64,000 nucleotides of DNA from an uncultured Pseudomonadota bacterium (GTDB lineage Bacteria > Pseudomonadota > Gammaproteobacteria > Steroidobacterales > Steroidobacteraceae). The position numbers and the translations under genes are program-made. The stretch covers positions 122,345 through 186,344 of the forward strand of contig CAVUJF010000001.1 of assembly GCA_963741745.1 (NCBI GenBank). Direction: 5' to 3'. This document shows positions 1-64,000 of this stretch, in pieces (the first letter of the stretch is position 1; each line of letters starts with the position of its first letter). The notes under the pieces were generated by a model. The model was given only the letters and a program-made list of their open reading frames with translations. It had not been told where the DNA came from and searched no databases.

Positions 1-208
1 GTTATTTGGCTCAACGGTTGCAACGCCGAATTGTCTCCATGACGCCCAAAGCCCGCAATCAGCTCTTGGCGTGTGGGAGCGAGTGGAAATGAATTCCGAT
101 TGACTGCCTTTGGTTTGCATCTCGGCGGCAGCGTCTGCGCACTGACGTGGTGTTCGGGTGCTGTACTTCGGGTGGTACCGCTGGCCTGGCTGGTACCTAA
201 GCGGCGGC

Positions 209-888
209 ATGCACGTGGTAGCGATCCTCGTGATCGTGGATCGGCGCTCGGGCCGGCCCTGACGCTGATCATGGCCAATCCCGCCAAGCCGCGCCGCGAC
301 GCTCAAGCGCGACATCATGATCATCGTCGTCGTGCAAGTGGTAGCGCTGACCTACGGCGACCAGTACGCTGTGGCACGGCCGGCCGCTCTACTACACGTT
401 TTCGGCGACAGGCTGGAGATGGTGCAGGCCGCGGACCTGATCAGACGAGGAGATTGCGCGCGCTGCGCGAGAATCCGGCGTTGGCACCGCACTGGTATAG
501 CCGGGTGCGCTGGGTCTGGGCGCCGCTTCCGGCAGATCCGGCAGCGTCGCAAAGATCGTCAACGGGGCGGTCTTCGGCTCGGCGGACATCATCGACATGC
601 CGCGCTATTTCAGGCCCTGGGCCGAGGGGCTGCCGAAACTGCGCAAGAGCCTGCGCCCGCTGGGCGAGCTCAGTGCTTTACCAAGTCGGAAAAGGGAATT
701 CACTCGCCGGGCGAGTTGCTGCCTTGGGCATGGACTCCACGCAGGCCAATGGGATGGTCATGTGGGGTCAAGAGGGAAGTCTGCCGCTGTTAACGGTCTT
801 TGACCCGCAGTCTCTCCAGGTCCGCGCGATGCTGAAAGCTCGCGGCGGCACTGGCTATTTAAGCACCCGCAGCAAGTTACTGAACTGA
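209..888 (+). pseudogene. Possible degraded membrane-protein gene; protein-like segments jump between the three + frames
   Basis: Ordered protein-like stretches lie in different frames. IMIIVVVQVVALTYGDQYAVARPA is in the frame of ORF 317..793. APHWYSRVRWVWAPLPADPAA and LLTVFDPQSLQVRAMLKA are in the frame of ORF 73..888. MPRYFRPWAEGLPKLRKSLRPLGEL is in the frame of ORF 597..803. No family recognised. Confidence 0.2.
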
Positions 889-3107
889 TCGCTCCACACC
901 GGTTGCCCTGAACGCACCACAATTGGCGAGCTATTGGTCGCAAGCTCGGGCTGCAGCAGCAGTGTTGTATTGCGACTGACCAGCACCCAATCGGAGGCAT
1001 AGCTCGTCGTGAACGGGTCAGACGGGCGATCGGAAACCAGAATGGCTTGAAAGCCTGCATCGCGCGCCAGCTGTAGCACAACCGGCGGGAGATCCAGGTA
1101 TAGGTTGGAAAGGTGCAAGGCGATGACGCCATCTGGCTTCGTCACCTGCGCGTAGATTGCGAACGCCTCCCGCGTCAACAGGTGCAACGGAATGGCGTCG
1201 CCTGAGAATGCATCAATCGAGAGAATGTCGAATCGCTGCCCTAGCGCGGCGAAGTCTCCAGCGGCGATCTCACGTTCGAGCGAGAGTCTTGCGTCGCCCA
1301 GCACTAGCTCAACTGCAGCCTTGCTATCCTTTAGGTACGTGAAATGCGCCTGCGCGACATCCATTACCATCGGATTGAGTTCGTACACCCGCAACAGGTC
1401 GCCGGACCTGCCGTAGGCTGCGAGCGTTCCTGCGCCAAGCCCGACCGAACCAATGCGTAGCGGGCCTAGTTTCTGCCGCGCACGAATCGCGCGGCCGATC
1501 CCTGAGCTCTCACCATAGTACGTAGTGGGCTCGAAGCGCCCTGGGCTGCCGGCAAGCTGGGTGCCGTGCTCGATGACTCCGGCTACGCTGCGTATCCGGA
1601 GGCTATCCTCGCCCGTAATGACGACGCTCAGCGCGCCGTAGAAGTTGCGGCCCAGAAATTCCGAATCTTTCGAGATGGCACGATAGTAGCTTGCGCTCAT
1701 TGCCAGCGCGCAGAAGAAGGCCGTCAGCCCAACGGCGCGCGCGAGACCGTATCTTTGCAGCAGCACTGCCACGACGACCAAGAGGGCAGCGCAACCCCAC
1801 CGGGCTTCCCCCTGTACCACCTTTCCCAATTCGGCAGCATACGAGCCGAGCGCTATCGGAAATGCGCTGAGCAGCAGCAGTATCAACGTCGAGATCGCCA
1901 GGGCAACGAGAACGTTGCGGGTCCAGGAGGTTGCGTCGCGACCGCGCGATTGATCGAAGCCGCAATAGACTCCAAGTAAAGTTAGGCAAACAATGACTAA
2001 GGGCATCTCCCAGTAACCGTTGAATACCTGCGGGGCCACGATTCCAACAAGTACGCTGCCAAGAGCGCCTCCGATAGATATGCTCAGATAGAAGTGGGTC
2101 AGATAACTGGAACCTGGCTTGCTGCGTGCAAGCTCACCATTACACAGCAGGCAGCCAGCAAAGACTCCCAATAGAAATATAGGCAGCGCGACGTACACAG
2201 ATAACGTGCCGATATTGGCAAACAGAGCCCACGCCATGGCGCCGGTCGTCAACATCACGGGCACCAGAAGCATCTGACGTTGATACCATCCCCGACCGCC
2301 TCGTCCCTCAAAGCAGGCCACAAAGCTGAGAAGATAGAGACCCAACGGCGCAATCCATAGCAGCGGAATGGAGGCGACGTTCTGCGTGATCTGACTTGTG
2401 CCTGCAAGCAGCAGCGCGGACCCCAGGGCAGCACAGGCGACCCAATAGGCATAGCGTGTGCGCTTGGGGCGCGCCTGAGTACCTAGTTCCCCGGCCGCAG
2501 GGGCCCGGCCGGCGATGGCTGATCGTCTACATTGCAGCGCGAAATATACGCAGCACGCGACGAACAGTAGATAGCCGCCGCTCCATACCCAGGCTTGGGT
2601 GCGCAGGGAGACGAACGGCTCGATAGCAACCGGATAGCTGAACAGGCCCACCAATGAACCGAAATTCGACAGCGCGAATAGTCGATATATCGAGTGCTCT
2701 TTGACAGGATTGCCCGTTCCTCCGCTCAGCCACCTCTGCAAAAGCGGTGACGTCGATGCAAGCAAAAAGTACGGAAGGCCTACGGTCGCAGCAAGCAGAC
2801 CCAGGATCTGGTATTCAGGAGCAACCCCGAGCGCACCCTTCCAAATAATGCCCGGAATGATCGGCAACGTGAGGCAACTAACCACCAGTAGCGATATGTG
2901 CACCATAAACTGGCGCGCGCCTGCACGGCGCGTGATCCAGTGAGCATACGCATACCCGAGCAGCAGAACGCACTGGAAAAACACCAGACAGACCATCCAG
3001 ACGCCCGCCGAGCCACCGAACCACGGCAGGATCTGCTTAGCCACAATGGGCTGCACTAGAAAAAGCAGAAAGGAGGAAACCAGGATTGTCAGGGCCGCTG
3101 AAAGCAT
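855..3107 (-). CDS. Polytopic membrane protein fused to a spermidine-synthase-like (SAM-MTase fold) domain
   Basis: 750-aa ORF. The N-terminal ~480 aa form a series of hydrophobic helices. The C-terminal ~230 aa carry GLGAGTLAAY...VYELNP...FDILSIDAFSGDAIPLHLLTREAF, typical of spermidine/spermine synthase-family proteins. Visibly more AT-rich than neighbouring core genes. Confidence 0.75.
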   Translation of the reverse strand: MLSAALTILVSSFLLFLVQPIVAKQILPWFGGSAGVWMVCLVFFQCVLLLGYAYAHWITRRAGARQFMVHISLLVVSCLTLPIIPGIIWKGALGVAPEYQILGLLAATVGLPYFLLASTSPLLQRWLSGGTGNPVKEHSIYRLFALSNFGSLVGLFSYPVAIEPFVSLRTQAWVWSGGYLLFVACCVYFALQCRRSAIAGRAPAAGELGTQARPKRTRYAYWVACAALGSALLLAGTSQITQNVASIPLLWIAPLGLYLLSFVACFEGRGGRGWYQRQMLLVPVMLTTGAMAWALFANIGTLSVYVALPIFLLGVFAGCLLCNGELARSKPGSSYLTHFYLSISIGGALGSVLVGIVAPQVFNGYWEMPLVIVCLTLLGVYCGFDQSRGRDATSWTRNVLVALAISTLILLLLSAFPIALGSYAAELGKVVQGEARWGCAALLVVVAVLLQRYGLARAVGLTAFFCALAMSASYYRAISKDSEFLGRNFYGALSVVITGEDSLRIRSVAGVIEHGTQLAGSPGRFEPTTYYGESSGIGRAIRARQKLGPLRIGSVGLGAGTLAAYGRSGDLLRVYELNPMVMDVAQAHFTYLKDSKAAVELVLGDARLSLEREIAAGDFAALGQRFDILSIDAFSGDAIPLHLLTREAFAIYAQVTKPDGVIALHLSNLYLDLPPVVLQLARDAGFQAILVSDRPSDPFTTSYASDWVLVSRNTTLLLQPELATNSSPIVVRSGQPVWSDQFSNLLRVLK

Positions 3108-3282
3108 GGGCTCGAGGGCTCGGCTGGCTACACTAAGTCAAGAGAGTGTCGCAGGAGCCCGTTGCCCGATCCGTGATGCCATCGATGCTCGGCACAAAAA
3201 TCCGGCCCAGGCATACGACCAAGCGCTCTGCTGCAGCGGTCTTGCCCCCGGACTCTTCCCGGCCCGGTCAGCGACACCGTGC

Positions 3283-5382
3283 CTAGGGATCTGCGGGTGC
3301 GCTGACCCCGAATGAGTGCGCCAGGAACGCCCACTGGTCGGCGAAGTCCTCCACCTGCATCCACACCGGCTTGCCGGCACCGTGCCCGGCACGGGTCTCG
3401 ATGCGGATGAGGATCGGGTTGCCGCACACCTGCACCGCCTGCAGTGCGGCGGCGAACTTGTAGCTGTGCCAGGGGACGACGCGGTCGTCATGGTCGGCCG
3501 TGGTGATCAGCGTCGGCGGGTAGCACACACCCTTCCTGACGTTCTGCACCGGCGAGTACGCGTACAGCGCCCGAAACTGCTCAGGATCTTCCGACAGCCC
3601 GTAGTCGGATGACCACTGGCGCGCATTGGCGCCGGCGGTGTGGTAGCGCAGCATGTCGAGCACGCCCACCGCGGGCAGGGCCGCCCCGAACAGTTCCGGC
3701 CGCTGGGTCAGCGCCGCCCCGACCAGGAGCCCCCCGTTGCTGCGCCCGTGGATGCCTAGGCGCGCCGGGCGCGTGTAGTGCTCGTCGATCAGGAACTGCG
3801 CCGCGGCGATGAAGTCATCGAATACCCGTTGCTTGTGGGTCAGTATCCCGGCCGTGTGCCAGGCCTCCCCGTACTCGCCGCCACCGCGCAGGTTGGCTTC
3901 CGCGTACGAACCGCCCATCTCAAGCCAGGCCTGTACCGCGGGGCGATAGCTCGGGGTGAGCGAGACATCGAAGCCACCGTAGCCGTACAGCAGCATGGCG
4001 GCGCTGCCATCGCGCGGCACATCGCGGCGGTGCGTGATGTACATCGGGATGCGCGTGCCATCCTTGCTTAAGTAGAAGACCTGCTCGGTGACAAAATCGC
4101 TGGCGGCCGCCGGCGCCGCCGGTGCCCGCCACAAGGTCACCCGGTCAGACTGGACGTCCAGGCGATAGATGCGCCGCGGTGTGAGGTAGTCGGTGTAGGA
4201 GAAGAACGTCTCCGCCTGGGTGCCCTCACCCTCGAAGCCCTCGATGCCGCCCAGGCCGGGCAGCGGCACCGTGCCGGCAAGGCTGCCGTCGAGGTCGAAG
4301 ATGCGCGCCACGCCATGGGCATCCTCGACATAGTTGGCGACGATGCGGCCGCCGACGTAGCTGGCGTCCTGGATCGCGGCCGTGCCTTCGGGGACCACCG
4401 TGCGCGGAATGCCGGGCTCCGCGGGGCTCACGGCCAGCACACGACCGAGCGGTGCGCCCTTGGTCGTGCGGAAGTACAGCTCGCTGCCGCGCGCGCCGAT
4501 GAAGTCATAGCGCGCATCCCAGGCCGTGAACAACGGCAGCGCCGCGCTGCCGGGCTGGTGCAGATCGAGGACCTCCACGGCATTGGCCAGGGAACCCTCG
4601 TGCAGCGTGACGATGAGGTAGTGGCCATCTTCGGTCACCACCGCCGAGGGCACGTGCGTGGGGTGGTTGCTGACCTCGTACACCAGCGTGTCGCTGTCCT
4701 GCTGCGTGCCGAGCCGGTGGAAGTACACCGCGGGACGGCCGGCGTCATCGCCCCGGCCGGAGGGCAGCGCCGGATAGCGGCTGTAGTACACCCCCGAGCC
4801 GTCGTGCGCCCAGGAGACTCCCCAGTACTTGGTGAAGCGCAGGGTGTCGCCGAGCTCCACGCCATCGCGCACCCGCCGGAAGTGCCAGACGCGCCAGTCC
4901 GTGCCGCCGTCGGAGAGCGAGTAGGCCACCAGCTCGCCCTGTGCGGAAGGGGTGAACTCGGCCAGCGCCACGGTCGCATCGGCACTGGCTGTGTTGGGAT
5001 CAAAGAGCACCCGGCCCGGTGAGTCCAGCCGCTCGCTGACCCACAGCGCGTTCAGGTTCTGCGCGCCATCGTTGTGCAGGTAGAAGTAGTGGCCGCCGCG
5101 CCTGACCGGGACATCGAAACGCTCGTAGTTCCACAGCTCGCCCAGGCGCTTCTTGAGCCAGGGACGCTGTGGCAGCGCGGCCAGGCGCGGCTGCGACAGC
5201 GCGTTCTCCTTCTTGACCCACTCGTGCACCGCCGGAGAGTCCAGGTTCTCCAGCCAGCGGTAGGGATCGGCCACCCGGGTGCCGAAATAGTTGTCCGTCA
5301 CCTCGCTGCGCACCGTGACCGGGTAGATCTGCAGGTTCGCCGCGGGCGGGCGGCCCACGGCGGTGTCGGTGGCCGTGGCCAT
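3283..5382 (-). CDS. Prolyl oligopeptidase (S9A family serine peptidase)
   Basis: 699-aa ORF. The N-terminus has the POP motif DPYRWLE. The catalytic Ser context is GRSNGGLL, with ADHDDRVVP and RAGHGAGKP near the C-terminus. A lipoprotein-type signal peptide sits just upstream in another frame (see findings). Confidence 0.9.
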   Translation of the reverse strand: MATATDTAVGRPPAANLQIYPVTVRSEVTDNYFGTRVADPYRWLENLDSPAVHEWVKKENALSQPRLAALPQRPWLKKRLGELWNYERFDVPVRRGGHYFYLHNDGAQNLNALWVSERLDSPGRVLFDPNTASADATVALAEFTPSAQGELVAYSLSDGGTDWRVWHFRRVRDGVELGDTLRFTKYWGVSWAHDGSGVYYSRYPALPSGRGDDAGRPAVYFHRLGTQQDSDTLVYEVSNHPTHVPSAVVTEDGHYLIVTLHEGSLANAVEVLDLHQPGSAALPLFTAWDARYDFIGARGSELYFRTTKGAPLGRVLAVSPAEPGIPRTVVPEGTAAIQDASYVGGRIVANYVEDAHGVARIFDLDGSLAGTVPLPGLGGIEGFEGEGTQAETFFSYTDYLTPRRIYRLDVQSDRVTLWRAPAAPAAASDFVTEQVFYLSKDGTRIPMYITHRRDVPRDGSAAMLLYGYGGFDVSLTPSYRPAVQAWLEMGGSYAEANLRGGGEYGEAWHTAGILTHKQRVFDDFIAAAQFLIDEHYTRPARLGIHGRSNGGLLVGAALTQRPELFGAALPAVGVLDMLRYHTAGANARQWSSDYGLSEDPEQFRALYAYSPVQNVRKGVCYPPTLITTADHDDRVVPWHSYKFAAALQAVQVCGNPILIRIETRAGHGAGKPVWMQVEDFADQWAFLAHSFGVSAPADP

Positions 5383-5508
5383 CGGCCGGCCCCCCGGTCC
5401 TGCCCCGGGAAACGGCTCCGGCCCGACCTGGGTGCCTGCGCAGCCGATGAGTCCGGTCGCGACGATGCGCGGCGGCGGCGGCGAACGCAGTACCGGTGCG
5501 CACGTCTT

Positions 5509-5889
5509 TCAGGGGAACTTGATCTTGCCGCCACCGGGGGTGCCGCCGCCGGCATCGGGCACCACGATGCGCGAGGCGGCCTCGCGGCGCATCTCGCGCG
5601 CCTCGTCGATGGCCTGTTCGAGGGCGACTTTCACGCCTGCGGGGAATTTCTCCAGCGCTTCCTTCAGCGAGAACGCCTCGATCTCAAATCCCAGGGGCAG
5701 CACCCCTGCGGGGGTGAGCAACTGCGTCTGGCCGGAGTACAGCACGTGACGGGTGGCATCGTCCGCGCCATCGCGGGTCACCGGGGTGAGCCTGCGGATG
5801 CTGCCCGCGCGACGGTCGGTGAAGACGTCCTCGCGGTACAGGCTGGTCGGGTCGAGCTGGATTTCGGGAAGTTCTTCCTGCGCTGCCAT
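5509..5889 (-). CDS. Conserved hypothetical cytoplasmic protein (126 aa)
   Basis: Clean ORF with normal composition (MAAQEELPEIQLDPTSLYREDVFTDRRAGSIRRL...). It fills the gap between the peptidase and mutT. No family recognised from memory. Confidence 0.55.
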   Translation of the reverse strand: MAAQEELPEIQLDPTSLYREDVFTDRRAGSIRRLTPVTRDGADDATRHVLYSGQTQLLTPAGVLPLGFEIEAFSLKEALEKFPAGVKVALEQAIDEAREMRREAASRIVVPDAGGGTPGGGKIKFP

Positions 5890-5948
5890 GGGGTTCCTGC
5901 CTCAACGGGTGAATTCGCATTGTACACGCCGGGTACGCATCCCCCGGC

Positions 5949-6335
5949 TCACGGGCCCGCGTGGCGCGCCTGCAGCGCGGCGACGAACGGCCGGTCGGCC
6001 TCGAGGATGTCCTCAGCGCCCAGCCGCCCCGGGGACACCCACTTCAGGCGCTGCCGCTCCAGCGGCCGCGGCGTGCCGCGGTAAGTGCCGATGACCCACA
6101 GCGACAGTTCGACGTCACGGTCCTCGTAGGCGTGCGAGAGCCGCATGAGCGGCTGCGCGGCGTCCACCTCCACGCCGAGTTCTTCGCGCAGCTCGCGCTC
6201 AAGGGCGACCCGCTCGCTCTCGGCGGGGGCCACCTTGCCGCCCGGGAACTCCCAGCGCCCGGCCATGTGCTTGCCGGCGGGGCGTTCGGCGATGAGCACC
6301 TGGCCGTGCGCATCATAGAGCGCCGCGGCCACCAC
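5949..6335 (-). CDS. mutT: Nudix hydrolase, MutT-like (8-oxo-dGTP diphosphatase family)
   Basis: Nudix box GGKVAPAESERVALERELREELGV lies in ORF 5949..6554. The first ~70 codons of that ORF are Arg/Pro-rich read-through overlapping the secA 3' end. There is no in-frame ATG upstream of the Nudix fold. GTG at 6335 is the first conventional start, so the start is uncertain. Confidence 0.75.
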   Translation of the reverse strand: MVAAALYDAHGQVLIAERPAGKHMAGRWEFPGGKVAPAESERVALERELREELGVEVDAAQPLMRLSHAYEDRDVELSLWVIGTYRGTPRPLERQRLKWVSPGRLGAEDILEADRPFVAALQARHAGP

Positions 6336-6369
6336 GAGGATGCGTTGGCGGGCGATGGGCGGGCGTCCT

Positions 6370-9111
<2,742 letters not shown>

Positions 9112-9266
9112 AACGTGACTCTATAAAACGGAAAAATAGCTTTCCCGACAACCACTTACCGTGACTGCAGGCTCGCGAAAGCGCGGTATTGTACGCAATA
9201 GACGCTTCCCACGCCCAATTGGTTCTCGGGCGCGGCAAATCAAGGTCGAGGGGTGAGTGTGCGGGT

Positions 9267-10187
9267 CTAGCGCCCGATGAAGGACAGCGGGTCGACCTGG
9301 CGACCGTTGCGCAGGACCTCGAAGTGCACGTGGGGACCGGTGGAGCGGCCGGTCGAGCCCATCAGTGCCACCGGCTGCCCGCGGGTGACCGTCTGGCCCA
9401 CGCTGACGAGGGTGCGCTCGGCGTGCCCGTAGCGGGTGACGTAGCCGTCCCCGTGGCTGATCTCGACGAGCTTGCCGAAGCCGGAGCGCTCGCCCGCCCA
9501 GGTGACCACCCCGGCGGCGACCGCGACCACGCTCGAGCCCTTGTCACCGGCGAAGTCGACCCCCTTGTGGAAGGCCTCGCGGCCATCGAAGGGATCTTCA
9601 CGTTCGCCGAAGTACGAGGAGATGAAGCCGTTGGCCACCGGGCGGCCTTCCGGGTGGATCTCCTGCTTCAGCTCGCGCGCCAGGATGACGTTCTCGAGCG
9701 CGGCCAGCTGCGACTCGCGCAGGCTCACCCGCTGCTGCAGCTGGACCAGCATCCGGGACAGGTCCGGAATCTGCGCACTGACCCCTTCGCCCTCGTTCTC
9801 CGGGCCGCCGGCGGGCGGATCGCGGTCGAAGTTGAATTCGCGGCTGTCGATGTCGGCCATTTCCGTGAGGCGCTTGCCGAGCGCGTCCAGGCGGATGACG
9901 TGTGCATTCACCTCGCCCAGGCGCATGGCCATGGCGTCCACCCGCAGCTGCAGTTGCTGCTTGAGGTCGGTGATCTGCTGTTTCTGCTGGGCGAGGAGCC
10001 TGCCGAAACCGGCCGTCTCGCCGAGCGCGAGATTCGCGTGTGCGCCGCGCCCGAGCTGCAGTCCCAGCACGAACGCGCTCCCCAGGATGACCAGCGTAAA
10101 GCCTGCAATGAGACTTAACGTGAGCGGGTGCGCAAGATTCAGCTGCCGGGCGCTGCCTTTGCGCTTGGAGAGGAAAATGACGTTCAT
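9267..10187 (-). CDS. M23/LytM-family metallopeptidase with N-terminal TM anchor and coiled-coil region
   Basis: 306-aa ORF. A hydrophobic segment LSLIAGFTLVILGSAFVLGL is followed by a Q/L-rich middle region. The C-terminal M23 motifs are HKGVDF and GSTGRSTGPHVHFEV. Confidence 0.9.
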   Translation of the reverse strand: MNVIFLSKRKGSARQLNLAHPLTLSLIAGFTLVILGSAFVLGLQLGRGAHANLALGETAGFGRLLAQQKQQITDLKQQLQLRVDAMAMRLGEVNAHVIRLDALGKRLTEMADIDSREFNFDRDPPAGGPENEGEGVSAQIPDLSRMLVQLQQRVSLRESQLAALENVILARELKQEIHPEGRPVANGFISSYFGEREDPFDGREAFHKGVDFAGDKGSSVVAVAAGVVTWAGERSGFGKLVEISHGDGYVTRYGHAERTLVSVGQTVTRGQPVALMGSTGRSTGPHVHFEVLRNGRQVDPLSFIGR

Positions 10188-10389
10188 GCCGGCCTTGCTG
10201 GGATGGCTGCAGTGAAAGGTCCAACGTCGACCCAGGCATTCGCTTGGACCGTGTCCGGGCCTGAAAGGCCCTGTTTTCGTTCAGAAAACATGTACGATGC
10301 TGGCAACCCCGCCGTCATGGCTCCTCGCTTTAGACCGGTGGCTTTGCGTCCCCGCCTTTCAGCGGGTTTGCTCGGGCAGCCAGGCCAAT

Positions 10390-10764
10390 ATGCCGAAGAA
10401 GACCCCCCGAGACAAGCGCGGGAAACCCCCAATGAGGACTCGCGCAGGTCTTAAGTCAAAAGCGGCGCACCCGGTTCATTCTGTCAAAGAGCTGCTCGGG
10501 CGCCCCGCGTCCACCCTCGCCCGGGTCTCGGAACAGGCCGGGCGGCAGCAGTTCTGGGACGCTTGGCTCAAGTCACGCCTGGGGCCGGAGCTGCACGGCA
10601 GGATCTCGGGCATCAGCGAGCAGGAGGGGCAACTGGTCATCTTCGCCGAGTCCGCCGCCTGGTCCGCACGGCTGCGCTTCGCCGTGGCCGAGCTCGATGG
10701 CGAGATCCTGCATGCGGCCGGGAAGATCACCCGCGTCAGCGTGCGGGTGCTGCCGCGCGCCTAA
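10390..10764 (+). CDS. dciA: DUF721/DciA-type protein
   Basis: The C-terminal half (GQLVIFAESAAWSARLRFAVAELDGEI...ITRVSVRVLP) resembles DUF721 proteins. Its position between the M23 peptidase and lpxC matches Pseudomonas/Xanthomonas synteny. ATG at 10390 is preferred over the ORF-track start at 10297. Confidence 0.7.
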   Translation: MPKKTPRDKRGKPPMRTRAGLKSKAAHPVHSVKELLGRPASTLARVSEQAGRQQFWDAWLKSRLGPELHGRISGISEQEGQLVIFAESAAWSARLRFAVAELDGEILHAAGKITRVSVRVLPRA

Positions 10765-10821
10765 AGGCGGCGGCGATTCCTGAGGAACTGGCGCAGGCGG
10801 CCCGGCAGGGCCGGCGGCGGT

Positions 10822-11742
10822 TCAGCCGCCGGAAGGGTGTGCGGGGGCTTCGATGTAGGAGATCGGGGCATCGGCATGGCGCTCGAAGACGACCTCTTCC
10901 CAGGCCAACTTGTCGGCCAGCAGCGTGCGCAGCAGCGTGTTGTTCAGGGCGTGGCCGGACTTGTGGCCGCTGAACTCACCGATGAGGCTGTGCCCGAGCA
11001 GGTACAGGTCCCCGATGGCATCGAGGATCTTGTGCTTCACGAACTCGTCCTCGTAGCGCAGGCCATCCTCGTTGAGCACGCGGAAGTCATCGAGCACGAT
11101 GGCGTTGTCGAGGCTGCCGCCGAGGGCCAGGTTGCGCGAGCGCATGGTCTCCAGGTCGCGCATGAACCCGAAGGTGCGCGCGCGGCTGACTTCCTTGAGA
11201 TAGGAGGTCGTGGAGAAGTCCATGGAGGCGCGCTGCGCGCGGCGCTTGAAGATCGGGTGGTTGAACTCGATCTCGAAGTTGACCTTGAAGCCGTCGAAGG
11301 GATCGAACTGCGCCCACTTGTCGCCATCCTCGACCCGCACCCGCTTGGTGACGCGGATGAAGCGCTTCGGGCGCTTCTGCTCCTCGATACCGGCCGACTG
11401 CAGCAGGAACACGAAGGGCCCGGCGCTGCCGTCCATGATCGGCACCTCGGCCGCGGAGACTTCCACGATCGCGTTGTCGATCCCTAAGCCGGCGAAGGCC
11501 GACAGCAGGTGCTCGACGGTGGAGACCCGCGACTCGCCCTTGCCCAGGCTCGTGCCGAGCATCGTGTCGCTGACGTTGTCGGCGGTGGCCCTGATGTCCA
11601 CCATGCTCGGCAGGTCGGTGCGGCGGAAGATGATGCCCTGGTCCGGGTCCGCCGGGCGCAGGGTCATCAGCACCTTCTTGCCCGTATGCAGGCCGACACC
11701 GGTGGCGCGAATCGTGTTTTTCAGGGTCCGTTGACCGACCAT
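10822..11742 (-). CDS. lpxC: UDP-3-O-acyl-N-acetylglucosamine deacetylase
   Basis: 306-aa ORF. The N-terminus [31 protein letters not shown] matches the E. coli LpxC pattern almost residue for residue. Confidence 0.97.
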
Positions 11743-11805
11743 GCTGACCGCTTCTTGCAGTGACCTCCGCAGCGTACCGCGGATGACAGGCGCACCTTAA
11801 GCACC

Positions 11806-11843
11806 AAAAGGGGGAGGCCGTCCCAACCGGAAGGCCCCTCCCC
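11806..11843 (-). terminator. Hairpin plus short U-run downstream of ftsZ (possible terminator/attenuator before lpxC)
   Basis: The minus strand reads GGGGAGGGGCC-ttccggttgggac-GGCCTCCCC followed by TTTT, about 30 nt after the ftsZ stop. The stem has one bulge and the U-tract is short. Confidence 0.4.
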
Positions 11844-11875
11844 AGGTGCTGTGTAAGGCGCGTTACCGTATCACA

Positions 11876-13060
11876 TCAGTCCGCTTGCCGCCGCAGGAAC
11901 GCGGGGATGTCCAGTAGCTCCTCCGCGCTCATATCCGGCGCGATATCGCTGTTCACGGCCATCTTCACGCGCTGGTGCGTCGGGCGGTCATAGCGGTTGA
12001 AGTCACTCGCCGCAGTGGGCACCGCGCGCACCCCGCCGTCGCGGACCGCGCCGCGGCTCTCGCGGACCGGGGCCCGCTCGATGGGCTGACGCGCGGCCGC
12101 GGCCGGTCTGCCCAGGCCCGTGGCCACCACGGTCACGCGCACCTGATTGCTCAGTTCCGGGTCGATCACGGTCCCGACCACGACGGTGGCGTCATCGGAG
12201 GCGAACTGCTTCACGATCTGGCCGACTTCCTGGAACTCGCCGATGGACAGGTCCATGCCTGCGGTGACGTTCACCAGAATGCCGTGGGCACCGGCCAGGT
12301 TGATGTCCTCGAGCAGCGGCGAGGAGACGGCCGCCTCTGCTGCGGCGCGGGCACGGCCTTCGCCGCTGGCGACCCCGGAGCCCATCATCGCCATGCCGGT
12401 CTCGGCCATCACCGTGCGCACGTCGGCGAAGTCGACGTTGATCAGCCCGGGGCGGGTGATCAGCTCGGCGATGCCCTGCACGGCACCCTGCAGCACCTGG
12501 TTGGCGGCCTTGAAGGCATCCAGCAGCGTGGTCTGCGGGCCGAGCACGGTCAGCAGCTTCTGGTTAGGAATTGTAATGAGCGAGTCGCAGTACTTGGACA
12601 GCTCGGTGATGCCCTGGTCGGCGATGTAGGTGCGCTTGCTGCCCTCCATCTCGAAGGGCTTGGTCACCACCGCGACGGTGAGGATGCCGAGCTCCTTGGC
12701 CACCTGCGCCACGACCGGCGCAGCGCCGGTGCCCGTGCCACCACCCATGCCGGCGGTGATGAAGAGCATGTCGCAGCCCTCGATCAGCTCGACGATGCGG
12801 TCGCGGTCCTCCATCGCCGCCTGCCGGCCCACGTCCGGGTCGGCACCGGCGCCCAGGCCCTTGGTCATGTTGCTGCCGATCTGCAGCGCGGTTTTGACCT
12901 TGGCGTGCTTGAGTGCCTGCGAGTCGGTGTTGATGCACATGAATTCAACGCCATCGATGCCGGCGGTGACCATGTGGGCGACGGCATTGCCGCCACCCCC
13001 ACCCACCCCGATCACCTTGATGACGGCGCTCTGGCTGTACGCGTCCATCAGTTCAAACAT
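11876..13060 (-). CDS. ftsZ: Cell division GTPase FtsZ
   Basis: 394 aa. It carries the tubulin signature GGGTGTGAAPV and GVGGGGGNAV. Confidence 0.98.
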   Translation of the reverse strand: MFELMDAYSQSAVIKVIGVGGGGGNAVAHMVTAGIDGVEFMCINTDSQALKHAKVKTALQIGSNMTKGLGAGADPDVGRQAAMEDRDRIVELIEGCDMLFITAGMGGGTGTGAAPVVAQVAKELGILTVAVVTKPFEMEGSKRTYIADQGITELSKYCDSLITIPNQKLLTVLGPQTTLLDAFKAANQVLQGAVQGIAELITRPGLINVDFADVRTVMAETGMAMMGSGVASGEGRARAAAEAAVSSPLLEDINLAGAHGILVNVTAGMDLSIGEFQEVGQIVKQFASDDATVVVGTVIDPELSNQVRVTVVATGLGRPAAAARQPIERAPVRESRGAVRDGGVRAVPTAASDFNRYDRPTHQRVKMAVNSDIAPDMSAEELLDIPAFLRRQAD

Positions 13061-13121
13061 GGTTGTCGCTCCTTACACAAATACAAACGGTTGGTTGAGT
13101 CATCTTCTTCTGCTGTCAGCT

Positions 13122-14357
13122 TCAAAAGTTCCCCTGGAACCAGCTACGCATGCGATCCAGCATCGACTTGGCGTTGCCGCCCAGGGAGCGCCCGCGCGAG
13201 GCGGGCAAAGCGTTGTCACGCGCGTAGAGCAAAAGGCCCACGCCCGTGGAAAAGATCGGGTTGCGCACGACATCGGTGAGCCCGCGCACGGTCTGCGGGA
13301 TGCCGAGGCGCACCGGCACGTGGAACACCTCCTCGGCCAGCTCGATCGCGCCTTCCATCTTGGCGCTGCCGCCGGTGAGCACGATGCCCGCGGCGATCAC
13401 CTCCTCGAAGCCGCTGCGGCGCAGCTCCTCGCGCACCAGGCCGAACAGCTCCTCGTAGCGCGGCTCGACGATCTCGGCGAGCGTCTGCCGCGCCAGGCGC
13501 CGCGCCGGGCGCTCCCCGACGCTGGGCACCTCGATGCTCTCGTCGGGATTGGCGAGCTGCGAGAGCGCACAGGCGTAGCGGATCTTGATGTCCTCGGCGT
13601 ACTGGGTCGGGGTGCGCATCGAGACGGCGATGTCGTTGGTGACCTGGTCGCCGGCGATCGGGATCACCGCGGTGTGGCGGATCGCCCCGTTGGCGAACAC
13701 CGCCAGGTCCGTGGTGCCGCCGCCGATGTCGACCAGGCACACGCCCAGCTCCTTCTCATCCTCGGTGAGCACCGCGAAGCTCGAGGCGAGCTGCTCGAGC
13801 ACCACGTCCTCGACGGTGAGGCCGCAGCGCTGGATGCACTTCTCGATGTTCTGCGCGGCGCTCTCGGCGCCGGTGACGATGTGCACCTTGGCCTCCAGGC
13901 GCACGCCGGACATGCCGATCGGGTCGCGGATGCCCTCCTGGCCGTCGACGATGAATTCCTGCGGCAGCACGTGCAGGATCTTCTGGTCGGCGGGGATGGC
14001 GACCGCCTTGGCCGCGTCGATCACGTGCTCGACGTCGCCGTGGCTGACTTCCTTGTCGCGCACGCCCACGACGCCGTGGGAATTCAAGCTGCGCACGTGG
14101 CTGCCGGCGATGCCGGCATACACCGAGTGGATCTGGCAGCCGGCCATGAGCTCAGCTTCCTCCACCGCGCGCTGGATCGACTGCACGGTCGACTCGATGT
14201 TGACCACCACGCCCTTCTTCAGCCCGCGCGAGGGCTGCGAGCCCAGGCCGAGCAGCTCGATCACCCCGTCCGGGCCCACCTCGCCCACCAGCGCGACCAC
14301 CTTGGAGGTGCCGATGTCGAGTCCGACGATGAGGTTGCGGTCTGAACGCTTAGGCAT
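13122..14357 (-). CDS. ftsA: Cell division protein FtsA
   Basis: Actin-like ATPase starting MPKRSDRNLIVGLDIGTSKVVAL at ATG 14357. The ORF-track N-terminal extension to 14450 overlaps ftsQ. The ATG overlaps the ftsQ stop (ATGCCTAA). Confidence 0.95.
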   Translation of the reverse strand: MPKRSDRNLIVGLDIGTSKVVALVGEVGPDGVIELLGLGSQPSRGLKKGVVVNIESTVQSIQRAVEEAELMAGCQIHSVYAGIAGSHVRSLNSHGVVGVRDKEVSHGDVEHVIDAAKAVAIPADQKILHVLPQEFIVDGQEGIRDPIGMSGVRLEAKVHIVTGAESAAQNIEKCIQRCGLTVEDVVLEQLASSFAVLTEDEKELGVCLVDIGGGTTDLAVFANGAIRHTAVIPIAGDQVTNDIAVSMRTPTQYAEDIKIRYACALSQLANPDESIEVPSVGERPARRLARQTLAEIVEPRYEELFGLVREELRRSGFEEVIAAGIVLTGGSAKMEGAIELAEEVFHVPVRLGIPQTVRGLTDVVRNPIFSTGVGLLLYARDNALPASRGRSLGGNAKSMLDRMRSWFQGNF

Positions 14358-15141
14358 CGTGGCCACCACCCTCATGTGCTGCAGCGCGCGTGCTGCTGCC
14401 GCGCCAGCCGATGGCGAATCCGTTTGTGTAGCGCATGTCCACGTAGGCAATGTCCTCGCCGCGCTGCGAGACGAGCTTCAGCGCGGTGTTCATGAATTTC
14501 TCGAAACGCTCGTCCACCTGGCGCCTGCCGAGGCGCACGGTGACTCCATTGGCAAGGTCGAATTCCCAGGCGCCGCGCGCGTCCAGGCGCAGCGCGGTGA
14601 GCCGCAGCCCTGCCTGCGCCAGGCGCCCCTCGGCGGCGAGGTAGCGCTGCGCGACGATGGACTCCTTGCCGTCCGGTCCCTCAAGCTGCGCCAGCTCCGG
14701 CGGCACGTGGCGCTCGTCGGTGTCGAACAGTTCGCCACGGGTATTGAGCAGCCCGCGCTCGCCCCAGCGGGCCGCGGCGGTCTGCTCGATCACCAGCACC
14801 GTGAGCCCGCGCGGCCAGGCGCGCTGCACGCTCACCGCATCGACCCAGGGGAGCGTGTGGATGGCCGTGCGCACCTGGGTAAGGTCCACCGACAGCAGGC
14901 CCACCCCGTGCAGGCGCTCCTTCACCACGCGCTCCACATCCACCGGGGCGACGCGCTGGAAGCGCCCCTCGACCGCGACCGTCTCGATCGGCTGGTTGAA
15001 GGCCCACATGACCGCAGCCGCGCCGCAGCCGGTGGCAAGAAGCACCGCGGCGCAGATCCCGACGTAGCGCCAGTTCACGGCCGGCAGCCTGAGGCGGCGG
15101 CGCTCGGCTTTCTTGCGGCGGTTCCTGGGGCGACCGAGCAT
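14350..15141 (-). CDS. ftsQ: Cell division protein FtsQ
   Basis: The basic N-terminus MLGRPRNRRKKAERRR is followed by a TM segment (ICAAVLLATGCGAAAVMWAF) and a POTRA-like region. The start at 15141 lies 4 nt after the ddl stop. Confidence 0.9.
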   Translation of the reverse strand: MLGRPRNRRKKAERRRLRLPAVNWRYVGICAAVLLATGCGAAAVMWAFNQPIETVAVEGRFQRVAPVDVERVVKERLHGVGLLSVDLTQVRTAIHTLPWVDAVSVQRAWPRGLTVLVIEQTAAARWGERGLLNTRGELFDTDERHVPPELAQLEGPDGKESIVAQRYLAAEGRLAQAGLRLTALRLDARGAWEFDLANGVTVRLGRRQVDERFEKFMNTALKLVSQRGEDIAYVDMRYTNGFAIGWRGSSTRAAAHEGGGHDA

Positions 15142-15145
15142 GGCC

Positions 15146-16135
15146 TTACCCCCTCGCCTGCTCAGCTGGCGGTGCCAGCTGCCGCGTGAAGCTGGTTTCC
15201 AGCACGCGCCACACGAGTTCATCGAAGTCGACGCCGATCGCGCGCGCGGCCATCGGCACCAGGCTGTGGCTGGTCATGCCCGGGATGGTGTTGATCTCCA
15301 AGAGCTGCGGTTTCGCCTGCGCATCCAGCATGAAGTCCGCGCGGCCCCAGCCGGAGGCCCCGACGGCGGCAAAGGCGGCCAGCGCGAGCGCGGCCATGTG
15401 TGCCTCGGCACCGGCCGCGAGGCCCGAGGGACAGTAGTAGCGCGTGTCGTCGCGGAAGTACTTCGCCTCGTAGTCGTAGAAGGTCTTGGGCGTCTCGATG
15501 CGGATCGAGGGCAGCGCCTGGTCCTGCAGGATCGCGACGGTGTATTCCTTGCCCGGGATCCACGGTTCGGCGAACACCAGGGTCTCCAGCTGCGCGGCCG
15601 CGGCGAAGGCGGCCGGCAGATCCTCCGCGCGCTCCACCTTGCTCATGCCGACGCTGGAGCCCTGGGTCGCCGGCTTCACGATCAGGGGCAGCTTCAGCCG
15701 CTCGAGCGCCGTGACGAAATCCTCCGCCCCGCGCAGCACCACGCAGTCCGCGGTCGGCACGCCGGCGGCGAGCGCCAGGCGCTTGGTGCGCAGCTTGTCC
15801 ATGCCGATCGCCGAGCCCATGACACCACTGCCGGTGTAGGGAATGCCCAAGTACTCGAGCGCCCCCTGCAAGGTGCCGTCCTCTCCCCCCGGGCCGTGCA
15901 GGGCGATCCACACCCGCTCGAAGCCCCCGGCGAGCAGCTCTGCGAGGGACTCATCGCGCGGGTCAAAGGCATGGGCATCCACCCCGCGGCGCTTCAGGGC
16001 CTCGAGCACGGCGTTGCCCGAGAGGAGCGAGATCTCCCGCTCGCTCGAGTCGCCGCCGAAGAGCACGGCCACGCGGCCGAACCCGGCCGGGTCGTGGATG
16101 CGCCGCAGCGCCTGTGGTGTAAAACTTAGGCGCAC
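15146..16135 (-). CDS. ddl: D-alanine--D-alanine ligase
   Basis: ATP-grasp ligase with GRVAVLFGGDSSEREISLLSG and VKPATQGSSVGMSKV. GTG start at 16135, 2 nt after the murB stop. The longer ORF-track extension overlaps murB. Confidence 0.93.
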   Translation of the reverse strand: MRLSFTPQALRRIHDPAGFGRVAVLFGGDSSEREISLLSGNAVLEALKRRGVDAHAFDPRDESLAELLAGGFERVWIALHGPGGEDGTLQGALEYLGIPYTGSGVMGSAIGMDKLRTKRLALAAGVPTADCVVLRGAEDFVTALERLKLPLIVKPATQGSSVGMSKVERAEDLPAAFAAAAQLETLVFAEPWIPGKEYTVAILQDQALPSIRIETPKTFYDYEAKYFRDDTRYYCPSGLAAGAEAHMAALALAAFAAVGASGWGRADFMLDAQAKPQLLEINTIPGMTSHSLVPMAARAIGVDFDELVWRVLETSFTRQLAPPAEQARG

Positions 16136-16137
16136 GG

Positions 16138-17028
16138 CTAGCCTGGCTCCCCGAGGATGCGCACTTCCGGGTGCAGGTCCACCCCGTGCACCTGCCTGAC
16201 GACCTGGCGCACGTGCGCGATCAGGGCTTCCAGATCCGCAGCCCTCGCCTGGCCGTGGTTGATGATGAAGTTCGCGTGCTTGGCCGAGACCGAGGCACCG
16301 CCCAGGCGGAAGCCCTTCAGGCCCGCCGCCTCGATCAGCCGCGCGGCGTGGTCCCCGGGCGGGTTGGTGAACACCGAGCCGCAGCTCCACTCCCCGATCG
16401 GCTGGCTCGCCTTGCGCCGCTCCAGCAGCAGGCGCACCTCGCCTGCGTGGGCCGCGGGTCGATGCTCGAAGCTCAGTTCCGCGGCGATGAACCATTCATC
16501 CGGCACCGGGGCGATGACCTCGCGGTAGCTGACGCGGTACTCGGCCGCCGCGCGCAGCTGCGTGCGCCCGCTGCGGTCGATGGTCTCGACGCTCACCACG
16601 TGCGTCCAGGTCTCCCCGCCGAAGGCGCCCGCATTCATGGCGAGCGCCCCGCCCAGGGTGCCGGGAATGCCGGCAAAGAACTCCGCAGGGCCCAGGCCCC
16701 ACTTGATGCACTGGCGGGCGATGCGCGCGCAGGCGACGCCGGCCTCGGCGCGCACCACGGTCTCGCTCAGGCGCTCGAGCGCATCGAGCGTGCCGTGCAT
16801 GCTGATGACGATTCCCCGGATGCCGCCGTCACGCACCAGCAGGTTGCTGCCCAGCCCGATCCAGGTGATCGGCACCTTATCGGGCAGGCTGCGCAGGAAC
16901 GCGGCCAGATCCGCGCGGTCACGGGGGTTGAAGAACACCTCCGCCGGGCCGCCCACGTGCCAGGAGGTGTGGCGGCTCAAGGGTTCGTCGCGCCGCACGC
17001 GCGGGGCAAACTCCGGGGCGAGCGCCAT
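16138..17028 (-). CDS. murB: UDP-N-acetylenolpyruvoylglucosamine reductase
   Basis: It starts MALAPEFAPRVRRDEPLSRHTSWHVGGPAEVFF. It has FAD-binding motifs LGLGSNLLV and a C-terminal SVSAKHANFIIN. The ATG at 17028 overlaps the murC stop (TGATG). Confidence 0.93.
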   Translation of the reverse strand: MALAPEFAPRVRRDEPLSRHTSWHVGGPAEVFFNPRDRADLAAFLRSLPDKVPITWIGLGSNLLVRDGGIRGIVISMHGTLDALERLSETVVRAEAGVACARIARQCIKWGLGPAEFFAGIPGTLGGALAMNAGAFGGETWTHVVSVETIDRSGRTQLRAAAEYRVSYREVIAPVPDEWFIAAELSFEHRPAAHAGEVRLLLERRKASQPIGEWSCGSVFTNPPGDHAARLIEAAGLKGFRLGGASVSAKHANFIINHGQARAADLEALIAHVRQVVRQVHGVDLHPEVRILGEPG

Positions 17029-18512
17029 CACGCCCCCCGTCCCGGCGGCAGCAGCGCCGCGAGCGCCTCGGGCAGGGCGTGGGCGACGGCGCTGATGTTG
17101 CCGGCGCCCATGGCGAGGATGACATCGCCGTCCTGGATCACATCCTTGAGCGCATCGGCCAGTTCCTCGACCTTCTCGACGAACAATGGCTCGATCAGTC
17201 CGCGGCTGCGTACCGCGCGGCAGATGGCGCGGCCGTCGGCACCGGCGATCGGCGCCTCGCCGGCCGCGTACACCTCGGTGACGCACAGCAGGTCCGCCCC
17301 CGAGAGCGCCTTGCCGAAGTCATCGATCAGGTCGCGGGTGCGCGTGAAGCGGTGCGGCTGGTAGGCCAGCAGCACGCGCCGCCCGGCATAGCCCTGGCGC
17401 ACCGCCTCCAGCGTGGCGTTGATCTCGGTGGGGTGGTGCCCGTAGTCATCGATGATCGTGACCTTGCCGACCGCGGTGACCACGTCGGCGATGTGCTGCA
17501 GGCGGCGGTCGACGCCCTGGAAGGCGGCCAGCGCGCTCTGGATGGCCGCATCCTCGACCCCCAGCTCCATCGCCACGGCGATGGCGGCCAGGGAGTTGCG
17601 CACGTTGTGCAGCCCGGGCAGGTTCACGGTGACCTTGAGCGTCGGCACTCCCACGCGCTCGACGTCGAAGTGCGTCTTGAGGCCGGCGGGGCGGATGTGC
17701 GTGGCGCGCACGTCGGCCCCCGGCGCGAGCCCGTAGGAGATGATCGGGCGGCCCACCTCCTGCACGATGCTCGCGACATGCTCATCGTCCAGGCACAGCA
17801 CGGCCAGGCCGTAGAACGGCAGGTTGTGCAGGAAGTCGACGAAGCTGTGCTTGAGGCGGGCGAAGTCCCCCTCGTGCGTGCTCAGGTGGTCGTGGTCGAT
17901 GTTGGTGACGATCGCGATCATCGGCTGCAGGTGGGTGAACGAGGCATCACTCTCGTCGGCCTCGGCGACCAGGTAGCGCCCGGCGCCCAGGCGCGCGTTG
18001 CTGGCATCACTCTTCAGGCGCCCGCCGATCACGTAGGTCGGGTCCTCGCCGCCCTCCCCGAGGATGCTGGCGATCAGGCTGGTCGTGGTGGTCTTGCCGT
18101 GCGTGCCGGCGACGGCGATCGCGTAGCGGAAGCGCATCAGCTCGCCGAGCATCTCCGCGCGCGGCACCACGGGGATGCGCGCCTTGAGCGCCGCCTCGAC
18201 TTCCGGGTTGTCGCGCGCCACCGCGCCGGAGGCGACCACCACGTCAGCTCCGGCGATGTTGGCCGCCGCGTGGCCGATGGTCACGCGCGCCCCCAGGCCC
18301 GTCAGCCACTGCGTCACCGCGCTGGCGCGCACGTCCGAGCCCTGCACCGCGTAGCCTAAGTTGAGCAGCACTTCGGCGATGCCGGACATGCCACTGCCGC
18401 CGATGCCGACGAAGTGGATGGTGTTGATCCGGCGCATGCGGTCGCGGCGCTCCGGGTTCGCGCGGCGCTCGATCGCGGGGGCCGGCGGCAGCGGGCGTGG
18501 TTCACGGCTCAT
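17028..18512 (-). CDS. murC: UDP-N-acetylmuramate--L-alanine ligase
   Basis: 494 aa with IHFVGIGGSGMSGIAEVL and AVAGTHGKTTTTS. The start overlaps the murG stop (ATGA). Confidence 0.95.
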   Translation of the reverse strand: MSREPRPLPPAPAIERRANPERRDRMRRINTIHFVGIGGSGMSGIAEVLLNLGYAVQGSDVRASAVTQWLTGLGARVTIGHAAANIAGADVVVASGAVARDNPEVEAALKARIPVVPRAEMLGELMRFRYAIAVAGTHGKTTTTSLIASILGEGGEDPTYVIGGRLKSDASNARLGAGRYLVAEADESDASFTHLQPMIAIVTNIDHDHLSTHEGDFARLKHSFVDFLHNLPFYGLAVLCLDDEHVASIVQEVGRPIISYGLAPGADVRATHIRPAGLKTHFDVERVGVPTLKVTVNLPGLHNVRNSLAAIAVAMELGVEDAAIQSALAAFQGVDRRLQHIADVVTAVGKVTIIDDYGHHPTEINATLEAVRQGYAGRRVLLAYQPHRFTRTRDLIDDFGKALSGADLLCVTEVYAAGEAPIAGADGRAICRAVRSRGLIEPLFVEKVEELADALKDVIQDGDVILAMGAGNISAVAHALPEALAALLPPGRGA

Positions 18513-19594
18513 GCCGCGCTCCTGGCCAGCTCGAGGCAGGAGGCGGCCAGCTCATCCGCCGCGCGCGGCTTGGCGAGCAGGCGCGCCCTTTCCGCCATCG
18601 CCAGGAGCTTGCCGCGCCCGGCGCACAGGCGCTGCAGCTCGGCGGCGAGGCGCTCGGCGGTGAGCTCGCGGTCGCAGATCATCACCGCGGCACCCTCGCG
18701 CACCAGGTACTGCGCGTTATGCGCCTGGTGGTCATCCACGGCGCCCGGGAAGGGCACCAGGATCGCCCCGACGCCGGCCGCGGCCAGCTCCGAGACCGTC
18801 AGCGCGCCGGAGCGGCAGATCACCAGGTCCGCCCAGCCGTAGGCCTCGCTCATGTCCTCGATGAAGGGGCGCACGTCGGCGCGCACCCCGGCCTGCGCGT
18901 AGCTGGCGCGGCCGGCCTCGAGCCAGCGCTCGCCGGCCTGGTGGCGCACGTCAAAGGCGAGCGTCCCGGCCAGGCGCTTGAGCGCAAAGGGCACGATGGC
19001 ATTGAGGCGTGCGGCGCCCTGGCTGCCGCCGATCACCAGGATGCGGATCGGACCGCTGCGCCCGGTGAAGCGCTGCGGCGGCGGTGGCACGGCGCTGATG
19101 TCGGCACGCACGGGATTGCCGATGACGCGCGCGTGCACCTCGCGCCCGAAGCTGCCGGGGAAGGCCTCCAGCACCTGGCGGGCGAGGTAGGCGAGGCAGC
19201 GGTTGGTGAAGCCGGCGACCGCGTTCTGTTCATGGATGATCAGCGGATGGCGCGTAAGCCAGGCGGCGACCCCGCCGGGCCCGGTGACAAAGCCCCCCAG
19301 GCCGACCACGATCAGCGGCTGGTGGCGGCGCATGATGCGCAGCGCCTGCACCAGCGCGTAGCCCAGGCGAAACGGGGCGGCCAGCAGGGCGAGCAGGCCC
19401 TTGCCACGCAGGCCACCGATCGAGAGGCGCTCGATGGGGATGCCCTCGGCCGGGATGATGCGCGACTCGAGCCCACGCTCGGTGCCCAGCCAGATGACCT
19501 CGACCGACTGCTCGCGCAGCAGCCGCGCCAGCGCGAGCGCCGGGAACACGTGGCCACCGGTGCCGCCGGCCATGATGAGGATGGGGCGGCTCAC
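18509..19594 (-). CDS. murG: UDP-GlcNAc:lipid I N-acetylglucosaminyltransferase MurG
   Basis: The C-terminal 361 codons of ORF 18509..20782 start VSRPILIMAGGTGGHVFPALALA at GTG 19594, overlapping the ftsW stop (GTGA). The upstream part of that ORF is wrong-frame read-through of ftsW. Confidence 0.95.
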   Translation of the reverse strand: MSRPILIMAGGTGGHVFPALALARLLREQSVEVIWLGTERGLESRIIPAEGIPIERLSIGGLRGKGLLALLAAPFRLGYALVQALRIMRRHQPLIVVGLGGFVTGPGGVAAWLTRHPLIIHEQNAVAGFTNRCLAYLARQVLEAFPGSFGREVHARVIGNPVRADISAVPPPPQRFTGRSGPIRILVIGGSQGAARLNAIVPFALKRLAGTLAFDVRHQAGERWLEAGRASYAQAGVRADVRPFIEDMSEAYGWADLVICRSGALTVSELAAAGVGAILVPFPGAVDDHQAHNAQYLVREGAAVMICDRELTAERLAAELQRLCAGRGKLLAMAERARLLAKPRAADELAASCLELARSAA

Positions 19595-20782
19595 GCGCTG
19601 CCCCGCACGGTGGCCGAGCCGCGCTGCTCGCGCATGGCCTCGTGATAGACCCGCAGCAGCAGGCCCACCCACGCCAGCGCCACGATGAGGCTCGAGCGCC
19701 CGTAGCTCATCAGCGGCAGCGTGAGCCCCTTGGTCGGCAGCACGCCCATGTTCACGCCGATGTTGATGAAGGCCTGGATGCCGATCCACAGGCCGAAGCC
19801 TGCGGCCAGGTACGCCGGGAACTTCAGCCCCGCGCTGTTGGCCAGGCGCGCGATGTAGAAGCTGCGCCACACGAGGGCCAGGAACAGCGCCAGCGTGAGC
19901 ACCACGCCCATCAGTCCGAGTTCCTCCGCGAGCACCGCGAACAGGAAGTCCGTGTGGGCCTCGGGCAGGTAGAACAGCTTCTGCACGCTGTCCCCCAGTC
20001 CCACCCCGAACCACTGCCCGCGGCCGATGGCGATCAGCGACTGCGTGAGCTGGAAGCCGCTGTTGAACGGGTCCGCCCACGGGTCGAGGAAGGCGGTGAG
20101 GCGGCGCATGCGGTAGCTGGAGCTCACCGCCAGCACCCCGAAGCCGGCCAGCGCGATCGCGGTCATCGCGATGACGTAGCGCAGGCGTGCACCGGCCAGG
20201 AACAGCAGCCCGAAGCCGGTGGCAAAGAGCACGGTCGCGGCGCCGAAGTCCGGCTCGACCAGCAGCAGCGCCGCGATGAGCATCAGGAGTCCCAACGGCT
20301 TCACCAGCCCGGCGAGGCTCTCGCGCAGCTGCTGCTCGCGGCGCACCGCGTAGCTGGCCACCCAGATCAGCACCAGTACGCGCGCCAGCTCCGAGACCTG
20401 GAAGTTCGCCCCCGCCAAGCGCAGCCAGCGGCGGCTGCCGTTGACCGAGTGCCCTAAGCCCGGGATCAGCACCACCATCAGCAGGCCGATCGCAACGCGC
20501 CAGCAGCGGCAGCGAGGCGCGCTCGAGCACCTCGGTGGGCACGCAGAACACCAGCGCCGCGCAGCCTGCGCCGATCAGGGTGAGCAGCAGCTGGCGCTCG
20601 AGATAGAAGAACGGCTGGCCGCTCTCCTGCCCGGCGATCGACACCGAGGCGGAGGTCACCATGATCAGGCCGAGCAGCACGATGCCCAGCACCAGGGCGA
20701 TGGTCACCGGATCCAGGTGCACCGAGCCGTTCTTGGCCGTGGAGCGCGCGAATCCCATGAGTGAGGCGCTGCTGGCACTCAT
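19591..20782 (-). pseudogene. ftsW: SEDS-family cell division protein FtsW, one frameshift as given (probably a sequence artefact)
   Basis: The N-terminal ~95 aa (...FFYLERQLLLTLIGAGCAALVF...SLPLLA) are in the frame starting ATG 20782. The remaining 295 aa (MVVLIPGLGHSVNGSRRWLRLAGANFQVSELARV...) are ORF 19591..20478. The junction is near 20497. The length of 1192 nt equals 3n+1, consistent with one extra base. Confidence 0.9.
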
Positions 20783-22119
20783 GCTGCGAGCTCCCTGACG
20801 CTTGCGGCGAACACCGCACCGCGGTGGGCATAGTCACGGAACATGTCGAGGCTGGCGCAGGCCGGGGAGAGCAGCACGGTGTCCCCGGGGCGGGCGGCGC
20901 GGGCGGCAGCCCGTACCGCCTCGGGCAGTGAGGCGGCAAACTCCAGCGTGCACACGCCCGCGAGCGCCCGGGCCAGCTGCGCTGCGTCGCGCCCGATGAG
21001 CACCACATGGCGCACCTTGCCGCGGAACGCCGCCGCCAGCGGACTGAAGTCCTGGCTCTTGCCATCCCCACCGGCGATCATCACCAGCGGGCCCGCCATG
21101 CCGGCCACGGCCGCGAGCGTCGCCCCGACGTTGGTGCCCTTGGAGTCATCGACGTAGGCGACGCCGGCGATCTCGGCCACCCACTGCGAGCGGTGGGCAA
21201 GGCCGGTGAAGCTGGCCAGCTCCGCCAGCATGACCGGCAGCGCCAGCCCCAGGGCCTCCCCGAGCGCGAGCGCGGCGAGGGCGTTGGCCGCGTTGTGCAG
21301 TCCCTTGATCTTCATCGCCGACACCGCCAGCAGCGGCACCCCGGCCCGGGTGAGCCACCACTGCCCGCCCTGCTCGGCCACGGCGAAGTCGGCGCCGATG
21401 CTCGCCCGCAGCGAGAAGCTCAGGGTGCGCGCGGCCGCGCGCGGCATGGCCACCACCAGCGGGTCATCGAGGTTGATCACCGCCGTGTCGCAGCGCGCGA
21501 AGATGCGCGCCTTGGCGGCCGCGTAGCCTGCCAGGTCCGGATAGCGATCCAGGTGATCGGGCGTCACGTTGAGCACCGTCGCGGCACGGCAGTGCAGCGT
21601 CCGGGTGGTCTCCAGCTGGTAGCTGGACAGCTCGAGCACGTACAACTCGGTGCCGGCGGCCAGAAGATCGAGCGCCGGCTCGCCGAGGTTGCCGCCGACG
21701 CGCACCTTCAGGCCCGCGCGCTGCGCCATGTTGGCCAGCAGCATCGTCACGGTGCTCTTGCCGTTGGTGCCGGTGATGCCGACCACCGGGGCCTGTGCGG
21801 CACGGGCGAACAGCTCCACATCGCCCACGATCTCGAGCCCGAGCCGCCGCGCCTCGGCGAAGAACGGCTCGGCCAGGGAGACTCCCGGGGAGGCCACCAC
21901 GCACACCGCATCGGCGAGCAGACCGGTGTCGAGCGCCCCCAGGCGCACCGGAATCCGCGCATCGAGCGCGGTGAGCGCCGCCAGCTGCGGTGGCGCGGCG
22001 CGCGTGTCGGTGACCGCAAGACGCCAGCCGCGCGCGTGCAGGTAGCGCGCGCACGACAGGCCGCTGCGGCCGAGGCCGACGATCACGGCGTAGGGTGGGT
22101 TGGTGGTGCCCGTGCTCAT
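20779..22119 (-). CDS. murD: UDP-N-acetylmuramoylalanine--D-glutamate ligase
   Basis: It starts [27 protein letters not shown] at ATG 22119, overlapping the mraY stop (ATGA). It contains [10 protein letters not shown]. The long ORF-track N-terminal extension is wrong-frame read-through of mraY. Confidence 0.95.
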
Positions 22120-23201
22120 CGCAGCTTCAGCGTTGCCAGGCCGGCCAGCACCAGCAGCAGCGAGATGATCCAGAAGCGCACGATCACCTTCGGCTCGGCC
22201 CAGCCCTTGAGCTCGAAGTGGTGATGGATCGGTGCCATCTTGAAGATGCGCTTGCCGGTGAGCTTGAAGGAGGCCACCTGCAGGATCACCGAGGCGGTCT
22301 CGAGCACGAACACCCCGCCCATCAGCAGCGCCACCAGTTCCTGGCGCACGATGACGGCGAGCACCCCGATGGCAGCGCCGATGGCCAGTGCGCCGACGTC
22401 GCCCATGAACACCTGGGCCGGGTAGGAGTTGAACCAGAGGAAGCCGAGTCCGGCACCGGCCAGTGAAGCGCAGAAGATCAGCAGCTCGCCCGCGCCGCGG
22501 ATATCCGGGATCTGCAGGTAGTGCGCGAACACCGCGTTGCCGCTGGCGTAGGCGAAGATGCCGAGCGCCGCGGTCACCAGCGCTGCGGGCATGATGGCCA
22601 GGCCATCGAGCCCGTCGGTCAGGTTCACCGCGTTGCTCATGCCGACGATCATCAGGTAGGCGAGCGTGATGAAGCCGAAGGCCGACAGCGGCACCGCGAA
22701 GTTCTTCACGAACGGCAGGTAGAGCGCGGTCTCGGCCGGCTCGGTGGCGGTGTAGTAGAGCGTCGCGGCCGTGGCGATCCCGGCCACCGACTGCCAGAAA
22801 TACTTCCAGCGCGCCACCAGGCCGCGCGGGTTGCGCACCACCAGCTTCAGGTAATCGTCGTAGAAGCCGATCAGGCCGAAGGCGAAGGTCACCCCGAGCA
22901 CCATCCACACCAGGCGGCTGGCAGGCTCGGCCCACAGCAGCGTGGTGACCAGCGTGACCACCAGGATCAGCGCGCCCCCCATGGTCGGGGTGCCCGCCTT
23001 GGGCAGGTGGGTCTGCGGACCGTCGCTGCGCACCACCTGGCCGATCTGGTAGCGCGACAGGCGCGCGATCATCCCGGGACCGACCAGCAGCGAGAGGCCG
23101 AGGGCGGTGGCCATGGCGAGGATGGCGCGGAAGGTCAGGTAGGAAAACACGTGCAGGCCACTGATGTGGCCGGCGAACTGTTGTGTGATCCAGTACAGCA
23201 C
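22116..23201 (-). CDS. mraY: Phospho-N-acetylmuramoyl-pentapeptide transferase
   Basis: A GTG start at 23201 gives [28 protein letters not shown], which parallels E. coli [28 protein letters not shown]. It is 361 aa. The upstream in-frame codons belong to the murF C-terminus. Confidence 0.95.
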
Positions 23202-24584
23202 TAGTGGGCACTCGCAGAGCGTGGCATCACCGGTGAGGGCGTTCACCAGGCGCTCCAGGCGATTGAAGCGCGAGCCCTTGATGAGCAGGCGCACGTCCGG
23301 ACCTGCGCCGCCGAGTGCCTGGCTGAGCGCCGCGCGTGAGGGCTGCCACGTCGGTGAACCATTGCGCGCCAGCCCCGAAGCTGTCGCACGGCCCCGGCCA
23401 TCAACGGCCCGGTGGCGTAGAGCCGCTCGACCCCCTGCGCGCGCGCAAACTCACCGATCGCGTGGTGCGCATCGACCGCGTGCTCACCCAGTTCACCCAT
23501 GTCCCCGAGCACCAGCCAGCGCCGGCCCGCCAGGCTCACCAGCACCTCGATCGCCGCGCGCACCGAACTCGGGTTGGCGTTGTAGGAGTCATCGATCAGC
23601 CAGGCCCCGCCGCGGGTCTGCTTGAACTGCAGGCGGCCCGGCACGGCGCGCACGGCCGCCAGTCCCGCGGCGATGTGCGCCAGACTCGCCCCGGCGCTGC
23701 CGGCCGCCGCCGCGGCGGCCAGCGCATTGGCGATGTTGTGCGCCCCGCCCAGGCGCAGCTCGATGCTGGCGCTGCCGGCCGGGGCGTTCAGGCGGAAATG
23801 CGTGCGGAAGCCGTCCGCCGCCGACCGCGGTGCGCAGCTCGCTGGCACTGTAGTCAGCCGGCGCCCGCAGCCCGAAGGTGACCACGTGCGCGGCCGTGGA
23901 TTTCACCCACAGCGGTGCGAACTCATCGTCCGCATTGATGACCGCGACCGCATCCGCAGGCAGCCCCGCGACCATCTCGCCTTCCGCGCGCGCCACGCCC
24001 TCCAGCGAGCCGAAGCCCTCCAGGTGCTCGGCGCCCGCGTTGGTGATCATGCCGATGGTGGGGCGTGCGATCGCCACCAGTGCGGCGACCTCCCCGGCAT
24101 GGTTGGCGCCCATCTCGATGACCGCGAAGCGGTGCGCCTCGGTCAGGCGCAGCAGCGTGAGCGGCACCCCGATGTGGTTGTTCAGGTTGCCGCGCGTGGC
24201 CAGGCACTCGCCGGCCTGCCCCAGGATCGCGGCGGTCATCTCCTTGGCGGTGGTCTTGCCGTTGCTGCCGGCCACGCCCACCAGGGGGCCGGTGAACTGT
24301 TCGCGCCAGGTGCGTGCGGCGCGCTGCAGAGCGGCCTGCACGTCGGGCACCACGATCTGCGGCAGCGGCAGCCCCTGGGCGGCGCTGACCACGGCACCGG
24401 CGGCGCCGGCCGCGGCGGCGGCACCGACGAAGCGGGCGCCGTCGAAGTTCGGGCCCGCGAGCGCGACGAACAGCTGACCGCCGGTGAGGGCGCGCGAGTC
24501 GCTCACCACGTCGGTGAAGCTTCTGTCCGCCCCGTGCAGTACGCCGCCACAGGCGCGCGCGAACTCCGCCAGCGTGCGCTTCAT
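23201..24584 (-). pseudogene. murF: UDP-MurNAc-tripeptide--D-Ala-D-Ala ligase MurF, about four frameshifts as given (probably sequence artefacts)
   Basis: MurF sequence is spread over several frames. MKRTLAEFARACGGVLHG...GVAGSNGKTT...ASELRTAV is in ORF 23589..24584. AADGFRTHFRL...IDDSYNANP...[11 protein letters not shown] is in ORF 23243..23848. A short [16 protein letters not shown] segment follows. [33 protein letters not shown] is in the mraY frame. Junctions lie near 23828, 23387 and 23332, and one lies between 23203 and 23245. A TAG at 23201..23203 overlaps the mraY GTG (TAGTG). The 1384 nt minus 4 gives 1380 = 460 codons. Confidence 0.85.
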
Positions 24585-26086
24585 GACTGCATCCTGGCCA
24601 GCTGCGCGGCCACGACCGCCTGGTCCTTGAACGCGCGCCGCTCGTGCCCGAGGATCTGGTAGTCCTCGTGCCCCTTGCCGGCGACCAGCACCACATCGTC
24701 CGCCCCGGAGCGCTCCAGCCCCAGGCGGATCGCCAGCGCGCGGTCATGCTCGATGACGTGCGGCGTCGGCCGCTCCATGCCCGCGACGATCTCGGCCACG
24801 ATGCGCGCCGGGTCCTCGCTGCGCGGGTTATCGTCGGTCACGATGATGTCGTCGGCGAGTTCGGCGGCGATGCGTCCCATCATCGGCCGCTTGCCCGCAT
24901 CGCGGTCTCCGCCGCAGCCGAACACCAGCCGCAGCTCGCCGCGGCAGTGCAGGCGCGCGGCGCGCAGCGCGTTCACCAGGGCATCGGGGGTGTGGGCGTA
25001 GTCGACGATGGCCAGCGGCGTGCGGCCGCGGCCGCCGAACATCTCCATGCGGCCGCTCGCCGCGCGGCAGCGGCCCAGCGCGCGCACGGCATCCTTCAGC
25101 GGCACCTCCCAGGCGAGCAGAACGCCCAGGACCGTGAGGGCATTGTCGACATTGAATTCCCCGACCAGACGCACCGCCAGCTCCGCATTCCCCCAGCTGG
25201 AGTGCACCTCGATCAGCAGCCCGCTCGGGTCCGGGGTCACGCGCTCCGCGCGCACGAAGCGCGCCCCCGCCGGCACCGCGCTTCCTAGGCGCGTGGTGAT
25301 GATCAGGGGTGCCGTGGCGCTGGCAGCGGCCAGCTGCGCGCCGAAGGCGTCGTCGATGTTGATCACCCGGTGCGCCAGATCCGGCCACGAGAACAGGCGC
25401 GCCTTGGCGGCGCCGTAGGCCTCCATCGTGCCGTGGTAGTCCAGGTGATCGCGCGTGAGGTTGGTGAACGCCGCGGTATGGAAGCGCACGCCGTTGACGC
25501 GCGCCTGGTCAAGGGCGTGCGAGGAGACCTCCATGCATACGCACTCGGCGCCCAGCGCGCGCAGCTGGGAGAGCTGGCGCTGCAGCGTGACCGCATCGGA
25601 GGTCGTGTGCAGCGTCGGGGTCAGCTGCGGCGGGCGGCCAAAGCCGAGCGTGCCGATATAAGCCGCCGGATGCTGGCAGTGCTCGAGCGCCTGCGCCAGC
25701 AGCCACGCGCAGGTGGTCTTGCCGTTGGTGCCGGTGATACCGGCGATGGTCAGCTGCTGCGAGGGCGAGCCGAAGAAGCGGTCGGCGATGATGCCGACGC
25801 GCTCGCCCAGCCTGGGGACCGCCGCGGCGAAGGTGCCCGGGGGCAGCTGCGGGGGCTGCGTCGCGCCGTGCGCCTCGTAGAGCACCGCGCGGGCCCCGCG
25901 GGCAACAGCCTCCGCGGCGAACTTCAGGCCATGGTGGGTGCGCCCGCGCAAGGCCAGGAACAAGGCCCCGGGAGTGGCGGCACGGCTGTCCAGGGTGAGA
26001 TCACTCACCACCACATCCGCGGGCACCTGGACGAAGCCGGCGGTGAGCTGCGCCAGCGAACGCGCGCTCGCGGTCGTAGCGCTCAT
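24581..26086 (-). CDS. murE: UDP-MurNAc-L-Ala-D-Glu--meso-diaminopimelate ligase
   Basis: It starts MSATTASARSLAQL at ATG 26086 (ATGA overlap with the ftsI stop). It contains [10 protein letters not shown] and the DNPRSEDP motif. It is 501 aa. Confidence 0.95.
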   Translation of the reverse strand: MSATTASARSLAQLTAGFVQVPADVVVSDLTLDSRAATPGALFLALRGRTHHGLKFAAEAVARGARAVLYEAHGATQPPQLPPGTFAAAVPRLGERVGIIADRFFGSPSQQLTIAGITGTNGKTTCAWLLAQALEHCQHPAAYIGTLGFGRPPQLTPTLHTTSDAVTLQRQLSQLRALGAECVCMEVSSHALDQARVNGVRFHTAAFTNLTRDHLDYHGTMEAYGAAKARLFSWPDLAHRVINIDDAFGAQLAAASATAPLIITTRLGSAVPAGARFVRAERVTPDPSGLLIEVHSSWGNAELAVRLVGEFNVDNALTVLGVLLAWEVPLKDAVRALGRCRAASGRMEMFGGRGRTPLAIVDYAHTPDALVNALRAARLHCRGELRLVFGCGGDRDAGKRPMMGRIAAELADDIIVTDDNPRSEDPARIVAEIVAGMERPTPHVIEHDRALAIRLGLERSGADDVVLVAGKGHEDYQILGHERRAFKDQAVVAAQLARMQS

Positions 26087-27831
26087 GGCAGGGCCGCCGT
26101 GTGCATCGTGCCCAGGGCAGGGGTGGCGGGCATGTCCTCGGGGCCGTTGACCGGGGCATCCGGTGCCACCGCCAGCAGGCGCAGCGCCCCGCCGACGACT
26201 TTGGAAAACACCGGGGCCGCCACCTCCCCGCCGTGGTGCTGACCGGCGCTCGGCTCGTCGATCACCACCACCGCCGCCAGGCGCGGGGCGGTGGTCGGCG
26301 CGACCCCGCCGAACACGGCCATATACCGATCCGTCGAGTAGCCGCCCGACTCGGCCTTGAAGGCCGTGCCGGTCTTGCCCGAGACGCGGTAGCCGGGGAT
26401 CGCGGCGAGCTTCCCGGTACCCTCGGCCGCCACGACCGACTCGAGCATCCCGACCAGCTCGCGTCCGACGTTTTCCTCGAGCACACGCTCGCCCTGGGGC
26501 GGGCCCTCCACGCGCAGGAAGGACACCGGCCGTGCCAGGCCGAACCCGCCGATGGTGGCGTAACCGTGCGCCAGCTGCAGCGGGGTGACCGACAGGCCGT
26601 AGCCGTGCGACATGGTCGCGATGCCGATCGGCCGCCACTGGGAGTAGTTGGGCAGAAGGCCCGCCGACTCGCCCGGGTAGCCGCTGGTGGTCACCTGGCC
26701 GAATCCGAGGTGGCTGAGGGTCTCCCAGATCTGCTGCGGGGGCAGCGACAGGGCGATGTGCGCCATGCCGACGTTGGAGCTCTTGGCGAGCACCGTGGCG
26801 ATCGTGACCGCGCCCAGGTTGTGCTCGTCCTCGAAGACCTTCACGCCGACTTTGAAGAACCCCGGCGAGGTGTCGATGATGCTGTGGTTGTCGTACTTGC
26901 CGGAGGCCAGGCCCGCGGCCACGAAGAACGGCTTGATCGAGGAGCCCGGCTCGAAGATGTCCGTGGCCGCGCGGTTGCGATAGGTCGCAGCCTGGATCTG
27001 GTCGCGGTCGTTCGGGTTGTAGGCCGGCTGGTTCACCATGGCCAGCACCTCGCCGGTCTCCACGTCGATCACGACGATGGAGCCGGCACGGGCGCGCTCG
27101 TCGCGGATCGCCGCCTTGAGCTCCCGGTAGGCCAGGTACTGGATGCGCAGGTCGATCGAGAGCACCAGGTCACGGCCGGGGCGCGCCGGGCGGATGCTCT
27201 CCACGTTCTGCACGATGCGCCCGTAGCGGTCCTGGATGACGCGCTTCGCGCCGTCCTCGCCGGCCAGCCAGTGATCGAAGGCAAGCTCGAGCCCTTCCTG
27301 GCCGGCATCGTCGACGTTGGTGAAGCCCAGCAGGTGGCCGGTCACTTCCCCGGCCGGGTAGTAGCGGCGGTACTCGCGCGAGCTGTACACCCCCGGGATC
27401 CCCAGCGCCTTGATCTGCTCAGCCTCGGCCGGCTGGCGGTGCCGGGCGATGTAGAGAAACTCGCGGTCGAGGTTGCTCGTAATCTTGCGCGCCAGCTCCT
27501 GCCGGTCGATCTTCAGGGCCGCCGCCAGGCGCGGGATCTGGTCGGTCGCCAGCGCCAGCTCGCTCGGGTTCACCCAGATCGAGTCCACCGGGGTGCTCAC
27601 GGCAAGTGGCTCACCATAGCGGTCGGTCACCGTGCCGCGGTGCGCGGCGATGTCCAGCACGCGCGAGAAGCGCGCGTCACCCTCCTTCGCGAGGAAGCCG
27701 TGGTCCACCAGCTGCAGGTTCACCGCGCGGTACACCAGGCCGAGCGCGCAGGTGGCCAGCAGCCCGAGCAGCAGGTACGCCCGCCAGCGGAAACCCCCGG
27801 GCGCGTCCTGGCGTGGGCTGCGGGACCTCAT
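26083..27831 (-). CDS. ftsI: Peptidoglycan D,D-transpeptidase FtsI (PBP3)
   Basis: It starts MRSRSPRQDAPGGFRWRAYLLLGLLATCALGLVY at ATG 27831 (ATGA overlap with ftsL). It has SXXK (GSSIKP), SSN (KSSNVG) and KTG (SGKTGTA). It is 582 aa. Confidence 0.95.
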   Translation of the reverse strand: MRSRSPRQDAPGGFRWRAYLLLGLLATCALGLVYRAVNLQLVDHGFLAKEGDARFSRVLDIAAHRGTVTDRYGEPLAVSTPVDSIWVNPSELALATDQIPRLAAALKIDRQELARKITSNLDREFLYIARHRQPAEAEQIKALGIPGVYSSREYRRYYPAGEVTGHLLGFTNVDDAGQEGLELAFDHWLAGEDGAKRVIQDRYGRIVQNVESIRPARPGRDLVLSIDLRIQYLAYRELKAAIRDERARAGSIVVIDVETGEVLAMVNQPAYNPNDRDQIQAATYRNRAATDIFEPGSSIKPFFVAAGLASGKYDNHSIIDTSPGFFKVGVKVFEDEHNLGAVTIATVLAKSSNVGMAHIALSLPPQQIWETLSHLGFGQVTTSGYPGESAGLLPNYSQWRPIGIATMSHGYGLSVTPLQLAHGYATIGGFGLARPVSFLRVEGPPQGERVLEENVGRELVGMLESVVAAEGTGKLAAIPGYRVSGKTGTAFKAESGGYSTDRYMAVFGGVAPTTAPRLAAVVVIDEPSAGQHHGGEVAAPVFSKVVGGALRLLAVAPDAPVNGPEDMPATPALGTMHTAALP

Positions 27832-28106
27832 GGCGCGATGATCTCGATCTCCTTCGGAGGCGGCATCGCCATGTGCAGCTTCGCGCTCGCGACGCGCTCC
27901 ACGAAGGCGTGGGTCGACCAGGCGCTCTGCTCGAGCTGCAGCTGCCCCCACTCGATTTCCAGGTTGTCGCGGCGCCCGTTGAGCGCCTCGAGCTCGATGA
28001 ACAGCGTGCGCGCCCGGTGCTTGCAGTAGATCGCACCGGCGGCGGACCCCAAGGCCGCCAACCACAGCAGCGGTACGGCGATGATCAACGCGCGCCGGCT
28101 GATCAT
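27828..28106 (-). CDS. ftsL: Cell division protein FtsL
   Basis: 92 aa. It has a single TM segment (LIIAVPLLWLAALGSAAGAIY) followed by a coiled-coil-like segment. It occupies the conserved slot between rsmH and ftsI. Confidence 0.85.
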   Translation of the reverse strand: MISRRALIIAVPLLWLAALGSAAGAIYCKHRARTLFIELEALNGRRDNLEIEWGQLQLEQSAWSTHAFVERVASAKLHMAMPPPKEIEIIAP

Positions 28107-29029
28107 GGCAGCCGGACCGCCACGCGCAGCAGCGCGCTGCGGGCACGTGGGTTGCGCTCGATCTCCGCCGCGCCCGGCCGGATCTTGCGACCGACGAGGG
28201 CCAGCCGCGGGCGGGCCTGGATGGGCACGACCGGCAGGCGACGCAGCGCCGGATCGACCTGCGACTCGCGCTGCATGAACTCCTTGACCGCCCGGTCCTC
28301 GAGGGAGTGGAAGCTGATCGCCGCCAGGCGACCCCCGGGGCTTAGCACCTTGACCGCCGCGGCGAGCCCCTGGGCGATCTGGCCGAGTTCGTCGTTGACG
28401 TACATGCGCAGTGCCTGGAAGGTGCGGGTGGCCGGGTGCTTGCCCGGCTCGCGCGTGCGCACGGCGCCGGCCACGATCTCCGCCAGCTGCCCGGTGCGCG
28501 TGAGCGGCGCCTGCTCGCGCGCGTTCACGATGGCCTGCGCCACACGGCGCGCGAAGCGCTCCTCTCCGAAGGTGGCGATCACCTGGCGTATCTCGTCGAG
28601 GCCCGCCCGAGCGAGCCAGGCTGAGACCGGAGCACCGCGCGTCGGGTCCATGCGCATGTCGAGCGGACCGTCGGCTCGGAAGCTGAAGCCGCGCTGCGGG
28701 TCGTCAAGCTGGGGTGAGGAGACCCCGAGGTCAAAGAGCACGCCCCGGCAAGGACGATCGTGCGCGTGTGCGGGCACGAGTGTGCCGAGTTCGGCAAACG
28801 ACGCATGGACGAGCGTAAGCCGCATTTCGTCGGCAAAGCGGCGGCGGCCGGCCTCGATGGCCTGCGGATCCCGGTCGAGCGCGAGCAGGCGGCCTTCTCG
28901 ACCCAGGGCCTGGAGTATGAGTGCCGAATGACCGCCCCGCCCGAACGTCGCATCGACATAGTAACCGCCCGCTTCCAGGGCCAGCCCTTCAAGCGCCTCA
29001 GCGGCGAGCACCGGTGTGTGCTCATCCAC
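28103..29029 (-). CDS. rsmH: 16S rRNA (cytosine1402-N4)-methyltransferase
   Basis: A GTG at 29029 gives MDEHTPVLAAEALEGLALEAGGYYVDATFGRGGHS, which aligns with the E. coli RsmH N-terminus. It is 308 aa. The ORF-track extension overlaps mraZ. Confidence 0.92.
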   Translation of the reverse strand: MDEHTPVLAAEALEGLALEAGGYYVDATFGRGGHSALILQALGREGRLLALDRDPQAIEAGRRRFADEMRLTLVHASFAELGTLVPAHAHDRPCRGVLFDLGVSSPQLDDPQRGFSFRADGPLDMRMDPTRGAPVSAWLARAGLDEIRQVIATFGEERFARRVAQAIVNAREQAPLTRTGQLAEIVAGAVRTREPGKHPATRTFQALRMYVNDELGQIAQGLAAAVKVLSPGGRLAAISFHSLEDRAVKEFMQRESQVDPALRRLPVVPIQARPRLALVGRKIRPGAAEIERNPRARSALLRVAVRLP

Positions 29030-29102
29030 GTTCGAAGCGGTAACCCGCCTCCCTGAGTGCTTTAACCAAGGACTTCCGCCCAGCCAACCTCGTCCGAGAC
29101 CC

Positions 29103-29555
29103 CTAGATCGACAGTTGTTCGAGCTCGGAGGGCAGATCGGTTCCGGTTTCTTCGTTGTTAAGCCAGAGGTCACGCCGCTCGTTCCAGCGCACCTCGTCCC
29201 ACAGCTCAAAGCGATTACCCTGGCCGATCAGCATTCCGTGCCGCCCGAGCCTGGCGAATTCGCGCAGTTCAGGCGGCAGCAGGACCCTGCCATGCCCGTC
29301 CAGGAGCAGATCAGTCGCGTGGCCGACCATCAGCCGCTGCAGCCTGCGCGCGGTCGCGTTCAGACTGGGTAGCGCCATCAGCTTGCGTTGGATCTGCTCC
29401 CATTCAGGCAGGGGATAGATGAGGAGGCACTGGTCCTTATCGACGGTGACGACCAAGTTTCCCTGGGCGAGCTCGTGGATCTGCTCCCGATACCGGGTGG
29501 GCATGACCATCCGCCCCTTGTCGTCCAGGGTGATTTTTGTTGCACCGCGAAACAT
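29103..29555 (-). CDS. mraZ: Transcriptional regulator MraZ
   Basis: 150 aa. MFRGATKITLDDKGRMVMPTRYR and the second repeat LDGHGRVLLPPELRE are the two SpoVT/AbrB-like MraZ halves. Confidence 0.95.
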   Translation of the reverse strand: MFRGATKITLDDKGRMVMPTRYREQIHELAQGNLVVTVDKDQCLLIYPLPEWEQIQRKLMALPSLNATARRLQRLMVGHATDLLLDGHGRVLLPPELREFARLGRHGMLIGQGNRFELWDEVRWNERRDLWLNNEETGTDLPSELEQLSI

Positions 29556-29576
29556 GACCCGTGAGGCGTGTTATCG

Positions 29577-29600
29577 CCCATTTCCCCCCACTCTCTCCCA
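29577..29600 (-). promoter_or_regulatory. Putative MraZ operator: three TGGG repeats at exact 10-bp spacing
   Basis: The minus strand reads TGGGagagagTGGGgggaaaTGGGcga. On the plus strand this is CCCA at 29577-80, 29587-90 and 29597-600. It lies 22-45 nt upstream of the mraZ ATG and just downstream of the predicted -10. This matches the TGGGN direct-repeat operator described for E. coli MraZ. Confidence 0.6.
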
Positions 29601-29609
29601 CCGGCTGCC

Positions 29610-29639
29610 ACTATAGAAATCGCGGGCGAACTATGTCAA
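29610..29639 (-). promoter_or_regulatory. Predicted sigma70 promoter of the dcw cluster (Pmra)
   Basis: The minus strand reads TTGACA (29639..29634), an 18-nt spacer, then TATAGT (29615..29610). It lies directly upstream of the TGGG repeats and mraZ. Confidence 0.55.
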
Positions 29640-29956
29640 TTGAAATAGTGAGAAATTCGTCGCAGTCACAACGACTTATGTGAAAAAACACAGTGTCAGG
29701 CTCCGTCGGGCAGCGCAATGATTCTTAGCAATCAGTGGGTTGGCCGACTAACTTTATACAGTGGATCAGGATTAGCGATCGGGCGCCCGAATCAGGCGCG
29801 AAGGATTGATTGCGTGTCTGTGCCGCAGCGCTTTCCCGGGGCGCATATCTGCAGCGTGGGTCGTACGGGGACGGCGCTGCCCTGAGATCTGACTGCGAGT
29901 TCAAGTGGGATCGGGACTGACCTCAGCGTCTTGGCAGATGTTTCCTTGGCTCGCCG

Positions 29957-32227
29957 TCAAACGGACGCGCGGGAGTTGGCTGAATCCTCCCCCACGTGCA
30001 CGTGGTCGGCGCCCAAGCCGGAGTGATAGCGCTCGTAGATCGACTGATAACCGCTCTCCAAATGTCTGGTGAACAGATCCGTGTCGAATAGCGGCGTTGA
30101 GCGCCTGTTCGCCAACAGCCGGTTCTTGATACCAGCCAAGCGAGCAGGATCACGCGCGAGTTCGATTGCTAAGCTTTCATAGTGTTCCTGACTTGTGGCT
30201 ACCAAGTCTGGCAGACCGACCGAACGCAGAATGCTGGCAGCCACGCGCGAGACGAAGGATTCGCCCAATCTGGTCACCACGGGCAGCCCGCACCAGAGAG
30301 CATCGCTGGCCGTTGTGTGCGCACCGCAGGGAAAAGTGTCCAGGAACAAATCTGCAAGACGGTAGCGAGCGAGATGCTGCAAATGCGGCAATGGTGCGGC
30401 GAATATCAGGCGCGCACCGCTTACGCCGTGCGCCGCAGCTTCCTGGCAAAGATTCCTGGCCGCCGTACTATTCTCAGTCAACAGCCACAGCACGCTTCCC
30501 TCCACCGCACGGAGGATACGCATCCATCCCGCAAAGGTGGCTGCCGTGATCTTGTAACAGGCGTTGAGGCAGCAAAACACGAATCCCGTGGGCGGCAGAC
30601 CCAGTTCGCGGCGTGATCGCTCGGCGGCGATCTCCGTTCGCTTACTGTCGTTGACCTGGTAGGAGTGGGGGAGATAGATGACTTTCTCCGCGTAATGGTG
30701 GCGGTCTTCATGAGGAATCACTGTCGGGTCCGCGACAATGTAGTCGATGTAGCATGCGCCCATCGTGGCGGGATATCCGAGATAGGCCACCTGCAAGGGC
30801 GCTGCGCGATGCGCAAAGATCCCTGCTCGGGAGTGCGCGGTAAACCCCTTGAGGTCGATCGCGATGTCGATCTCGAGGTCTCGTGAGATCTGCGCTGCCT
30901 CACGATCCGAACAACTGCCCACGTCAATGTACTGATCGAAGCCCCTGCGAAGCCGCTGGGTCATTTCGTCCGGTTTGTTTGTGCCAAACGAGAACGCGCT
31001 CACGAAGAAGCGGCGACGGTCGTGCAGCTCGATGAGCCCGGCTATCAACTGTGCCGTCGCATGATTATGAAAGTCCGCGGAGTAATAACCGATGCGAATT
31101 ACGCCTTTGCGGCGTCGTTTCCCGAGCGGCGGCAGAGGGCTCTGCACCAGATGCCGCTCGTCCGCAAAAATCTCCGCCGCGCGGCGCTGGACGGCCAAGT
31201 CATCGCTAACTGCCAGCAGGGTGAATGGCTGTGTCACTTTGCCCCCGGCGGCTACTCCGTCAAGGATTTCCGTGACGAGCGCATCGATACCGGACCATTC
31301 ACAGAGCTGTTGTCTAGTGCGCAGCCAAGCGCCGGGGAGCCAATCAATGCCCGGATCGAGCTGTAGCGCGCGCTGGAAACTCTGCTGCGCCTCTTCAACC
31401 CGCCCTAGTTGTGCGAGCGCGTTACCCTTATTGTTGTAGGCATCGGCGAGACCCGGGTGGCTCTGCAGTGCAGCGTCGTAGCTGAGTACTGCCTCTTGAT
31501 AGCAACCGAGTTGCTGCAGCGTGTTACCACGGTTGTTATGCACCTGCGCAAATGTCGGGGCAATTGCCAGTGCGCGATCGTAGCTGCGCAGCGCTTCGTC
31601 TAAGCGCCTGAGCTGATGTAAAGCGATACCCTGGTTGTAGAGAGCCTCCGCGAAGCGCGGGCGCAGACTCAATGCCCGGGCAAAGCTAGCTAATGCTTCC
31701 TCGATACGGTTCAGCGCCTGGAGCGTCACCCCGCGGTTGTAATGAGCGTCTGCGTAGTCCGGGCGATAGCTGATGGCGTAATCGTAACTCTCCAGGGCGG
31801 CCTCGAAGTCGCCCAATCCGTACAGCGCCCCACCACGGTTGTTGTGGGCATCAGAGTATGTGGGCTCCAAGTGCAGCGCGCGGTCGTAGCATGCTATCGC
31901 TTCGCCAAAGCGCTTCAGGTCTCTAAGCACATTCCCGTAATTGTTGTGCGCTGTCGCGTTATTCGGCGCCGCGGCGATCGCACGTTTCATTAGGATTGCC
32001 GCGGTCTCAAGGTGCCCCGTCTTTGCCTTGATAATCGCGAGCAGGCTAAGTGCTGCGACGTGATCCGCGCGCGTCTTCAAAATTAGCGTGCATAGTTGTT
32101 CGGCCTGCGGCCAATTCCCCGCCGCGTAAGCCGCTGCCGCATCCTGCATCGCTTGTGACAATGGCAGATCCAAACCGTCAGTGCCGAAACTCATCACCGA
32201 GGCCTTTATAAGCCCTGCATCGCGCAA
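29957..32227 (-). CDS. TPR-repeat protein fused to a GT41 (O-GlcNAc transferase/SPINDLY-like) glycosyltransferase domain
   Basis: 756 aa. The N-terminal ~330 aa are tandem 34-residue TPRs (repeated A..Y.RAL.L.P...A.NN.G). The C-terminal half carries GT41-like blocks IRIGYYSADFHNHATAQL, VAYLGYPATMG, FVFCCLNACYKIT and FPCGAHTTASDALWCGLPVVT. It is visibly more AT-rich than its flanks. Confidence 0.85.
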   Translation of the reverse strand: MRDAGLIKASVMSFGTDGLDLPLSQAMQDAAAAYAAGNWPQAEQLCTLILKTRADHVAALSLLAIIKAKTGHLETAAILMKRAIAAAPNNATAHNNYGNVLRDLKRFGEAIACYDRALHLEPTYSDAHNNRGGALYGLGDFEAALESYDYAISYRPDYADAHYNRGVTLQALNRIEEALASFARALSLRPRFAEALYNQGIALHQLRRLDEALRSYDRALAIAPTFAQVHNNRGNTLQQLGCYQEAVLSYDAALQSHPGLADAYNNKGNALAQLGRVEEAQQSFQRALQLDPGIDWLPGAWLRTRQQLCEWSGIDALVTEILDGVAAGGKVTQPFTLLAVSDDLAVQRRAAEIFADERHLVQSPLPPLGKRRRKGVIRIGYYSADFHNHATAQLIAGLIELHDRRRFFVSAFSFGTNKPDEMTQRLRRGFDQYIDVGSCSDREAAQISRDLEIDIAIDLKGFTAHSRAGIFAHRAAPLQVAYLGYPATMGACYIDYIVADPTVIPHEDRHHYAEKVIYLPHSYQVNDSKRTEIAAERSRRELGLPPTGFVFCCLNACYKITAATFAGWMRILRAVEGSVLWLLTENSTAARNLCQEAAAHGVSGARLIFAAPLPHLQHLARYRLADLFLDTFPCGAHTTASDALWCGLPVVTRLGESFVSRVAASILRSVGLPDLVATSQEHYESLAIELARDPARLAGIKNRLLANRRSTPLFDTDLFTRHLESGYQSIYERYHSGLGADHVHVGEDSANSRASV

Positions 32228-32286
32228 TCTGTGTACCGCCCATATCCTTGCCCCGCATGGACGTGAGCGCGTGCGGCTTGCGCGTA

Positions 32287-33856
32287 CTACTGCGCCGCGG
32301 GTGCCAGCATCCGCAGCTCGCCGTTGTGCAACTGCGCCCAGCCCAACTCACGGTGTATGCGCCGGTCCGCATCCAGGGTCAGGCGTCCGGTCAGCCCGTC
32401 GACGTTGACGTTGCCCGCGACACCGCGATGTGCGAGAGCCTGCGTAAGGCGGAACGCGTCGAAGCCGAAGGCGAACAGCCGGCCACGGTTGGGACCGCCG
32501 CTCGGCCACGCCTCGTGCGCCGCTGCGCGCACCGCATCCGGCAGATCGCCGCCCAGGATCCACGGCATGTCGGGAAACATCAGCCCGTCAAGGTCCTCGT
32601 TGCCCTTCATGTCCGGCTCGAAGGCATCGGATGTCGCATAGGCGGGGATGTCACCGGCGTAGTGGAAGCGCAGCTGCGGACGCAGCTGCCGCTCGATGGC
32701 CGCCTGCGCCGGCGAGAAGATGAACTCGATGTCACCGCGGCGCCGCGGCTCGAAGTTCAGCTTGGTACCCAGGATCGACTCGAGGCGCTTGTGGCGCGCG
32801 TTGCTGTCGCTGATGCGCAGCACCTCGGTGATCGTCGGCGAAAAGTCCGTGCGCGTAAGGTCGATCTGGCCCACCGCGATCAGGTCGCCGCCGCCGGCGA
32901 GCAGCTCCTGCTTGAACGCGGCCAGCACGCGCGTGCCCCACTCCCCGGAGGGCACGAAGGCCACACCACGGCGGTGGTGATCTTCCAGGATGCGCCGCGC
33001 CGCCAGGCGCGCCTCATTCTCCGGCGAGAGCGCGAACTGGTAGAACTCGGCCGGCACAGGGTACTCCGCGGGCAGGTAGTTCAGCGCCAGCAGCGGCGCG
33101 TGGGCGCCGGGAAACTCCGCCGCCGCGGTCACCTCTTCGCGCGTCAGCGGGCCGACGATGAACGCTGCGCCCTTCCGAGCTGGCCTGCTGCAGCGCATCG
33201 GCCACGCTCAGCGTACCGGTGTCGTAGACACGCACCTCGGGGCGCTCGGCGGCGGGCACCTGGTAGAGCGCGGTCATGAAGCCATCGCGCACGCTGCCCG
33301 CCGCGGCACTGGCGCGCCCGGTGACCGGCAGCAGCAGCGCGATGTTCCCGGTCCGCGCGCCCGCTGCGGGGTGCGCGGCAATCCCCGGCGCCGGCCGCGC
33401 GGCGGGCTGGGCGATACGCGCCTGCAGTTCGTGGTACTGCGCTGCCAGGGCCGCCTCGGCGGGCACGGGGATCTGCGCAAACTGGTGCGACGCCTGCAGC
33501 GCCTGGCCACGCTCGAGGCTGAGTGTCACCTCGAGCAGCGACTTCTCCGTGGCCTGTGCCTGCGAGAGCGCCCCTTGCGGCTGCGCCAGCACACGCGCCG
33601 CATCATCGGGCAGGTGCGCTGCCAGGTAGTCGTGCGCTGCATGCAGCAGGTAGGTGTTGCGGTCGGAGCCGGTATTCTGGGAGGCGAGCTGCTCCAGCAC
33701 GCGCGCAGCCTCTGCGGCATCCCCGGAGCGCTCCAGCGCCTGCACGCGATCCACCGAGGGCGGCAGGTCCGCCTGCGGGGACAGGCTCGCGCAGGCCGCC
33801 AGGGCCATGGCGGTCGCGAGCACGGACACACGGGCAAGCCAGCTTACGCGGAGCAT
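32287..33856 (-). pseudogene. lpoA: Penicillin-binding protein activator LpoA (YraM-like lipoprotein), one frameshift as given
   Basis: The start MLRVSWLARVSVLATAMALAAC has a lipobox (LAAC). The N-terminal part is in ORF 33014..33958 up to ...SVADALQQASSEG. The rest (AAFIVGPLTREEVTAAAEF...) is in ORF 32287..33198. The junction sits at a CCC/GGG run at 33169-33171. The 1570 nt equals 3n+1. Confidence 0.8.
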
Positions 33857-33913
33857 GAGTTGAAGGGCCTCTCGTTGGCGGGCAGGATGCTGGGGCGCCG
33901 CAATCCCTGCGGC

Positions 33914-34807
33914 ATGAGGTTGGGGATTATAGTGGCCAAGGCGCGCGGCAGGCTGCAAGTCATTGCCACCCCGATCGGCAACCTCGCCGACTTAAGTCCG
34001 CGCGCACAGGAGGCGCTGCGCAGCGCCGATGTGATCGCCGCCGAGGACACCCGCCACACGCTCGTGCTGCTGCAGGCGATGGGGATCGCCCGGCCGCTGG
34101 TCTCGCTGCACGATCACAACGAGCTCGAGCGCGTGCCGGACCTGCTGGCACGCCTGGCCGAAGGGCAGACCGTGGCGCTGGTGAGCGATGCCGGCACGCC
34201 GCTGTTGTCCGACCCCGGTTTCGAGCTCGTGCGCCAGGCCGCCGCGGCCGGCTTCGCGGTGCACGCCATCCCGGGTCCGTCTGCGGTCACGGCTGCCCTT
34301 GCCGGGGCGGGCCTGCCGGCGCGGCGCTTCTGCTTCGAGGGCTTCCTGCCCGCGCGTGAGCGCGAGCGCCGCGCCGCGCTGGCAGCGTTGGCGCACGAGC
34401 CGCGCACGCTGGTGTTCTTCGAGGCCCCGCACCGCATCGTGGCGACGCTGGCTGACATGGCGGCGGAATTCGGTGGCGAGCGTGCGGCGGTGGTCGCGCG
34501 CGAGCTGACCAAGGTGCACGAGACTTTTTATCGCGGCTCGCTGGCCGAGCTTCTCGAGCGCGCACAGCACGAGGAGAACTTCGCCCGCGGGGAGATCACC
34601 GTGGTGGTGCACGGCGCCGCGGCCTCCGCTGACGGCGGGATCGACGAGGCACAGCTGCGCCGCACGGTCGATGTGCTGCTCAGGGAGCTGCCTCCCGGGC
34701 GTGCCGCGGCGGTTGCCGCGCAGCTCACCGGCGCCCCGCGCGCCAGTGCCTACGCACTCGCCCTGAAGCGCGGCACGGCGCCCCAGGAGCCCGAAGCCAC
34801 CTCCTAG
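33914..34807 (+). CDS. rsmI: 16S rRNA (cytidine1402-2'-O)-methyltransferase
   Basis: GRLQVIATPIGNLADLSPRAQEALRSADVIAAEDTRHT and HAIPGPSAVTAAL are typical of RsmI. ATG at 33914 is preferred, because the long ORF-track N-terminal extension runs antisense through lpoA. Confidence 0.9.
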   Translation: MRLGIIVAKARGRLQVIATPIGNLADLSPRAQEALRSADVIAAEDTRHTLVLLQAMGIARPLVSLHDHNELERVPDLLARLAEGQTVALVSDAGTPLLSDPGFELVRQAAAAGFAVHAIPGPSAVTAALAGAGLPARRFCFEGFLPARERERRAALAALAHEPRTLVFFEAPHRIVATLADMAAEFGGERAAVVARELTKVHETFYRGSLAELLERAQHEENFARGEITVVVHGAAASADGGIDEAQLRRTVDVLLRELPPGRAAAVAAQLTGAPRASAYALALKRGTAPQEPEATS

Positions 34808-34876
34808 GGGCCCGGAAGGCGGGCGCAACGGCGCTTTCGATTGACTTACGCCCGCGCCACCGTACCCTCAGCGCCT

Positions 34877-35246
34877 GAGTCGGCCGGGCAATCGCTGCTC
34901 CAGTGATGGGGTGGAGGAAAGTCCGGGCTCCGGCGGATCGGGTGCCAGGTAACCCCTGGGGGGCGTGAGCCCACGGAAAGTGCAACAGAAAGCAAACCGC
35001 CTAAGTCCTTCACGGGACCGGCAAGGGTGAAACGGTGCGGTAAGAGCGCACCGCGTCGGTGGCAACATTCGACGGCACGGCAAACCCCACCTGGAGCAAG
35101 GCCAAATAGGGAAGTAGCCCTGACCCTCACGGGTTGAGGGCAGCGTCGATCCGCGCGCGCTTCCGGGTAGGCCGCTAGAGGTCCGTGGCGACGCGGATCC
35201 CAGAGGAATGATTGCCCTCGACAGAACCCGGCTTACAGGCCGACTC
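34877..35246 (+). ncRNA. rnpB: RNase P RNA, bacterial type A
   Basis: It contains the universally conserved blocks GGAGGAAAGTCCGGGCTCC, GGTGCCAGGTAAC, GTGCAACAGAAAGCAAACCGCC, GGTAAGAGCGCACCG, AGCAAGGCCAAATAGGG and ACAGAACCCGGCTTA. These are near-identical to E. coli M1 RNA. The 5' GAGTCGGCC pairs with the 3' GGCCGACTC (P1), followed by TTTTT. Ends are approximate (+/-5 nt). Confidence 0.93.
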
Positions 35247-35280
35247 TTTTTCTGCCTAGGGGCGCGGACGTGGTCCGCGC

Positions 35281-35679
35281 CTACTTCACGACCTTCAGCT
35301 GCGGGCGGCGCGGTGCGCCTTCCTCGGCATTGGTCGGGCGGCTGGGCGGCTCCGGACCCAGGTCCTGCTCCGAGAACACCATGCCCTCGCCGGTCTCGCG
35401 CGCGTAGATGCCCAGCACCGCGCTCACCGGGAAGCGCACGTGATGGTTGACCCCGGCAAAGCGCGCATCGAACTGCACCTCGTCGGCGCCCATGGTGAGG
35501 CGGTGCGTGGCGCTCATGCTCAGGTTCAGCACGATCTTGCCGTCCTTGATGTGGGCGCGCGGCACCTCGATGCCCTCGGTCTCGGCGTCGACGATCACAT
35601 GCGGGGTGTTGCCGCAGTCGGAGATCCACTCGTGCATCGCACGCAGCAGGTAGGGACGTTTGGGCAGCGCCTTGCTCAC
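35281..35679 (-). CDS. sspB: ClpXP adaptor / stringent starvation protein B
   Basis: 132 aa. It has RPYLLRAMHEWISDCGNTPHVIV and a C-terminal ClpX-binding-like tail LKVVK. It lies downstream of sspA. Confidence 0.9.
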   Translation of the reverse strand: MSKALPKRPYLLRAMHEWISDCGNTPHVIVDAETEGIEVPRAHIKDGKIVLNLSMSATHRLTMGADEVQFDARFAGVNHHVRFPVSAVLGIYARETGEGMVFSEQDLGPEPPSRPTNAEEGAPRRPQLKVVK

Positions 35680-35694
35680 GCAGCTAGCATACGA

Positions 35695-36318
35695 CTACAG
35701 GAGTCGCATCTCCTGCTCCCGTTCCGAGAGGGCCTCGCGGAAGCCCGGGCGCGCGAATACCAGCTGCGCGTACTTCTCGATGGCCTGCGCCTGCGGGGGC
35801 AGGTCGATCTCGTAGTGCGGCAGGCGCCATAGAATCGGGGCGATGGTCGCATCCACCAGGGAGAATTCGTCCGAGAGGAAGTAGGGTTTGACCTTGAACA
35901 GGTCGGTGCTCTGCAGGATGGTGTCGCGCAGGATCTTCTTCAGCTTCACCGTCTGCTTCTTGTCCGGCTCGGTATCGATCTGGCGCGCCAGCGCGTACCA
36001 GTCGCGCTCGATGCGGTACAGGGCCAGGCGGAACTGGGCGCGCGACACCGGGTCGACGGGCATCAGCGGCGGGTGCGGGAAGCGCTCATCGAGGTACTCG
36101 ATGATGACGCGCGAGTCGTAGAGCACCAGGTCCCGGTCCACCAGCGTCGGCACGCTGTGGTAGGGATTCAGATCGAGCAGGTCCTCCGGGAAGCGCCCGG
36201 CCTCGACACTGACGATGTCGATGCCGATGCCCTTCTCCGCCAGCACGATCCGGGTGCGATGGCTCCACGGGTCGCTCGGGGCGGAGAACAGGGTCATGAT
36301 GGATCGTCTGCTCGACAA
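35695..36318 (-). CDS. sspA: Stringent starvation protein A (GST-like)
   Basis: SSRRSIMTLFSAPSDPWSHRTRIVLAEKG parallels E. coli SspA NKRSVMTLFSGPTDIYSHQVRIVLAEKG. The start is TTG at 36318, or ATG at 36297. Confidence 0.93.
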   Translation of the reverse strand: MSSRRSIMTLFSAPSDPWSHRTRIVLAEKGIGIDIVSVEAGRFPEDLLDLNPYHSVPTLVDRDLVLYDSRVIIEYLDERFPHPPLMPVDPVSRAQFRLALYRIERDWYALARQIDTEPDKKQTVKLKKILRDTILQSTDLFKVKPYFLSDEFSLVDATIAPILWRLPHYEIDLPPQAQAIEKYAQLVFARPGFREALSEREQEMRLL

Positions 36319-36383
36319 ATTGCGCTCCTGCGACCGCCGCTAACTGAAAGCGCCGGCGCGCTTCCTGCGCGCCGGCCGACGCC

Positions 36384-37205
36384 CTAGTGGACGTCCTTCC
36401 AGTATTCCTGCTTCATGAGCCATGCGAGCCAGGTGAACACGAGCAGGAACAGCACGACCCACACCCCCAGGTCACGCCGCGCCGCCTGCGTCGGTTCACT
36501 GACGTAGTCCAGGAAGTTGACGGTATCGCGCACGAACGAATCGTACTGCGCGTCGGTGAGCCGCCCCGGGGAAACGGTCTCGAAGTGGTCGAACACCTGC
36601 TCATGCACGACCTGCCCGCCTTCGCTCTTGACCACGTCCTTGAACACGGCGCGCTTGAGCCCCTCGAGCTCGGAGAGCACGTGCGGCATCGCCGTGGTGG
36701 GCAGGCGCAGGTTGTTGGCGCCGGTCTGGCGCGTCGGGTCCACGTAGAAGGTCTTCAGGAACTGGTAGATGTAGTCGCGGCTGCGCGCACGCGCCATGAG
36801 CGACAGGTCCGGCGGCGTCTTGCCGAACCAGTTGACCGCATCCTCCGCCGGCATCGTGGTCAGGATGTACTGCGTGTCCTTGTCCCCGGGGGGAATGAGG
36901 TCCTTCTGCAGCAGGTTCGGCGGGATCGCCAGATCGGTGCCAAGGCGCGACCAGCGCTCGTACTTGAGCGAATGGCAGCCCAGGCAGTAGCTGGTGAAGT
37001 TGCGCGCGCCGCGCTGCACCGAGGCCATGTCCGTCACGTTGTTGTCGGCGCGCCAGTGCTGCCAGTTCGCACCGGCCTTGGCAGCGGCCTCGCCTGCGCC
37101 TTCGCCGGGGGCCTCGGCGGCCCCGGCACTGCCACCGACCAGCACGGCGGCCACCACGGCAACGCTGCTTAAGGCCCGCAGGGCGGTCCGCATCTCAGTG
37201 CGCAT
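36384..37205 (-). CDS. petC: Cytochrome c1 of the bc1 complex
   Basis: Signal-like N-terminus, heme motif CLGCHS and a C-terminal TM anchor (VWVVLFLLVFTWLAWLM). It lies downstream of petB. The start may be M1 (37205) or M5 (37193). Confidence 0.9.
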   Translation of the reverse strand: MRTEMRTALRALSSVAVVAAVLVGGSAGAAEAPGEGAGEAAAKAGANWQHWRADNNVTDMASVQRGARNFTSYCLGCHSLKYERWSRLGTDLAIPPNLLQKDLIPPGDKDTQYILTTMPAEDAVNWFGKTPPDLSLMARARSRDYIYQFLKTFYVDPTRQTGANNLRLPTTAMPHVLSELEGLKRAVFKDVVKSEGGQVVHEQVFDHFETVSPGRLTDAQYDSFVRDTVNFLDYVSEPTQAARRDLGVWVVLFLLVFTWLAWLMKQEYWKDVH

Positions 37206-38475
37206 GGTAGGTCACTCTCTCGGGAACGGGACGCACCTTGTCTATGCTCGTATAGATCGGCATGAGCCAGAAGAAGGCGAAGTAGATCACCGCGAAGATT
37301 CTCGCCAGTATCACGTACAGGCCTTCCGCGGGCTGCAGACCGAGGTAGCCGAGCGCGATGAAGGACACCGCGAACAGCGCGAGCATGGTGCGCGAGAGCC
37401 AGCCGCGGTAGCGCATGGACTTCACCGGTGAACGGTCCAGCCACGGCACGAACAGGAAGGACACCACGGCGAGGCCCATCAGGAGCGCGCCCAGGCGCTG
37501 GTCGGGCACGGCGCGCAGGATCGCGTAGTACGGGGTGAAGTACCACACCGGGGCGATGTGCTCCGGGGTCGACATCGGGTTCGCCGGCTCGAAGTTCGGC
37601 GCCTCGAGGAACAGGCCGCCCAGGGTCGGCACGAAGAACACGATGATCGCCAGCAGGATGAGGAACACCCCGACGCCGAAGACATCCTTGACCGTGTAGT
37701 AGGGATGGAACGAGATGCCGTCCAGGGGCTTGCCATCCGGTGCCACCTTCTCCTTGATCTCGATGCCATCCGGGTTGTTCGAGCCGGTGCGGCGCAGCGC
37801 CACCAGGTGCAGCGCCACCACCAGCAGCAGCCCGAGCGGCAGCGCCACGACATGCAGGGCGAAGAAGCGGTTGAGGGTGGCATCGGCGATGCCGTAGTCG
37901 CCGCGGATCCACTCGACCAGCCCCGGCCCGACGGCCGGTATGGTGCCGAACAGGTTCACGATCACCTGCGCGCCCCAGAACGACATGTTGCCCCAGGGCA
38001 GCACGTAGCCCATGAACGCCTCGGCCATGAGCACCAGGTACACGAGCATGCCGACGAGCCACAAAAGCTCGCGCGGCTTCTTGTACGAGCCGTACAGGAA
38101 GGCGCGGAACATGTGCAGGTAGACGACGATGAAGAACGCCGAGGCGCCGGTGGAGTGCAGGTAGCGGATCAGCCACCCGAAGTTCACCTCGCGCATGATG
38201 TATTCGACCGAGTCGAACGAGGTCAGCTCGCCGGGCTTGTAGAACATCGTCAGGAAGATGCCCGTCAGCAGCTGCAGCACCAGCACCAGCAGTGCCAGCG
38301 AGCCGAAGTAGTACCAGATGTTGAAGTTCTTCGGCGCGTAGTAGCCGGTCAGCTGGTCGGCGATGAAATCATCGACCGGCAGGCGCTTGTTGATCCAGGC
38401 CCACAGTCCCTGCTTCGCCGGCGCAGCCTCGGGCGGCAGTGCGGCCGGGGCGCCACTTGCACTCTTAACGGTCAT
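37195..38475 (-). CDS. petB: Cytochrome b of the bc1 complex
   Basis: It starts MTVKSASGAP... at ATG 38475 (TGATG overlap with petA). It has typical cytochrome b blocks NFNIWYYFGSLALLVLVLQLLTGIFLTMFY, IRYLHSTGASAFF and PEHIAPVWYFTPYYAILR. It is 426 aa. Confidence 0.95.
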   Translation of the reverse strand: MTVKSASGAPAALPPEAAPAKQGLWAWINKRLPVDDFIADQLTGYYAPKNFNIWYYFGSLALLVLVLQLLTGIFLTMFYKPGELTSFDSVEYIMREVNFGWLIRYLHSTGASAFFIVVYLHMFRAFLYGSYKKPRELLWLVGMLVYLVLMAEAFMGYVLPWGNMSFWGAQVIVNLFGTIPAVGPGLVEWIRGDYGIADATLNRFFALHVVALPLGLLLVVALHLVALRRTGSNNPDGIEIKEKVAPDGKPLDGISFHPYYTVKDVFGVGVFLILLAIIVFFVPTLGGLFLEAPNFEPANPMSTPEHIAPVWYFTPYYAILRAVPDQRLGALLMGLAVVSFLFVPWLDRSPVKSMRYRGWLSRTMLALFAVSFIALGYLGLQPAEGLYVILARIFAVIYFAFFWLMPIYTSIDKVRPVPERVTYHAH

Positions 38476-39083
38476 CAGGCGGCTCCCTTCCCGTCGCTGC
38501 CCACCACGAGCGTGCGCTCGTTCGGATAGGAGTACGGCGGCACCCGCAGGTTGATCGAGGCCGGCGAGCCCTGGAACACGCGGCCGGCGAGATCGAAACG
38601 CGAGCCGTGGCAGGGGCAGAAGAAGCCACCGGGCCAGCTGGGGTACAGGTCCCCGGCCGCGAAGCGCTGCTTGGGCAGGCAGCCCAGGTGCGTGCAGGTG
38701 CCCACCAGCACCAGGTACTCGTCGCTGCGGGCGCGGACCGGGTTCTTCGCGTAGGCAGGCTGGTCGGACTGGTCCGAGTTGGGATCCTTCAGCTCCCCGT
38801 CGTGGCCGGCGATGCGCTTCACCATGTCCGGCGTACGCCGCACGACATAGATCGGCGAACGACGCCACACGGTGGTGGCCATCATCCCCGGATCGATCTT
38901 GCCAATATCCATCTCGACGGGGGCGCCCTGGGCGCGGGCGCGCTCGGAGGGGGCCCAGGACTCGATGAACGGGACCACGGCAAATGCCGCCCCGACCGCC
39001 CCGGTGGCGATCGTCGCCCGGGTCAGAAACTTGCGTCGGCTTAAGTCGACTGGCTCATCGGCGACGACTGCGTGATCCGCCAT
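38475..39083 (-). CDS. petA: Rieske iron-sulfur subunit of the bc1 complex
   Basis: 202 aa. It has a Tat-like N-terminus (SRRKFLTRATIATGAVGAA) and 2Fe-2S boxes CTHLGC and CPCHGS. Confidence 0.95.
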   Translation of the reverse strand: MADHAVVADEPVDLSRRKFLTRATIATGAVGAAFAVVPFIESWAPSERARAQGAPVEMDIGKIDPGMMATTVWRRSPIYVVRRTPDMVKRIAGHDGELKDPNSDQSDQPAYAKNPVRARSDEYLVLVGTCTHLGCLPKQRFAAGDLYPSWPGGFFCPCHGSRFDLAGRVFQGSPASINLRVPPYSYPNERTLVVGSDGKGAA

Positions 39084-39273
39084 TCCAACCCTCTCCCGGT
39101 TAACTCACTCACCCACCACTCGCGCATTCTTCCGCGTCCTCTCGCGCTGGGCGGGCCGTGGCCTGGACATGCGCGATTTCGTACCTTGCGGGGGGCGGCG
39201 CATTATACACATACGAATACCCCCTTCTGAGGCGCGCTTGTGCGCCGCGTGCGCGGGATTCCCGGAGACTTCG

Positions 39274-40419
39274 ATGCTCAACCGCCTCGGTCGGGGCTTC
39301 ATCTTCGTCGCCGGTTCGGTCGTCGGCGGACTCGCCCTTGCCTTCCTGGTCGTGGCGATGCGTCCGGACCTGATCCGCGAGGCCCCGGGCCCCGCCCCTG
39401 CTCCCCCGGCACCGGCGGCCGTCCCGACGACCAGCGCCGCGCCACCGGCGCACGTGAGCTACGCGGGCGCCGTCGAGCGTGCCGCCCCGGCGGTGGTCAA
39501 CGTCTACACCGCCCGCCTGGTGACCGAGCGCGTCGCCCCCTCGCTCGGGGAGCTGTTCGGGGACTACCTGCCGCGCTATCGCCAGCGGATCGAGCGCAGC
39601 CTCGGCTCCGGGGTGATCGTGGACGCTGCCGGCCACATCGTCACCAATCATCACGTGATCGCCAACGCCGACTCGGTGCGTGTGCAGCTGGCCGACGGAC
39701 GGGTGGCCGACGCGCGCATCGTCGGGCGCGACCCGGACACGGACCTGGCGGTGCTCAAGATCGACCTCACCCCCCTGCCGGTGGCTGACTTCGGCCGCTC
39801 GGACCTGCTGAAGGTGGGCGATGTGGTGCTGGCGATCGGCAATCCGGTGGGCCTGTCGCAGACGGTCACGCACGGCATCGTCAGCGCCACCAGCCGCCAG
39901 CAGCTGGGCATCGCCCCGCTCGAGGACTTCATCCAGACCGATGCCCCGATCAACTTCGGCAACTCCGGCGGCGCACTGATCGATTCGAGCGGGATGCTGA
40001 TCGGCATCAATACCGCCATCGTGGCCAAGAACATCGGCGTCGAGGGGATCGGCTTTGCGATCCCGGTGAACATGGTGCGCGGGGTGATGGATGAGATCAT
40101 CGCCCACGGGCGCGTCATCCGCGGCTGGATCGGCATCATCCCGGAGGATCTCTCGGCGGAGCAGGCCGAGCAGCTGCGCCTGGCGCAATCCGGGGTGCTC
40201 ATCGGTAATCTATATGTCGGCAGCCCGGCGCAGAAGGCCGGGCTGCTGCCGGGAGACCTGCTGCTGGCCATCGACGGGGTCGCCCCGCACAGTGCGCAGG
40301 ATGCGCTCGGCCGGATCGCCGCGCACAAGCCCGGCAGCACCACCCGCGTGCGCGCCCTGCGCGCGGGGCGTACGTTCGAGGTGGAGGCCGTGGTGGGTGA
40401 GAGGCCGCGTCCGCAGTGA
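39274..40419 (+). CDS. DegS/AlgW-type periplasmic serine endoprotease (S1C, single PDZ)
   Basis: It starts MLNRLGRGFIFVAGSVVGGLALAFLVVA (TM anchor). Catalytic contexts are VTNHHV, DLAVLK and GNSGGAL. There is one C-terminal PDZ-like domain. It is 381 aa. Confidence 0.88.
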   Translation: MLNRLGRGFIFVAGSVVGGLALAFLVVAMRPDLIREAPGPAPAPPAPAAVPTTSAAPPAHVSYAGAVERAAPAVVNVYTARLVTERVAPSLGELFGDYLPRYRQRIERSLGSGVIVDAAGHIVTNHHVIANADSVRVQLADGRVADARIVGRDPDTDLAVLKIDLTPLPVADFGRSDLLKVGDVVLAIGNPVGLSQTVTHGIVSATSRQQLGIAPLEDFIQTDAPINFGNSGGALIDSSGMLIGINTAIVAKNIGVEGIGFAIPVNMVRGVMDEIIAHGRVIRGWIGIIPEDLSAEQAEQLRLAQSGVLIGNLYVGSPAQKAGLLPGDLLLAIDGVAPHSAQDALGRIAAHKPGSTTRVRALRAGRTFEVEAVVGERPRPQ

Positions 40420-41087
40420 CGAAACTGAGCCTGCTGCGCTTTGACGCCCGTGCCGAGCTGGATGCGGCCCTGGCGGTGCGGCTGCGCGCCGCGCTCACCG
40501 CCCCGGGTGCCTCGGCGGTCATGCTGGCCGGCGGCAGCACGCCGCTGCCCGCCTACCGCGCCGTCGCGCGCCAGATCGGCGCGCACGACGACCGGCTGCA
40601 CGTGCTGTTCAGCGATGACCGCTACGTCGCGGCCGATGCGGCGGCGAGCAATTATTTCCAGTCCCGGCCGCTGCTCGACGTGCTCGCTCTGCCGAGCGAG
40701 TCGCTGCTGCGGGTGAACACGCAGCTGCCGCTGCCCCAGGCGGCGGCGGACTACGACCGGCAGCTGTCGGCCCTGCTCAGCTCCGGCGTGCGCATCGGGC
40801 TCGGGCTGCTCGGTCTGGGCGCCGACGGCCACACCGCCTCGCTCTTCACGGCGGCGGATCTGGAGCGCGCCCGCGGCCGCTACGCGATCGCGGTGCAGCG
40901 CCCGGACGGGCTGGACGCGGTGAGCGTGACCCCGGAGCTGATCGCGACCATCGGCGCGCCGCTGTTCGTGCTGGCCGGCCATGACAAGCAGGAAGCCTTA
41001 AGGCGCATGCTGGCGCACGATGAGGCGCTGGTGGCCTGGCGCGCCGTGCAGGGCTGCGCGCAGGTGGATCTGTGGGTGTGCCCCTGA
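40416..41087 (+). CDS. pgl: 6-phosphogluconolactonase
   Basis: 223 aa. The GTG start overlaps the protease stop (GTGA). Motifs are LAGGSTPLPAY and LLGLGADGHTASLF. Confidence 0.85.
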   Translation: MTKLSLLRFDARAELDAALAVRLRAALTAPGASAVMLAGGSTPLPAYRAVARQIGAHDDRLHVLFSDDRYVAADAAASNYFQSRPLLDVLALPSESLLRVNTQLPLPQAAADYDRQLSALLSSGVRIGLGLLGLGADGHTASLFTAADLERARGRYAIAVQRPDGLDAVSVTPELIATIGAPLFVLAGHDKQEALRRMLAHDEALVAWRAVQGCAQVDLWVCP

Positions 41088-41233
41088 GCACTGACGTCGC
41101 CACGGGCCTCACGTATGCTCGCGGGCTTGCCGTGGTGGAAACATCCGCGCACGCGCTGCCGGACTGAGCGCGGCTGGCGCCGCCATCGCGGCGGCCGCGC
41201 CGGGCGCACCCGCCGCGAATCGCTTTCCGGAAC

Positions 41234-42721
41234 ATGGATATGAATAGCTCGCCCGAACCGCAGATTCGCCAGGCCCAGGCGCTGCAGAGCGCCGGACGCC
41301 TGGCCGATGCCGAGCAGGCCTACGCGCAGATCCTGGCACGCTGGCCGGCGCTGCCGGACTGCTGGTACAACTTAGGGGTGGTCCAGCGCCTGCAGGGCCG
41401 CGCCGAGCAGGCGCTCGCCTCCTACCGTGAAGCCCTCAACCATGGGGTGTCCCGGCCCGAGGAGGTCCATCTCAACCGCGCGGTCATTCTCAGCGATGCA
41501 CTGCAGCGCGTGCCGGAGGCGGAGGACGAGCTGCACACGGCCCTGCGGCTGAACCCGGCCTACCTGCCGGCGATGCTGAATCTCGCCAACCTGCACGAGG
41601 ATCGCGGCGAGCGCGACCAGGCGCGCGCGCTGTACGGGAAGATCCTGACGCTGGATCCGATGAGCTTCCTGGCCTTTGCGCGCCTGGCCAACCTGATGCC
41701 GCGCGGCTCGCACGACGCGCAGCTGATTGCACGCCTGAGGTCCGCACTGGCGCGACCGGAGGCTTCCGCCGGCGACCGCGCGCACCTGGGATTTGCACTC
41801 GGGCGCGCGCTCGATGGGATCGGGGACTACCCGGGGGCCTTTGCCGCCTACCAGGCGGCCAACACCGACAGCCGCGCGAGCGCCGGCGTACCGGTGCGCT
41901 ACGACCGCCGGGCGCATGAGCAGATCGTCGACGAACTCATCGCCACTGCCTTGCCGGCACCGGTCAGCACGGATGGGCAGGCGCGGCCGCAGCCGGTATT
42001 TATCTGTGGCATGTACCGCTCCGGCTCGACGCTCACCGAGCAGCTGCTCGCCGGACACCCGGACGTGGGCGCCGGCGGCGAGCTACCCCTGCTGTCGCGC
42101 CTCATCAACAGCCAGCTGCTGCCCTTCCCGGCGGCCCTCGCCCGCGCCCCCGCCGCGCAGCTCGCGCGACTGGCGGCCAGCTACCGCGCCAGCGTCGCCG
42201 CGCTCTTCCCGGCGGCCGCCTTTGTCACCGACAAGCGCCCCGACAACTTCTTCTGCATCGGCCTGATCAAGACCCTGTTCCCGGAGGCCAAGATCGTGCA
42301 CACGGTGCGCGATCCCCTGGACACCTGCCTGTCGGTGTTCTTCCTGCACCTGGACCATCGCTTGAGCTACGCCCTGGATCTTAGCGACATCGGGCACTTC
42401 TACCGCCAGTACCAGCGCCTGATGGCGCACTGGAAGCAGCTCTACCCCGGCTCGATCATCGACTTTGACTACGACCAGTTCGTGAAGTCCCCCGAGCCGA
42501 CCGCTGCGCGGCTGTTCGAGGCGCTGGGGCTGGCATGGGACGCGCGCTTCCTGGACTTCCCGGGCCGGGCGCGCAGCGTGCGCACGGCGAGCGTGTGGCA
42601 GGTGCGCGAGCCGCTCTACCAGCACGCCTCGGGTCGCGCGCGGCACTACGCGCGCGAGCTGGCGCCGCTGCGCGCCGAGCTCGGCCTCGCGCCGGTGGAG
42701 TCCCGGGCAGAGGCCGGATGA
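41234..42721 (+). CDS. TPR-repeat / sulfotransferase fusion protein (ST1, intact)
   Basis: 495 aa. The N-terminal TPRs include AEQAYAQILARWPALPDCWYNLGVV and ALRLNPAYLPAMLNLANL. The C-terminal sulfotransferase core has the PAPS 5'-phosphosulfate loop FICGMYRSGSTLTEQLL and a 3'-phosphate motif VRDPLDTCLSVF. Confidence 0.8.
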   Translation: MDMNSSPEPQIRQAQALQSAGRLADAEQAYAQILARWPALPDCWYNLGVVQRLQGRAEQALASYREALNHGVSRPEEVHLNRAVILSDALQRVPEAEDELHTALRLNPAYLPAMLNLANLHEDRGERDQARALYGKILTLDPMSFLAFARLANLMPRGSHDAQLIARLRSALARPEASAGDRAHLGFALGRALDGIGDYPGAFAAYQAANTDSRASAGVPVRYDRRAHEQIVDELIATALPAPVSTDGQARPQPVFICGMYRSGSTLTEQLLAGHPDVGAGGELPLLSRLINSQLLPFPAALARAPAAQLARLAASYRASVAALFPAAAFVTDKRPDNFFCIGLIKTLFPEAKIVHTVRDPLDTCLSVFFLHLDHRLSYALDLSDIGHFYRQYQRLMAHWKQLYPGSIIDFDYDQFVKSPEPTAARLFEALGLAWDARFLDFPGRARSVRTASVWQVREPLYQHASGRARHYARELAPLRAELGLAPVESRAEAG

Positions 42722-43386
42722 CCGGCGCGCCCGAAGTCGTCCCGCTGTTCGCCACGCCCTTCGGTGTGGTCACCTTGCCGGGCGCGCGCGAGCTGAACGG
42801 CGCTCTGGCCACCCTGCTGGCCGCGCGAGCACGGCCCCCCTGGGTGGCTTCCGATCCCGGCTTGCCCGCCGCCACCGTGCGCAGCCGGGACGATCTCACC
42901 GAATGGCAGGAGGCCCCGGTGGCGCAGCTGCTTCAGGAAATGCTGGCGGGCGCAACGGCGGTGGCCGTCTCGATCAGCGATCTGGGCCCCGAGGAGTTTG
43001 CGACCCTGCGCCGCGAGGCGCGCGCCTGGTTCACCGTCATCGGCACCAACGGCTGCGTGCCCCCGCACAGCCATCCAAACACCTCCTGGGTGGCCGTGTA
43101 CTGCGTGACGGCACCCCCGGCCGTCCCGGCGCGTCCGGACAGCGGCGCACTGCGGTTACACGAATTCCGGCCCGGGGGGATGTTCGTGGATTCCGCCCAG
43201 GGTAGCGCGCGGATGCCCTACCGCCCCGGGCATTGCACCTGGCGGCCTGTTCCCGGCCAGATGGCGGTTTTTCCCGCCGCGATCACCCACGAAATCGCAC
43301 TTTTGCGTGCAGATGGCCCCCTCATCCTGGTCAGCGCCCGGGTCCGGTTCGTCGGCGTCGACCAGCCGTGGATGCCCCCGTGGTAG
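42718..43386 (+). CDS. Small 2OG-Fe(II) oxygenase-like protein (2OG-FeII_Oxy_5 / TIGR02466-like), copy 1
   Basis: 222 aa. The ATG overlaps the ST1 stop (ATGA). It has PLFATPFGVV, PPHSHPNTSWVAVYCV, GALRLHEFRPGG and GQMAVFPAAITHEI. This is the pattern I associate with that family, but it is more divergent than copy 2. Confidence 0.65.
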   Translation: MTGAPEVVPLFATPFGVVTLPGARELNGALATLLAARARPPWVASDPGLPAATVRSRDDLTEWQEAPVAQLLQEMLAGATAVAVSISDLGPEEFATLRREARAWFTVIGTNGCVPPHSHPNTSWVAVYCVTAPPAVPARPDSGALRLHEFRPGGMFVDSAQGSARMPYRPGHCTWRPVPGQMAVFPAAITHEIALLRADGPLILVSARVRFVGVDQPWMPPW

Positions 43387-44033
43387 CGCCCGCGCTCACC
43401 CTGCACTCCCGCTTTGCCGTGCCCGTCGCGGAGCTTCAGCTGAGCCCCTGCGAGGCGCTCAATGCGCAGCTGGAAGCACTGTTCCTGGCCCGCGAGACCG
43501 CTGAGTACCGCAATCCGATGCCCAGCCATACGCCCCAGCAGGAGCTGTTCGAGAGCCGGTTCAACCTGTTCCGCTGGCCGGAGCCGTGCGTGCAGCAGCT
43601 GCGGGCCTTCGTGCTGGAGGGGGTCGCCCAGACGGTGCTGCGGGCGACGGACCTGACGCTCCAGGACCTGAGACGCCTGAAGTTCCACAATCACACCTGG
43701 TTCCATATCACCCGGCATGCGGGCTCCTTCGTGACCCACAACCACCCGATGGCCTCCTGGTCGGCGGTGTACTGCGTGCGTGCCGGGCAGGCGGCCCCGG
43801 GTCAGCCCGACAGCGGTGTGCTGCGGCTGGCCGACCCGCGCAGCGGCGCCAATGCCTACCGCGATCCGGCCAACCAGCGCCTGCACCCGCCCTTTGCCCT
43901 GCGCCCGGTGGAGCTGCGCCTGGCTCCCGGGCAGCTGGTGGTCTTCCCCTCCTACCTGTTCCACGACGTCTCACCCTTCTACGGGTCCGACACCCGCATC
44001 ACGGTCGCCACGAACTGCTGGTTTGCCGAATAG
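43380..44033 (+). CDS. Small 2OG-Fe(II) oxygenase-like protein (2OG-FeII_Oxy_5 / TIGR02466-like), copy 2
   Basis: 217 aa. The GTG at 43380 overlaps the copy-1 stop (GTGGTAG). It has THNHPMASWSAVYCV, GVLRLADPRSGANAY, PGQLVVFPSYLFHDVSPF and RITVATNCW, consistent with an H-x-H...H facial-triad arrangement. Confidence 0.7.
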   Translation: MVAPALTLHSRFAVPVAELQLSPCEALNAQLEALFLARETAEYRNPMPSHTPQQELFESRFNLFRWPEPCVQQLRAFVLEGVAQTVLRATDLTLQDLRRLKFHNHTWFHITRHAGSFVTHNHPMASWSAVYCVRAGQAAPGQPDSGVLRLADPRSGANAYRDPANQRLHPPFALRPVELRLAPGQLVVFPSYLFHDVSPFYGSDTRITVATNCWFAE

Positions 44034-44129
44034 ACTATGTCCAGCCGCCACAACCCATCCTGCTGTGGCGTGAAAAACACACTTCAGAAGCGCGTGGATG
44101 CACGGCCGGCAAGCTTCGAATATTGTGTT

Positions 44130-44158
44130 TTGCGCGCACGTGTTGCGGCGTGTAGTAT
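44130..44158 (+). promoter_or_regulatory. Possible sigma70 promoter for the TonB-dependent receptor gene
   Basis: TTGCGC (44130-35), a 17-nt spacer, then TAGTAT (44153-58). It lies in the AT-richer 214-nt gap, ~90 nt upstream of the ATG at 44248. This rests on sequence match only. Confidence 0.25.
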
Positions 44159-44247
44159 TTCTGCAATAGCGGCTGCGAGCGCAACATTCCAGCAACTGCG
44201 CCGCTGTTGCACTTCTTTTCTACCGGAACTTCTGGGGAGATAAACGA

Positions 44248-47200
44248 ATGACGAAGTCCAATCGCGCGTTGCGACAGGCCGTCCGACTCGCTCTGGCGAC
44301 TGCCGCCAGCGCATCGGCACCGATCGCATTTGCGCAGACCGCACCTGCCACTGCCGCCGCTGCAGGGCAGATTCAAGAGGTGGTCGTCACAGGTTCGCGC
44401 CTGGCGCAGGCACCGAACGACGTGTCGATCAGTCCGATCACCAGTGTGAGCCAGGAAGACATCAAGCAGACCGGCTTGGTACGCACCGAGGACGTGCTCC
44501 AGAACCTGCCGCAGGTCGCTGTCGAGCAGACCTCGGGCAACTCCATCAGCTCGGTCGGCGTCGCGACGGTGAGCCTGCGCGGCTTAGGTTCGCAGCGCAC
44601 CCTGGCGCTGGTGAATGGCAAGCGCCTGAACCCCGGCGGTGCCGGTGGCGTTCCGGGCGGCAACGCCAGCGCTGCCGACATCAACCAGATTCCGGCGGAC
44701 CTGATCGAGCGCGTCGACGTGCTCACCGGCGGTGCCTCGGCCGTGTACGGCGCGGACGCGGTGGCCGGTGTCGTCAACTTCGTCATGAACACCCACTACG
44801 AGGGTGTCGAGGTCAATGCTGGTTACAGCTTCAACAACCACAAGAACGATGACCAGACGTACCTGAACTATCTGGCCCAGTCGCGATAACCCGATCCCGC
44901 CGAGCACGGTGAATACCGGCCAGAACCGCACCGCCTCGGTGATCATGGGCGCCAACTTTGCCGACGGCAAAGGCAATGCCACCGCCTACGTCACGTACCT
45001 GAACAGCTCGCCCGCGGTCGGCAACCAGTTCGACCATGCCGGTTGCACGCTGAACGGCAGCTCCTCGTCCCTGAGCCGCCCCGCCGTTCTGCGGCGGTTC
45101 CTCGACCAGCGCCGGCGGCCGCTTCAAACTGTTCGGCCTGGCCGGGACGGGAGCCACCGCCCACCAGGTCACGCTGCTGAACAACACGGTTGACAGGAAC
45201 ACGGGCGCCTTCCGCAACTACAACTTCGGTTAACGGACCCTTACAACTACGGTGCGCTGAGCTACTTCCAGCGCCAGGCCGAGCGCTGGACGGCCGGTGC
45301 GTTCCTGCACTACGACGTGAACGACCACGTGCAGGCCTACTCGGAGACCATGTACGCGCGCAACAAGAACCAGGCGCAGTACGGACCGAGCGGCGCCTTC
45401 GCCTACACCCCGATCCCGACCAGCTGCGACAACCCGCTGCTGACCGCGCAGGAAGTGGCGACCATCTGTACGCCGGCGAACCTCGCCGCGAACCAGGCCG
45501 TCTTCGGCTGGCACCGGCAACCAGTTCACCGAGTACGTGGGCCGCCGTAACGTCGAAGGCGGCGGACGCCAGGACAACTACCTGTCGAACTCCATTCGCC
45601 AGGTCATCGGCATCAAGGGCGAGATCAACAGCGCCTGGTCCTACGACATGTACGGTCAGGTCGGCATCACCGACTTCTCGGACTTCGAAGGCAACTTCCT
45701 CGGTACGCAGCAGATTGCCAATGCCCTGGATGTCGTCAAGAATCCGGCACCGTCAACGGCGCACGTCGTCGGTGTCGCCCGCGGGCGCTGCCGGTGTGCC
45801 GCTCGGCACTGCCCGGCGGCAACCAGCCGACCTGCGTGCCGTGGAACATCTGGCAGAAGGGCGGCGTCACGCCGGCAGCAGCTTGACTACCTGACGGTTC
45901 CGGCCAGCTACGGCTCGAACTCGACGGAGTACATCGTGGATGCCTCCACGACCGGCGACCTGGGCAAGTACGGCGTCCAGCTGCCGAGCGCCAACAGCGG
46001 CCTGAACGTGAACATCGGTACCGAGTATCGCTCGGAGCGGTTCAAGTTCAGCCCGGACTACATCTTCCAGAACGGCTTCCAGGCCGGCGGTGCACCGGCG
46101 GGCCCGATCGATGGCTACTTCCACGTCTGGGAAGGCTTCGTCGAAGGGCGCATGCCGCTGATCGAGGAGAAGCCGGGTGCGTACCTGCTGTCGCTCGAAG
46201 CCGGCTATCGCTACTCCAGCTACACGGAAGGGTTCAACACCAACACCTACAAGTTCGGCGTTGAATATGCCCCGATCCAGTCCTTGCGCCTGCGTGGCGG
46301 CTACAACCGCGCCGTACGCGCCCCGAACCTGAACGAGCTGTACCAGCCGGCAGCAATCGGTGCCGGCGGCACGGCCGACCCGTGCTGGGGCCCGACGCCC
46401 GGTCTACACGTTCCAGCAGTGCGCGCGCACCGGCGTGACGGCTGCGGAGTACGGCAACATCGACGTCAACGGCGCCGCGCAGATCAACACGCAGGTGAGG
46501 GGCGTCACCTCGCTGAAGCCGGAAACCGCGGACACGTTCACCATCGGTGGCGTGTGGCAGCCGGAGTTTGTGCCCGGGCTGTCGATCTCGGTTGACGCCT
46601 TCGACATCAAGATCAAGGACACGATCACCTCGCTGTCCTCGAACTCGATGCTGGCCAACTGCGCCCTCAACAATGACCCAACCTCCTGCTCGTACATCCA
46701 TCGTGGCGCCGGCGGCTCGCTGTGGTTCAACGTCGCCGAGTTCGTGGACGTGCCGTACCAGAACATCGGCCAGGTGGAGACCAAGGGTATCGACCTGGAA
46801 GGCAACTACCACCTGACCATGGGCAACATGGGCCGGCTGGCGTTGAACCTCACGGGCACCTACACGGACAGCTTCACGGTTGCCCCGATCCCGGGTGTCA
46901 ACTATGACTGCGCCGGTTACTGGGGCTCGACCTGCGGTGCGCCGCTGCCGAAGTGGCGCCATGTCCTGAATGCGACCTGGGGCACGCCCTGGGCCGGGCT
47001 GGACCTGACGCTGCGGTGGCGCTACATCGGAACCTCGGATACCGATCGTTCGAGCTCCAACCCGTCGCTCGCGAGCCCGTACTACCCGTACACGGCGCAC
47101 ATCCCGGCCTACAACTACGTGGACGTCTCGGCGGCAATGCCGTTCGGCCATGCGTTCGAAGCCCGCGTCGGTATCAACAACATCGCCGACAAGAACCCGC

Positions 47201-47322
47201 CGTTGATCCTGAACGGCACGTACTCGGACTGCCCGAATACGAGCTGCAACGACAACACCTGGGTGGGCACGTACGACACGCTGGGCCGGTACATCTACAT
47301 GAACCTGACCGCGAAGTTCTAA
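44248..47322 (+). pseudogene. TonB-dependent outer-membrane receptor, at least 7 frameshifts as given
   Basis: Signal peptide plus plug domain are in ORF 44248..44889 (MTKSNRALRQAVRLALATAASASAPIAFAQ, IQEVVVTGSRL, VSLRGLGSQRTLALVNGKR, RVDVLTGGASAVYGADAVAGVVNFV). The barrel continues through frames 2,0,2,0,1,0,1 (position mod 3). Junctions lie near 44876, 45075, 45231, 45505, 45750, 45875 and 46395. It ends with the OMP-type terminus YIYMNLTAKF. Total length is 3075 nt (3n). Confidence 0.85.
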
Positions 47323-47353
47323 GCGAAGCTTCCAGCTTCTTGACGATATTGAC

Positions 47354-47380
47354 GGCGGGCTTCGGCCCGCCGTTTTTTTT
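47354..47380 (+). terminator. Rho-independent terminator after the receptor gene
   Basis: GGCGGGC-ttcg-GCCCGCC is followed by G and T8, about 30 nt after the stop. Confidence 0.75.
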
Positions 47381-47439
47381 GCCTGCGCCCTGGGCACGGC
47401 CGCGGCGGGCGCGCTCGAGCAACGTGGCATCATGCGCGC

Positions 47440-49075
47440 ATGGCACGTGACCTCAAGGCGGACCAGGAATTGCTCGGCAAGGTCCTGGCACACGCCCAGA
47501 ACCGCAACATCCGCCAGGCCGCCGCGCTGGCCGAACAGGCCCTCGCGGAGGGCTTCGAGCATCCGCTGCTGCTCAATGTCGCTGGCGACGCGCCTCGAGG
47601 AGGAGGGCAAGCTCGAGGAGGCCGCCCGCCTGCTCGAGCGTGGCGTCGCGCTGGCCCCGGCAGACGTCCCGGTGCGCAACGCGCTCGCCCTGGTCCTGCA
47701 GCGCCTGGAGCGGCCCGAGGAGGCGCTCGCGCACGTCGAGGTGATCCTCGCGCAGCACCCGCAGCTGGCCTTTGCGCACGCGAGCAAGGGCAACGCACTC
47801 ATCGCCGCTGGGCTCGCTGGGCCTTGCGCAGGCGAGCCACCTGCGCGCCCTGGAACTGGATCCGGACAACATTGCGGCCATGGGCTCGCTGGCCTCGATC
47901 GCCACCCACCGCGGCGATCATGCCGGCGCGCGGCGCTGGGCGGAACGCCTGCTCGCCCGCGTGCCGGGATTCCCGGATGCCGTGCTCAGCCTTGCCGCCG
48001 CCGACCTGGCCGGCGGCGACGACCGCCCGCGCAGAGGCCGCCCTGCGCGAGCTGCTCGCGGACCGCCGCGCCGGGGCCACGGACCGCGCCCGGGCGCTGG
48101 GCCTGCTGGGCGACGTGCTGGATGCCGCGGGGCGCTACGCGGAGGCGTTCGAGGCCTACCGCGCCTGCAACGAGCTCACCGGGCAGACTGTACCGCCGCT
48201 TCGCGCGAGCCGAGCCTGCTCGACCTACACCCGCACGCTGACGGAGACGTTCGCCGCGATCGCGCCGGCGCTGGCCGGCCACGGCCGCCGGCAGCGCCGC
48301 TGCCGCGGACGGCCCGGCGCAGCACGTGCTGCTCATGGGCTTCCCGCGCTCGGGCACGACCCTGCTCGAGGTGATCCTCGACGGGCACCCGCAGCGTGGT
48401 CAGCCTCGAGGAACACGATCTGTTCACCGAGGGTGTGCTGCGGTATCTGCACGATCCACGCACGCTCGGCCCGCTGCTGCGCGCGAGCGAAGAGGAGCTG
48501 GAGAGCCTGCGCGCGGCCTACTGGCGCCGGGTTCGCGCCGGCGGGGCGCAAGTCGCCGGCAAGGTGTTCCTCGACAAGCACCCGCTCAATACGCTCAAGC
48601 TGCCGCTCATCGCGCGACTGTTCCCGCAGGCGAAGATCCTGTTCGCCCGCCGCGACCCGCGGGACGTCGTGCTCAGCTGCTTCCGGCGCCGCTTCAGGAT
48701 GAACCCGGCCATGTACCAGATGCTCACGCCTGGAGAGCGCGGCGCAGTTCTATGACGCGGTGATGGAACTGGCCGCGCGGGCGCAGCCGGTGCTGGGCCT
48801 TGCCTGGTACGACGTGCGCTACGAGAGTCTGATGGCGGATTTTGCCGCCGAGACCCGCCGCATCTGCGAGTTCCTCGGTATCGAATGGACCGGCGGCATG
48901 AGCGAGTTCGCATCCCGCGTGCAGTTGCGCGAAAGCGCGACCCCGAGCACCGCGCAGCTGGCGCGCGGCCTGGACCCGTCCGCGGTCGGGCCACTGGCGT
49001 CACTACCGCGAGCAGATCGGCCCGTTCGAGGCGGTGCTGTCACGCTGGACCGCGCTCTACGGGATGCCTCCCTAG
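47440..49075 (+). pseudogene. TPR-repeat / sulfotransferase fusion protein (ST2), about 10 frameshifts as given
   Basis: Eleven consecutive protein-like pieces each resume one frame further on. They run from MARDLKADQELLGKVLAHAQ...PLLLNV, through LATRLEEEGKLEEAARLLERG... and LGLAQASHLRALELDPDN..., to QHVLLMGFPRSGTTLLEVILDGHPQ. Then follow VVSLEEHDL...ARRDPRDVVLSCF..., LESAAQFYDAVMELAA... and HWRHYREQIGPFEAVLSRWTALYGMPP. The 1636 nt minus 10 gives 1626 = 542 codons. Confidence 0.7.
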
Positions 49076-49094
49076 CGCGCCGCGCTCTGCAGGG

Positions 49095-49592
49095 TCACTG
49101 CGTACGCTGCGCCCGGTAGGTGTGATGCGAGGGCGTCGTGAGCAGGTAGGAGCCCAGCGAGGCACGCCGGATCGTCACCTCGCCCCCGGACTGCGGCGGA
49201 CCGCTCGCATCCAGGTAGGTCCAGGTCTGCCCGTTGTCCAGCACCACGAAGACATTGCCCTGACGGTCCGCGCTTGCACTGACCACGTGCGCCGAGATCA
49301 GCTGCGTCGCCTGCTCGGTCGGTGCCGTGTGCGTGCTCATCCCGAAGCCACCCGCAGCCGCCGGGCACCGCCGCTCCCGGCGCGGCGGCCTGCGCGGCCG
49401 CGGGCGCGGCGGCGCTGCCGGTTGCAGCTTGGCGACGGCGAGCGAGTCGTAACAGGCCAGGCGCTGGTCGACGGCGACAATCGCCGCGCAGTGCGCCAGC
49501 TCGCTGACACTCACCGTCGGTGCCGGCGCCGCCGCCGCCACGGCGATGCCAGCCAGCGCCGGCAGGAGCCAGCCTCTGCGGCCGCCGCTCAC
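49095..49592 (-). CDS. Small secreted/periplasmic protein of unknown function
   Basis: 165-aa ORF. The ATG overlaps the stop of the upstream hydroxylase gene (ATGA). It has a signal-like N-terminus (WLLPALAGIAVAAAAP), then RLACYDSLA and a C-terminal DNGQTWTYLD...TIRRASLGSYLL. The odd basic middle (PPRPRPRRPPRRERRC) may hide two compensating frame errors. Confidence 0.5.
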   Translation of the reverse strand: MSGGRRGWLLPALAGIAVAAAAPAPTVSVSELAHCAAIVAVDQRLACYDSLAVAKLQPAAPPRPRPRRPPRRERRCPAAAGGFGMSTHTAPTEQATQLISAHVVSASADRQGNVFVVLDNGQTWTYLDASGPPQSGGEVTIRRASLGSYLLTTPSHHTYRAQRTQ

Positions 49593-50901
49593 AAGCCCTT
49601 CTCCGCCGCGAGCGCATAGTGGCTCACGTACACCTGGGTCGCTGCGGTGATCATCTCGCGCTCGGCGGCGCTGAGCAGCGGATTCCAGATGTCGAATATC
49701 AGGATGGCGCGCGGGGTGTCGGAGTCGTTCCAGGCTTCGTGCTCGATGGTGTCATCGAACACCCAGGCCTTCCCCGGCACCCACTCGCGCGTGGTCCCGC
49801 CCACACGGAAGCCGCAGCCCGGCGGCACCACGAGCGGCAGGTGGACGGTGAGGCGCGTGTTGGTGACGCCGGTGTGTGGCGGGATTTTCGTCTTGGCGTC
49901 GAGCACGGAGAAGAATGCCGTCGGGGCGCGGTGCTCAATGCGCGGGCGCGGCGCATGCGTCCTCGAGAGTGCGGGCGGTCACCGGGCAGCGCGCGATGTG
50001 CCCCTCATCCGGTGCGCCCTGGTTCCACAGGAAGTACGCGCTCCAGCGCCGCGAGCGGTTCAGTTCCCGGAACTGGTCGAGCGGCATGTCCGGCGGGTAG
50101 TCGAGGTAGGGCTGCAGGCCCTCGCGGTCTGCTATCAGCACGCGCAGCAGCTCGGCGCGGATCTGCTCGCTCGCGCCCTCCAGCGCGTCCAGCCACGGGA
50201 AGTCGGCGCGCTCGAAGAACTCGATCGCCGGCAGCTCGGGGAAGTACATCCAGGTCGGTTGCGAGTGGTAAATGCTGCGCCGGCCCATCAATGCCTCGAG
50301 GCAGGCATCGACCCGCCGCTGCGCGGCGCCGCCGTGGCGCGCGCGAATCGCCGCCAGCGGCGCCTCCAGGGCGCTGGTGAGCTCGGCCAGATCCTTCTCG
50401 ACCAGCCGTTTCGCACGATCGACCGCCTCGCGCAGGTGCGGCGCCGGCTCGGTGCCCGGCGGGATGCAGGCAAGCGCGCTCTGGTAGGTGCGCGCGGCGT
50501 TGTGCAGGTCGCCGGCATCCTCCTGGTGGGCGCCTTTCTGCAGCAGGGCGGACAGGTGGCGCGGCGCGAGCTCCAGTGCCTTTTGGATCGCGTCCATCTC
50601 CTCGGCGCGGCGCCCCAGCGCCTTGAGGCTGCTGGCCAGGTTGGCCCAGAGGGACGGATGGTTGGGATCCACCTGGGTGGCGCGCTCGAACAGGGCGCGC
50701 GCCTGGGCCGCCTCGCGGCGATCGAGCATGCGGATTCCCAGTTCGTTGAGCACCGCCGGGTGATTGGGCACGCGCTGGGCGAGCGCCACCAGGATCTGAT
50801 CGGACTCCGCCGGCGCGGCCGGCGGCGGCGGCGGCCTTGGCGGACTGCAGGGTGCGAATTACCGCGGCATCATCCAGGACAGCAGGCGCTGAGGTGTTCA
50901 A
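49589..50901 (-). pseudogene. TPR-like N-terminal region fused to an aspartyl/asparaginyl beta-hydroxylase (AspH-type 2OG oxygenase) domain, 2 frameshifts as given
   Basis: A TTG start at 50901 gives MNTSAPAVLDDAAVIRTLQSAKAAAAA. It continues in ORF 49935..50789 (ESDQILVALAQRVPNHPAVLNELG...YFPELPAIEFFERADFPWL...). The catalytic C-terminus is in ORF 49589..49906 (KIPPHTGVTNTRLTVHLPLVVP...WVFDDTIEHEAWN...ILIFDIWNP). Junctions lie in a GCC-triplet run near 50815 and near 49945. The 1313 nt minus 2 gives 437 codons. Confidence 0.75.
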
Positions 50902-50989
50902 TCCGTCATTCCCGGTAAGCGTGCAAGATCAGGCGATTATACGCGCGCCCTGCACTGCCGCGGCAGCTCGCGGAGCCGCGCGCGGCTGC

Positions 50990-51019
50990 ATTGACTACCC
51001 CGGCGCAGTCGGCTTATAT
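50990..51019 (+). promoter_or_regulatory. Possible sigma70 promoter for ST3 in the divergent gap
   Basis: TTGACT (50990-95), an 18-nt spacer, then TATATA (51014-19), ~100 nt upstream of the ST3 start. On the opposite strand a perfect TATAAT (50941..50936) lies 35 nt upstream of the hydroxylase TTG start, but without a good -35. Confidence 0.35.
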
Positions 51020-51118
51020 ACCGGCCGCCGTCGCAGGAAGACGCGCGCGCACCCCCGAGCGCGGACTGGACTCCTGCTGCCAGCGCGCTGGCGCCACAGC
51101 ATCCCTGGAGTTCCCGAC

Positions 51119-53120
51119 TTGACCACCAGTGCCTCCGCAGATCTCGAACTCATGCGCGCCTCGTTGCTGCTGGAGTCGGACCCGGCGGGTGCGGCGCGGC
51201 GCGCCAGCGAGATCCTCGCCCAGTTTCCCGGGCACGCCGAGGCGAGCCTGCTGCTGGCTACCGCCTGCCGCAACCTCGGCGAGCCGGCCACCGCGGCAAG
51301 CGTGCTGGAGACGGTCGCGGCCGCGACTGCGGACTCGCCCGCCATCCTGCTGGAGCTCGGGCGCGCCTACGCCGCCGGCGGGCGCATTGCCGAGGCCATC
51401 GCGACCCTGGAACGAGCGGTGGCGGCCGATCCGAAGTTCGCCGACGGCTGGCGGGAGCTGGCTGCCCAGCGGTTCGTGGCGGGCGATACGCTCGGCGGCG
51501 ATCAGGCCTACGAGCGCTATACGCTCCTGTGGCGCCAGCCGCAGGAATTGCGTCGATGCGGTCCAGGCCTTGGGCGACCACCGCATCGAGGCCGCCGAAC
51601 AGATCCTGCGGCGGCGCCTGAAACAATTTCCGCACGATGTCGCCGCGCTGCGGCTGCTGACCGAGGCCGCGTTGCAGCGCGAGGACGAGGTCAAGGCCGA
51701 GCAACTACCTCAGGCAGTGCCTCGCACTCGCGCCGGGCTTCGCCGCCGCTCGCTACGATCTGGCGCAGGTGTTGCTTTCCAAGCAGCACATTGCAGAGAT
51801 GATGAGCCACCTGGCGCGGCTGCTCGCGACGCAGCCACGTAACATCAGCTACCTGGGCCTCAAGGCGCACGGCTTGCGCCTGCTCGGGCGCAACGACGAG
51901 GCGATGGCCCTGGTCGAGGAGTTGGTCGCCGAGCACCCGCACGAGGAGCAGGTGTGGGTATTGTACGGGGGCATGCTGCGGGAAATGGGCGAGAAGGCCC
52001 AAGCGATCGATGCCTTCCGCAAGGCCATCGCCTTGCGTCCCGGCTCACCCGGCGCGTATGTGAGCCTCGCCAATCTCAAGACGTTTCAATTCAGCGACGA
52101 GGACCTCGCGGCCATGCAGCAGCAGCTGGCGCTCGAGAGCGTTCGCGGTGTCGAGCGCGTCCAGCTCGAGTTCGCCCTGGGCGCTGCCTACGAATACCGC
52201 AACGAATTCGCCGCGTCCTTCGAGCACTATGCGCGCGGCAATAGCCTGCACCGGTCCACGCTGTATTACGATCCCGGGTTCGTGACCGAGCGCGGTGCAG
52301 CGTACGCGGACGTTGTTCAATGCGCAGTTCTTTGCCGAACGAGCAGGGCTGGGGCAGCCAGCAGACCGATCCGATCTTCATCATCGGCCTGCCCCGTTCC
52401 GGCTCGACGCTCTTGGAACAGATGCTCTCCTGTCACTCGCAGATAGAGGGCACGCGCGAGCTTCCCGATCTCCCCGTCCTCGCCCTGGAGCTGGTGTCAG
52501 AGGTAGAGACGCCGACGCAGGCGACGTTGTTCGAGAAGTTCGAGGCGCTGAGCTCCGAGCAGGTGGCAACCCTCGCCGCGCGTTATCTGGAGAGCACTCG
52601 CAGGCATCGTCAGCTCGGCAAAGAGCGCTTCGTCGATAAGCTCCCCGGCAACTGGTCGCTGCTCGGGTTCGTGCTGCTGCTCTTTCCGCGCGCCTCGATC
52701 ATCGACGCGCGCCGCCATCCGCTGGGCAGCGGCTTCTCCTGCTACAAGCAGCTCTTCGCCCGCGGCCAGCAGTTCACCTATGACCTGCGGGAGCTCGGGC
52801 TCTTCTCCCGCGACTACATCACGCTCATGCAGCATTTCGATGAAATCTTCCCGGGCCGGATACACCGCGTGCACTACGAACAGCTCGTCAAGGAGCCCGA
52901 GGGCGAGTTGCGCAAGCTGCTCGACTACTGCGGCCTGCCGTTCGAGGAGCAGTGCCTGCGTTTTCACGAGAATCGCCGCGCGGTGTCCACGCTCAGTTCC
53001 GAGCAGGTCCGTCAGCCGCTCTACACCGAGAGCGTGGACCACTGGCGCAACTACGACGAGTGGCTCGGGCCGCTGAAGAGCGCGCTCGGCGAGCTCGTTG
53101 CGCAATACCCAGTGCAGTAA
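51119..53120 (+). pseudogene. TPR-repeat / sulfotransferase fusion protein (ST3), 4 frameshifts as given
   Basis: The pieces, in order, start with LTTSASADLELMRASLLLESDPAGAARRASEIL...YERYTLL and VDAVQALGDHRIEAAEQILRRRLKQFPHDVAALRLL...KAEQL. Then come LRQCLALAPGFAAARYDLAQVLLSKQH...YYDPGFVTER, VQRTRTLFNAQFFAER and QGWGSQQTDPIFIIGLPRSGSTLLEQML...HYEQLV...VAQYPVQ. Junctions lie near 51545, 51710, 52290 and 52345. The 2002 nt minus 4 gives 666 codons. The start is TTG at 51119 or ATG at 51152. Confidence 0.75.
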
Positions 53121-53130
53121 AGGGCCGCGC

Positions 53131-55333
53131 GTGACCGACACCCAGGCGAGGCTCGAGAGTGCGCGCGCCCTGCACCGGCAGGGACGGATCGCGGAGGCCA
53201 TGCCGCTGTATCGCGAGGTGCTCACGCTCGAGCCCCGCAATGTCGAGGCGCTGCAGCTGCTCGGCGTGGCGCTGGCCAGCATGGGTGACTTTGAGCGCGC
53301 CACCGTGCTGTTGGCTGCCGCGGCGCAGCTGGCGCCCGCCAGTGCCGCCATCCAGGCCAATCTTGCCGGTGCGTTGAGCGGTGGCGGGCGCTGGCAGGAG
53401 GCACTGACCGCCTACGAGCGTGCCTTGCGCAGCGAGCCACGGCTGCCGGCGGCGCTGCGCGGGCAGGCGGCCGCGCTCATGCAGCTCGGGCGCCACGAGG
53501 CGGCCACTGCCGCCTTCCGCAAGGCGGTGCGGCTGGTGCCGGGGGACGACCAGGCCTGGAACGGTCTCGGCGTGGTACTGGAGCGTGCCGGTCAGGCCAC
53601 CGAGGCGCGCGCGCAGTTTGTGCGGGCGATCGAACTCAATGCCGCCAACGCGGAGGCGCATCACAACCTGGGACTGCTCGATGCGGCCGCAGGACGACCC
53701 GTCGAGGCACTGGCGAGCATCGAGCGCGCGCTGGCCCTGCAGCCGGCCAATCCCGTTCTCATGGTCAACCACGGCACCCAGTTACTGGCGCTCGGCCGGG
53801 CGCAGGAAGCACTGGGCAGCTTCGAGCGCGCGCTCACCCTGCAGCCTGAGGATGCGGCCACGCATTACAACCGCGGACTGGCGCTGTTCGCGCTCAAGCG
53901 TCATGCGCAGGCGCTGGCAAGCTTCGAGCGCGCCCTTGAATCCGCACCGGACCAGCGTCCCAGCGCAGTTGTGGCGCGGCAAGAGCCTGCTGGAGCTCGG
54001 GCGGCCGGCCGAGGCGCTCGCCGCCTTCGAGCGCGCGCGGCAGGCGGCGCCTGATGAGTTCGAGGTGCACATGCAATGCGGGAGCGCGCTCGCACAGCTG
54101 TCCCGCAACGAGGAGGCGCTGGCGAGCTTCGAGCGCGCGCAGGCCCTGAATGCCGGCTCGCCCGAGGCGGTCAACAATCGCGGCGCGGTGCTCGTGCGGC
54201 TGTTCCGGCCCGCAGAGGCACTCGAGGATTTCAGCCGCGCGCTCGCGCTGCAACCGGACTACGCCGAGGCCCTGATCAACGCCGGCAACGTGCTGCGCGG
54301 CCTGGGCCGCTATGAGGAGGCGCAGTCTCACCTGGCGCGCGCGCGCGAACTGAAGCCGCAGGATCCGACCGTGCGCTGGAGCCAGGCAGTGCTCAAGCTC
54401 GGCCTCGGGGACTTCCGCGGCGGCTGGCCGCTTTACGAGGCACGCCTGGAACTGCCGCCGGCGGATCGGCTGCGACATCCGGGGCTGCCGCGCTGGAGCG
54501 GCGCCGAGCCGCTCGCGGGGCGTTCGCTGCTGGTGTATGCCGATCAGGGACTGGGCGACACGCTGCAGTTCTGCCGCTACGTGCCGGTGCTCGAGGCGAT
54601 GGGGGCACGCGTGGTCTTCGAGGTGCAGCCGGTACTCACGCAGCTGCTCGCATCACTGCCGATGCGCGGCACCCTGCTCGGGCGTGGCGAGGCCCTGCCC
54701 CCCTGCGAGCTCTGCATCCCGCTGGCCAGCGTGCCGCTGGCCCTGGATACGCAGCTGGAGACGATCCCCGGCGCCGTGCCCTACCTGCACGCCGACCCGC
54801 AGGCGGTGGCCACCTGGAAGGAACGCCTCGCGCAGCTGCCGGGATTCGTGGTGGGACTGAACTGGCACGGCAACCCGGAGGCCGAGAAGCTCTCGGCGCT
54901 GCAGGCACGCTCCTTTCCCCTCGCCGCCGCCGCACCGCTCGCCCGGGTGCCCGGAGTGAGCCTGGTCACGCTGCAGAAAGGTGCGGGCGCCGAGCAGCGC
55001 GCGGCGGTGGCCTTCGCTTCGCAGCTCACCCAGCTGACCGATCCGTCATACATGGGAGCGGCGGAAATCGCCACCGAGACCGCGGCGATCCTGTCGGGGG
55101 TCGACCTGGTGATCACGGCCGACACGGCCCTGGCACACATGGCCGGCGCACTGGGGGTGCCGGTGTGGGTCATGCTGCAGCACGTGCCGGACTGGCGCTG
55201 GCTCACCGAGCGCTCCGACAGCCCGTGGTATCCGACGATGCGCCTGTTCCGCCAGCGCGCACCCGGGGACTGGGACGAGCTGTTCGCACGCGTCGCCGCG
55301 GCACTGGCCGCCCTGCTCCCCGCGCAGCCCTGA
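53131..55333 (+). pseudogene. TPR-repeat protein fused to a GT9 (heptosyltransferase-like) domain, 1 frameshift as given
   Basis: The GTG at 53131 lies 10 nt after the ST3 stop. About 10 TPRs follow (AMPLYREVLTLEPRNVEALQLLGVAL ...). The frame changes near 53950 (ORF 53098..54054 to ORF 53420..55333). The C-terminal domain has LLVYADQGLGDTLQFCRYVPVL, VGLNWHGNP and LVITADTALAHMAGALGVPVWVML. The 2203 nt minus 1 gives 734 codons. Confidence 0.75.
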
Positions 55334-55369
55334 AGCCAGGCCGTGGCGGGGCACAGCGGCGCAGCGCTG

Positions 55370-56797
55370 TCAGCCCTTGGCCGCCGGCGTGCGCCCGCAC
55401 GAGCGCGTCCAGTCCTCCGGCTTCGCCCCCGGGTTGTGCCAGCCGCAGGGGCCGACGATCAGCTCCTCCGCCTGCGGCGGGCCCCAGGACCCGGGCGGGT
55501 ACTCCAGCGGCGCACTGCCGGTGCGCAGCACCGGGTCGACGATGGCCCAGGCGGCTTCCACCTCGTCTTCGCGCGCAAAGTGCGCCGTGTCACCGATCAG
55601 GGCGGCACTGATCAGCACTTCGTAGGCGTCCATGTCGTCCTTCTGCTGCTGGGCGACGTAAAGCTCCACGTCGGTTCCGTTCATGGCCGGCCCTGCCTTC
55701 TTGGTTTGCGCGCCCAGGGCGATGGCGACATCCGGACCCAGACGGAAGCGCAGGTGATTCGGCTGCTCGGGGCCGAGGGCGCCGAAGACATTGGCCGGCG
55801 GGGGCTTCAGTTCCACCACCACCTCGGTGGCGGTCACCGGCAGGCGCTTGCCGGCGCGCAGGTAGAACGGCACGCCGCCCCAGCGCCAGGAGTCGATGTG
55901 CAGCGTCAGGGCCGCGTAGGTCTCGACCCTGGAGTCCGGGGCGACGCCGGGCTCGGCGCGGTAGCCCCTGAACTGGCCACGCAGGATCTCGTCCGGCACT
56001 ACGGGGCGCACGGCCTTGAGCAGCTTCACCTTCTCATCGCGCAGTGACTCGCCTGCCATGTTGACCGGCGGCTCCATGCCCAGCAGCGCCACGATCTGCA
56101 GCAGGTGGTTCTGCACCACGTCGCGGATCGCCCCGGTCTCCTCATAGAACTTGCCGCGACCCTCCACGCCCAGGGTTTCCGCCATCGTCACCTGGACGCT
56201 GCTGACGTAGTTGCGGTTCCAGACCGGCTCGAGGAAGGAGTTCGCGAAGCGGAAGAACAGCAGGTTCTGCACCGCCCCCTTGCCGAGGTAGTGGTCGATG
56301 CGAAAGATATTGGCTTCCGGAAAGTGTGCGTGCAGGGTCTTGTTCAAGGCGCGCGCGGAGGCCAGGTCCCGGCCGAAGGGCTTCTCGATGACCACGCGCG
56401 CGGCCTGCGGGTTGCCGGTCGCCGCCAGGTGTTCGATGACCACCGGGAACATGCTCGGCGGGATCGCCAGGTAATGCAGCGGCCGCTGCGCGTTGCCGAG
56501 GGCCTTGCTCAGTAACTCGAACGTGGCGCGATTGTTGTAGTCGCCATCGACGTAGCGCAGCAGGCCGACCAGGCGGGCGATCAGCGCCTCCTCCGCATCC
56601 GGCGCGAAGGCCTTGAGGCTCTCGCGCACGCGCGCGCCAAGCTGCGCAAGGTTCCAGCCCTGGCGCGCCACCCCGACCACGGGGACCGTGAGCAGGTTGC
56701 GCCGCACCAGCTGGTAGAGCGCGGGGAAGATCTTGCGGTAGCACAGGTCCCCGGTCGCCCCGAACAGCACCATCGCATCGCAGTCACGGCGTTCCAA
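55370..56797 (-). CDS. zwf: Glucose-6-phosphate 1-dehydrogenase
   Basis: 475 aa with [20 protein letters not shown] and the active-site motif RIDHYLGK. The start is TTG at 56797 or ATG at 56773. Confidence 0.95.
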
Positions 56798-56818
56798 GCG
56801 AATGCTCCTCGTCCCTGC

Positions 56819-57829
56819 TCAGGAAGACTTCTCGAGGTGGCCGCCGAACCCCAGGCGCATGGCCGAGAGCACCTTGTTGGCAAACTCCGCATGTCCGCGC
56901 GATTCGAAGCGCGAGTACAGCGCAGCGCTGAGCACCGGCGCCGGCACACCGACCTCGATCGCCGCCTGCACGGTCCAGCGGCCCTCGCCCGAATCGGACA
57001 CGCGGCCGGCGAAGCCGGCCAGCTGCGGGTCCCTGGCCAGGGCAGCGGCGGTCAGATCGAGCAGGCGCGAGGAGATGATGCTGCCATGGCGCCACACTTC
57101 GGTAATCGCCGCAACGTCCAGCTGGTACTGGAAATAGCGCGGGTTGGCGAGCGGTGCGGTCTCGGCGTCGGCGCTTGCCTGCTGCATGCCGGCGTTGGCA
57201 TGCGAGAGCAGGTTAAGGCCCTCGGCATAGGCGGCCATCAACCCATACTCGATCCCGTTGTGGATCATCTTCACGAAGTGCCCCGCCCCGGAGGGGCCGC
57301 AGTGCAGGTACCCCATGGCCGCCGCCGCCGCATTGGCCGCCCCGCCACCGCCCTGTGGCCTCCTGCCGCCCGGGGCGAGGCTGGCCAGCGCCGGCTCCAC
57401 CAGGTCCACGGCCACGGTGTCGCCGCCGATCATCAGGCAGTAGCCCTCCTCAAAGCCAAGAACGCCGCCACTGGTGCCGATGTCCAGGTAGTGGATGCCC
57501 GCGGGCCTGAGCTCATCCGAGCGGCGAATGTCGTCATGATAGTTGGAGTTGCCACCGTCGATGAGCACGTCGCCGGCGGCAAGGTGCGGGCGCAGCTGCT
57601 GGATCACCGAATCGACGATCGCCGCGGGCACCATGACCCACACCGCGCGCGGCGGCTTGAGCGAGCGCGCCAGATCCGCCAGTGAACTGACGCCCTGCGC
57701 GCCGTAGCCGACCACCGCCTGCACCGCCGCGGGCTTCGGATCGTAGGCCACGCAGGTGTGACCTGCCTTGAGCAGCCGCCGCACCATGTTCGCGCCCATG
57801 CGCCCCAGTCCGATCATCCCGATCTGCAT
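56819..57829 (-). CDS. gnd: 6-phosphogluconate dehydrogenase (decarboxylating), short form
   Basis: 336 aa with MQIGMIGLGRMGANMVRRL (Rossmann fold) and GAGHFVKMIHNGIEYG. Confidence 0.9.
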   Translation of the reverse strand: MQIGMIGLGRMGANMVRRLLKAGHTCVAYDPKPAAVQAVVGYGAQGVSSLADLARSLKPPRAVWVMVPAAIVDSVIQQLRPHLAAGDVLIDGGNSNYHDDIRRSDELRPAGIHYLDIGTSGGVLGFEEGYCLMIGGDTVAVDLVEPALASLAPGGRRPQGGGGAANAAAAAMGYLHCGPSGAGHFVKMIHNGIEYGLMAAYAEGLNLLSHANAGMQQASADAETAPLANPRYFQYQLDVAAITEVWRHGSIISSRLLDLTAAALARDPQLAGFAGRVSDSGEGRWTVQAAIEVGVPAPVLSAALYSRFESRGHAEFANKVLSAMRLGFGGHLEKSS

Positions 57830-57872
57830 TGTCTGACTCCCTCAAGCGGCGGCCGGGTGAATGCTCTGCCCG

Positions 57873-59374
<1,502 letters not shown>

Positions 59375-59396
59375 GATGGAAGCCTTTGATCTTGGA

Positions 59397-59771
59397 TCAT
59401 CGTTTTGCAAAAAAGCGCGCCCCGGGTAAGCCGCGGAAATCGGCATCCTGCGTCCAAAGAATGGCGTCGTTGCGCTGTGCCGTTGCCAGCATGATGCTGT
59501 CCGCCAGCGCCAAGCGGTGATCCAGCGAAAGCCGTGCCGCTGCCAGCGCAGTCGCCCGGTCCAGATCGACCACCTTACCCTGCTCCATGACCGCTACGGC
59601 ACGCAGCGCCTCGTCATCTCCACGTTGCGCGGCGATCCGTTTGAAAACCTCGAATATCGACAGGGTCGGGACTAACAGCGAACGGGTCGTCTCGATTGCC
59701 TTCGCGAACTCCCCGGCGTTCGGCCCATCGGCGAGATACTCAAGCCAGGCCGAGGAATCGACCACGTTCAT
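59397..59771 (-). CDS. vapC: PIN-domain ribonuclease toxin VapC
   Basis: 124 aa. The acidic PIN residues sit in the contexts MNVVDSSAW, SIFEVF, LADSIML and WTQDADF. Confidence 0.9.
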   Translation of the reverse strand: MNVVDSSAWLEYLADGPNAGEFAKAIETTRSLLVPTLSIFEVFKRIAAQRGDDEALRAVAVMEQGKVVDLDRATALAAARLSLDHRLALADSIMLATAQRNDAILWTQDADFRGLPGARFFAKR

Positions 59772-59974
59772 ACGCGGTCGGGCTCGCGCGGCACATCGGT
59801 GTCAATGCCCTTCAGGCTGCCTCGGACGCTCTTAGCAGCCCTCACCGGCACGAGCTCGATGCGCCCACGATACTCTATCGCGTGCAGCTTCTCCCCGGGC
59901 TTGATGCCGAGCGCCTCGCGTATGCTCCGCGGGATAACGATCTGAAACTTGGACGAGACCGTGATTGTCGTCAT
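59768..59974 (-). CDS. vapB: AbrB/SpoVT-type antitoxin VapB
   Basis: 68 aa. MTTITVSSKFQIVIPRSIREALGIKPGEKL is a swapped-hairpin AbrB/MazE-type fold. Its stop overlaps the vapC start (ATGA). Confidence 0.85.
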   Translation of the reverse strand: MTTITVSSKFQIVIPRSIREALGIKPGEKLHAIEYRGRIELVPVRAAKSVRGSLKGIDTDVPREPDRV

Positions 59975-60076
59975 ACGTTACCTCGATCGATACTAATATT
60001 GTAAGACGTAAATCGAGAGAACGCAATCTGCCAATCCTGGCATGAACCCGCGTGCCATCCGGGGCCACGCCTTATA

Positions 60077-61099
60077 ATGCCGCCCATGGATTCCCCCGTG
60101 CCCACCGCACCACCCCCGGTGCTTAGCGCCACCGACGAGCAGCTGCTCGCCTCGGGCAGGCGCGCTCTTCAAATCGAGACGCGTGCGCTCGAGGCGCTGG
60201 CGCCCCGCCTGGGGTCGACGTTCGCACAGGCGTGCCGGATCTGCCTCGCCTGTCAAGGCCGGGTCGTGGTGACCGGGATGGGCAAGTCCGGCCATATCGC
60301 CGGCAAGATCGCCGCCACCCTGGCGAGCACGGGTACGCCGGCGTTCTTCCTGCACCCGGCTGAGGCCGGGCATGGCGACCTGGGCATGATCACCCGCGCG
60401 GACGCGCTGCTGGCGCTTTCCAACTCCGGCGAGACACCCGAGCTCGTGCTGCTGCTGCCGCACTTGAAGCGCCTCGGCGTCCCGCTGATGGTGCTCACGG
60501 GGCGGGCCGACTCGACCCTTGGCCGGGCCGCTGGCGTGGTGCTGGATGTGAGCGTGCCAGAGGAGGCCTGCCCGCTGAACCTCGCGCCGACCGCCAGCAC
60601 CACTGCCACGCTTGCCATGGGCGACGCCCTGGCGGTATCGGTGCTGGAGGCGCGCGGGTTCACGGCCCAGGATTTCGCCCGCTCCCATCCCGGCGGAGCA
60701 CTCGGCCGCAAGCTGCTGCTGCATGTGGAGGACCTGATGCGCACCGGCGATGCCATCCCGCGCGTTGCACCCGAGGCGCCGTTGCGCGATGGCCTGTTGG
60801 AAATGTCGCGCAAGGGGCTCGGCATGACCGTGGTGGTGGATCCCGCTCAGCGCATCCTCGGGGTGTTCACCGACGGGGACCTGCGGCGCGCGCTTGACCG
60901 GCAGATCGACGTCCACAAGACACTCATGAAGTCGGTCATGACCGTGAATGGCAAGAGCATCGGCGCGCGCGATCTTGCGGCCGAGGCGGTCCACCTGATG
61001 GAAGTGCACGGCATCACCGCCCTGCCGGTGGCAGATGCGCAGGGCCGCCTGGTCGGAGCGCTCAACGTGCACGACCTGCTGCGTGCCGGCGTGGTGTGA
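60077..61099 (+). CDS. kdsD: Arabinose-5-phosphate isomerase
   Basis: 340 aa. It has a SIS domain (VVVTGMGKSGHIAGKIAATLASTGTPAFF) plus tandem C-terminal CBS domains. The start may be ATG 60077 or ATG 60086. Confidence 0.93.
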   Translation: MPPMDSPVPTAPPPVLSATDEQLLASGRRALQIETRALEALAPRLGSTFAQACRICLACQGRVVVTGMGKSGHIAGKIAATLASTGTPAFFLHPAEAGHGDLGMITRADALLALSNSGETPELVLLLPHLKRLGVPLMVLTGRADSTLGRAAGVVLDVSVPEEACPLNLAPTASTTATLAMGDALAVSVLEARGFTAQDFARSHPGGALGRKLLLHVEDLMRTGDAIPRVAPEAPLRDGLLEMSRKGLGMTVVVDPAQRILGVFTDGDLRRALDRQIDVHKTLMKSVMTVNGKSIGARDLAAEAVHLMEVHGITALPVADAQGRLVGALNVHDLLRAGVV

Positions 61100-61612
61100 A
61101 TGGCGACCCGCGGCATGCGTAAACCGGTCCGCCTGCTGGTGCTCGACGTCGACGGCGTGCTCACGGACGGGCGGCTGTACTTCGGGCCGCGCGGCGAGTC
61201 GCTGAAGGTCTTCCACGTGCGCGACGGCCTGGGGCTGGTACAGTTGCGCCGCGCCGGGTTCGCGGTGGCCGTGATCTCCGGGCGGCGCTCGCCGATGGTC
61301 ACGGTGCGCTGTCGCGAGCTGGGCATTGCGCACGTCCACCAAGGTGTCGCCGATAAGCTCGCCGTCCTTACCCGCTTGTGTGCGCGGCTGAAGATCACGC
61401 CGGCCGAGTGTGCCTGCATCGGCGATGACCTCCCGGACCTGCCGCTCATGCGCGCGGTGGCGCACAGCTTTGCAGTCGCCGACGCGCACCCGCAGGTGCT
61501 GCGCGCGGCCGGGCACGTGACCCGCCTGCCCGGTGGGGCCGGGGCGGTGCGCGAGGTCTGCGACCTGCTGCTCGCCGGCGCCAGGCGTGCTCCTCGGGGG
61601 CCCCGGCCGTGA
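61100..61612 (+). CDS. kdsC: 3-deoxy-D-manno-octulosonate 8-phosphate phosphatase
   Basis: 170 aa with HAD motifs LLVLDVDGVLTDG and IGDDLPDLP. Confidence 0.9.
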   Translation: MATRGMRKPVRLLVLDVDGVLTDGRLYFGPRGESLKVFHVRDGLGLVQLRRAGFAVAVISGRRSPMVTVRCRELGIAHVHQGVADKLAVLTRLCARLKITPAECACIGDDLPDLPLMRAVAHSFAVADAHPQVLRAAGHVTRLPGGAGAVREVCDLLLAGARRAPRGPRP

Positions 61613-62169
61613 CCTACCGGCTGCTGGGCATCCTCGCCTTTGTGGCGCTCATCGTGGGGGCGTTCGTGCTCTCCGGCGGCCAGCGCGAGAGCGCCGTCCA
61701 GGTGACGGTCGAGGAAGCCATGCCGGACCCGGGCTATTCGGCGCGCAAGGCGCACATGGTGCAGACCGCAGCGGACGGACACCCCCTGTATACCCTGGAT
61801 GCGGCACAGGTCCGGCAGCAGCCCGGCCAGGAGACGGTGACGCTGCAGGAGGTGCACTTTGCGTTCCGCGATGACAGCGGCAACGAATGGACTGCGCGCG
61901 CCAATGAGGGTGAACTCTCCCAGAACAGCGGCATGGTCAAACTCAGCGGGGCGGTGCACGTGAACGGCATCCTGCCGGGCGCCGATGAGCCGGCGGACAT
62001 GTCGACCGAGCACCTGGCCTTTGACACCAAGGCGCAGCTGCTGACCACCTCCGACCCGGTGACGCTGGTGATGTCCGGACGCAAGCTCGACGCCACCGGG
62101 ATGAGGGCCAACTTGAAGGAGAGTCGCGTGCAGTTAGAATCGGCGATACATGGCACCTACCTACCCTAG
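61609..62169 (+). CDS. lptC: LPS export protein LptC
   Basis: 186 aa. The GTG start overlaps the kdsC stop (GTGA). It has a single N-terminal TM segment (LLGILAFVALIVGAFVL) and sits in the conserved slot between kdsC and lptA. Confidence 0.8.
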   Translation: MTYRLLGILAFVALIVGAFVLSGGQRESAVQVTVEEAMPDPGYSARKAHMVQTAADGHPLYTLDAAQVRQQPGQETVTLQEVHFAFRDDSGNEWTARANEGELSQNSGMVKLSGAVHVNGILPGADEPADMSTEHLAFDTKAQLLTTSDPVTLVMSGRKLDATGMRANLKESRVQLESAIHGTYLP

Positions 62170-62914
62170 GTCAACGCTGCTCGCCGCCCTCATGGCGGGC
62201 GTCGGCGCCGTGGCACTCGCGCAGACGCCGGCTGCGCAGCCCGGCGCGGCTGCGACTCCTGCGGCGGCCGCCGCCCCGGCCCGCTCACCGGTGCAGCTGC
62301 TGGACAAGGACCAGCCCATCCACATGGATGCCGCCAATTCCGAGGTCGACTACAAGACCAAGCGGATGATCTACCACGACATCATCATCTCGCAGGGGAG
62401 CACGCGCGTGCAGGCCGACACGGCACAGGCGACCGGGCTGAACTTCGAGAACAGCAAGTGGACCTTCGATGGCAACGTGCGCATCAATGCCGAGCCGCGT
62501 GGCAACCTGCGCTCGGACTCCGCGGTGGTCGAATTCAAGGACAACCTCATCGCGCGAGCCACGGTGGTTGGCAAGCCCGCTGAGTTCGAGCAGAAGCGCG
62601 AGGACTCGGATCAGATGGCACGCGGCCATGCCGACAAGATCGTCTACGACGTGGCCGAGGGCACCGTGCGCCTGAGCGACGACGCCTGGCTCTCGGACGG
62701 GCAGAGCGAGATCTCCGGACCCCTGCTCATCTACAACATCCGCGCGCAGCGCGTGCAGGCCATCGGCAACAGCACGCCGGCCGTCCAGTCAGGGACCGAC
62801 GATCGCATCCACATCACCATCGCGCCGCACAGTACGCCGGGGGCGAACAAGACCGACGGCGCCAAGGCCGCAGCTCCCGGCGATCCGAAGCCCACGGCGA
62901 ACCCACCGCAATGA
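62150..62914 (+). CDS. lptA: LPS export periplasmic protein LptA (OstA-like)
   Basis: Signal peptide ([16 protein letters not shown]) plus an OstA-like repeat fold ([35 protein letters not shown]...). It has a Pro/Ala-rich tail. The start is 62150 or 62192. Confidence 0.85.
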
Positions 62915-63636
62915 CCACACTCAAGGCGACCGGCCTGGCGAAGAGCTACAAGAAGCGCCAGGTGGTGCGCGACCTTTCCGTGGAGGTCGCCAACGGCGAA
63001 GTGGTCGGGCTGCTCGGGCCCAATGGCGCCGGCAAGACCACCGCCTTCTACATGATCGTCGGGCTCGTGCCGTGCGATGCCGGTCGCATCTTCCTCGGCG
63101 AACAGGACCTTACGCTGCTGCCGATGCACCGCCGTGCGCAGCTGGGCCTGGGCTACCTGCCGCAGGAGGCCTCGATCTTCCGCAAGCTGTCCGTCGAGGA
63201 CAACGTCATGGCGATCCTCGAGACGCGCGCGGACATGGAGCGCGCCGCACGCGAGCAGCTCCTCGAGCAGCTGCTCGAGGAGCTGCGCATCGGGCACGTG
63301 CGCAAGAGCCTCGGTATCGCGCTCTCCGGCGGCGAGCGGCGCCGCGTGGAAATCGCGCGCGCGCTGGCGGCCGAACCGCGCTTCATGCTGCTCGACGAGC
63401 CGTTTGCAGGCGTTGACCCGCTCTCGGTGCTGGATATCCAGCGCATCATCCGTGAGCTGACCCAGCGCGGCATCGGCGTGCTGATCACTGACCATAATGT
63501 CCGCGAGACCCTGGGGGTCTGCGGCCGCGCTTACATCGTCAATCAGGGCACCGTGATCGCGGCCGGGACTGCGGAAGAAGTCCTTGCCAACCCCCAAGTC
63601 CGTGAGGTGTACTTGGGTGAGTCCTTCAAGCTCTGA
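62911..63636 (+). CDS. lptB: LPS export ABC transporter ATPase LptB
   Basis: 241 aa. Walker A is GPNGAGKTT, the signature is [15 protein letters not shown] and Walker B is [16 protein letters not shown] overlap with lptA. Confidence 0.97.
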
Positions 63637-63725
63637 GCCTCACAAGCGATAGCAGAAATCTATTATTTTTCAGTTAATTACGCCATGAAACTTGAAAGGC
63701 TGCCATTAGTCTTTCGCCACTTGCC

Positions 63726-64000
63726 ATGCTGAAACCCTCCCTGCAGCTGAAGCTGGGGCAGACCCTTACGATGACCCCACAGCTGCAGCAGGCTATCCGG
63801 CTTCTGCAGATGCCGGCCCTGGAGCTGCAGGCCCATATCCGCGAGCTGCTCGAGCAGAACGTCATGCTCGAGCCGATGGAAGAGTCCGAGCAGACCGGGA
63901 CCTTCGAGACGCTCGTCACCGCCGCCGAGCAACCCAAGAACACGGAACGCAGCTCCGAGAGCACCGTCGAGGTGCTCGATGAGAGCTGGGACACCCACAG
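63726..64000 (+). CDS. rpoN: RNA polymerase sigma-54 factor, 5' end (truncated by the window edge)
   Basis: ATG at 63726. MLKPSLQLKLGQTLTMTPQLQQAIRLLQMPALELQAHIRELLEQN is the hallmark RpoN region I. The reading frame is open to the end of the window. Confidence 0.93.
   Translation, partial: MLKPSLQLKLGQTLTMTPQLQQAIRLLQMPALELQAHIRELLEQNVMLEPMEESEQTGTFETLVTAAEQPKNTERSSESTVEVLDESWDTH

Follow-up and report, generated by a model that had tools for sequence, protein, structure and literature searches.

The window analysed here, a stretch of 64,000 nucleotides, contains nine co-localised genes bracketed by pgl (40416-41087) and zwf (55370-56797, minus strand), as stated in a preliminary description of this DNA. 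Three of the genes encode TPR-sulfotransferases and two encode 2OG oxygenases resembling TIGR02466; the other four encode a TonB-dependent receptor, an AspH homologue, a TPR/GT9-fold protein and a small secreted protein. The domain assignments made in that description all hold, by Pfam matches for the sulfotransferases, the 2OG oxygenases and the receptor, by the orthologue in the relative L002 for AspH, and by the fold of an AF2 model for GT9. The features are:

41234..42721, plus strand: TPR-sulfotransferase 1 (ST1), 495 aa, intact (Pfam Sulfotransfer_3 and TPR)
42718..43386, plus strand: 2OG-Fe(II) oxygenase-like protein A (oxyA), 222 aa, intact (Pfam 2OG-FeII_Oxy_5)
43380..44033, plus strand: 2OG-Fe(II) oxygenase-like protein B (oxyB), 217 aa, intact, alternative start 43368 (Pfam 2OG-FeII_Oxy_5)
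44248..47322, plus strand: TonB-dependent receptor, orthologue 1019 aa, frameshifted here (Pfam Plug, TonB_dep_Rec_b-barrel)
47351..47384, plus strand: intrinsic terminator 3' of the receptor gene (10-bp GC-rich stem, then a T run)
47440..49075, plus strand: TPR-sulfotransferase 2 (ST2), orthologue 539 aa, frameshifted here (L002 orthologue: Sulfotransfer_1/_3 and TPR)
49095..49592, minus strand: cluster-specific small secreted protein, 165 aa (translation, alignment of orthologues)
49589..50901, minus strand: TPR-AspH beta-hydroxylase, orthologue 436 aa, frameshifted here (Pfam Asp_Arg_Hydrox in the L002 orthologue, human AspH alignment)
51119..53120, plus strand: TPR-sulfotransferase 3 (ST3), orthologue 653 aa, frameshifted here (Pfam Sulfotransfer_3)
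53131..55333, plus strand: TPR and GT9-fold glycosyltransferase-like protein, 733 aa once one extra base is removed (P0241 alignment, AF2 model)

Read directly, the junctions are ATGA at 42718 (ST1/oxyA), GTGGTAG at 43380 (oxyA/oxyB) and a 10-nt gap at 53121-53130 (ST3/GT9-like gene), as described earlier; the overlap of the small protein start with the AspH stop at 49589-49592, however, is TCAC on the plus strand, so that the coding strand has GTGA where the description gave ATGA. The GC content of 0.64-0.72 is similar to that of the surroundings, no tRNA was found across the entire window and a search around the cluster found no flanking repeats, in agreement with the earlier account of native GC content and no flanking tRNA. 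Signal-peptide-like N-termini are confined to the receptor and the small protein, the sole non-enzymes of the conserved set; no enzyme N-terminus is hydrophobic or signal-like.

The preliminary description overlooked that six of the nine frames are discontinuous in this sequence, as revealed by frameshift-aware alignment against the intact orthologues of L002 (89% nucleotide identity). About 25 extra bases lie between 44884 and 53952, and every shift is an insertion: seven in the receptor gene (at about 44884, 45074, 45232, 45509, 45778, 45881 and 46398), whose tblastn HSPs are spread over three frames; nine in ST2 (at about 47581, 47807, 48018, 48190, 48222, 48271, 48395, 48729 and 48988); two compensating shifts in the small protein gene (at about 49417 and 49368), which scramble the linker; two in AspH (at about 50808 and 49958); four in ST3 (at about 51551, 51705, 52294 and 52343); and one near 53952 in the GT9-like gene, where the TPR period stretches from 102 nt to 103 nt between 53887 and 53990. 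In the same alignment ST1 has no frameshift past its start codon. The broken frames are almost certainly assembly errors rather than biology, because frameshifts also affect ftsW and murF, two essential genes of the window, because dN/dS of the corrected genes (0.14-0.24; singly, receptor 0.166, ST2 0.140, AspH 0.140) is near that of intact neighbours (flanking genes with intact frames 0.04-0.16, the cluster's own three intact genes 0.09-0.32), because only insertions occur, and because the GT9-like reconstruction aligns without gaps and with 92% identity to an intact 733-aa counterpart (P0241). That the frameshifts are real and the cluster is decaying in this organism is highly improbable: the packing of 25 frameshifts into 9.1 kb, compared with none in 11.5 kb upstream, and the source assembly's own GT9-like protein, truncated at 420 aa (P0121), would favour decay, but ftsW and murF carry the same type of lesion, there are no in-frame stops or deletions, orthologue identity as well as dN/dS is on a par with that of intact neighbours, and the nearest relatives are long-read metagenome assemblies, one of which also has a split ST1.

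Linkage was surveyed in 55 loci at species level, each 18 kb or longer, from Steroidobacterales-type MAGs. All 55 contain oxyA, oxyB and TPR-AspH, with oxyA adjoining oxyB in every case; the receptor is present in 52/55, at least two sulfotransferases are present in 52/55, and the whole core is found in 50/55, its membership being retained across at least three gene orders and often at the identical pgl-zwf site. The GT9-like gene was seen in 13/55 loci, a count that is low in part because the gene falls outside the 10-kb flank. Judged from these sequences, Steroidobacterales-type Gammaproteobacteria carry the cluster as a conserved module of the chromosome, with seven core genes and nine in this genome; all 80 loci belong to one clade, so the conservation of linkage partly reflects shared ancestry. 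The cluster is ancestral in the lineage, which makes the earlier term "island" a misnomer, and the unit is kept in at least 50 related species of soil bacteria, so that the possibility, raised in the preliminary description, of genes that never co-occur outside this genome does not apply. The 55 loci share no constant NRPS, ATP-grasp ligase, NIS synthetase, MbnBC-type enzyme, precursor or exporter, and no precursor peptide, protease or exporter is linked to the cluster; a terminator is all that the conserved intergenic DNA contains, and that downstream of the receptor gene is kept in many loci.

ST1 matches Pfam Sulfotransfer_3 (E 1.9e-40) and TPR families and lacks a signal peptide, and the solved structures closest to its sulfotransferase part are protein-tyrosine sulfotransferases. 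ST3 matches Sulfotransfer_3 over 52320-53120 (E 1.3e-48), together with TPR; its top PDB sequence match is CurM ST (1.3e-11), with TPSTs at 1e-9, and the relatives of the cluster sulfotransferases are TPST1/2 (E 3e-8 to 9e-10) and CurM ST. ST2 and ST3 also give weak NCBIfam matches to NoeE, far below the family cut-off. A cytoplasmic TPST-related, PAPS-dependent sulfotransferase that modifies a ribosomal, exported peptide is known from the RaxST/RaxX system of Xanthomonas oryzae; unlike the cluster here, RaxST is without TPR and is linked to its precursor gene raxX and to the exporter raxA/raxB, and the system has no hydroxylases, glycosyltransferase or TonB-dependent receptor.

Both small oxygenases match Pfam 2OG-FeII_Oxy_5 (oxyA E 4.5e-8, oxyB E 1.5e-15), with oxyA below the TIGR02466 cut-off (33.9 vs 62.5 bits). 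The H-x-H...H motif of oxyB is invariant; homologues number 1623 at E <= 1e-5, cyanophages being among their sources, and the AF2 model (pLDDT 87.6) matches the folds of 3bvc, PolD (rank 2), PHD2 and a Pseudomonas P4H, the EF-Tu prolyl hydroxylase. The AspH fragment in the window falls short of the Asp_Arg_Hydrox threshold (E 1.9e-4, 21.8 vs 22.6 bits), and the intact L002 orthologue matches at E 1e-43. TPR-AspH is collinear with human AspH over residues 100-418 (319 residues, TPR and oxygenase, E 4.6e-29) and keeps the motifs PHTGxTN, EHE(A/V)W and R-x-I-x-I-x-D; in NCBIfam its AspH domain comes closest to two lipid hydroxylases, OlsC (E 1e-26) and LpxO, without reaching the cut-off of either. 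By this alignment the arrangement described earlier as a fusion is that of human AspH, and so is not novel. The two-part organization and the iron- and 2OG-binding motifs are common to both proteins, whereas human AspH is membrane-anchored in the ER lumen with disulfide-bonded EGF domains as substrate and the bacterial homologue is predicted to be cytoplasmic; no EGF-like partner was found for the latter.

The GT9-like protein is sub-threshold for Glyco_transf_9 (21.5 bits), and the GT9 assignment is upheld by its predicted fold: for the C-terminal domain as modelled with AF2 (pLDDT 89.7), the best PDB matches are 3tov, WaaF, WaaC and TibC, with LPS heptosyltransferases ranking above TibC. The GT-B fold of GT9 type is shared with TibC/Aah and WaaC/WaaF at sub-threshold sequence similarity. 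TibC glycosylates protein in the cytoplasm prior to Sec export, and to our knowledge a TPR array of ~410 aa occurs in neither TibC nor the Waa enzymes.

The receptor orthologue (1019 aa) has a signal peptide and seven Cys pairs; fragments of the receptor match Pfam Plug and TonB_dep_Rec_b-barrel, and frameshift-aware alignment to L002 gives 91.2% identity across 1019 residues. None of the NCBIfam siderophore-receptor family cut-offs is reached. L014 carries a second mini-cluster composed of a receptor, oxyB-like and AspH-like genes. The small protein consists of a signal-like N-terminus, an invariant C...RLxCYD, an Ala/Pro/Ser/Thr-rich linker (26-89 aa, 39% Ala and 19% Pro in an alignment of 52 orthologues) and a C-terminal LDNGQxW ... 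GS domain. A search of 5.8e9 proteins gave only 74 homologues, and P0327 (31% identity), the most divergent whose locus was inspected, is again part of this cluster; the small protein matches VasI weakly (E 0.004) and the AspH consensus only as C-x-D.

The best explanation, to which we assign a probability of roughly 0.35, is that these genes would encode an uncharacterised cytoplasmic module that tailors a polypeptide and is linked to an outer-membrane receptor. The sequences show which genes are present, their families and folds, the lack of signal peptides on the enzymes and the conservation of linkage; which substrate is used, in what order the reactions run and what the receptor does are what we infer. 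Three Fe(II)/2OG oxygenases (an AspH-type Asp/Asn beta-hydroxylase and a PHD/P4H-fold pair) would hydroxylate the polypeptide, docked by the TPR arrays of five enzymes; two or three PAPS-dependent TPST/CurM-type sulfotransferases would then sulfate Tyr and/or the new hydroxyl groups, and in some lineages the GT9-fold transferase would add a sugar. As substrate, the small secreted protein is the strongest candidate; its gene appears to be translationally coupled to that of AspH; it would be modified ahead of Sec export and then partner the cluster's TonB-dependent receptor in the envelope, for example in anionic capture or delivery. We know of no precedent for Sec export of a sulfated protein after cytoplasmic modification. 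This reading is favoured because membership stays linked in 50/55 loci through several gene orders, because most of the characterised enzymes nearest to the catalytic domains modify proteins (TPST, human AspH, PHD2/P4H, TibC), because signal-like N-termini occur on the two non-enzymes alone, because the small protein is cluster-confined with a start that overlaps the AspH stop, and because three hydroxylases and three sulfotransferases suit the hydroxylate-then-sulfate scheme of Iyer et al. (2010; PMC2938197). The protein/peptide modification proposed in the preliminary description agrees with these relatives, most of which act on polypeptides, but no substrate was found and non-protein relatives (CurM ST, PolD, WaaC/WaaF, OlsC, LpxO) score about as well; its "coupled to outer-membrane transport" is overstated, having gene linkage as its sole basis, and no exporter was found. 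PolD is a nucleoside-antibiotic enzyme.

No pathway of matching composition was found, in keeping with the earlier statement that no characterised system has this composition; related oxygenase/sulfotransferase/TonB-receptor neighbourhoods had, however, already been described and their role predicted (Iyer, Abhiman, de Souza and Aravind, 2010; NAR 38:5261). In the passages of that paper on these neighbourhoods, the logic, offered as prediction only, is hydroxylation and then sulfation, the target being either a secreted protein encoded in the neighbourhood or a metabolite resembling a siderophore. Those passages share with the present cluster the cyanophage-type classical 2OG oxygenases, Asp/Asn beta-hydroxylase relatives, sulfotransferases and a TonB-like receptor; they add tryptophan halogenases, SapC, NRPS, PhyH-methyltransferases, PAPS synthetases, or collagen-like/tail-collar proteins, all absent here, and mention no counterpart of the GT9-fold protein, of the small VasI-like protein or of the TPR fusions that nearly all enzymes carry here.

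It is possible, though rather unlikely, that the enzymes instead tailor an amino-acid- or peptide-derived siderophore- or chalkophore-like compound whose scaffold is made elsewhere and which the receptor re-imports, the TPR domains building an enzyme complex instead of docking a protein. Beta-hydroxy-Asp is an iron ligand in siderophores, and methanobactin operons pair the sulfotransferase MbnS with the receptor MbnT, which respectively O-sulfate and import a peptide-derived product; unlike the cluster here, these operons also encode an exporter, with MbnA as precursor and MbnB/C as core enzymes, and they are without TPR fusions, AspH and P4H-like oxygenases. The PolD-like oxyB with its cyanophage homologues and the resemblance of ST3 to CurM ST are consistent with a small metabolite, which Iyer et al. 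(2010; PMC2938197) proposed for neighbourhoods that join 2OG oxygenases of cyanophage type with beta-hydroxylases, sulfotransferases and TonB-like receptors, and a methanobactin genome-mining paper (PMC3621798) mentions both "TonB-dependent" and "sulfotransferase". Against it are the lack of a constant scaffold enzyme, precursor or exporter in the 55 loci, the long TPR arrays on five of the eight enzymes, the retention in the AspH homologue of the entire substrate-docking architecture of the human protein hydroxylase, and a receptor below every siderophore-receptor cut-off.

Uptake of an exogenous compound by the receptor, with cytoplasmic enzymes hydroxylating, sulfating and glycosylating it for use or detoxification, much like the receptor and 2OG oxygenase pairs Fiu-YbiX and PiuA-PiuC, is improbable. 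Conjugation commonly proceeds by hydroxylation and then sulfation or glycosylation, receptor-oxygenase linkage recurs (as in L014) and the receptor gene has its own promoter region and terminator, but no inner-membrane transporter is among the linked genes, sulfating a nutrient with PAPS would be costly, and the TPR arrays and the cluster-specific secreted protein are left unexplained. Slightly less likely still is that the enzymes act on an envelope glycolipid, for instance ornithine lipid, lipid A or the LPS core, hydroxylating acyl chains and adding sulfate and heptose: the OlsC and LpxO matches, the NoeE matches, the heptosyltransferase folds and the lpxC, lptC and lptA-like genes elsewhere in the window point that way, but the supporting profile matches are all far under family cut-offs, human AspH fits the AspH homologue better and longer, TPR included, the enzymes have neither hydrophobic nor signal-like N-termini, and the receptor and small protein are unaccounted for.

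Outside the cluster, the GT41-TPR gene at 29957-32227 is genuine (E 3e-80), and the earlier count of six TPR-enzyme fusions in the window therefore stands.

Nine genes do lie between pgl and zwf, as the preliminary description had it: three TPR-sulfotransferases (ST1, ST2 and ST3), two small 2OG-Fe(II) oxygenase-like proteins (oxyA and oxyB), a TonB-dependent receptor, a small protein, a TPR-AspH and a GT9-like protein. The domain calls for ST1, ST3, the small oxygenases and the receptor were all matched in Pfam.

Features of the cluster and its flanks (window positions)
40416-41087: pgl, one flank of the nine-gene cluster
41234-42721: ST1, TPR + Sulfotransfer_3 (Pfam E 2e-40)
42718-43386: oxyA, 2OG-FeII_Oxy_5 protein (Pfam)
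43380-44033: oxyB, 2OG-FeII_Oxy_5 protein (Pfam)
44248-47322: receptor in three fragments, Plug + TonB_dep_Rec_b-barrel (Pfam)
47351-47384: intrinsic terminator, 3' of the receptor gene
49935-50789, minus strand: AspH fragment, sub-threshold Asp_Arg_Hydrox (Pfam E 1.9e-4, 21.8 vs 22.6 bits)
52320-53120: ST3 fragment, TPR + Sulfotransfer_3 (Pfam E 1e-48)
55370-56797, minus strand: zwf, the other flank

For AspH the window's own fragment stays below the Pfam threshold, but the intact orthologue carries an Asp_Arg_Hydrox oxygenase domain (E 1e-43); the GT9 assignment fails by sequence, the match to Pfam Glyco_transf_9 covering 31 residues only and scoring 21.5 bits (cut-off 22), but a fold search with the structural model does find GT9 enzymes. 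Direct reading of the junctions bears out two start/stop overlaps, ATGA at 42718 and GTGGTAG at 43380, as well as the gap of 10 nt at 53121-53130, whereas 49589-49592, described as a further ATGA, reads GTGA on the coding strand.

The genes had also been taken as continuous, and frameshifts were thereby overlooked: between 44.9 and 54.0 kb the coding frame changes over and over (GC3 frame plot and frame-state Viterbi path). The reference for the frames was L002, an ENA metagenome contig of 89% nucleotide identity in which every gene is unbroken, the products measuring 1019 aa (receptor), 539 aa (ST2), 174 aa (small protein), 436 aa (AspH) and 653 aa (ST3); in tblastn the proteins of L002 give chains of HSPs spread over different frames of the window, and the shifts were placed by frameshift-aware protein-to-DNA alignment. 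There are seven frameshifts in the receptor gene, nine in ST2, two in AspH, four in ST3, two in the small protein (mutually compensating, with the linker scrambled) and one in the GT9-like gene near 53952, and none in oxyA, oxyB, degP, cytb or ST1 past its start. All 25 events are insertions of one or two bases, with no deletion and no nonsense codon. In the GT9-like gene, annotated in the deposited assembly as a 420-aa fragment only, the event is visible in the window sequence itself, as the TPR period passes from 102 nt to 103 nt between 53887 and 53990; dropping one base near 53952 yields a 733-aa protein with gap-free 92% identity to an intact metagenomic protein of the same 90% cluster. 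Once their frames are corrected, the broken genes share 85-93% identity with the orthologues and have dN/dS of 0.14-0.24, compared with 0.04-0.16 for intact flanking genes and 0.09-0.32 for the three intact cluster genes.

Frames are also broken in essential genes elsewhere, namely ftsW (a frame change near 20500; window 20400-20600) and murF (near 23810 and 23440; window 23400-23850), and lpoA/LppC is probably frameshifted as well near 33160, seemingly split over ORFs 32287-33198 and 33014-33958. These lesions point to assembly indel errors contig-wide; the closest relatives of the window are long-read metagenome assemblies, in one of which ST1 is split. We conclude that the broken frames appear to be locally dense consensus errors and not gene decay, since the 25 insertions come with neither deletions nor nonsense codons and constraint on the genes is not relaxed. 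Real pseudogenisation of the cluster in the organism is rejected as very improbable, because ftsW and murF are broken too and intact near-identical proteins exist, in addition to the normal dN/dS and the restriction to insertions. The window serves as a warning that contigs of long-read MAGs can have insertion errors packed densely in places, which may be passed over when a sequence is inspected without tools.

Conservation was assessed by scanning species-representative genomes once with oxyB, which gave 373 related stretches; the best 80 loci were analyzed, every one of them a MAG from a single clade, with the label Steroidobacteraceae, Steroidobacterales or unclassified Gammaproteobacteria/Proteobacteria. 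In the analysis as a whole, Steroidobacterales are represented nearly always by metagenome-assembled genomes, many of them from soil samples. Loci were annotated by tblastn with intact proteins, and counts refer to the 55 among them that measure 18 kb or more. oxyA, oxyB and TPR-AspH occur together in 55/55, the receptor in 52/55 and at least two TPR-sulfotransferases also in 52/55 (three in 40/55); the whole core formed by these genes is found in 50/55 species loci, so that co-occurrence extends well beyond the window's genome. The small protein was found, despite its divergence, in 42/55 loci and pgl inside the fetched flank in 17/55, while the count for the GT9-like gene is too low, this gene frequently falling outside the 10-kb flank. 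Membership is kept through at least three gene orders, and in one sub-lineage the module is reduced to a minimal form that lacks both ST2 and the GT9-like gene. Judged by this conserved membership and by a small protein confined to it, the cluster is an old, vertically inherited functional module, kept across related species loci, and not the island it had been called; native GC is confirmed, no tRNA was found anywhere in the window and no flanking repeats around the cluster, and related species loci carry it in 55/55 cases. A plasmid collection yielded four distant TIGR02466 matches without the cluster, one of which (Sulfitobacter) adjoins an AspH-domain gene.

In some relatives a second, divergent mini-set of receptor, oxyB-like and TPR-AspH-like genes (42-54% identity) lies next to the main cluster (related loci L014, 1355-6871; L017, 4688-7699; L060, 8463-9098), a hint that receptor and oxygenase are paired in a unit that can itself be duplicated. 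L017 (CAIYLH010000105) also carries a group II intron reverse transcriptase (RVT_1, GIIM) between receptor and ST2, with neither gene disrupted. A bufferin-type RiPP operon, absent from the window, is found 0.5-8 kb from the module in 15/88 loci (L085, 19024-20651; also L034, L041, L048, L042, L047, L033, L032, L022, L081, L031, L073, L017, L021 and L015). It encodes a Cys-rich BufA-like precursor, an MbnB/TglH-like enzyme and HvfC_N, and in the loci whose coordinates were compared it adjoins whichever gene closes the module; this adjacency may reflect either synteny kept by descent or a link in function.

AspH aligns with human AspH (5jqy) in one alignment of 319 residues (100-418 vs 109-427, E 4.6e-29) that spans TPR and oxygenase, and the supposed TPR-AspH "fusion" is thus, by this alignment, the canonical AspH architecture. 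The catalytic-core motifs PHTGxTN, EHE(A/V)W and R-x-I align as well, and presumably hold the AspH iron and 2OG ligands. In NCBIfam the oxygenase domain comes nearest to OlsC and LpxO, two hydroxylases of lipids, with scores far under cut-off. The EGF-like consensus C-x-D/N-x4-F/Y-x-C is absent from the small protein, and its nearest counterpart in the receptor, C-A-V-N-D-D-P-T-S-C, does not fit; we know of no bacterial AspH homologue retaining the TPR-oxygenase architecture that has an assigned substrate. oxyB and oxyA score 57.9 and 33.8, respectively, with Pfam PF13759 (gathering score 27) and 44.8 and 33.9 with NCBIfam TIGR02466, under its cut-off of 62.5. Their H-x-H...H motif is invariant in 34 sequences including oxyA, and the oxyB model (pLDDT 87.6) has fold matches in 3bvc, PolD and PHD2 and in the prolyl hydroxylase of EF-Tu from Pseudomonas (P4H), two uncharacterised Rhodobacterales proteins being among the matches; oxyA and oxyB are accordingly assigned a double-stranded beta-helix fold with a predicted metal-binding triad. 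Homologues of oxyB also occur in cyanophage.

The Sulfotransfer_3 matches of ST1 and ST3 confirm a PAPS-binding sulfotransferase fold with a 5'-PSB P-loop, PRSGST, which aligns to the P-loop of TPST and CurM ST. Among solved structures, protein-tyrosine sulfotransferases are the sole sulfotransferases matched by ST1, and ST3 matches the polyketide sulfotransferase CurM ST first (1.3e-11) and TPSTs next (9e-10). To our knowledge, bacterial protein sulfation is represented by essentially one system, RaxST. The C-terminal domain of the GT9-like protein (model pLDDT 89.7) has as its best Foldseek matches 3tov, 1psw (WaaF), 2h1h (WaaC) and 4rap (TibC) (E 1.6e-7 to 1e-4, TM 0.5-0.59); these are GT9 enzymes and, with TibC, a heptosyltransferase that acts on protein. 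The predicted structure of the domain is a GT-B fold closest to GT9 enzymes. As to an OGT-like asparagine ladder in the TPR arrays, a possible sign of peptide binding, a crude repeat parser places Asn at position 6 in only some repeats of this protein and in few elsewhere.

Signal peptides are predicted for the receptor and the small protein only, and for none of the enzymes. The receptor orthologue has a signal-like N-terminus, Plug (E 2e-22) and barrel (E 8e-35) domains in Pfam, and is thus of predicted TonB-dependent type with a 22-strand barrel; specific subfamily models gave no score at cut-off. The small protein has an invariant C...RLxCYD motif, a conserved C-terminal domain and a linker of 26-89 aa (Ala 39%, Pro 19%); its C-Y-D motif is the sole lead, as a candidate, to a Tyr-sulfation target. 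It has 74 homologues in 5.8 billion proteins, and among those looked up even the most divergent (P0327, 31% identity) lies between AspH and receptor in a pgl-zwf cluster. A precursor peptide or regulatory RNA hidden between the genes was rejected, as conservation past close relatives was limited to the terminator and to N-terminal coding sequence when six spacers were compared with 84 loci by blastn. In one sub-lineage a secreted protein of ~150 aa, with signal peptide, Ala/Pro-rich linker and conserved C-terminal motif GYK(L/I)(E/D)MRHGEKYFC, is encoded between oxyB and the GT9-like gene (L086, 10703-11185; L085, 11780-12223; also L016, L022, L032, L033 in two copies, and L036); present in 7 loci only and missing from the window, it was discarded as a general substrate.

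From the observed linkage, the family relationships and the predicted locations we infer a substrate, a chemistry and a role for the receptor. The reading favoured, with a probability of about 0.35, is cytoplasmic tailoring of a polypeptide: docked by TPR arrays, it would be hydroxylated by the three oxygenases, then sulfated by two or three sulfotransferases and, in some lineages, glycosylated by the GT9-fold enzyme. As substrate, the cluster-specific secreted protein would be the foremost candidate, with the receptor as its partner in the envelope. The main alternative, that a siderophore-like small metabolite is tailored and then re-imported by the receptor, as Iyer et al. proposed in 2010 for related neighbourhoods (PMC2938197), is doubtful, as a scaffold enzyme, a precursor and an exporter are constantly missing. 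Improbable, in descending order, are the processing of an imported compound and the modification of an envelope glycolipid.

Polypeptide tailoring can be carried further, to an unlikely but specific proposal. The parts are akin to animal enzymes of secreted proteins (AspH, prolyl-hydroxylase-like oxygenases, TPST-like sulfotransferases, a protein glycosyltransferase), and such relatives might decorate the dedicated Ala/Pro-rich secreted protein in the cytoplasm, the product serving the dedicated TonB-dependent receptor as a capture or delivery partner. If true, this would be a novel type of "proteinaceous metallophore or hemophore", ribosomally made and then heavily modified by hydroxylation and sulfation.

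No characterised system of the same composition was found in literature and family searches (TIGR02466, PF13759 and receptor/sulfotransferase/TPR/hydroxylase combinations), in agreement with what had been claimed at the outset. The composition is new, but the general association of oxygenase, sulfotransferase and TonB receptor and the hydroxylate-then-sulfate idea are among the predictions published in 2010 (PMC2938197), and the cluster is therefore counted as a variant of the predicted kind and not as wholly new. The conserved gene set is compact, and because only two of its members are non-enzymes the list of candidate substrates is short and the module concrete enough to test. The 2010 prediction thereby becomes directly testable, as hydroxylation and then sulfation of a co-encoded secreted protein and uptake via the TonB receptor.

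The GT41-TPR (OGT-like) gene reported at 29957 is genuine (29957-32227, minus strand). It lies inside a patch of 59-60% GC (window 29000-32300) in surrounding DNA of ~70% GC, and this difference suggests a separate, possibly horizontal, origin. Rfam elements are absent from the cluster. Elsewhere in the window, two RNA features were noted.

10299-10382, minus strand: c-di-GMP-I riboswitch (68 bits, E 3e-11), upstream of a Peptidase_M23 gene (9267-10187, minus strand)
34876-35251, plus strand: RNase P RNA gene, class A (312 bits), between rsmI and sspB

The riboswitch/Peptidase_M23 locus lies between lpxC and secA, adjoining the division/cell-wall cluster.
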